Shown piece after piece: positions 1 through 43,199 of a stretch of DNA of 43,199 nt. Location: NCBI GenBank assembly GCA_002269645.1, contig NIVC01004084.1:1-43199 (forward strand), written 5' to 3'. This DNA is from Macrostomum lignano (taxonomy: Eukaryota). Made by a program: the position numbers and the translations under genes. Position 1 is the first letter of the stretch, and every line of letters begins with the position of its first letter. The notes below the pieces were generated by a model. It did no database searches. It was not told the DNA's origin and saw only the letters and a program-made list of their open reading frames with translations.

Positions 1-834
1 AGTGAGCCAGGTGATTGAGCGACTGCATTAAGGGTTGGATAGGCAGCGTAGCTACTTTATCACTGCGAGGCTGGGGTCAGGGAGAAGAGGCTCTCTAGCT
101 GCATTTAGGAGCTTTATACCCCCCTGCAAGTGCGCTTTAGTCAGATGAACGACCTCCCAAGCAGCCCAACTCCCCCCGCCCAGCAAAGTGCTCAATCCAC
201 TCTTCCCCAAGCTCTCTCTCATTCCCTTCGTCTTGCTTTCCCGTTTCTAGTCTGCACCACATTCCATTTGCCCCGCATAGCGGGAACTAAATGCTTTATG
301 CCCGGAGGAGAGGCGTGAGCAAGAGTCTGTCCCAGGCAATGTACTCTTGTACTCGCATCTGTGCACAGTCGCGATGGGACCCCTAAAACGATTGTAAATT
401 ATGAATAAAATCCTGAATAAAGCGGTAATTTGGTGCTGGACACAGAGGTGAGGGAAGACCTCTTCGCCAATAATTGAATTGACGAGATAGCTTACTACTT
501 CTTCCGCACATAATTGCTGACAATCCAATTGGCTCACTTGAAATAATGTTATTGATAACTTCAATTTATTGCGCCGAGTGTTGGACATGAGATGCTATTG
601 AATGTGACAATGAGGGTCGCACTATTACTGAGACAAAATTAAGACTACACACACGCACTGAGTTGACAGCATGATTGATTGACACATCTCAAATTGACGA
701 GACGGACTTTGAGCACCGATGCGACGGCAGGAATAGACCCGTATGAGAACGCGAGCGGGACATCGCCAGCGACATGAGAAGGAGATGCGGGCTGACCTGA
801 GTCGCCTTATGCTCGGTGCACTAGGTGCTGCGAT

Positions 835-1190
835 CTGAGGCTCTGGATTAACTGTGCTGCTCTACAACCCTGAGACCTGGACCCTGACGGATGCCCGGGA
901 GAAGCAACTGGACGCCGTGCACTCTGCGATGCTGCGCTCTGCATTGGCGTGCGCTGTGGCCCCTCGGCTCGGAGCCCAACGTCATGCTCTACGCTAGGGC
1001 CCGCTTAACACGGCCTTTTGACCTGCTGTGCGAGAGGCGACTCAGGCTGGCTGGCCACGTCATCCGGTTGGAAAGTCGCCGCGAGTCGTTTATAGGACCT
1101 GCTGTTGAGGACAGCGCAGGGTCCGGCGAGACGAGGCCAAGGGCGTTTGACGAGCTGCTTCTGAGGGATGCGAGAGCGCCTCCGTTCTGA
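835..1190 (+). mobile_element. RTE-clade non-LTR retrotransposon, 3' fragment (post-RT region), frameshifted
   Basis: Manual translation from ~854 gives VLLYNPETWTLTDAREKQLDAVHSAMLRSAL. After a frameshift the ORF track gives LLCERRLRLAGHVIRLE. Both resemble RTE C-terminal motifs (VLLYGxETW...RRLRLAGH). Confidence 0.75.
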
Positions 1191-1271
1191 ATCTGACTGG
1201 GGGAGCCGACTTTTTGAGAAGTGCGGCCCAAAGGCGTGCGTTCTGACACTCGTGGCCGGCGAGAGGTGTAT

Positions 1272-1316
1272 TTTGTTGTTGTTGTTGTTGTTGTTGTTGT
1301 GTGTGTGTGTGTGTGT
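1272..1316. repeat. (TTG)n-(GT)n compound microsatellite, probably the 3' tail of the minus-strand LINE
   Basis: Seen directly; it abuts the 3' end of the element at 1275-3098. Confidence 0.85.
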
Positions 1317-3098
1317 ATCGGAACGAGTCGAGATCAGGCCAGCCATTCCGGGTGGGTTTCCTCAGGAACTCAAACATCATCATTTCCCTTCCGTAGTCTT
1401 TCCTTCCAGTGAGTCGAGCCGTAGGCAGTCCCATCTGGGGCAGAGGAACAGTGTCCTTGTCGGATTTTCACCGCAGTCTGGGCATGGTTGAGGCTCCTCT
1501 AGCCCAATCTTCTGGCGCAGTAGGGTGTCCATTAGTGTTCGAAGCTGGGCGAGCAACACTGAGTTCTTCCTGCCGAAGTTGCCGGGGTCTCGGGTGGTGC
1601 CGTAGATCTCCGTCAGACGATGGTCTTTCGTGACCGGCTTCCAACGGTTTCTGACTTGTCTATCGAGCACATCAAATTCGATGGATCGTGCTCTGATCCA
1701 GAGAGTCCCCTGCTGGGCCAGGGCGTCGGCGCGCTCATTTCCCGCGATTCGACGTGGCCTGGAATCCATGGAGGTGGATCTTGCATTGGGAACAAGTCTC
1801 CTCAGTCTCTCGATCAGGAGGAAATGGGATCGATTCCTGGAGAGCTTCTCCTTGGCGACGGCCAGGACGGCGGATTTGCTGTCGGTCAGGATGAGGGCGC
1901 TTTCCGGAGATTCCTCCTCGATCAGGTCAAGGACTAGATGGAGGGCTCTTCTCTCTGCTGCCAAGGAGCTACTAAATTCGCCCGCAGCTGCAATCTTTGA
2001 CTTCTCCGCGGCGTTGATCCAGGCCACACAGGCCGCGCCTCCACTCTTTCCAAGTCCGTCCACCGAGCCGTCCGAGTAGATAGTAAGGTCCACTGGTCCG
2101 ATGCTGCGGATTGTCTCAACGGCCTCTTCTTTGATGAGGGGGTCACCCTTAGGAGGCCTGGGCAGCAGAAGACGCCGTCGTGCTTGAGGCGTCTCCATGG
2201 CGGGTGTCTTCTGCTAACGAAGTCCACTCGCGGCACCCTGATGTGCTGGCTTTCGATTCTGGCTTGTTCCCTCCATCCTTTGTTCGCTTTGAGTCTCTTG
2301 GTGATCGACATGTCGCATAGGTCTCTTTTTGGGCTCGGTCTGGGTTCACGTAAAGCTTTTTCCCAATCCCGGACGCACTTGGAGATCGCTGTCTCTGAGA
2401 TGGGGGCGACGCCGGTCTCGAGGTAGATAGCTTCAGAAGGGGTCGACTTAACGAGACCGGCTACCAGTCTGAGACTTTCACGTTCGGCGCGCTCGATTTT
2501 GTCGATGTTGCTTCTGGAGACCCAGGGGATCCAGGCAGCCGCAGCGTGCCAGACGCAGCTCTCGACGATGGCAGTATGGATTTTCTTGAGGTCCTCCTGG
2601 TGCCAGCCCCAGTCGGTGTTGGCCACCGCCCGGATGATCCTGCTTCTTTTTTTCATTTTGAGGACGACGTTTTCAGTGTGCACAGCGAAGGTGAGCCCTC
2701 GATCGATGTGAACTCCAAGGTACTTCAGAGAGTCTTTGCACTCGATGTTTTTACCGTTGATGCTGAGGTGCGGTTTGGCCGTCCCGTCACGGGGGGAGCG
2801 GCTGTAGACGCAGGACTCGCATTTGTTCGGGTTGAGTTCGATTTTGAGGTCGCTCGCCAATCGCTGATCTTGTCGAGGGCGCGTTGGAGGCGGTCAGTGA
2901 CTTCCTCTAGCGAGTCGCCGCTGGTCCAAATGGCCAGGTCATCGGCGAACCCGCCATAGTGGACTCCTTCCACCTCCCTGTCGGCCCAGTCGTTCACATA
3001 CAGAAGGAAGAGGACCGGGGAGCCCACCGCACCTTGGGGGAGCACTGTGGTCATCGCCAAGCCGGATTCCTACTTAACCGCGTATAGGCGCAGCTGCA
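1275..3098 (-). mobile_element. 5'-truncated I-group (Ingi/Nimb-like) non-LTR retrotransposon: RT C-half, RNase H, Cys/His knuckle; frameshifted
   Basis: ORFs 2725-3060 (LPQGAVGSPVLF, GGFADDLAIW), 1934-2860 (LKYLGVHIDRGLTF, WGW, AAAAW) and 1380-2198 (IYSDGS, AERRAL, LTDSKS, GNERADALA = RNase H; CPDCG...LCPRW). Candidate 8-bp TSD TGTATTTT at 1267-1274 and 3099-3106. The exact clade is inferred. Confidence 0.88.
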
Positions 3099-3599
3099 TG
3101 TATTTTCCTGCTAGGAAGACAAGCTATTAATACTGCATGAAGCTTGGCCTAGAGACTCTTAGTTCTCCCCTCTCCTGTTCCTTCAACTTGATTCATGCAC
3201 ATGGGACATCTCAACTTCCTCCTTTGCTCAGCGACATCAAGCTACTTACATGTTAGAAGACATCATGCATAATTTTGGCGTCAACCGCTAGAACTTTATT
3301 GACGAGTCGGCTGTTCAACGAGTTTTTGCTTGGGGTCTCATGATACCTTGGCACGGGCAGTTTTTGAGAGTTTACGAGTACTTAAACGCGTATGCTGCTT
3401 TACATGTACATGTACATGTTAATTGTAGCTTGGAGTACTTTTTATCTGGCCCCTGTCTTCAGTACGTGTAGCTTAATAGGGATTGTTGCACTTGGTTGCT
3501 TGCTTCTCTTGTGCTGCAGTGAACTCTTGTGGAGACTTGAGACTTACATTTTTTACCGCGAGGGCCCAGAGAATCCAGCTCATGGCTGCGGGCCAAATG

Positions 3600-4320
3600 A
3601 GAGAGAAAATTACGAGCGTATTAAAGGAGATAGATGGAAAAGTTGATGAAACATGACACGAAAGAGCATAATAGAGAGTTTAAGGGCGAGAGTAAAGAAA
3701 AAGAGAATGGAGGAGAGGAGACATGATAGATAAGACAGTATAGATTAGAGTTGAGGAGAAAGAAGAGAGTAGAGATAAAGATGAGAGGGTAGAGATGAGG
3801 GAGTCGACAATAGAGAGAAGAGAGTAGAGAGAGGAGAGAGAAGGTAGGAAAGATGAGAATGAAAACAGAGTATAAAAGAGGGAAGAGAGGAAGGAAGAAA
3901 ATAGATAAGAAAGGAAGAGTAGAGGAGTCAAAAAGAGGGAAAGAAAAAAGTACAAATCAGGAAGACAAGAGAGTAAAGATGAAAGAATAGAGAGGAGAGT
4001 AGAGCGCAGAGACAAGAGTGAACAGACGAGAGATAGGAGAGTCGAGAACAGAGGAGAGAGAGGAGAGAAGAGAGAAGAGATTACAGAGACGAGAAGAGAG
4101 AGAAGAAAAACGTGTGAGAGAAGAGAGGAGGGAGAATATTCGAGAGAGAAGGGACGAGAGAGGAGAGAGTAGAAAGGAGAGAGGAATAGAAAAAGATAGA
4201 GGGAGAGAGAAGAGACGAGAGAAGAGAGAGTAGAGAGTAGAGAGGAGAGGAAAGATAAGAGAGCAAATGGAGAGAGGAGAGGAGAGGAGAGGAGAGGAGT
4301 GAAGTTCTAAAGAACTCGAA
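3600..4320. repeat. Purine-rich (GA) low-complexity tract
   Basis: Almost entirely A/G, in degenerate GAGA/GGAGA units. The ORFs over it are low-complexity. Confidence 0.9.
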
Positions 4321-4661
4321 GAACGGATAGAGGCAGAGGTAAAGCCAACACGCTGTAGACAGTTGCTTATTAGACAGACTCATTCTGCGGCACCCCAGCC
4401 GACGAGATCAATGCTTGCCTCAAATCTTAATTTAACACGAATTTATTCAATTTTCAAACGTACGAGTATCCTCCTACTGTAACTAATAACAATTAACATA
4501 CTTGAGTTTTGACTTCAAATTTAGGAATTTTTGCAAAAAATAATTGCAGTCCGGGGATTGGAACTAGCGGGTTCAAAATTTGCGGGTTTTACCAGCTACA
4601 CTAATTAATTCTCTACTTAATATCTTGTCCTTTTTTGGTCGGTATAACGTGCTCGTTCGAT

Positions 4662-4866
4662 GCGTGCAAGGTGGGTTCAGCACGCCTGTGTAGCATGAGA
4701 TAGATCAGGCCTACGAGCTAAGGTCTGCGATCCTACACACCTGCACCCCCTCTATTCTGGTGCAGGAATGGCAGGAGAACTCTCTCCAAGCTGACTCGCA
4801 AGCCGACCCAGGGGTTCACGCCCCGCATGTGTTCAAGGCAGCTCCAGGGCTGCTGGACTGACTGGG
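4662..4866 (+). ncRNA. Predicted HDV/CPEB3-like self-cleaving ribozyme at the LINE 5' end
   Basis: Manual fold: P1 4662-4667/4825-4830 (G.U at the cleavage site); P2 4807-4811/4862-4866; P3 4812-4814/4822-4824; L3 UUCACGC; P4 4838-4843/4848-4853; J4/2 C4858-U-G-A. G4662 is the first base after the TSD. Confidence 0.7.
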
Positions 4867-5262
4867 CTCCGGCGGCGGCAACCCATCCGTGGCCTGTTGG
4901 CCAAGTTGGGTACGGGCTCCGCCCGGAAGTGCACCTGTGCGTATCAGGTACCTCTGGCCACGGCTCTGAGGAACAGGTATCACCCTCTGACCTTAACAGG
5001 GTATGCGGCCAGTCCGCAGGCTCCGTAGGCAGTCCTCCTGCTTCCCTCAAGGGCCCAGTGTAGTACCGTGCTGATGGTCCTTTGGTTCGGCCTCTGGTTT
5101 TTCCAAGCCGGGCTCTTAGCCGGGGAGTTTCTCGGTTGCTAGCGGTCGGGCCGGTAAGGGCTTAAGCCACCCCCGGTCGCTACCTCTTGGCCTGGCTGGT
5201 GGGTCTGGGGTTACGGCCCAGCAGCTTCTCTCCTCTAGTCCCCATTCGCCTTTCAGCGACTC

Positions 5263-6462
5263 ATGGAATATTCATTTACGTCCAACGCCCGAGGCTGCTG
5301 GAGCACCAACCGAGGTTGGTACCGCGGCCCAGCCGGACATTCGCAACACCGGAACCTCCGGTGCCTCTCAGTCTGCCGGACGCTCAGGACAACACCGGAG
5401 TGGCTGGACAACAGGACAGCGGACCTCAGATTTCTAAAAAGAAGGCCCGTAGCATTGCTCGCTACAAGGCCTTTTTCCAGCGCAAAGCGGATAAACGGAG
5501 GAATGCGAAAGCCGCCCTCCGGCCACCTCCGAGGAGGATGCCGCTAACTCTGCGAACCCCGCAGATAGCCGGTCAGATGCATCAGGTGCCGCCTAAGCTC
5601 CTGGTGCGGCTGGCCCCTCCCGTGGCGGGACCTCTGCCCGTGTGGAAGCTCCCACGGCCGCGGAGGGATCCAAAGCGTGGGGGCTGGCCAAACCACCAAG
5701 CCGAAGCACACCTATGCGGCTATGGCCAAGAGGCAGCCGGCCCTGGTTATCCAAGGCCAGGAGACGCCTCTTACGGCCGAACAGCTCGACATTATCTGGC
5801 GCAGGTTGGACTCCCACCTGGTCAAGATGGCCTTGAGCGGTACCGCTATTCCAGTCCAAAAGACGAAAGTCGAGGACCAAGCCCTCCATATCCAGCCCGC
5901 CGACAGCCAGTCAGGACAGCAGCTCCTCGAGATGCTGAAAGCCTTCGACTGGGGTACGGAGCTGGAAAACCTGTTTATCTACAGGGAGGACGAGCGACCC
6001 CGGACACACCGGCACCGTGCCTGGATTCCGGCTCGCAGCTACATCACCAAGGCCGACGAGCTGCATCACCTGCTAGTGGCTACCAACCCGGAGCTACCGA
6101 CAAACGGTGTCGCAGTTCACGAGACCATCTCCAAGCCGGGCGGAGACGGTTTCACCGCCATTCTTGGACTGTCGGATAGCTGGATGCTCCGCTATCCGGA
6201 CATGTCCCTCATCTCTGTCGGGCTGTTGCAGATTCAGCTCTTTAGCTTTGAGTCTGACGCCACCCGTCCACCGCCCCCGGAGAAGCGTAAGCGGGCGAGC
6301 GGGGGCTCTGCCAGGCGGAAACGCCCAGGAAAAGAAGCTCCCGTTCGTCACGACCCTTTCGAGGACGTGGACCCGTCAGACGGAAAGCCGCGAAAGCTGC
6401 AGCAACAGGCGGACGTGGAAAGGGCCGGAAACCCGCCCGGAACACTATCCGCTCTGGTCTGA
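5263..6462 (+). pseudogene. LINE ORF1 (frameshifted); C-terminal part resembles the DUF4780-like ORF1 of LOA elements
   Basis: Basic N-terminal frames followed by ORF 5677-6462 (TYAAMAK...LLVATNPELPTNG...SVGLLQIQL). The DUF4780 resemblance is recalled, not computed. Confidence 0.55.
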
Positions 6463-6719
6463 CTCAGCGCGCGAAGCAGCTGCTAGACACCGCCAAGGCC
6501 CACAACCGCAGCAACCCCCATCCCAGTGTCACCACTGCGGCCCCCCGGAAAACCGGGCCGAGAGCAAGAATGCCGCCCAGGTGGAGGCATCGCCCTCGAC
6601 CATGGAGACCATCCGGGAGGAGCCCATGGAACTGGAGCCTGGAGCCATCGGCGAGGCAGAAGAGGCGGCTCTCCTGCACAACTCGCCTTGAGCCGGCAGG
6701 AAGCTGCGCGGACCACTCG

Positions 6720-7420
6720 TGGATTCCCCGGAGTGGACATCCTGCAGCTAAACCTACACCACTGCATCGCGGCCTCGACCAACCTGATGCGGGTGGCAAA
6801 CTTTGTGAAACCGGGCATTTTCCTACCCTAGGAGCCCTGGACAAAGAAAGTTAAGATTCTGAATATTCCTGCTGGTCTTGACTGTTTTCAGGACCCCAAA
6901 AACCCCAGAGCAGCCATGTTCGTTCGTGTCTACCCATCTCAACGCTTGGCACAGACCGGACCTCTCTGACAGAGACCTCTGTGTCATTCAGTCCAACCAC
7001 ATTATCACCAACCGCACGGTCATCATCGCCTCTATCTATATCCCTGGCGATGGCCCCGCGGCTCCACCCAATCTTATCTCCCTCGTGGACTACTGCTCTA
7101 ACCGTAGGTTCGAGCTGCTGGTGGCGGGCGACGTCAACGCTCACCACACCCACTGGGGCAGTAATGCTTCCAACAGCAGAGGCGAGGAACTCCTTGCTTA
7201 CATCTGCACCACCAATACTGAGTTTTGCAACATTGGTGGAACCCCCACCTTTGACAACGGGCGATGGACGGAGGCCCTCGACGTTACCCTCGTCTCCCAT
7301 GGCTTGACTCCTTTAGTCAAGGACTGGGAGGTTTGGGACGAAGAGGAATCTCTGTCTGACCATCGCTTCGTTCGTTTTCGATTGCAATTCTCTTGCCCCA
7401 AGCATCACTTCCTGTGGAAA
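6720..7420 (+). pseudogene. LINE ORF2 apurinic-like endonuclease (APE) domain
   Basis: ILQLNLHHCIAASTNL, IFLP*EPW (in-frame TAG at 6829-6831 where QEPW is expected), ASIYIP, VAGDVNAHH, TPTFDNG, LDVTL, SDHRFVRF. Confidence 0.9.
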
Positions 7421-7815
7421 AGGAACATCCGGAACACTGATTGGACGGCTTTCACGGAAACCCTGAAATGCCAGGCAGATCAGCTGTCTACCGCCGCTCC
7501 AACCGCCTGTCAGGAAGTGGATGACCTTGCAGACTTGCTCAGCAAGACCGTCCTGACAGCCCATGAGGCTTCCAGCTCAGTCCTCTTAAAGCCTACAAAG
7601 GCAAAAAATCCGCCCCCTGGTGGCACCCGGCGCTTGGATCCCTCCGGCGCAAGGCAAAGTGCCTCCAACGGAAAGCTCGCAAGAGCAAGGACCCAGCTGA
7701 CCTGGCCGCCTACCAAGAAGCGATCCGCGACTTTAAGCGTGAAACCAGGAAAGCCAAGTCCGACAAATGGCGCCAATACTGCGCGGAGTTAGAAGGCACC
7801 CGCCCTACTTCACGC

Positions 7816-9400
7816 GTGGTTAAGGCTCTCACCCTCGACAAAATGTCAAAGGTCTCAGTCATTAAAAGACCGGACGGCCGGCTCGCTGAGAACCCTGGGG
7901 AATCGCTGGACATCATGCTCACCAGTTCTTTCCCACGTGCCGCACCGCAGCTAGGCCCACCGGACCACTCTCCGGGCGGACAGATCCTGGCTTCGACCAT
8001 CATTACTAGAGAGAGGACGGCTCGCGCCGCAAAATCTTTCTCTCCTTTCAAGTCACCGGGACCTGACAACATTTATCCTGCCTTCCTCCATGAGGCAGTT
8101 AAAAATGACAGGTTTCTCGGCCTCCTCTGCAACCTCTTCAAGGCCAGCATTACCCTCGGGTACGTGCCAAAAGCCTGGCAAGAGGCTACGGTAGTTTTCG
8201 TACCCAAGCCAGGGAAGGGAGACTATCACTCTGCCAAAGCTTACCGCCCCATCAGTCTGACGTCTTTCTTCCTCAAACTGATGGAACGGCTGGTGCTCTG
8301 GCGCCTTCTCCTCGTAGAGCTGAGGAACTCCCCGCTCTCCCCTAATCAGCACGCCTTTCGTCCTGGACGCTCCATCGAAAGTGCGCCTCACGCCATTGTC
8401 GACAAGCTGGAGCGCGCCGTGCTTGGCAGTGGATACGCGCTGTCGCTTTTCCACGACATTGATGGTGCTTTCAATAATGTGCTCTTTGAAGCCTTTAAGC
8501 GGCCCTGGAATCCCGGGCACGCACGAGCACCTCGCTCGCTGGATCATGTACATGGACTCCCATCGTACTGCCAACTCGATCGCACCTCCTGGGACACTCA
8601 CGCTCCGTGGAAGTCCAGAAAGGCGGACCGCAAGGTGGAGTCCTCAGCCCGATCGTCTGTAGTTTAGTCATGGACGAGCTGCTTTGCAGCCCGCATCCGG
8701 ACCCAGTTCAGAAGGTCGGCTTTGTAGACGATGTTACCGCCACTGTGGCTGGACCATCACCCGCGGTCCTCAGGGACCTCCTTCAAGCCTTCATCCACCG
8801 TGCCGAGCGCTGGGCACAAAGCTGCGGTCTCAGGTTCTCTGAGTCTAAAACCGTGGCTATCATGTTCACCAGCCGCCGAAACTGGAGGATCGAACCGCTC
8901 TCCCTCTATGGCAAACCTGTTGCCATGGAGAAACAAACCAGATATCTGGGCGTCACCCTCGACCACAGGCTGAGCTGGACCCCGCAGTCCAAACCAAAGC
9001 CCGCAAAGCTCTCGCGACTCTCGCGCAGATCCGCAGAGCTTTCGGTGCTACCTGGGGCCTCACCCCGCCGCCTCTGGTGGATTTACACTGCCATTGTTAG
9101 ACCGGCCATCTCCTTCGCCGGCTTCATTTGGAATAGTGCCCTAGAGGTGAAAGGGGTTCTTGCGGTTCTAAATAGGGTGCAAGGCCGCGCTTGTCGAGCT
9201 ATCATGAGCGCGGCTCCCTCTACGCCCTTCACCGGCATGAACTCCTTCTTGGACATTCCCCCCCTCGACCTCTTTGTTAGAGGGGAGGCAATGAAAACCA
9301 CCCGCCGTCTGCTTGACGCGGGTGTCCAAATCCAGAAGCAGTTCGCCTTCAGAAAGCGGAACCTCCGGCGGCCGCATGGTGACCTCAGCCTGCGAGACCT
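7816..9400 (+). pseudogene. LINE ORF2 reverse transcriptase domain (frameshifted near 8500-8640)
   Basis: SPGPDNI, YRPISLTS, QHAFRPGRS, DIDGAFNNV, PQGGVLSP, FVDD, YLGVTLD. Confidence 0.93.
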
Positions 9401-9519
9401 GGAAGCAGCGAGAGGCCTGCTGACCCTCTCGGACGGAATCCCGTCCACGCTCTGCCCTCCGCTCAAATTCAAAACTAGCATTCCACCAAGTCAAGGCAAG
9501 AGACAACTAGAAACCCCAT

Positions 9520-10300
9520 GAAATCCACTGCTTCACTGACGGGTCCCAAATCAACTCCGCCTCTGGCTACGGCTACTGCATCGTGTCTGGAGGGAGAACT
9601 TTGGCGACCTTCTCCCAACACACCGGCACCTGCTCCACCGTCTTCCAGAACGAAGTTCTCGCCATCAGCTCCTGCGCCATGGAGCTGTACAATCAGCGCG
9701 TCTGGGGGAAGGAAATAACCCTCCACTCGGACAGTCAAGCGGCTATAATCCACGCCCTTGAGCGCACAACCACCTGCTCGCGTACAGCTGCAGTCCTCGA
9801 CTGTATCGGGCAGCTCAACCGCTTAGGCGCCTCTAACAAGGTGTCCCTAAGGTGGATCCCCGGGCATTCGGGCCACCCCGGCAACGAGCTGGCCGATCGC
9901 CTAGCCAAGGCTGGCTCGACCGGTTCTTTCTGGTCCCCTGCCCGTGGCCCCCACCCCCATCGCCGTTGTCACCACTCGGGATCAACCAGTGGGTGGCTTC
10001 TAAGCACAGGGAGAGGTGGGCTAACGCCTCCGACTGCCGGCAATCCCGCGTGGTTGTCCCCTGTCCTTCCTCCGCCCCGCGCAGGGCCCTGCTTGGACTC
10101 AACCGCAGGGACATCAGGACGGTGAACATGGCCCTCTCGGGTCATGGTTGCTTTGCCAGGCATCGTCACCTCCAGGGGAAAATCCGCAGTGAGGAATTCC
10201 CTTTCTGCCTCTCCGGTGTCGAGAATGCGGAGCACTTCATCTGTGAATGCCCCGCCTTTACTCAGGACAGGCTCACCTACCTCGGCCCAAACCCGGACCT
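9520..10300 (+). pseudogene. LINE ORF2 RNase H plus C-terminal CCHC knuckle
   Basis: FTDGS (read across the frameshift near 9530), [37 protein letters not shown]; then LSGHGCF...[16 protein letters not shown]. Confidence 0.9.
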
Positions 10301-11042
10301 CTCCGACGTTTTCAGGCCCGAGAATCTCTGCCAGCTCGTCCGTTACCTAAGGGCTACCGGGCGAGCGACAATCCACCTCCTGGACTCTCCGGAGGGGGAT
10401 CGCGCTGCGGACGCCGGCGCCACCGGAACTCCCTGCGCGACACCGCAGCACTATAGCTGCCCGTGGTCGCCAGGGGCTAGCGAAATGGGCGGCAACGCCT
10501 CCTCGCTGTCTCCGGACGCATGGAGCCCCCTGCAGCTAAGTCAAGTAAGTGCTCGTTCGATTCGATAATACCGTTTTAAAAATCCAAGCGCGCTTTCAAA
10601 TGTCATAGTTTTACAACTCTAAGTATTCATTATTTAAAAGTACCCTACATTTTCTAATAGTTATAAAATACACTGAGTCATATTGACTAAACAAGCTTTT
10701 TGCATGAGCCAAACGTACTAGTACTACTACTTGTTTTTTATCGTGAAAAGGATGCGTTTCTAATTTTTTTAACTGGTAATTTCTAAGAAGCTAAATGAGC
10801 GCGTATTTTTAAAGTGGCTAGGCAGGCAACAAAAATTGTAAATTTTATTTGCGCTTATATCGAACTATAATCGTAGCGAAACTTCAACTTTTTGATATTT
10901 TCAGCATTGTTTAATGCGCTCTTCAGTACTGCATCAGTGAATCCCTTAAAAATTTATAATTTTTTGACTCGTTCAATTATTCATACTGTGCTGGCGCTCG
11001 GGTGTTTTAATTGTGTTAACAAGAACAATCACAATGTTATGC

Positions 11043-14000
11043 ATGTTAAATCGCCAAGTTCTAGGTCTAAAATCAATCCATTTAGCATGGTTTAAAAGAT
11101 CTTTTTGCAAGCTTAAGGTGAGTAGATAACTTTTTTACGTTTGAAATCGAAATTTTCCTTAAAAATATTAGTTTTTTAAAGTGTTCTGCCATAATCAGAA
11201 ATAGGGGCCTAGCATAGGCCTATGACTATAGCTATGGAATGGAACAAGAAGTTGGCAACTGCATAAACATTGATGCCTAGGCCTACTACTCTAGAGTCCT
11301 AATGAGCCTAGATTTTGTGAGTTGACAGTAGCAAGTCAACATCAAAGAAATTTAAGTAGCCAATTTGAGCTCAAGTAGGTCTAGGCTAGGTGGGTGCAGC
11401 CAAAACGAAGAGCTTGCGTGCACGGCAGCCGTTCACATAAGCTCAGAATTGCGTGCACGGCGGCTATCTACCTAGTGCTTTATTTGCATGTATGCAGCCG
11501 TACACCTAGTGTTGTAATTGCGTGCACGGCAGCCCTATTGCAGCGCATGGCTTAAGTACGCCAGACGCCTACACAACCTGCGCCACGCTGTGAAATGACT
11601 CACCTGTGAAAGAAACCCTAAAGCAAAATTAACGCAGTTTTGGGTAAACGGCAGGAGTAACTATGACTGTCTTATCCAGCCTAAATGCCTCGGCATCTAA
11701 TTAGTACCGCGCCGCGCCGTACTAATCGCCGCGCGCCATACGCGCCGCGCCGCGCCATATTAGATCCGCGCCGGACACCGTCCGCCAAAATGCCCATGCG
11801 CTGCAATCAGGCACGGCAGCCGGCAATTGGCCGGGACTGGGGCCCTTAAATCCACGCATTGGCATTGCAAACCTAATTAAAAAATATTTTTACTATATTG
11901 TTTTATAATGTTTTATCCCCCGTACACCATGGACTGCAAATGTAATCTTAATTCTTTGTTTTTTTGTTAACTTGAATATTAATTCAAATAGTATATGACT
12001 TACTGTATAAGCCTATAAGATATAGCTCTGCCGTGCACGCAATTCTGAGCTTACGTGAACGGCGGCCGTGCACGCAAGCTCTTCGCAGCCAAAATTGTCA
12101 TATTCAAAATCTTCATATGATGATGACGACTTGAACAAATCTGGAAGACTTAAATGTTTAAATATGGCGATTTTTACCAAAGGCAAAGGTGTATTAATTT
12201 AGGATTTTCCTACCTTCAAGCAAAAATCCCTTGCATGCACCCATAAGTTTATATTAACTGTGTCAATTAATGCTGATTGCTGCATGACTACTACTAAGAC
12301 TAATATATAATAAACAGTAAAGAGATGATGAATATCAAAACTAATGTATGCAAATAAAACTGCCCATATTTTCAAGTTGAGCAGCAGGCTATTCAGTAGA
12401 ACCTGTCCAAAAATACATAGAAGCAGTGTATATTTATATAGCTAAGGGTATATGAACAAATGCATGCTGCTTATATATAGCAGGAAGCCCTTATAAAAAT
12501 CAGACTTTTGTGGCATGAAAGCTAAAATAAGCCACTAACTTTTAAGGCATATGATTTTTTAACACACATTAATGCTTATAGAAGCAAGCAAGTGACACTA
12601 CTTCTGAAGTTCTGGGACACCCCTTGTATTTAGGCTAAATTTTATATCAAAGTAGGCCTACCTTTAAAGCAAACTTTATTGCATACAGCTAGGCTTTGGA
12701 AAGATATTTATATACAATTCATTATCAAAAAGCTATGCCTACTTAATCTTATTAATATTAATTATTTGACTCAACTAAACTACCTAAATATTGAGAAACA
12801 TAAAATAGATTTTGAGATATCAATTATTAGAAGAAAATTCTTATATCATACAAGAATGGCTAGTAATGCATTTACCTTAACTTTAGCCCCCATTATATCT
12901 TACCTTAATATGCATATAGCATGGAAAATACATTTCTTAAGAGTCCTTGACCCCAGGCACTTAAGAGCTTCCCTAGGACCTTTGCACTAAGGTGAAAATA
13001 GTCATTGATTCTTAACTGAAGCCCCCACTACCCTAACAACAGAATGTACTCATGAAATTAAACCTTTATTGGTTAAGTCTCAAATCCCAAGGAATTAAAA
13101 GCTGACATTGCATTGAAAGTGAAAACATTCATTTAACTTTTTGCTCTTATCGAAAATGATATTTTAAAAAAACCCTTTAACAGCCTTTGGTTTGTGCCAG
13201 TCAGCTGCACACCTCCTCAGCCCTGTGGAAGCAGCTGGTCCAGTTCCGCCTATCAGACATTGGCGAAGGTATTCGCCAGGTCACCATTAAGGAGTGGTTT
13301 GTGAAGCCTGGGGATCAGGTGGCCCAGTTTGACAGCATCTGCGAGGTGCAGAGCGACAAAGCTGCCGTCACCATCACTTCCAGGTCTGTGTGCCCAGACT
13401 GCTGCTGTGATCCCTGACAATGAGTTACCACCCTTCTCAGTTGCTGGGCCAACAGCCTCCCAGATCCTCAGTTGCTGGTCCAACAGCCTCCCAGATCCTC
13501 AGTTGCTGGGCCAACAGCCTCCTAGATCCTCAGTTGCTGGGCCAACAGCCTCCCAGATCCTCAGTTGCTGGTCCAACACCCTCCCAGATCCTCAGTTGCT
13601 GGGCCAAAAGCCTCCCAGATCCTCAGTTGCTGGTCCAACAGCCTCCTAGATCCTCAGTTGCTGGTCCAACAGCCTCCTAGATCCTCAGTTGCTGGTCCAA
13701 CAGCCTCCTAGATCCTCAGTTGCTGGGCCAACAGCCTCCTAAATCCTGAGTTGCTGGGCCAACAGCCTCCCAGATCCTCAGTTGCTGGTCCAACAGCCTC
13801 CCAGATTCTCAGTTGCTGGTCCAACACCCTCCCAGATTCTCAGTTGCTGGTCCAACACCCTCTCAGATCCTCAGTTGCTGGCCCAGCTTCCCAGATCCTC
13901 AGTTGCTGGGCCGCGGCCCTCATCGTCCTTACTCTTTATTCCAAAACCCAAACACCCTCAGGTACGACGGCATCATCAAGAAGCTGTACTACGACGTGGA

Positions 14001-16229
14001 CGACACTGGGCACGTCGGCCAGCCTCTGGTAGACATCGAAGTTGAAGAGGCCGAATCCGAGAACAGCGACAGCGAAGACGGCTCTGAAGATGCTGAAGAG
14101 GCCCGAGCTTCCAGCTCCACTGCCAGGCCTGCGGCGACTGCCGCTTCCGGCGGAAGAGTCGGCGGTGGCAGCGGCCGCGCCCTGGCCACCCCGGCCGTTC
14201 GCCGTCTGGCCGCCGAGCACCGGATCGACCTGAGCAGCGTTGCAGGCACCGGGCGGGACGGTCGCGTGCTCAAAGAGGACATTCTGGCCTACATTGCGGG
14301 CCAGCCCACCGCAGCTTCGGCGTCGGCTTCGACAGCGGCGCCAGCGACTCTGCCTCGCGCGCCAGTGTCTGCACCAGCCTCGCCCGCGGCGGCCACATCC
14401 ACACCCGCAGCAGCCGCCGCCGCCGCCGCCATCCCGGCGGTTGCTGCGGAGGACCGCAAGGCGCCAATCCGGGGAGTGCAACGGGCCATGTTCCAGAGCA
14501 TGACCCAGGCGGCACAGATTCCCCACTTCACTTATAGCGATGAAGTTGACCTCACCCGGCTGTTCCAGTGGCGCAAGCGGCTGAACCAGTCGTTGGAAGT
14601 GGCCGGAGGCGGCGGCCTGACGTTTATGCCGTTCTTTTTAAAGGCGATGTCGCTGGCTCTTAGAGAGCAGCCGGTGCTCAATGCTCACCTGATTGAAGAG
14701 GATCATCTGCTTATTAAGGTGAGAGGATTGCCAATGAGATTAAAGTAAGTCTCTAGATCACAGAAGTCGGCCTCTAGATCACATAAATCGGTCTCTAGAT
14801 CACAGAAATCAGTCTTTTAGATCACAGAAATCAATTGTCTCTAGATCACAGAAGTCGGCCTCTAGATCTCAGAAGTCGGCCTCTAGATCAAAAAAATCGA
14901 TCATCTCTAGATCAAAGAAATCAGCTCTAGATCACAGAAATCAATTGTCTCTAGATCACAGAAGTCGGCCTTTAGATCAAAGAAATCGATCATCTCTAGA
15001 TCAAAGAAATCGGTCTCTAGATCACAGAAATCAATTGTCTCTAGATCACAGAAGTCGGCCTCTAGATCACATAAATCGGCCTCTAGATCACATAAATCGG
15101 CCTCTAGATCACATAAATCGGTCCCTAGATCACATAAATCGGTCCCTAGATCACATAAATCGGTCCCTAGATCACATAAATCGGTCCCTAGATCACATAA
15201 ATCGGTCCCTAGATCACAAAAACTCGCTGATTACCCATTTCTAATCACAGGGAAGCTGGCATCTCCATTCGCATCTCCCAAATCTCCATCAATTGCTAGG
15301 CGAGCCACAACATCGGGGTGGCTGTGGACTCTCCGTCAGGCCTCCTGGTGCCCTGCGTGCACTCCGTTGACCAGCTCAGCGTGCTGGAAATTTCTGACGT
15401 CCTTCGCGGCCTCGTAGACGCCGGCCGGTCCGGCAAGCTGACGCCCGCCCAGCTCACTGGCGGCACCATCGCGCTGTCAAACATTGGCAACATCGGCGGC
15501 ACCTACACTAAGCCCGTGATTCAACCGCCGCAGGTAAGCCAAGATTGTAATTTAAAATTTCATGCCGATTCAAGTGTCTTTTCGATACATATCGGATGCA
15601 ACAATATGTCGCTTTTTCTTTAAGTATCTGTACTAAGATTGGTATACAGTTTCACTGAGAAGCGTAACCAAAATCTTTTATCCGATATGTATCGGAAAAA
15701 CACTTTTTCAATGTGTTAGCAAAATAATTTATCCGATATGTAGTATACGTTACTCTAACCGCCTGATTCGTAAATAAATAATTCTTTACCCGATATGTAT
15801 CGAAAGGATACTTTTACAGTGTGTCTGAAACAGGCATTGTCCGCTATATCCGATATGTATCGAAAAGATACTTTTACAGTGAGTCTAAAATAGTCTTTAC
15901 CTGAAATATCCGATATGTATCGAAAAGATACTTTACAAAGTGTCTAAAATAGGCTTTACCCGTTGTACTCAATTACAATAACTATTGATAAACTCACAGA
16001 ATCTCGCAAACGCTTATCTACTCTCGCCCAGGTGTGCATTGGCGCCGTAGGCCGAGCCCGCCCGTTGCCTCGCTTCGATTCCAACGGCTCGGTCACCGCC
16101 GCCCAGATAATGTGCGTGTCCTGGTCAGCCGATCACCGCGTCATCGACGGCGCCACAGTGGCCAGGTTCAGCAACCGGTGGAAGCAGATGCTGGAACAGC
16201 CGGAGCATTTCCTGCTGTACCTGAAATAG
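11043..16229 (+). CDS. DBT: Dihydrolipoamide branched-chain transacylase E2 (BCKDH E2), ~487 aa, 5 exons
   Basis: Exons 11043-11117 (tentative, transit-peptide-like [25 protein letters not shown]), 13184-13383, 13962-14718, 15300-15533, 16032-16229; all GT-AG and phase-consistent (1464 bp). Motifs: [10 protein letters not shown], lipoyl [16 protein letters not shown]...[14 protein letters not shown], catalytic DHRVIDG. Confidence 0.93.
11406..12085. mobile_element. Non-autonomous TIR DNA transposon (680 bp, MULE-like by TSD length)
   Basis: ~62-bp terminal inverted repeats (CGAAGAGCTTGCGTGCACGGC... at 11406-11467; ...GCCGTGCACGCAAGCTCTTCG at 12022-12085), flanked by the 9-bp direct repeat CAGCCAAAA (11397-11405, 12086-12094). 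No ORF. Confidence 0.88.
11642..11704 (+). other. Degenerate 28S rDNA-derived segment (H69-H71, R2/I-PpoI target region) inside the TIR element
   Basis: GGGTAAACGGCAGGAGTAACTATGACTGTCTTATCCAGCCTAAATGCCTCGGCATCTAATTAG versus the conserved 28S GGGTAAACGGCGGGAGTAACTATGACTCTCTTAAGGTAGCCAAATGCCTCGTCATCTAATTAG. Not a functional rRNA gene. Confidence 0.88.
13432..13910. repeat. 31-bp minisatellite (CCTCAGTTGCTGGGCCAACAGCCTCCCAGAT) in DBT intron 2
   Basis: About 15 tandem copies, seen directly. Confidence 0.95.
14750..15220. repeat. ~21-bp minisatellite (CTCTAGATCACATAAATCGGC and variants) in DBT intron 3
   Basis: Tandem copies seen directly. Confidence 0.95.
15571..15960. repeat. Spaced repeat ATCCGATATGTATCGAAAAGATACTT, one inverted plus several direct copies, in DBT intron 4
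   Basis: Inverted copy at 15571-15598; direct copies near 15680, 15731, 15789, 15848 and 15908. Confidence 0.8.
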
Positions 16230-16309
16230 TGGCTCCTCTGCTGTAGAAGTTCAGCTTATTAATAGGAACTGTGGTGAAGATTGAAATTAGTCTTTGATTA
16301 GCAATGAAA

Positions 16310-16520
16310 TATAGGGAAAGAGATAGGGGAGATGAAGGGAGAGATAGGTTAGATGAAGGGAGTGAGATTAAGGAGATGAAATGAGAGAGATAGGTTAGAT
16401 GAAGGAAGATAGATTGAGGGAGATTAAGGCAGTGAAATTGGGGAAATGAAAGGAGAGAGGTAGGTTAGATGAAGGGAGAGAGATTATGGAGACTGTGGAG
16501 ATGCAGGAGAAGAGATTAAG
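16310..16520. repeat. GA-rich low-complexity tract downstream of the DBT stop
   Basis: Repeated GAGATAGGTTAGATGAAGG-like units. Confidence 0.75.
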
Positions 16521-17159
16521 GGATGGCCTTTGGCCGTTGCTAAGGGCGTTGCTAATCAAGCCTTGCTGTAGTGTTATTATTTCATAGAGACCATTAAAAA
16601 TCATATTCTTAAACAATGCTGCAAAGTATGTCACATATTGCTAGGATACAGATAGAATGGTGTGAAGTATCTTTTTTAATTCACTCGTTTGCGTTTTCAT
16701 TTGTGTTTTTAATCAGCTTTTTGCAGAGTTGCTGAATTATGAGTAAGCGAGCCTCAGTTAGCTTAGGTCTTTGTTTCAAGTTCTAAGCGGAATCTCCGTG
16801 ATCTGCTGTATTCAATTGTCCATGCAAACATTCAGTTATATATAGTAGTTTAAAAAGAACGCTTTGCCATATACTTGCTGCACTACTGACTTGGCGCCTT
16901 TGTCAGTAGTAACATTAACATTTTTGTTACTTAAATTATTGTTTGGACTTGGCTTTCTTAATAAAACAATTGCAAAGAAATGCGTTCCATCTCCATTTTC
17001 CATTCCTAAATTAGTTTGTTAATAAATTACACTTGAAAAAACATTCTTATCTGCTTTCAATTCTTGTTTTGTTGGATTTGTAGCAGCAGAATAATCAAAG
17101 CATTGTTGCGATTAATTCGTAAATTTTTTCATTCATTTGCACTTGGGTACCGGAGGGTG

Positions 17160-17930
17160 TCTTATTGAGCAGCTGTGCTCAGGGCAGGCGCTTGGACAAT
17201 AGACAGTTTGCAAATCTTCAGCTGCTCAGGGCAAGCAGCTTGGGACCATCGACAGTTTGCAAAGCTCATTGAGCGAAATTAGAGAGGGAGGCTTTGGCCC
17301 ATAGACAGTTTGCAAAGCTCATTGAGCGGAATTAGGGAGGGGGCTTGGCCCATAGACAGTTTGCAAAGCTCATTGAGCGAAATTAGAGAGGGAGGCTTTG
17401 GCCCATAGACAGTTTGCAAAGCTCATTGAGCGAAATTAGGGAGGGGGCTTGGCCCATAGACAGTTTGCAAAGCTCATTGAGCGAAATTAGGGAGGGGGGC
17501 TTTGGCCCATAGACAGTTTGCAAAGCTCATTGAGCGAAATTAGGGAGGGGGGCTTTGGCCCATAGACAGTTTGCAAAGCTCATTGAGCGAAATTAGGGAG
17601 GGGGGCTTTGGCCCATAGACAGTTTGCAAAGCTCAATGAGCGAAATTAGAGAGGGAGGCTTTGGCCCATAGACAGTTTGCAAAGCTCATTGAGCGGAATT
17701 AGGGAGGGGGCTTGGCCCATAGACAGTTTGCAAAGCTCATTGAGCGGAATTAGGGAGGGGGCTTGGCCCATAGACAGTTTGCAAAGCTCATTGAGCGAAA
17801 TTAGAGAGGGAGGCTTTGGCCCATAGACAGTTTGCAAAGCTCATTGAGCGGAATTAGGGAGGGGGCTTGGCCCATAGACAGTTTGCAAAGCTCATTGAGC
17901 AGCTGTGCTGAGGGCAGACGGCTTGGCCCA
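17160..17930. repeat. ~51-54-bp minisatellite (GCCCATAGACAGTTTGCAAAGCTCATTGAGCG...)
   Basis: About 14 tandem copies between the convergent DBT and MPP genes. Confidence 0.95.
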
Positions 17931-18984
17931 TATGCACCCGTGTTTGCTTAAAATCAACGAAAACAGCACCATTTAGACAGCTAGCAAATTTTGCGACTTT
18001 TAAAACGGCAATAATGCAGCACAACATATCATACGGAATGTGTTTGCCTGCAAAGTGTTTATTTTATAATGTAGTCATGATAAACGAGAGTTTTACGAGG
18101 TAAACACTAAATAATATTAATATTATTTAATATTCCGTCTGGGGGGTCTAATGAGGTTGAATCAATTAGTAAATAATTAAGTACAAACTTGTACTGATGC
18201 AAAACAAAAGTGCGCATTTAAAAAAGGCTTTAACAAATTATTGCATAAACAAATGATACTGAAATAGAATTTTTACACGTGATAAACGGTTCCTAACAAC
18301 AGTGTTGATTGCTTTGAAATATGAAATTTTATGTCGTCAGTACTAATTATTAGTACAGTTGCTTAAAAGCTACGAGTATTTAGAGGAATTTTTTTTAAAT
18401 TTTATCAACTTTTCAACCAAAGTTGGGATTGTCACGATAGCCGAAATTTTAGAATCTGGAATGAAAAATATGCTTTTTAGAGTTTTGAAATATAATTGGC
18501 ACCGTTTTGACTTAAAACGACATGAAAAGTCCTAATTTTAATTCCCGGAGCAAAATTTGCGCCAATTTAAATTTTCGAATGAAATTTTCGTGATTTTTTA
18601 TTTCAGAATTAAATTGGCACCAATTTGAATTTAAATGAATGGTCGTGATTTTGAACCCCAGAAAAAAATTGGAGCGATTTAGATGTGTGTATGTAATGAA
18701 ATGATAATGAACTTTTAATTTCGCACTGAAATGAGGCCACCAACCAAAGGAAATGGATAAATTATAAGCTGCAAAGGTTACCAAAATAATCAATGAACGT
18801 CATTAAGTGTACGAGCACAAAACGTGCCAATATATAGTGATAAAAACAATGATGACCAAAAAATAAGTTGTTTAACTAATAAATTTTGCCGAAAAAAGAT
18901 TTCAGGTAAATCAATAACCAAAATCAATTATATTCACAGTTAATACATCCGGATATTTAACTGATGAAGCGCACAGGAACGGAG

Positions 18985-19757
18985 CATCAAAGGGGCGCCG
19001 CAATGGGAGCATCAAAGGGCGCCACAATGGGAGCATCAAATGGCACCACAATGGGAGCATCAAAGGGGCGCCACAATGGGAGCATCAAAGGGGCGCCGCA
19101 ATGGGAGCATCAAAGGGGCGCCGCAATGGGAGCATCAAAGGGGCGCCGCAATGGGAGCATCAATGGGGCGCCACAATGGGAGCATCAAAGGGCGCCGCAA
19201 TGGGAGCATCAAAGGGGCGCCGCAATGGGAGCATCAAAGGGGCGCCGCAATGGGAGCATCAAAGGGGCGCCGCAATGGGAGCATCAAAGGGGCGCCGCAA
19301 TGGGAGCATCAAAGGGGCGCCGCAATGGGAGCATCAAAGGGGCGCCACAATGGGAGCATCAAAGGGGCGCCGCAATGGGAGCATCAAAGGGGCGCCGCAA
19401 TGGGAGCATCAAAGGGGCGCCGCAATGGGAGCATCAAAGGGGCGCCGCAATGGGAGCATCAAAGGGGCGCCGCAATGGGAGCATCAAAGGGGCGCCGCAA
19501 TGGGAGCATCAAAGGGGCGCCGCAATGGGAGCATCAAAGGGGCGCCGCAATGGGAGCATCAAAGGGGCGCCGCAATGGGAGCATCAAAGGGGCGCCGCAA
19601 TGGGAGCATCAAAGGGGCGCCGCAATGGGAGCATCAAAGGGGCGCCGCAATGGGAGCATCAAAGGGGCGCCGCAATGGGAGCATCAAAGGGCGCCACAAT
19701 GGGAGCATCAAATGGCACCACAATGGGAGCATCAAAGGGGCGCCGCAATGGGAGCAT
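18985..19757. repeat. 25-bp minisatellite (GGGAGCATCAAAGGGGCGCCGCAAT)
   Basis: About 30 near-identical copies; the three-frame cycling ORFs are consistent with a 25-bp period. Confidence 0.95.
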
Positions 19758-19883
19758 CCACTGCTAAATTTAATGCGACTTGCAGGTGGAAGATGGCAGT
19801 AATTAGACCAGTTTGTTGCACATGCAGGTGCAAAATTAAAGCTGTCGCTAAAAACAGCCAGGTTAGCAATACCTGCTGCCAGA

Positions 19884-22800
19884 TCACATCTCGGGTTCCA
19901 CCCAGCCCGCTGGCACCCATCGGCCCTCCGCTTCGGCCGTGGCAACAGCGTTGAGCACCTCAGTCTGAGTGCTGCTCAAACCGTCGCACAGGATTGCTGA
20001 ATCGAACAGCGGCCTGTACAGCTTCTCCAGTTTGACGCTCTGTCTGACAGCATCCTGCAGCTGCTGCTCGGAGCCGGGCTCCTCAGACTCCGGCACCAGG
20101 CCCAGGGACTGCGCCTCGGCCAACAGCTCGCGCTGGGCAGCCACGTCCGGGGTGGCCAGGAACAGCACAAGCGGACGCAACTCCGCCAGGCGGAGGCGGC
20201 GCACGGCCGACGGGTGACAGTCGAGGACAACGGTGAGGCCGGATGAGGCGCCGGTGGAGACTGAGCCGCGGACCGACTCCAGGCTGAGGCCGATCAGGTC
20301 TCCGCTGCTCGGGAAGGAGGGAGGAGTTTATGTATATCTAACAGTTCCCTGTGTTAGACAGCACCGGTGTTAGATAGCACCTGTGTTAGAGAGCAACTGT
20401 GTTAGACAGCACCTGTGTTAGACAGCACATGTGTTAGACAGCACCTGTGTTAGAAAGCACCTGTGTTAGGCATCACACAGAATCACCGGTGTTAGGCATC
20501 ACACAGAATCACCGGTGTTAGACACCTCAGAATCACGGGTGTTAGGCACCACAGAATCACCGGTGTTAGGCACCACAGAATCACCGGTGTTAGGCACCAC
20601 AGAATCACCGGTGTTAGACACCACAGAATCACCGGTGTTATACACCACAGAATCACCGGTGTTAGACACCACAGAATCACCGGTGTTAGACACCACAGAA
20701 TCACCGGTGTTAGACACCACAGAATCACCGGTGTTATACACCACAGAATCACCGGTGTTAGACACCTCAGAATCACCGGTGTTAGACACCACAGAATCAC
20801 CGGTGTTATACACCACAGAATCACCGGTGTTAGACACCTCAGAATCACCGGTGTTAGACACCTCAGAATCACCGGTGTTAGAAACCACAGAATCACCGGT
20901 GTTATACACCACAGAATCACCGGTGTTAGACACCTCAGAATCACCGGTGTTAGACCCAAGACACTGAGATTTGAGTCCCTGCTCACCCGTCGCCAGCAAC
21001 ATCGTTGCCCAGTCTCCGGAACTCCACAAAGTCGCCAGCGGCAATGGCTGCCAGCATCTCCTGCCTCGGCATGAACTCGAGGTCGCCGCCGGCGTCTCCG
21101 CATCGCTCCGGATCGCTGGATGTGAGCCTTGGGGCGGCAAACTTCAAAGGATACTGCCTGCAGAGCCACCTGCGCAGCAGGTCTCTGCCCACAGCGCAGC
21201 CGGGCCCAGTGAGCACCAGCAGGGAGACGGGGCTCGGTGCGAGCCTGGCGACGTCCTCGTAGAGCGCCAGCTCGGCGCGATCAAAATCGGCAGCTGATTG
21301 GGCTCTGTACATCACCGGCTTCTGATGGTGCAGCTTGGTGTACAGCTGCTTCACTGCGGGGCGACAGAGACGGAGATGGAGAGCCATAAACTCCTTCTTA
21401 GATTCAATAAACTCCTTCTTAGATTCAATAAACTCCTCTTAGATTCAATAAACTCCCTCTTAGATTCAATAAACTCCCTCTTAGATTCAATAAACTCCCT
21501 CTTAGATTCAATAAACTCCCTCTTAGATTCAATAAACTCCTTCTTAGATTCAATAAACTCCTTCTTAGATTCAATAAACTCCTTCTTAGATTCAATAAAC
21601 TCCTTCTTAGATTCAATAAACTCCCTCTTAGATTCAATAAACTGCTTCTTAGATTCAATAAACTCCTTCTTAGATTCAATAAACTCCTTCTTAGATTCAA
21701 TAAACTCCTTCTTAGATTCAATAAACTCCTTCTTAGATTCAATAAACTCCTTCTTAGATTCAATAAACTCCCTCTTAGATTCAATAAACTCCCTCTTAGA
21801 TTCAATAAACTCCCTCTTAGATTCAATAAACTCCTTCTTAGATTCAATAAACTCCTTCTTAGATTCAATAAACTCCCTCTTAGATTCAATAAACTCCCTC
21901 TTAGATTCAATAAACTCCCTCTTAGATTCAATAAACTCCTTCTTAGATTCAATAAACTCCTTCTTAGATTCAATAAACTCCTTCTTAGATTCAATAAACT
22001 CCTTCTTAGATTCAATAAACTCCCTCTTAGATTCAATAAACTCCCTCTTAGATTCAATAAACTCCCTCTTAGATTCAATAAACTCCTTCTTAGATTCAAT
22101 AAACTCCTTCTTAGATTCAATAAACTCCTTCTTAGATTCAATAAACTCCCTCTTAGATTCAATAAACTCCCTCTTAGATTCAATAAACTCCTTAGATTCA
22201 ATAAACTCCTTCTTAGATTCAATAAACTCCCTCTTAGATTCAATAAACTCCCTCTTAGATTCAATAAACTCCCTCTTAGATTCAATAAACTCCTTCTTAG
22301 ATTCAATAAACTCCTTCTTAGATTCAATAAACTCCTTCTTAGATTCAATAAACTCCCTCTTAGATTCAATAAACTCCCTCTTAGATTCAATAAACTCCCT
22401 CTTAGATTCAATAAACTCCTTCTTAGATTCAATAAACTCCTTCTTAGATTCAATAAACTCCTTCTTAGATTCAATAAACTCCTTCTTAGATTCAATAAAC
22501 TCCTTCTTAGATTCAATAAACTCCTTCTTAGATTCAATAAACTCCTTCTTAGATTCAATAAACTCCTTCTTAGATTCAATAAACTCCTTCTTAGATTCAA
22601 TAAACTCCCTCTTAGATTCAATAAACTCCTTCTTAGATTCAATAAACTCCTTCTTAGATTCAATAAACTCCTTCTTAGATTCAATAAACTCCCTCTTAGA
22701 TTCAATAAACTCCTTCTTAGATTCAATAAACTCCTTCTTAGATTCAATAAACTCCTTCTTAGATTCAATAAACTCCTTCTTAGATTCAATAAACTCCTTC

Positions 22801-25800
22801 TTAGATTCAATAAACTCCTTCTTAGATTCAATAAACTCCTTCTTAGATTCAATAAACTCCTTCTTAGATTCAATAAACTCCTTCTTAGATTCAATAAACT
22901 CCTTCTTAGATTCAATAAACTCCTTCTTAGATTCAATAAACTCCTTCTTAGATTCAATAAACTCCCTCTTAGATTCAATAAACTCCCTCTTAGATTCAAT
23001 AAACTCCCTCTTAGATTCAATAAACTCCCTCTTAGATTCAATAAACTCCTTCTTAGATTCAATAAACTCCTTCTTAGATTCAATTAACTCCTTCTTAGAT
23101 TCAATAAACTCCTTAGATTCAATAAACTCCTTCTTAGATTCAATAAACTCCTTCTTAGATTCAATAAACTCCTTCTTAGATTCAATAAACTCCTTCTTAG
23201 ATTCAATAAACTCCTTCTTAGATTCAATAAACTCCTTCTTAGATTCAATAAACTCCTTCTTAGATTCAATAAACTCCTTCTTAGATTCAATAAACTCCTT
23301 CTTAGATTCAATAAACTCCTTCTTAGATTCAATAAACTCCTTCTTAGATTCAATAAACTCCTTCTTAGATTCAATAAACTCCTTCTTAGATTCAATAAAC
23401 TCCTTCTTAGATTCAATAAACTCCTTCTTAGATTCAATAAACTCCCTCTTAGATTCAATAAACTCCTTAAATTCAATAAACTTCTTCTTAGATTCAATAA
23501 ACTCCTTCTTAGATTCAATAAACTCCTTCTTAGATTCAGTAAACTCCCTCTTAGATTCAATAAACTCCTTCTTAGATTCAATAAACTCCCTCTTAGATTC
23601 AATAAACTCCATCTTAGATTCAATAAACTCCTTCTTAGATTCAATAAACTCCTTCTTAGATTCAATAAACTCCCTCTTAGATACAATAAACTCCATCTTA
23701 GATTCAATAAACTCCCTCTTAGATTCAATAAACACCTTAGATTCAATAAACTCCTTCCATATTCAATAAATTCCTTCTTAGATTCAATAAACTCCTTTCA
23801 TATTCAATAAATTCCTTCTTAGATTCAATAAACCCCTCCTTAGAGTCAATAAACTCCTATATTTAAATAACTGAATAACTCCACACACCCTCAACTACCC
23901 CAGCTAATGCTGGAACCCATTTTACAGCTGGGTGAACTGAAGCAATGCAGAGTTAAGTGTGTCTTGCTCTCAAGGTTACAAATTTTTTTCGAGTGGGTCC
24001 AGAATCGAACCCCCGACCTTTCAGTCGGTGAGTCCTACGCTCTAACCACTAGACTGCAACCCCTTTGTACCTTTTAACACATTCCATAAACTCCCCATAG
24101 ATTCCCATTAGATAGATCCCACATTCTCTCCATAAATCGCAGTGCATCCAAGGATCCCGACATCCCCCATCAGCCACCCCATCCTGCACTCACGCCTGTC
24201 GGCGGGCCCGGGCACGATCCTGCTCGCCGGGAAAAACGCCTTCCTTCGCTCCTCGAGCGTCTGCGACGGTATGAGGCGCGCCGGTTCTCGCGGACGACCA
24301 GCCGGACAGGCCTGCCAGAAGGCCTCGTCGCTCTGGTCGACAACCTCCAGGACGTCGCCATGCCGGAAGCGCAGGCCCAGCTCGGGGCTGGGCAGCAGGG
24401 GTCCCGCTCAGGCTGGTAGTCGAAGCAGGCGCGCAGCAGCCGCGGCTCCGGCATCGGCGGCGGCGGAGGCGACAGCGGCGACTCCGGCGGCGTCTCCGAC
24501 TCGATGCGCAGGGTGATCCGGCCGACAGTCTGCCTGAGCAGCCGCTGCAGCGCCTCGGGCGTCTCCATTGGCTGGCCGTTAGCCTCGCGAATGATGTCGC
24601 CGACGTGGAGACCTCCGGCGACGTCGGCCTGACTGCCGGCCAGCACGCGGGCGACGGCGATCGCCTGTCGCGGCGAGGCGGACAGCGACGATGAGGACGC
24701 CGTGCCGTCGTCCCCCGATGCCGCCGCCACCGCCACGGCAGGCTTTGGGGACGTCGGGCAGATGCAGCGGACAGCGGTGAAGCCGAGTGGCTGGTCAGCC
24801 GCCTTCAGCAGGGTGACGTCGCGGGAAAAAAGCTCCGGCGCGGTGCGCTCCGCCGCCGATGCCGCGTGCGCTCCGCCGCCCCCGCCGATGACGCTCCGCC
24901 GAAAAGCGGCAGGCGGCGGCGGCCTCTGAGGCGGCGGCTGCGGCCTGCGCAGCGGAACGGTGGCAGGGTCGTTGGCGGCGTCCGGCGCGTCGCCGACGGC
25001 CGTCGAGATCTCGATTTCCAGAAAATCGTCGAGGTCGATCGAAGTTTCGTCAGCGGGCGGGTGAGCGACGCGCAGCAGGCAGTCCCAGAGCGCCGCCAGG
25101 TGAGGGCTGAGCAGCAGTTGGAGCAGAGCCTCGGAGTCCGGAGAGCCGATGCGACAAACGCCTTCAATTACCGGCGGCATCGGGTCTTGAAGGTCTTCAG
25201 CGGCGCCCGGATTCTCCTGAAACGGACTGGCTGGCGGGCCGTGCCGCCGCAGCCGCTGAATGACGGCCCCGAGGCCGCAGATGGTCGGCAGCGGCGGCCG
25301 GGTGAGGAAGTCGGCCAGGAAGCCGGCCTCCGCTTCGGGCGCTTCGGCTGTCGACGTCAGCAGGCTGAGACAGGCGGTGACGTCATCGCCGAGGCCGAAG
25401 AAGTCGACGTCGAGATCCGCGTCCAGTCCGGTGTCGCCTTCGTCGGAGAGAATCGCCGAATCGTCGGTGCCCGGGGAGATCCCGACGGAGTCGGCAGACG
25501 GGTCGATCATCGTGGTGGCCGTTGTCGACGCTCCGGCGGCACCGTCAACATCGTCGTCTACGTCGCTGCTGCTACCGCTGCTGGCATCGTTTTCGACATT
25601 GACGGATGGCTGGTTGCCGACAATCGGGGAGTTTGAGGACACCACGCTGCTGCTGCCGCTGTCCGATGAGAGCGAGCTCGAGGACGATGACGGTGTCAGG
25701 GAGGAGTTCGGGGAGTCACCACCGGCCCGCTGATCCTCCTGCAACGACAGCAAAGTCCGGGACGGAGGCGGCGGCGGCTTCTGGGAATCCTGCGAGACAG

Positions 25801-25807
25801 ACAGCAT
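19884..25807 (-). CDS. MAGUK p55-family scaffold (MPP2/MPP6, Varicose-like): L27-PDZ-SH3-HOOK-GuK, ~800 aa
   Basis: Exons 25807-24194, 21353-20987, 20304-19884; phases fit if one base is restored in the G-run at 24398-24401. Motifs: LLLSPHLAAL (L27), LHVGDIIREANG (PDZ), RACFDY...LRFRHGDVLEVVD...LIPSQTLEERRKAF (SH3), DFDRAELALYEDVA, and a GuK domain ending RWVPAGW. Confidence 0.88.
20345..20955. repeat. 24-bp minisatellite (CACAGAATCACCGGTGTTAGACAC) with a shorter-unit flank, MPP intron 2
   Basis: Tandem copies seen directly. Confidence 0.95.
21385..23850. repeat. 21-bp satellite (CAATAAACTCCTTCTTAGATT / ...CCCTCT...), ~2.4 kb, MPP intron 1
   Basis: More than 110 copies; two major variants arranged in runs. 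Confidence 0.97.
23900..24063 (-). mobile_element. tRNA-derived SINE with a CORE-like central domain
   Basis: Minus strand: A-box TAGTGGTTAGAGCG, B-box GGTTCGATTC, tRNA-Val(CAC)-like head; then CCTTGAGAGCAAGACACACTTAAC...CAGCTGTAAAATGGG, resembling the MIR/CORE consensus. Confidence 0.8.
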
Positions 25808-26431
25808 GACGTTTCGCAAGTGCAACACCGGAAAAGCTAAAATTCTGACGTTAAAGTGGACCGGTTTCTTAGAAACTTATTTTAACGCATTTTAAACCAT
25901 CTTTAAACACTGATGTGTTTGTCGGTTTAAACAAAGTAGTAATGCCCACTGATGATACATCTACGCTTTTTAAAATGATTGAAAACCAATATAATTATCT
26001 CCTAGATTCCTACAACTACTACCAAAATTATTGAAGTTATGTAAAAAATCTAACAGAAATTCATACGAAAAACAGAGAATCAGTGAAGCAGCAAGGTTTT
26101 ATTTTAAGAGCATAATAGAAAGTGTATAATAATAATCTTAAAAGATCAGAAAATAATCGATATCTTACACGAAATTCATGCAGCAGAGAAATTGTGCGCG
26201 AGAATTTTATCTTCTTGCAAAAATAGCAGGCCAGTAAAACAGAAAACAGATAAACACTGGACGGAAACATAATTCAGAAGATAGGTTTAGCAGATATCTT
26301 TGTTGTTTAATTATTCAGATTAGAGTTTAACAATCGTCAAACGCTTTCCGGCGCGAATTCAAACTTCCGTCTAGCACAATTAAACAAACTAAAAAATATA
26401 ACAAAAGCCATTCGTTCAGTTAAATTTTCAG

Positions 26432-28080
26432 TCACTCGTCAGAGCTGGGCGGCAGCAGGAGGCACATGTTCGCCACGGGGGGTCTCCACTTCGCGTTGGA
26501 GAATTTCGCATTGAATTTATCGTAGGTCAGCTCGTCTAGAGACTTCCCGGTTTTGCTTTTCATCTCCAGGTACATGCCGAGGTTGTCGCGGGGCGGCAGG
26601 TAGATGCGGCTGGAAATGGGTTTAGAATATAGTCTTATCAATGGCTGCAACTGACGCTTTACCTGATACCCTGACACGGAATTTGGCGTCGATACTGACA
26701 CTGAAGTGGGCGCCAATCATGACATTTAATTTAGCGCCAATCCTGACAATTACTTTCTCTAATCCTGACACTAAATTTGACGCCAATCCTGACACTAAAT
26801 TTGGCGCCAATCCTGACACTAAATTTGACGCCAATCCTGACACTAAATTTGGCGCCCTGACACTAAATTTGGCGCCAATCCTGACACTAAATTTGGCGCT
26901 AATTCTGACACTAAATTTGGCGCCAATCCTGACACTAAATTTGGCGCCAATCCTGACACTAAATTTGGCGCTAATTCTGACACTAAATTTGGCGCCAATC
27001 CTGACACTAAATTTGGCGCCAATCCTGACACTAAATTTGGCGCCAATTCTGACACTAAATTTGGCGCCAATCCTGACACAAAATTTGGCGCCAATCCTGA
27101 CACTAAATTTGGCGCTAATTCTGACACTAAATTTGGCGCCAATCCTGACACTAAATTTGGCGCCAATCCTGACACTAAATTTGGCGCCAATTCTGACACT
27201 AAATTTGGCGCCAATCCTGACACAAAATTTGGCGCCAATCCTGACACTAAATTTGGCGCCAATCCTGACACTAAATTTGGCGCCAATCCTGACACTAAAT
27301 TTGGCGCCAATCCTGACACTAAATTTGGCGCCAATCCTGACACTAAATTTGGCGCCAATCCTGACACTAAATTTGGCGCCAATCCTGACACTAAATTTGG
27401 CGCCAATCCTGACACTAAATTTGGCGCCAATCCTGACACTAAATTTGGCGCCAATCCTGACACTAAATTTGGCGCCAATCCTGACACTAAATTAAGCGCC
27501 AATCCTGACACACTAAATTTGGCGCCAATCCTGACACTAAATTAAGCGCCAATCCTGACACACTAAATTTGGCGCCAATCCTGACACTAAATTTGGCGCC
27601 AATCCTGAGAGACTAAATCTGGCGCCAACGCTCTGACTCCTAATTTGGCGCAAATCCTAGGTAGGACGCTTAATTTGGCGCCAATTCTTGACATTTGAAT
27701 TGGCGCAAATTTAGATGCTTCAATGTATTTTGACGCGACAGTTATTATTAAAAGTAAAACATTTTTGTGCCAAAAGTACAAATTCGAAGGCAGAAGAGCA
27801 GAGCCGTGACCCACCGATCCCATCTGGGGCTCTCGATCTTCAGCAGGTCGCGCACAGCTCCGCTCAACGCCTGCACGTGCTGAAACTCGTGCACCCCGAT
27901 TTTAGGCAAATTTGAAGCGTCAACCAGAACCAGACGGCGCCCGTTGATGCCGTTGGTGAGGAAGCAGTCCCGGTACTGGCCGAGTCCGAGGCTGGACACC
28001 CAGTCCGCCACCTGCTCGGCTGACCAGTAGAGGCACTGCGGCACTTCCGGGTTTTGCAGGTCTGCAATTTCGGATTCCAT
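26432..28080 (-). CDS. SAMD15: Sterile alpha motif protein, SAMD15-like (147 aa, 2 exons)
   Basis: Exons 28080-27815 and 26609-26432 (444 bp, phase-consistent). SAM domain WSAEQVADWVSSLGLGQYRDCF...INGRRLVLV, with the C-terminal LPPRDNLGMYLEMKSKTG typical of SAMD15. Confidence 0.82.
26660..27715. repeat. 24-bp minisatellite (CCTGACACTAAATTTGGCGCCAAT) filling the SAMD15 intron
   Basis: More than 30 copies; palindromic core TTGGCGCCAA. Confidence 0.96.
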
Positions 28081-29071
28081 GCGCCCGATAATTGCGACCC
28101 AGAGCTGAAAAAATTGAAATGAAATTTAATTACTAATTCATTCTTATATTTTTATTGTAATTTACACATTTACGTTATTCTGATCTGGTTTGTTTATCTA
28201 ATAGTAATTTTTACTTAATCTTGGCTTTTGATTTGGTAATCAAACTTTTATGTGATTTTCTATAATCCAGATTTATTTTAATGTTTTGAATTGCTTCTGT
28301 AACTTTGATTTTAGTTTATTTGAATTAGACATTTGTTCGTTTTTATTTATGTTTAGCTTATTTTTTTCAACATTTCTTCTTTCATAACTGGTTGATTTAA
28401 TTTGTTTCGTAGTGGGTCGTATTTTGGTTGTCTAAATTCAAATATTTATTAGTTTTTTGAATTCATGTGTATTCATTTGATACTTGATATTTTTCTTATT
28501 TAACTCTGCTTTATTGATCCAATTCTGACTTGTTCATTAAGTCTGGATCGCTTGCTTATCTAATCCTGATTTGTTAATCTACAAGCTAAACGGCAAACGC
28601 TTCTAAGAAACAGCTATTTTTCAAAGAATTAACAAAATAATTTGCTACAAGAATGGCAGAAGTTCAAAGCTAAGGCCGGAATGAATGAAATATCCACTGA
28701 TTTGAAAATCTGTAAAAAAATACAAAAGCAAGCAAAGCATGTGGAAAAATATCGTCTGAAAATATCACGATAAAAGAGATACTTTAAAACACGTGAAGTT
28801 AGACACATGTTTAAAGTAAAAAGGAAAGCTTCTCGACGTGTTTTTTCTTGATTTCAAGGCACAACAACAATTTGTGCTTATATAAAGTACATTATGATGC
28901 ACTGTTGAAAATCAAAATCTAAATTAACAAATTTGTTAATTCGATTGTACATGTAAATCATCTGAGGCAATTTTAAGTTAAATTCATTCATACAGAGGGG
29001 CCAAAATACAGAAAATTGGTTCGGGTGGTCAATTATTTTTATTAATAGTACAGAATGATTTCTCTCTGCAT

Positions 29072-32000
29072 TTAATTGACAGTTTTCTTGAGCATGCTCA
29101 GCTGAGTCTGAATGCTGACGTTGGGAGGCGGGGCGGTGACGCTCTGAGCTGCTGGTCGACTGCTCACATCGAACAAATTCAGCACTGAAGTTCGCTGGAA
29201 ATTGTATGAGAAATTGCAAGCGGAAGTGTAAAGGGGCTGCTGCAAACATTTACATGTACAGTGCAATAACAAATATTCCCATCTACTTGTACATGTAGTT
29301 CATATTTGACTTCATATAGTATTATTTAGATGAGATTCTCGCTTTGCGATCAGATTGTCGATTTGGGATCAGATTGTCGATCTGGGATCAGATTGTCGAT
29401 TTGGATCAGATTGTCGATTTGGGATTAGATTGTCGATTTGGGATCAGATTGTCGATCTGGGATCAGATTGTTGATTTGGGATCAGATAGTCGATCTGGGA
29501 TCAGATTGTCGATTTGGGATTAGATTGTCGATTTGGGATCAGATTGTCGATTTGGGATCAGATTGTCGATTTGGGATCAGATTGTCGATCTGGGATCAGA
29601 TTGTCGATCTGGGATCAGATTGTCGATTTGGGATTAGATTGTCGATTTGGGATCAGATTGTCGATTTAGGATCAGATAGTCGATTTAGGATCAGATTGTC
29701 GATCTGGGATCAGATTGTCAATTTGGGATCAGATTGTCGATTTGGGATCAGATTGTTGATTTGGGATCAGATAGTCGATCTGGGATCAGATTGTCGATTT
29801 GGGATTAGATTGTCGATTTGGGATCAGATTGTCGATTTGGGATCAGATTGTCGATTTGGGATCAGATTGTCGATTTGGGATATCAGATTGTCGATTTGGG
29901 ATCAGATTGTCGATTTGGGATCAGATTGTCGATTTGGGATCAGATTGTCGATTTGGGATCAGATTGTCGATCTGGGATCAGATTGTCGATTTGGGATCAG
30001 ATTGTCGATTTGGGATCAGATTGTCGATTTGGGATCAGATTGTCGATCTGGGATCAGATTGTCGATTTGGATCAGATTGTCGATTTGGGATTAGATTGTC
30101 GATTTGGGATCAGATTGTCGATTTGGGATCAGATTGTCGATTTGGATCAGATTGTCGATTTGGGATCAGATTGTCGATTTGGGATCAGATAGTCGATTTA
30201 GGATCAGATAGTCGATTTAGGATCAGATTGTCGATCTGGGATCAGATTGTCAATTTGGGATCAGATTGTCGATTTGGGATCAGATTGTCGATTTGGGATC
30301 AGATTGTCGATTTGGGATCAGATTGTCGATTTGGGATCAGATTGTCGATTTAGGATCAGATAGTCGATTTAGGATCAGATTGTCGATCTGGGATCAGATT
30401 GTCGATTTGGGATCAGATTGTCGATTTGGGATCAGATTGTCAATTTGGGATCAGATTGTCGATCTGGGATCAGATTGTCGATTTGGGATCAGATAGTCGA
30501 TCTGGGATCAGATTGTCGATTTGGGATTAGATTGTCGATTTGGGATCAGATTTTCGATTTGGGATCAGATAGTCGATCTGGGATCAGATTGTCGATTTGG
30601 GATCAGATTGTCGATTTGGATCAGATTGTCGATTTGGGATCAGATTGTCGATTTGGGATCAGATAGTCGATTTAGGATCAGATAGTCGATTTAGGATCAG
30701 ATTGTCGATTTGGGATCAGATTGTCGATTTGGGATCAGATTGTCGATTTGGGATCAGATTGTCGATTTGGGATTAGATTGTCGATTTGGGATCAGATTGT
30801 CGATTTGGGATCAGATTGTCGATTTGGGATCAGATTGTCGATTTGGGATCAGATTGTCGATTTGGGATCAGATTGTCGATTTGGGATCAGATTGTCGATT
30901 TGGGATCAGATTGTCGATTTGGGATTAGATTGTCGATTTGGGATCAGATTGTCGATTTGGGATCAGATTGTCGATCTGGGATCAGATTGTCGATTTGGGA
31001 TCAGATTGTCGATCTGGGATCAGATTTTCGATTTGGGATTAGATTGTCGATCTGGGATCAGATTGTCGATTTGGGATCAGATTGTCGATCTGGGATCAGA
31101 TTGTCGATTTGGGATCAGATTGTTTGGGATAAGATTCGGAAGGCTTATGGCAGGATTGGAAGCCCTTTATTTCCAGTGAGAAACCTCGGCAGTGCCGCGG
31201 CCCCATCCTCCATCAGACTCACAGCAGGCAGCGGCGGCAGGCTCAGCATAGAGGGCGGCTGAGTGAGCCGAGCACCTTTGATGCCGTGCGGCTGGAAGTA
31301 CAGGTGCGCCCTGGGGTTGTACACCTTGCGCTCGCCCCGCTGCGGCATGAACAGCGCAGGAATGGTGACTTCGTCAGCTGAGCTCAGCTGCCGCCTGTCC
31401 TCTCCAGCCTCCCCGGCCTCTCCTTGCTCATCTTCATCATCATCGTAGCCAGCGGCCAGTCGCGACAGCTCCATCAGCTGAGCCTCAACTTCTCGAGCAA
31501 TCTCGGCTCGAATCTGAGCAACGAGGCGGGCCTTGTGCTCGCGAGTCAGGTGGTTGAGCAGCTCCATGCGCTCGAAGAAATCTTCTGGCAGGTCCTCGCC
31601 CCAGGCTGGCAGCGGCCGGCCCACCATGAAGTTCTTCTTTGGGCGCTGCGGTCGGGGAGGCACGCGGATGCCCGGCTTCTTTGGCGGCTGCTGCTGCTGT
31701 TGCTGCAAGTGCAAATATCGAGTTAGTGAAAATCAACAATAATAATAGTAACCCCTGAGCACATACAAACGTCAGGCATGTCGTCAGGCATGTCGTTAGG
31801 CATGTCGTCAGGCATGTCGTTAGGCATGTCGTCAGGCATGTCGTCAGGCATGTCGTTAGGCATGTCGTCAGGCATGTCGTCAGGCATGTCGTCAGGCATG
31901 TCGTCAGGCATGTCGTCAGGCATGTCGTCAGGCATGTCGTCAGGCATGTCGTCAGGCATGTCGTCAGGCATGTCGTCAGGCATGTCGTCAGGCATGTCGT

Positions 32001-35000
32001 CAGGCATGTCGTCAGGCATGTCGTCAGGCATGTCGTCAGGCATGTCGTCAGGCATGTCGTCAGGCATGTACACTCTCTGTGCCTTGTTTTCATTACATGT
32101 ACATGCACTTCTTGAATAATATAGAAATTTTTTAATCTTCAAGCTCACCGCAGTCTCTTCAGCCGCCTGCTGCTGCTGCGCCAGCTGCGGCGTCGCTCTC
32201 CTCCCAGACGACCGCCGCGAACCCGGCAGGGAGCGCTGGGCGCTGGTCGCTCGCTCCTGCGTGTCCGCGACGGCGGCCTGCTGTTGCGTCGCTGTCGCCG
32301 ACGCCTTGCTGCTGCTCAGCTGAGCCTCGAGCGCTTTCAGCTTTTCCCTGCAAAAATGTGAGATCACCTGACTCTGGAACTAAGATTAAGTGACAAGGGT
32401 TTGATTTCTCGTCACTTGGTGGCTCTTTCACTTGGGGACTTTCAGAATCTCAAATTAACGAGGCCGTGCCGGGGATTCGAACCCACGACCTTTAGAGCGT
32501 GGTTTGTTTTACCCCCTACACTAGGAGTAGTAAAATCCCAACCACTCAATCCAAGTAGTCTGACAAACAAAATAGCCGCTTAATCTTACACGTAATCTCT
32601 CTCAAGTTGAGCAAACTTCTCAGAAAATTCCTCGTTCAACTTGTCGAATTCCTCTCTCGGAACGTTTTCCTGGAAATAGCAAATAATTTAAAACTTTAAT
32701 GAATTTGTTTAAACTCGCGTGCACTGATTTTTAGAATTAACCAACAATTCTAGCTCTAAATGCAGCTAAAATGGTTGCAGTTTTCACTGCTCACTACTGA
32801 TAAGTAGGATAATTAGTCAAGTATGAGTAGTGTTAGTAAGTCTAGCCTATACTGCGATTCCCTCTTATGAAAACCGTCTCACAGGCTGCGGCGTCATCGG
32901 CCTCGGCGACATGCACGCGTCGATCTTCTCCCTGGTGAGCTCCTCCTTGGTGACCTTCGTCAGGTCGATGCCAGTCAGCTCCTCGACCAGCTCGAACACC
33001 GAGGCGGTGTCTGCAGGTGACGCGCAGATGACGATGATGGTGGGTGGCGGTGTTGATGTACAGCACTAACGTGTCTATTCCCAATTTATTTGCTCTGCAT
33101 AAACTTACACCTGATTAGTACAGATTAGTAAAATTATATTTATAATGCAGCAGAGTAAACATTATGCATTTCTAGTTAGTAGTTCCAAGTACCTCGCTAT
33201 TAAAAGGATGTCATGTACTTCAGAGGGGAATTGTAGCTTAATGGGGGGTTGCAGCCTAGTGGTTCAGAGCGTCGGACTCACCGACTGAAAGGTCGGGGGT
33301 TCGATTCTTGACCCACTCGGAACAATTAGTGTCCTTGAGCAAGGCATGATGTACTTCAATGTACTTGCTCGTACTTGAACAATGGAAATTAAATTTGGTC
33401 AAACGGGCGTCAAGCAGGCACCCAAAGTGCACAAAAGCTCCGAATGGCTGGGCAAGTAGCAAAAACAAACGGGAATCTTGGTAAATGGTTAAGTATCAAA
33501 AATTCAAATCGACAGGCTGGTGACAATGAATAACACAGAGTAACAATGGGGTGTGACTTCCACTTCTCTACAGTTGACTTTTTCTTTTAATCAACTTAGA
33601 GTGAAGTGACGGAACGCGGTGAAGGGGTTGCGTTGTGCTCAAAACTGGATGAAATCATAGGAAATTACCATAGACAGTGCCAGTGCCTGTCTAAATGGAG
33701 CTGAAATTAAATCGGGCAGGCAGTTCATGCAATAAATCAGTCCCAATGTCACCTCACAAACTGAATAAGTCAACAGCAAATATGAGAATGATTAAAAAAC
33801 TAGCTCTATCATTATAACTAAGTTGTATAGAAACTTTGGAGCATACCGATGCACGCATTTTGACCTAACTATTTTCTTTAACGAAAATATTGAACTTAAA
33901 AACTTTCATTAAGTTAACACCTGAAATTTTAAAACGCCATAGCAACGTTGTGGTAACGTACACAAAAAGCTTATCCCATAGCAACGCCATATCAACAGTA
34001 TAACCATAATTTTCTGACAGCAAGTCCATAGCAACGCCATAAACAAACCCATAGCAACTCACTATTGTCCCTTTCGGCAACTCGCGGCACAGGCCATCGA
34101 GTCCAGTAGACCAGCATGGGCAGCTGTCCAGCCTCGATGTCGTTGAGCAGCATCGGGTACTCGATCGGCCCGAGCTCCTCCAGCGTCCGTCGACGCCGTT
34201 CCAACTCGTCCTCGTTGCCAGCAGCGCTGTCGTCGGCGCCGACGTCCAGAGTGAGCAGGTCGGCGTCGACCAGCTGTCGGAGGCTGAGGACTACCGAGCC
34301 AACCCGGTCCATCCGTTCGTTCTGCACGTTGATGCGCAGCTGCGGACCGCCGTGCTCCGGTGCCACACCGTCGGGCACCAAGAAGCTCACCTCCTGGAAA
34401 GCGGCCGCCGCCGCCGCCGCTCCGCCGGCGCCTGAACCGTTTTCGTCAGCCGCTGCGCCCTGTCAGAGAAATAAAAAACGACTCTAAAAACATATTAATA
34501 ACGATAGTAAGATAAAAAAACCATAGCAACGACATAAACAACTCCATAGCAACGACATAAACAACTCCATATCAACGTCATAAACAACTCCATAGCAACG
34601 ACATAAACAACTCCATATCAACGTCATAAACAACTCCATAGCAACGACATAAACAACTCCATATCAACGTCATAAACAACTCCATAGCAACTTAGCAAAA
34701 CCACAGCAACGCCATAGCAACAAGGTCAATTTTTTTGCGCGCACCTGACGCCTACGCGGCATCCGACGCTTCTCATCCGCGGCGGGCACCAGGACGTCCT
34801 GCACCTCCAGCTGGTGGCAGGCGGGTCCTTCGTCTTCTCCGTCATCAAACTCGACCTCAACAGACACCTGCTTGGCCTTGACCTGCTTGGCTGGGTACAC
34901 CCGCACGTGCAGGCGCCTGCCAAACTCCGGCTCGTGAGTCCACACCTCGGCATCGGCCGTCTCAACTGGCAGAGCGATCTCGGCTGGCATCTGCGAGTTG

Positions 35001-37115
35001 GACAGAATAATTATAGTTCGAACAACCGCATTGCTGCCAATGATAGTGTAAGTAGTACTTACGGAAACACTTTTCACGTCTGTTGCTTCTTGGTACAGCT
35101 GGAAATGGGGTTTTAAGTGTTTTTCTATTGAGGAATATTGATTATTAAGAATAGCAGAAAAACGAAAGCAAAACCGAGTAAGAAATTTAAAAAACGTCCT
35201 AACAACACTTAAGCCAGACCAAAGCAACGCCAAAGAAGCATTGTCGCAGCAAGGCCGTAGCAACACTCTAGCAACGGCTTAGTAACGGCGTAGCAACATT
35301 TTAGCAACGGCTTAGTAACGGCGTAGCAACGCCATAACATCGTAGCAACACCACAGCAACACCATAGCAACACCATAGCAACCCCATAGCAACACCATAG
35401 CAACCCTATAGCAACTAACCGGCTCTTCGGGCTCCTCCGCGTTGATCTCGCTCATAGACTCGAGCTCAATCTCAGGAAAATCCTCCGCCACCTGCTCCAC
35501 AGCGGCCGCGGTTTTCTCCTCGGTGTTTTCCCGCTGTGCCGCCTCATCAGCAGGGGATTCGTCCGCCTCCCCAGCCTCCCTGTCGGCTTCATCAACCTCG
35601 ACCTCGGCGTCCTCGCCAACCTCCGACGGTTCGACATCCGACTCCAGGTCGCTCTGATCTTCGGCAAAATATTTTCCCAGATGTTCGACGCCCATTGCGG
35701 CGCGTTTTTTGAAATCGTGCATCCGGAACTTCCAGCGCCGGCCGTGGCCGCGGGCCATCTGCACGCGGGCGAACAGCTTCTCCCAGTTCATGATGCGCCG
35801 CTCCCGGCCTGCGCGCTTCACCTCCGCGTCCTGCGTAGTCAGACGTCGAAGCGCGATCTCCAGCTGGCTTTTCTTGCGCGCGTAATCCTCGTGCATCTTC
35901 TGCAGGGCGGCCTTCTTCTCCTCCCAGGGCGAGGAGTACACCCGGACCAGGCGGAGCAGCTCCCACAGGGGGAACTGCAGGTCCGAGTAGCTGGCGGAGC
36001 GGTGGGCGGGTGGGGTAGGTTGATTAGTAGGTAAGAAGTTACTTTTAGGGGGTTGAGTGCACTCTGGCGAACTTTAAGCGACATTGTCACACAACCGGCG
36101 AGAGGCATTACTGCCGAATCCCCTGAACAGGCACACAAGCGCGCGGATACGTACGCAGTCATACGCACAGGCACACACTCACACAAGATTGTACAGTCAT
36201 AGTCCTGATTTTATTTATAGTTAGGCATGTACACTTCACTGTGCCTTGGAGGGTTGGCCCTCAAGCTGGGCGTTAATTGCGTGAGCAGAGCCAAGCCGAG
36301 ATTGCAATTTAGCCTCAAATTAATGTGACTGCACTTGGAATCGAGCCTGGGACGCTGGCACATCAGAGAGTCATGCTAGACCCCCCGTTAGGTAAGAAGT
36401 TATCTTGTTAGATAGGTAGTTAATATGGTAGATAAAAAGGTAGAAAAGCAGATTGTCTTCAGGGAAAACAGGTGGTGGATAAAACTCTCACTCACTCACC
36501 TTCGAAACAGTTTCCCGGAAATGAGCGACAGCTGCAGCAGCAGGTTCGGTGGCAGCAGCTGCTGCATCAGCTCGTCTTTAAAGTACAAAAACTGAAATGC
36601 GTCAACAAGATCGATTACATAAGTGATTGATGATAAAAAAGGGTGATAGTTCTTGCTTTCCTGAACTCAGCGGCGTAAATTTTCGCGCAAAATAGGCCTT
36701 CAAAAAACTTTCTAAGAAACAAACTTTCCCATGCTTCTACTTAAAGTAGAGTTAAAAGTACATGAGGGCATGGCTGCACAGGAGGCCGTAGCCAAGTGGT
36801 CCAGCGCGGCTTTGGAAGAGGGCACGACTGCTCTGAACAGGGAGGAGTTCGTGGCTCACATTGTCCATGTCGGCCTGCAGCAGGGCGAGCGAACCAACCA
36901 CGCCGTCCACCAGGGTGACGAACTGCCGGTAGACCTCGGGATCGTCCTCCAGTTCCTGCTCCTCGTATTCGATCTGAAAAAAAATTAATTTGCGCAAACT
37001 GAGAAATCTACGCAAGCTCGAGGTTGAAATGAAAATTGGCGTTGTGAAATCTCAGCTTTACCTCAGCATTCGCCTCGTCATTAAAAGTGACTTGTTGTGT
37101 CTGGTTAGATGACAT
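29072..37115 (-). CDS. Uncharacterised ~827-aa protein (coiled-coils, acidic linker, possible C2-like region), 11 exons
   Basis: Exons 37115-37062, 36973-36860, 36591-36500, 35990-35420, 34990-34745, 34459-34063, 33010-32883, 32669-32590, 32347-32149, 31702-31223, 29194-29072. All GT-AG, phases consistent, total 2484 bp, ATG to TAA. AATAAA ~30 nt after the stop. Confidence 0.82.
29345..31130. repeat. 19-bp satellite (GGGATCAGATTGTCGATTT), ~1.8 kb, in the last intron of the uncharacterised gene
   Basis: About 90 copies, seen directly. Confidence 0.97.
31770..32068. repeat. 12-bp minisatellite (GTCAGGCATGTC), intronic
   Basis: About 25 copies, seen directly. Confidence 0.96.
33246..33360 (+). 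mobile_element. Second copy of the tRNA-derived SINE
   Basis: GTTGCAGCCTAGTGGTTCAGAGCGTCGGACTCACCGACTGAAAGGTCGGGGGTTCGATTC...CCTTGAGCAAGGCA closely matches the reverse complement of 23900-24063. Confidence 0.82.
33935..35416. repeat. CCATAGCAAC-based repeats in three consecutive introns (33935-34060, 34520-34722, 35230-35416)
   Basis: 14 exact CCATAGCAAC copies counted, plus variants. Confidence 0.9.
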
Positions 37116-37599
37116 TGCGACCCGGGTCAGATGGACTTCAGTGCGCCGCCGCCGTTGACATGCATTATTTTGTTTAAGATTGTGTTATCAAGTTTATTCA
37201 GTGTAAACTTTCTCTATCTACCAAATGATCAAGGCCAAAAAATATTGTTTGAAAGAATACACATCTTAACAATTGTGTTTTTTATCAACAAGCAGCGTGT
37301 GCACAGGTGAATGAGACAATGGTCTTACTTTAAAGCTACAGGCAAAGTTGATAATATTATTTATAAAAATAGCAAGGAATAGGTAGGGCAGAGCTCGAAC
37401 ATAAGCGCCAGGGTAAAAGGCCGACTCGGGTTTCGTGTTTTCTGTTTCAGAAGCAAATTTTTAGGCAATTCATAACTGGACGGACAGTGGGATAAAATAA
37501 AGCTGAGATAAAGTTGACTGCTGATCTGGTCAATTTTAATGTGTCTGCCATGTAATCTTGGACTCCTGATGGTAGAGTGACATAGTAGAGAGTGACTCA

Positions 37600-38190
37600 G
37601 ATAGAGAGGAGAGTGACACAGAGGAGAGTGACACAGAGAGAAGAGTGAAACAGAGAGGAGAGTGACACACAGAGGAGAGTGACACACAGAGGAGAGTGAC
37701 ACACAGAGGAGAGTGACACACAGAGGAGAGTGACACAGAGAGGAGAGTGACACAGAGAGGAGAGTGACACAGAAGCAAAGAGGAGAGTGAAACAAAATCA
37801 AAGACGAGAGTGACACAGGCAAATAGAGAGTGACACAGTGACAGAGAGGAGAGTGAGACAGACACAGAGAGGATAGTGACACAGACACAGAGAGGAGAGT
37901 GACACAGACACAGAGAGGAGAGTGACACAGAGACAAAGAGAAGAGTGACACAGACACAGAGAGGAGAGTGACACAGACAGAGAGGAGAGTGACACAGACA
38001 GAGAGGAGAGTGACACAGACAGAGAGGAGAGTGACACAGAGAGAAGAGTGACACAGAGAGGAGAGTGACACAGAGAGGAGAGTGACACAGAGAGGAGAGT
38101 GACACAGAGAGGAGACTGACACAGACAGAGAGGAGACTGACACAGACAGAGAGGAGAGTGACGCAGAGACAAAGTGAAGAGTGCCTCAGA
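37600..38190. repeat. Degenerate GAGGAGAGTGACACA(CA/GA) minisatellite
   Basis: Seen directly; lies between the LRRC9-like stop and the next gene's start. Confidence 0.92.
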
Positions 38191-38782
38191 CACAGAGTGA
38201 CAGTAAGACGTATAATTTAGGGAAAATGAACCAGTGCACCCACTTTATAAACGACACCCATAAAAATGGCCAGATTAGCATATTACTTTCCATCTTAACG
38301 AAATTAGGCGTGAAAAAAACTAATCGCATCAAAAGGTACAGCAAGAACTACTAAAAGTACAAAATCGCATCTAGGATTGACACGGGACGGCACTGGAACG
38401 CGCAACTCGACAACAACAGAGATGGACGAGACAAGTGAAAGATGTTTGAACTTTGAGCAGCTGGTGATTAAACGGAAAATGTCAATTAATCTGTTACAAC
38501 AATTGGGATAAAAATCCATATACTAATCTCTAGGATCACGTGCTAAAGAAGGCTTTGCGAGCATTTTATAGTGTAGAAAAATTGAAGAACACGCCGTACT
38601 TTTTGGCGCCTTTAAAGGTGCTACTTTTTTACTGTCTAAATTTGAAAAACTTTCCCATATTACTGAAAGTAGGAGAGAACGGGAAATGCATTAGAAAGCT
38701 GAGAGAAACAGTCAACAAAAAAGCGGTTTGAAACATGTCAACCAAACTCGTAGGAAAATAATTTCTGCGAGAGAGCAGTCGG

Positions 38783-41700
38783 TCATTTTTTTCGAAACAT
38801 CGGCAGCTGCGCCTGTGGAGTCTGCGCGATGCCACCGCTGCTGCCGCCCTTGTAGCCGCTGCCGCCGCCGCCAGACTGACGCTGCGACACCAGCTGGTTC
38901 AGCGTGTACGGCTCCGGCATGCCGCCGATGTTGACGTTGGTGAGTCGCAAAGGTCTGCCCTGCTGCTGCTGCTGCTGTTGCTGCTGTTGTTGCATCATCT
39001 GCTGCTGCTGCTGATGATCGGACATCAGAGCGGCTGACATCGACGGCTGCGCCTGCATTTGCTGCATCTGCTGCAGGTCGGCAAAGTACATATCGGCTTT
39101 GTCGCGCTCCTCCGGCGTCACAGGAATGCCGTCCAGGCTGTGCAGGTGCCGCAGCCGGTGCACGCAGATGGGCCGGTGGAGCAGCCGTCTGGCCAGCGGG
39201 TTGCCAAGCAGGGTGAGGCTCTGCAGCCGGGTGAGGCTGTGCAGCCGGTCCAGTTCTGCGAGTTCGGCAAGCTTGTTGGCGCTGATGTACAGAGTGTGCA
39301 GGTAGGGGCAGTGGTCCGGTATGCCGCCAAGGTCTTTCAGTCGGTTCTCCTCGACGTGCAACTCCTGATAGAAGTAAAGTTGCACTGTTTGGTAGTATTT
39401 TGATTGAAGTTATCCTTGGCAAATTAATTTTGTAACCAACTCTCACAGGGTTGACTACGTTCCTAACCTCATCGCTACGACAGGTCAAATTTACGAGCAA
39501 GAAATCCGATTTTAAGGCTTCATGAAAGGTTGCACTCCAAATTACAATGCGACCAAATTGAGTTACGTGTGGAGAGCCATAAAAGTTCTCCATCGGTAAT
39601 CAGCAGGAATACAAGCGGTTATGCCTAATCCAGGGTGAACATCGGTCCTTAATTTCTCATTGTCAGGCAATGCACATAAACCGTAATTTCACTGCTCACG
39701 GAATTGAACCCAGGTACTTTAGACGGATAAGTTTCGTCTGAGCTGCTCTGTCACTGACAACTTCAATACGTTTTTAACTCTACACAATGTAACTTCAAAG
39801 AATATCAGCAGTAGTGGCAAGAATAATCGGTCAAGATCGGTGCGCACAGTCTGCTCTCACCTGCACGTAGGGACACCCGCTCAGGTTAATTGTTCTCAGC
39901 TTGTTCCGATCCAGCACGAGCTCCCGCAGTTGACCTGACTGCAATCCGTCCGTCGTTTGCAGCTCGTTGCCCTGCATAAACAGAGTGCGCAGCGACGGCA
40001 GCCGGTGCAGCTGTAACGACGCGGCGTCCTTGATCCCATTGTAGGCGAGGTGCAGCACCTCCAGCGTGGGCAGAAGGCTGCCAGTGCCCGAGGCCAGAGA
40101 CTCGATGTGGTTGTGGTTCAGGCAGAGAACGCGAAGAGACGGCAAGCTGGCGATTCCGTTGAGCGTCGTCAACGAGTTGGACTCGAGATTGACGCTGCGC
40201 AGGTTGATGAAGCGATCGTGGAGGTTGAGCTCAATAGTCCGCAGGTTGCTGCGGACATGTCCAGCTCTTTGAGATCGTAGAATCGGTCGTGACCGAACTT
40301 TTCAATCAGCAGGTCAGTCGTCAGCTTGCCGCCCAGCAGTTGAACGGCGCTCTGAACCTCGTCCTGCTCAACTGGGACGCCGTCGAGTGAGCACAGCGAT
40401 CGCAGGTGGTAGATGACAGTCGTCCGATAGTTGTGCGAGTTGGACGCGATGGGGTTCTCGCCGAGATCGAGAATCAGGAGCGACTGCAAAGATTTGAGGT
40501 AGAAGAGCTCGCGAGTGTCCTGGATGCGGTTCAGGCCGATGAAGAGCTGGGCCAGGCTGCTGTGCTTGTCAATGCCGGCCAGGCTGGACACGTGGTTGTT
40601 CAACAGGTTGAGGCTGGTCAGGTTGGCGCCAGCAGCCCCGTGCCAATCTGTTCGATGCAGTTATGCGCCAAGTTCAGGTGGCGCAGGGCCGGATATGTGC
40701 CTGTAGGCATTGTGCCAATCAGATTGTGCGTTGCCAGCAGTTCCTCCAGCTGCGAGCAGGAGTCAAGGCCTTCAATGCGGGACACGTGATTGTAGTTGAT
40801 TGACAGCCAGCGCAGGTTGAAGCAGCGCTCCAGACCGGTTATTCGAGTCAGGTTGAGTCCGTCCAGGTTGAGCATGCTCACCTGGGCGAACAGCTCAGGC
40901 GGCTGCACTGGCAAGAATTGGGTCGGCGACTCCAAACTGATGTATTTGGGCGTGCCGGTCACGTGAGCAGCGTAGCTGAGAAGGTTGAACCGGCCTGGCA
41001 TTGAGGCTGTGACTTCCTCCTCTGTGACCGGCTGGCCATCCAGTACCTGCACAATTTGTGAAATGAGACTATTGTGTTAGGATATGAGCAAGGCAACGCA
41101 AATTTGCATAATAGGCATATCTGGTCTTCTTTACTATCTGTGCTGAGACCCTGACTAAGATAAAATATTTAAATTGCATTCGAGCAAACACTAAGGCACG
41201 GGGTTGACTGAGATTTTTGCGTGGACCCAAGTCCCCTTTTATAAATGTTTTTATGCCTGAAATTCAAGTCTGATGACGCATAGAACTCCATGTAAACAAA
41301 CCTTCAGCTCCTTCAGCTTATTGATGACGATGACTCTGTAAGCCACCTTGTACCGATGCCAGGGATTTCCCTCCAGACTGAGGCCAGTCAGCATTGCCGT
41401 GTGCTTCCGCATGTGGCTGAGCTCGTTTCTCAGGCAGGTGAGTCGATTAAACGCCAGCCGGAGACTTCTGAGCTTCCCGACGTGCTTGAGACCGTCGATG
41501 GAGACGATTCGGTTCCAGGACACGTCGATCTCTTCAACTGGTAGTCCGGCCAGGTCCTCCAGACCGGTGAGCAGATTTGAACGGGCGTTCAGCGTCCGCA
41601 GAGAGTGCAGCGAGTCGAGGCCTCGGAGCCGGGTGAGGCCGAGCGCCTCGATCTGCAGCTCGGCCAGGTTCTCGTAGGGTGCCGTCACTGGCGGCGCGGG

Positions 41701-42784
41701 CTCGAGTCAGGCGTGGGCGCAGCCGGGCCACCGCCGCACACGACCTGGTGAAACGGATTGCTGGTCCGCCTGCCCGAGTACTCCAGCTCCACCAGGAACT
41801 CCGGAACAAGGCAGGCGTTGTCTAGAAAGTACAGGTGCACTGGCGGCCGAGGCATTCGCACGAGTAGCCTTCGCTGGTGGAGTCGGCCATGCGGAACACG
41901 GCGGTCAGTTGTCGCTTCGGCTCTTCATCGCCTGACTCCTGCGACAGTTGCTCGCCTCCGTTTGCAGCCGCAATGATCGTCTCGACCTCCTCCAGTGATG
42001 CGACCGCCTGCACCGACTTGCCGATGTAGGCCTTCACCAGCAGCAGCCGCGACCGGCCGACGCCAGTTTCCTTTGCGCAGTCGCAAAGTGTCGCCCCATC
42101 GGCGATGTTGACGCTGTTGGACAGCACCGGCCGGCCGGCTGGTGACGCCGCGCTCTAGGCAGTCCAGCAGACTGTCGTTGTCGCCTTCGGCCAACGGTAG
42201 AACAGATAGTCCTGGTACTTCTTTGCCACCATGTCCAGAGAGCAGTAGGTGCTCCGGGCAAGGGTTTGCAGACGCGGCAGACACGCCTCCTGGTACCTGG
42301 ATGGCGGTGTGGTTGATAAGGACTGACTGACTGACTAACTGACTGACTGACTGACTGACTGACTGACTGACTGACTTTCTCACTGACTTTCTCACTGACT
42401 GACTGACTGACTGACTGTCTCACTGACTGACTGACTGACTGACTGACTGTCTCACTCACGACTGACTGTCTCACCTGGCCGCCAGCACTGGCAGGTGCAA
42501 TCGGTGCACTTTGTCCACCTTGCAGGCGGTGACGCCGCTCTGCCGATGCTGTGACGAGCAGAACCTCGAGCTGACAATGTCGGCCACCAGTTTGTGCCAG
42601 TCTTGCCCGGTGCCCAGCTCGCAGCGAACGCTGCCGCGCTCTCCAACTCCATGTTGAGCAGGTTCCAGGCCAGCTCTCTGTCCATTTCGATCTTCTTCAA
42701 TGCCTCGGTGAAGAAGCCACGCGTTGTGGCCAGGCGGCCTCCAGCTGGCTGAAGTTTCCTGCTCCAGTTTCGACGAGGCGAGCC
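38783..42784 (-). CDS. LRRC9: LRRC9-like leucine-rich-repeat protein, 3' part (5' end outside the window); many 1-bp frameshifts
   Basis: Exons ~42784-42475, 42296-41302, 41046-39861, 39364-38783. Motifs: LNMELES(GG)SVRCELG...DIVSSRF, YLFYRW, CECLGRQCT(W)YFLDN.CLVPEFLVELEY, multiple LRR blocks with LRRcap (YRTTVIYHLRSLCSLDGVPV; LHSLDGIPVTPEER), and LGGKLTTDLLIEK. The family call comes from recalled motif order. Confidence 0.72.
42320..42470. repeat. (GACT)n microsatellite filling a 178-bp LRRC9 intron
   Basis: Seen directly. Confidence 0.95.
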
Positions 42785-42817
42785 TGTTGAAGAAATGGTC
42801 GGTTAAATTTAGGTATC

Positions 42818-43199
42818 TCAGATCCTTGGTCCCAGATCCTTGTCCAGATCCTTGGTCCCAGATCCTTGGTCCCAGATCCTTGGTCCCAGATCCTTGGTCC
42901 CAGATCCTTGGTCCCAGATCCTTGGTCCCAGATCCTTGATCCCAGATCCTAAATCCCAGATCCTAGATCCCAGATCCCAGATCCTAGACTCACAGATCTT
43001 AGATCCCAGATCCTTGATCCCAGATACTTGATCCAGATCCTTGATCCCAGATCCTTGATCCCAGATCCTTGATCCCAGATCCTTGATCCCAGATCCTTGA
43101 TCCCAGATCCTTGATCCCAGATCCTTGATCCAGATCCTTGATCCCAGATCCTTGATCCAGATCCTTGATCCCAATCATTGATCCCCAGATCCTTGATCC
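42818..43199. repeat. 14-bp minisatellite (GATCCTTGGTCCCA / GATCCTTGATCCCA), intronic, runs off the window
   Basis: Seen directly. Confidence 0.95.

What the first reader, a model, noticed from the sequence alone, without database searches (positions are those of the whole stretch)
4662..4866. HDV/CPEB3-type ribozyme fold starting exactly at the first base of a full-length LOA-like LINE
Seen: P1 GCGUGC (4662-4667) pairs with GCAUGU (4825-4830) and has the G.U wobble at the cleavage site. P2 is CCCAG/CUGGG, P3 is GGG/CCC, L3 is UUCACGC, P4 is GCAGCU/GGCUGC, and J4/2 reads C4858-U-G-A immediately before P2. G4831-U4832 follow P1, and a ~140-nt J1/2 insert carries its own hairpins. The predicted cleavage site G4662 is the base right after the independently found 13-bp TSD, which is unlikely by chance. 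Established: HDV-like ribozymes process the 5' ends of R2, L1Tc/Ingi, some RTE and Baggins (LOA) elements. From memory, the mammalian CPEB3 ribozyme has L3 UUCACGU and only one Watson-Crick pair in P1.1, as here. Inference: this family generates its 5' end by self-cleavage from read-through transcripts. A CPEB3-type variant with long J1/2 in this lineage may be undescribed.
Basis: partly seen in the sequence, partly recalled or inferred. Interest (0 to 1): 0.8.

Follow-up and report, generated by a model that had tools for sequence, protein, structure and literature searches.

The report
HDV-like ribozyme at flatworm LINE start
The first 205 bases of a 5.9-kb LINE retrotransposon in the flatworm Macrostomum lignano fold into an HDV-type self-cleaving ribozyme whose predicted cut site is exactly the element's first base; this is a good new example of a mechanism already known from many other LINEs, not a new kind of thing.

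Summary
An exact 13-bp target-site duplication (4649-4661 and 10549-10561) brackets a 5887-bp LINE (4662-10548) encoding an ORF1, then endonuclease, reverse transcriptase and RNase H; its ORF2 is frameshifted.

The residues that the papers read here treat as conserved are all there: the G4662·U4830 wobble at the cut site, the L3 U and G, the P1.1 C-G pair, catalytic C4858, and A4861.

Unconstrained folding of the exact 205-nt RNA recovers P1. Folding a slightly longer RNA recovers P2 and P4.

The 3' core alone is no rarer than chance (about 3 per window in shuffles). What is improbable is that P1 starts exactly at the TSD boundary (about 3-6 x 10^-5 per position).

Distant LINE relatives from metagenomes (APE 33-38% identical) also carry HDV-like ribozymes upstream of ORF1 or the APE domain: two complete folds (L004, L046) and two partial ones (L023, L034).

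Rfam finds nothing, but it also misses the complete L004 ribozyme, so that negative says little. No second copy of this family was reachable, so within-family covariation is untested, and cleavage itself cannot be shown in silico.

A long structured J1/2 and a CPEB3-like L3/P1.1 are both already described. Verdict: a new member of a known kind, of moderate interest.

The parts
4649..4661 (+). 5' copy of the target-site duplication, GTGCTCGTTCGAT
   Evidence: Exact 13-mer found only here and at 10549-10561. The neighbouring bases differ on both sides.
10549..10561 (+). 3' copy of the target-site duplication
4662..10548 (+). LINE (non-LTR retrotransposon), 5887 bp. It has no poly(A) and ends in ...CTAAGTCAAGTAA.
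   Evidence: Bounded by the TSD. GC-rich against an AT-rich flank. Only copy in the window.
4662..4866 (+). HDV-like ribozyme, minimal extent from P1 to P2'. Predicted scission is between U4661 and G4662.
4662..4667 (+). P1 5' strand, GCGUGC. G4662 is the +1 nucleotide.
   Evidence: In the unconstrained MFE of the 170-nt and 205-nt RNAs it pairs with 4830-4825. Duplex energy -6.2 kcal/mol.
4668..4806 (+). J1/2 peripheral domain (P1.2-like), 139 nt. Closed by 4671-4676/4794-4799 and 4678-4681/4790-4793, with three inner hairpins.
   Evidence: -52.6 kcal/mol, z = -2.45. The same fold appears within the longer RNAs.
4802..4811 (+). P2 5' strand: CCCAG 4807-4811, plus the extension GCCG 4802-4805
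   Evidence: Duplex with the extension is -13.5 kcal/mol.
4812..4824 (+). P3 (GGG 4812-4814 / CCC 4822-4824) enclosing L3 UUCACGC 4815-4821. U4815 and G4820 occupy the positions of the conserved reverse-wobble U and G. C4817 is the P1.1 partner.
   Evidence: Read directly. Residue roles come from PMC4836649 and PMC3774820.
4825..4830 (+). P1 3' strand, GCAUGU. U4830 forms the G.U wobble with G4662.
4831..4832 (+). P1.1 3' side. G4831 pairs with C4817. U4832 lies opposite U4816, as in the CPEB3 ribozyme.
   Evidence: CPEB3 comparison from PMC4836649.
4833..4856 (+). P4 hairpin: GCAGCU 4838-4843 / GGCUGC 4848-4853, loop CCAG, extended by 4833-4835/4854-4856 with an AG bulge
   Evidence: -11.5 kcal/mol for the region.
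4858..4861 (+). J4/2, CUGA. C4858 is the predicted catalytic cytosine and A4861 the constrained A.
   Evidence: The 4-nt spacing matches CPEB3 C57-A60. Catalytic C plus a constrained A are described in PMC3774820.
4862..4873 (+). P2 3' strand: CUGGG 4862-4866, plus the extension CGGC 4870-4873
5722..6462 (+). ORF1 (246 aa from the first ATG), weakly DUF4780-like
   Evidence: Pfam DUF4780 E = 0.017, below the curated cut-off. No homologues in the protein database.
6863..10122 (+). ORF2 remnants in three frames: APE 6863-7789, RT 7567-8664 and 8499-9518, RNase H 9511-10122. At least 3 frameshifts.
   Evidence: Pfam Exo_endo_phos_2 3.9e-19, RVT_1 2.3e-9 and 8.7e-13, RNase_H 4.6e-16. Frames.

Best explanation
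Bases 4662-4866 encode an HDV-like (nested double-pseudoknot) self-cleaving ribozyme that forms the 5' terminus of a LINE in Macrostomum lignano.

Proposed mechanism. When a source copy is transcribed as part of a longer RNA (read-through, host intron, or upstream promoter), four things happen:
- P1 (4662-4667/4825-4830) and P2 (4807-4811/4862-4866) form the outer pseudoknot.
- P3/L3 and the C4817-G4831 pair (P1.1) form the inner pseudoknot.
- The structured 139-nt J1/2 domain holds the distal ends of P1 and P2 together.
- C4858 in J4/2 acts as general acid, with a Mg2+ positioned by the L3 U4815.G4820 pair and the G4662.U4830 wobble.

The chain is cut between U4661 and G4662. This yields an element RNA that begins with a 5'-OH on G4662 and carries no upstream sequence. 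That RNA is then translated and copied by target-primed reverse transcription. A full-length insertion would therefore begin at G4662 directly after the target-site duplication, as seen here.

What is shown: the fold, the conserved residues, the exact coincidence with the TSD boundary, and the presence of the same device in distant relatives.

What is inferred: catalysis, its role in 5'-end formation, and any IRES-like or protein-binding role of the folded 5' end.

This particular copy is a decaying insertion with a frameshifted ORF2. The claim therefore concerns the family, of which this copy preserves the ribozyme sequence.
For: 1. The TSD is exact and cannot be extended, so the element starts at G4662.

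2. All five paired elements occur in the correct 5'-to-3' order with the correct junctions. They satisfy the criteria published for retrotransposon HDV-like ribozymes: P1 of 6-7 bp, P2 of at least 5 bp, a variable P4, J1/4 of 0-2 nt, a catalytic C plus a constrained A in J4/2, and a conserved L3 G that wobbles with an L3 U (PMC3774820).

3. Thermodynamic folding with no constraints pairs nt 1-6 with 4830-4825 in the 170-nt and 205-nt RNAs. It forms P2, the P2 extension, P3 and P4 in the 219-nt RNA.

4. Full descriptor matches occur at 5.8e-5 per position, or 2.7e-5 with a G.U first pair, across 873 kb. Independently, (6/16)^6 = 0.0028 for P1 times about 0.0175 for a core within 250 nt gives about 5e-5.

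5. Relatives found through the APE domain (33-38% identity; for L004, for the rest) carry HDV-like ribozymes on the same strand, upstream of ORF1 or the APE domain:
- L004: P1 GGUGGC/GCCACU, P2 UGUCA/UGACA, P3 GCC/GGC, L3 UCCGCGU, then GG, P4 CUGCA/UGCAG, J4/2 CUAA.
- L046: P1 GGUGAUC/GAUCACU, J1/2 of about 160 nt, P2 GUACU/AGUGC, L3 UCCACGUU, J4/2 CCAA.
- L023 and L034: partial. Their 8-bp P1 helices differ by two fully compensated pairs.

6. The L3/P1.1 configuration matches the active CPEB3 ribozyme.

7. Structured J1/2 domains are known to accelerate such ribozymes (PMC4908430).
Against: - No Rfam HDV-like family matches, even at E <= 10 on the 79-nt core. This is weakened because Rfam also misses the complete L004 ribozyme.
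- The 3' core alone occurs at the chance rate.
- No second copy of this family could be obtained. The allelic locus has the whole ribozyme deleted. Within-family covariation and uniformity of 5' ends are therefore untested.
- P1 has two G.U pairs (-6.2 kcal/mol). It competes with a perfect local hairpin, GCGUGC/GCACGC 4680-4685 (-8.3 kcal/mol as a hairpin), that forms first in short nascent RNAs.
- J4/2 is CUGA, whereas CPEB3 has two adenines there.
- In this particular flank an alternative P1 partner, ACGUGC, lies at 4647.
- No experimental data.
Confidence: 0.8

Rival explanations
1. Chance fold. The 5' end at G4662 is set by something else, such as an internal Pol II promoter that initiates at +1 (as in jockey/I-type LINEs) or simply the end of the template RNA. 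The HDV-like pairing scheme is then a coincidence in GC-rich sequence.
For: - The relaxed 3' core occurs about 3 times per window in shuffles, equal to the observed count.
- A 6-nt P1 partner somewhere within 250 nt is expected about 0.7 times by chance, and a second one does exist at 4647.
- There is no Rfam hit.
Against: - The match has to start at one pre-specified base, with a background of 3-6e-5 per position.
- MFE folding finds P1 and P2 independently.
- All conserved L3, P1.1 and J4/2 residues are present.
- Relatives carry the same device.
- A promoter and a ribozyme are not mutually exclusive: the same first 77 nt of L1Tc are reported to hold both an internal promoter and a ribozyme (PMC3383444, abstract).
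Confidence: 0.07
2. Relic ribozyme. The family once used an HDV-like ribozyme, but this copy, or the recent family, is catalytically dead or very slow. The conserved fold would then serve mainly as a 5'-UTR platform for translation initiation or ORF-protein binding, as proposed for R2.
For: - The copy is decaying: ORF2 has at least 3 frameshifts, and the allelic copy carries different indels and large deletions.
- P1 has two G.U pairs and P1.1 only one Watson-Crick pair.
- A competing 5' hairpin exists.
- IRES-like and protein-binding roles of R2 ribozymes are described (PMC6765202).
Against: - The insertion itself starts at the predicted cleavage site, so its template RNA ended exactly there when it inserted.
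- None of the residues known to abolish activity when changed (L3 C and G, catalytic C) is altered.
- CPEB3 is active with the same L3/P1.1 arrangement.
Confidence: 0.1
3. A different ribozyme class or structured RNA (hammerhead, twister, an internal promoter element, tRNA-like) occupies the 5' end.
For: None found. Considered because other retroelements use hammerheads.
Against: No Rfam family of any kind reaches even E <= 10 in 4560-4960, nor the gathering score anywhere in the window. The helices present fit the HDV topology.
Confidence: 0.02

Closest known systems
R2 / R4 / Dong retrotransposon HDV-like ribozymes (Eickbush and Eickbush; PMC3774820)
   Same: - A double-pseudoknot ribozyme at the 5' end of a non-LTR retrotransposon that releases the element RNA from a co-transcript.
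- P1 of 6-7 bp, P2 of at least 5 bp, a variable P4.
- A conserved L3 G and U, a catalytic C and a constrained A.
- Long J1/2 loops (216-498 nt in silkmoths).
- For R4 and Dong, cleavage at the element's first base.
   Different: R2 is site-specific in 28S rDNA, has a single ORF with a restriction-like endonuclease, and often cleaves upstream within the 28S sequence. Here the element has an APE, an RNase H and an ORF1, inserts at a non-rDNA site with a 13-bp TSD, and no sequence similarity to R2 was shown.
baggins (LOA clade) and RTE ribozymes (Ruminski et al. 2011, as summarised in PMC6765202)
   Same: [quoted passage not shown]
   Different: The primary paper is not held in the library, so sequences and J1/2 architecture could not be compared. 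Clade membership of the window element (LOA or otherwise) was not tested.
Mosquito drz-Agam-2 ribozymes with a structured J1/2 (P1.2) domain (PMC4908430)
   Same: A large, stably folded insert between P1 and P2 together with an extended P2. The published model is that the domain 'pinches' P1 and P2 together and speeds cleavage up to about 1000-fold. The window has a closed 139-nt J1/2 domain and a P2 extension of 5 + 4 bp.
   Different: The window's domain is a multibranch structure rather than a single helix. No sequence relationship is shown and activity is untested.
Mammalian CPEB3 ribozyme
   Same: L3 UUCACGC versus UUCACGU (6 of 7 identical), a P1.1 of one C-G pair plus U.U, a 4-nt J4/2 starting with the catalytic C, and a G.U wobble at the cleavage site.
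   Different: CPEB3 is a 68-nt intronic ribozyme with a short J1/2, conserved in mammals and not linked to a retrotransposon. No Rfam CPEB3 match was found here. The resemblance is confined to the core. Relatives of this LINE have the UCC/GG type instead.
L1Tc / ingi ribozyme (L1TcRz)
   Same: An HDV-like ribozyme in the first nucleotides of a dispersed APE-type LINE, acting co-transcriptionally (PMC3185411, abstract; summary).
   Different: L1TcRz is 77 nt, occurs in trypanosomatids, and overlaps an internal promoter. There is no long J1/2.

Membership tests
HDV-like self-cleaving ribozymes (structural family) | Nested double pseudoknot with the strand order P1-J1/2-P2-P3-L3-P3'-P1'-P1.1-P4-P4'-J4/2-P2' | tested here: met
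   Read directly. Found by my own descriptor. P1 appears in the unconstrained MFE, and P2, P3 and P4 in the unconstrained and constrained MFE.
HDV-like self-cleaving ribozymes (structural family) | Cleavage site at the first nucleotide of P1, usually closed by a G.U wobble | tested here: met
   G4662.U4830 is present, and G4662 is the first base after the TSD. The sequence is consistent with this; scission itself is not shown.
HDV-like self-cleaving ribozymes (structural family) | Catalytic cytosine in J4/2 plus a constrained A next to P2' | tested here: met
   C4858-U-G-A4861 lies directly 5' of P2', with the same 4-nt spacing as CPEB3 C57-A60.
HDV-like self-cleaving ribozymes (structural family) | L3 with a conserved U and G (reverse wobble) and a C that pairs with the G 3' of P1 (P1.1) | tested here: met
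   U4815, G4820 and C4817-G4831 are present. The second P1.1 position is U.U, as in CPEB3.
HDV-like self-cleaving ribozymes (structural family) | Covariation supporting P1-P4 among homologous copies | not testable with these tools
   No other copy of the family exists in the window or in the reachable collections. The allele has the region deleted. Only cross-family analogues are available.
HDV-like self-cleaving ribozymes (structural family) | Mg2+-dependent self-scission yielding 2',3'-cyclic phosphate and 5'-OH ends | not testable with these tools
   Requires an experiment.
Rfam HDV-like families (HDV_ribozyme, CPEB3_ribozyme, drz-Agam and similar) | Covariance-model score at or above the gathering threshold | tested here: not met
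   No hit at the gathering score or at E <= 10. As a control, the complete L004 ribozyme is also missed, so these models do not detect ribozymes of this kind.
CPEB3 ribozyme family (mammalian) | Sequence homology and conserved intronic location in CPEB3 | tested here: not met
   No Rfam match. The host is a flatworm and the context is a LINE 5' end. Only the L3/P1.1 core resembles CPEB3.
LOA clade of non-LTR retrotransposons | Placement of the RT domain within LOA in a phylogeny with reference elements | not tested
   No reference LINE set is available. Only the APE + RT + RNase H domain order and a sub-threshold DUF4780 ORF1 match are shown, and these fit several clades.
Non-LTR retrotransposon (LINE), full-length insertion | TSD-flanked unit with ORF1 and an APE-RT(-RNase H) ORF2 | tested here: met
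   ORF2 is disrupted by at least 3 frameshifts, so the copy is not autonomous.

The most novel reading that the evidence does not exclude
The large closed J1/2 domain is more than a passive spacer. It would be a conserved functional module of a distinct subclass of LINE ribozymes, either required for activity (a 'pinch' domain or protein/ribosome platform) or part of a co-transcriptional switch. In the switch version, the early 5' hairpin GCGUGC/GCACGC (4662-4667/4680-4685) must be displaced by folding of the domain before P1 can form and cleavage can occur. One hint is the identical AAGGUG directly after P1 in the window and in the unrelated metagenomic element L046, which also has a J1/2 of about 160 nt.
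Probability: 0.1. Interest if true: 0.5.

Novelty: new member of a known kind. Interest (0 to 1): 0.35.

Why it matters
This finding adds a free-living flatworm (Macrostomum lignano, a regeneration and stem-cell model) and an RNase H-bearing APE-type LINE to the elements that appear to make their 5' ends with an HDV-like ribozyme.

Together with the metagenomic relatives, it supports the view that this device is widespread in dispersed LINEs and is badly under-detected by Rfam-type models. Those models miss both the window ribozyme and the complete L004 ribozyme.

In practice it gives an exact, testable 5' boundary for annotating this LINE family. It also provides a natural ribozyme with a large structured J1/2 domain for folding and kinetic studies. 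It does not change the current understanding of the mechanism.

Tried and rejected
- **Rfam.** Searched the whole window at the gathering score, 4560-4960 and 4798-4876 at E <= 10, and four relatives at E <= 10. No HDV-like hit anywhere. Judged uninformative, because the complete L004 ribozyme is missed too.
- **Other copies of the family.**
  - blastn and tblastn within the window found none.
  - ORF1 against the 5.8-billion-protein set found none.
  - The RT fragment gave only hits of 55% identity or less.
  - The exact-core DNA pattern in metagenome contigs gave 0 hits.
  - Genome contigs gave one locus with no motif.
- **Allelic locus as an empty site or second copy.** The M. lignano allelic locus L086 carries the same insertion, but window 4472-5405 is deleted, which removes the ribozyme.
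- **Uninformative loci.** L001, L002, L003 and L005 have truncated elements or too little upstream sequence.
- **Own covariance model.** I tried to build one from CPEB3, L004 and L046 cores in order to score the window independently. MAFFT could not align the 3' halves and a hand alignment cannot be supplied, so this was abandoned.
- **P2 and J4/2 of L023 and L034.** No consistent scheme was found. They are reported as partial matches only.
- **Primary papers.** Ruminski 2011, Webb 2009 and Eickbush 2010 are not held in the library.
- **Literature on Macrostomum or flatworm HDV-like ribozymes.** Nothing relevant was found.
- **Upstream ACGUGC (4647) as the true P1.** Rejected, because it lies in insertion-specific flank and about 0.7 such matches are expected by chance in 250 nt.

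Full report
**What is in the window.** An exact 13-mer, GTGCTCGTTCGAT, occurs only at 4649-4661 and 10549-10561. The bases next to the two copies differ on both sides, so the duplication cannot be extended and the inserted unit is exactly 4662-10548 (5887 bp). The unit is GC-rich within AT-rich flanks.

It encodes an ORF1-like protein (5722-6462) followed by APE endonuclease, reverse transcriptase and RNase H domains. Pfam E-values are 3.9e-19, 2.3e-9 and 8.7e-13, and 4.6e-16 respectively. These domains lie in three different frames. The element is therefore full-length in extent, but its ORF2 carries at least three frameshifts. It ends without poly(A) in ...CTAAGTCAAGTAA.

**Host and allele.** A neighbouring exon (13813-14748, branched-chain 2-oxoacid dehydrogenase E2) is 98% identical to a Macrostomum lignano protein, so the window comes from this flatworm. 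The corresponding locus in assembly GCA_002269645.1 (L086) carries the same insertion at 99% identity. However, it has lost window 4472-5405, which contains the whole ribozyme, and also 5566-6829. Its frameshifts sit at different places. It is therefore neither an empty site nor an independent copy.

**The fold.** Reading 5' to 3':
- P1 GCGUGC 4662-4667
- a 139-nt J1/2
- P2 CCCAG 4807-4811
- P3 GGG 4812-4814
- L3 UUCACGC 4815-4821
- P3' CCC 4822-4824
- P1' GCAUGU 4825-4830
- G4831 and U4832
- P4 GCAGCU/GGCUGC 4838-4843/4848-4853
- C4858-U-G-A4861
- P2' CUGGG 4862-4866

This is the strand order of the HDV-type nested double pseudoknot. P1 closes with the G4662.U4830 wobble at the predicted cleavage site. 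C4817 can pair with G4831 (P1.1), with U4816 opposite U4832. U4815 and G4820 occupy the positions of the conserved L3 reverse wobble. C4858 sits four nucleotides before P2'.

**Agreement with published criteria.** These features match what is published for retrotransposon ribozymes: P1 of 6-7 bp, P2 of at least 5 bp, a variable P4, J1/4 of 0-2 nt, and a catalytic C plus a constrained A. The L3 G and C are also the residues whose change goes with loss of activity (PMC3774820). The fold also matches the CPEB3 ribozyme, for which the NMR paper gives U20, C22, A23 and G25 in L3, a P1.1 of one G-C plus a U-U, a 4-nt J4/2 from C57 to A60, and G1.U36 (PMC4836649).

**Independent folding.**
- Unconstrained MFE folding of the 170-nt RNA and of the exact 205-nt RNA pairs nucleotides 1-6 with 4830-4825. 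This is P1, together with the J1/2 domain, P3 and P4.
- Folding 4662-4880 instead yields P2, a 4-bp P2 extension (4802-4805/4870-4873), P3 and an extended P4.
- The J1/2 insert folds as one closed multibranch domain: -52.6 kcal/mol, z = -2.45, 2 of 200 shuffles as good.

One complication is that GCGUGC also has a perfect complement at 4680-4685. That hairpin (-8.3 kcal/mol) dominates the MFE of the first 30-60 nt, but the J1/2 domain and P1 replace it in longer RNAs.

**Is it more than chance?** I wrote a descriptor requiring:
- P2 of 5 bp directly adjoining P3;
- P3 of 3 Watson-Crick pairs;
- L3 of 7-8 nt with C at position 3;
- P1' of 6-7 nt followed by G;
- P4 of at least 4 bp;
- C-N-N-A immediately before P2'.

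The 3' core alone is not special. There are 3 in the window against 2.98 +/- 1.9 in block-wise dinucleotide shuffles, and 0.07 per kb in shuffles of the element's first kilobase. A 6-nt P1 partner somewhere upstream is also unremarkable, and a second one (ACGUGC, 4647) lies in the flank.

The unlikely part is the coincidence with the TSD boundary. Across 873 kb of real sequence, complete matches begin at 5.8e-5 of positions, or 2.7e-5 with a G.U first pair. That count includes the true positives and a microsatellite artefact.

**Rfam.** No HDV-like family is hit at the gathering score or at E <= 10, even on the isolated core. As a control I searched four relatives. Rfam also misses the complete L004 ribozyme, whose J1/2 is only 41 nt. 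The Rfam negative is recorded as a failed membership test for those specific families, but it says little about the structural class.

**Relatives.** No second copy of the family could be found in the window or in any reachable collection. L004 was reached from an ORF2 homologue, P0012 (35% identical). An alignment of APE domains then recovered 80 metagenomic loci at 32-46% identity.

Five loci, from four independent insertions (L079 is the same locus as L004), carry the P3-L3-P3'-P1'-G motif with a matching G-initiated P1. In each the motif is on the coding strand and upstream of the APE domain.
- **L004.** P1 GGUGGC at 2160, P2 UGUCA/UGACA, P3 GCC/GGC, L3 UCCGCGU, then GG, P4 CUGCA/UGCAG, J4/2 CUAA. 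The ribozyme lies about 400 nt upstream of a DUF4780 ORF1.
- **L046.** P1 GGUGAUC at 45, J1/2 of about 160 nt, P2 GUACU/AGUGC, P3 ACC/GGU, L3 UCCACGUU, then GG, an 8-bp P4, J4/2 CCAA.
- **L023 and L034.** Their 8-bp P1 helices, GGCUGGCA/UGCCGGCU and GGUCGACA/UGUCGACU, differ by two fully compensated pairs. In both, P1 starts where the AT-rich flank ends. I could not resolve their P2 and J4/2.

The same motif occurs at background level on the opposite strands (12 versus 9 hits). The signal therefore lies in the positions of the hits, not in their number. These loci are analogues in different families, not homologous copies. They show that the device is used in this part of the LINE tree, but they do not provide covariation for the window's own helices.

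**Comparison with what is known.** HDV-like ribozymes at LINE 5' ends are established for R2, R4, Dong, baggins, RTE and L1Tc (PMC3774820, PMC6765202, PMC3185411). Long J1/2 inserts are also established: 216-498 nt in silkmoth R2, part of which is needed for activity, and the structured P1.2 domain plus extended P2 of mosquito drz-Agam-2, which accelerates cleavage by up to about three orders of magnitude (PMC4908430).

The window's combination is therefore a new assortment of published features in a new host and element. It joins a CPEB3-like L3 and P1.1 with a closed 139-nt J1/2 domain and an extended P2. I found no paper linking Macrostomum or other flatworm dispersed LINEs to HDV-like ribozymes, although planarian R2 is in the R2 survey.

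'LOA-like' remains unverified. Only the APE-RT-RNase H architecture and a sub-threshold DUF4780 match for ORF1 (E = 0.017) are shown.

**Verdict.**
I put 0.8 on the family encoding an HDV-like ribozyme that defines its 5' end.
- The novelty claim is overstated.
- The finding is a new member of a known kind, with interest of about 0.35.
- The decisive tests are all feasible but outside these tools: alignment of genomic copies, in vitro cleavage with a C4858U control, and 5'-OH mapping in worms.

Noticed in passing
window 4662-4685: The P1 5' strand GCGUGC has a perfect 6-bp complement, GCACGC, at 4680-4685. This hairpin is the MFE of the first 30-60 nt, but the J1/2 domain and P1 replace it in the 170-nt and 205-nt RNAs. 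It could be a co-transcriptional kinetic trap or switch.
   Followed up: partly
window 4668-4673; L046 52-57: The hexamer AAGGUG follows P1 directly both in the window ribozyme and in the unrelated metagenomic LINE ribozyme L046, which also has a long J1/2 (about 160 nt). L004 has CAAAGUA at the same place.
   Followed up: no
L086 5440-5830 (M. lignano NIVC01001544.1) versus window 4472-6829: The allelic or homeologous locus carries the same LINE insertion at 99% identity. It lacks window 4472-5405 (190 bp of flank plus the first 744 bp of the LINE, including the ribozyme) and 5566-6829. The two copies have frameshifts at different positions.
   Followed up: yes
window 10530-10548; L004 2140-2159: The LINE has no poly(A) and essentially no 3' UTR. 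Its last reading frame runs to the end of the element, which finishes in ...CTAAGTCAAGTAA. L004 has TAAGTCAA 5-12 nt upstream of its ribozyme cleavage site, which might mark a tandem junction between a 3' end and a 5' end.
   Followed up: no
window 1-3000, minus strand: A second LINE fragment lies here, with RNase H at 1380-2198 (Pfam 4.9e-7). It shows no detectable protein similarity to the main LINE, and its 5' part is apparently missing.
   Followed up: partly
window 13436-43199: The window is very rich in minisatellites: 31 bp x15 at 13436-13912, overlapping the start of the DBT-like reading frame (13813-14748); 53 bp at 17238-17900; 25 bp x31 at 18981-19758; 24 bp at 20458-20955; 21 bp x118 at 21386-23858; 24 bp x41 at 26670-27658; 19 bp x95 at 29329-31123; and others. 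Several long 'ORFs' (for example 21298-23769) overlap these repeats and are probably artefacts of them.
   Followed up: partly
L023 217-242; L034 275-300: A 26-nt block, CU[GA]CGU[UC]AGCUAAGGG[UG]CUG[UC]AUGG, is conserved between two otherwise dissimilar LINE 5' regions, 3' of their P1.1. It contains a C-UAA-GGG string that resembles a J4/2-P2' junction, but no matching P2 5' strand was found.
   Followed up: partly
window 4640-4661 and 10549-10573: The reconstructed target site, CGGTATAAC-GTGCTCGTTCGAT-TCGATAATACCG, has inverted ends (CGGTAT...ATACCG). The LINE may therefore have inserted into a small palindromic or repeat element.
   Followed up: no
window 10548-11034: By alignment to the annotated gene in L086, the LINE's 3' end lies about 490 bp upstream of, and on the same strand as, the start of the DBT-like gene.
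   Followed up: no
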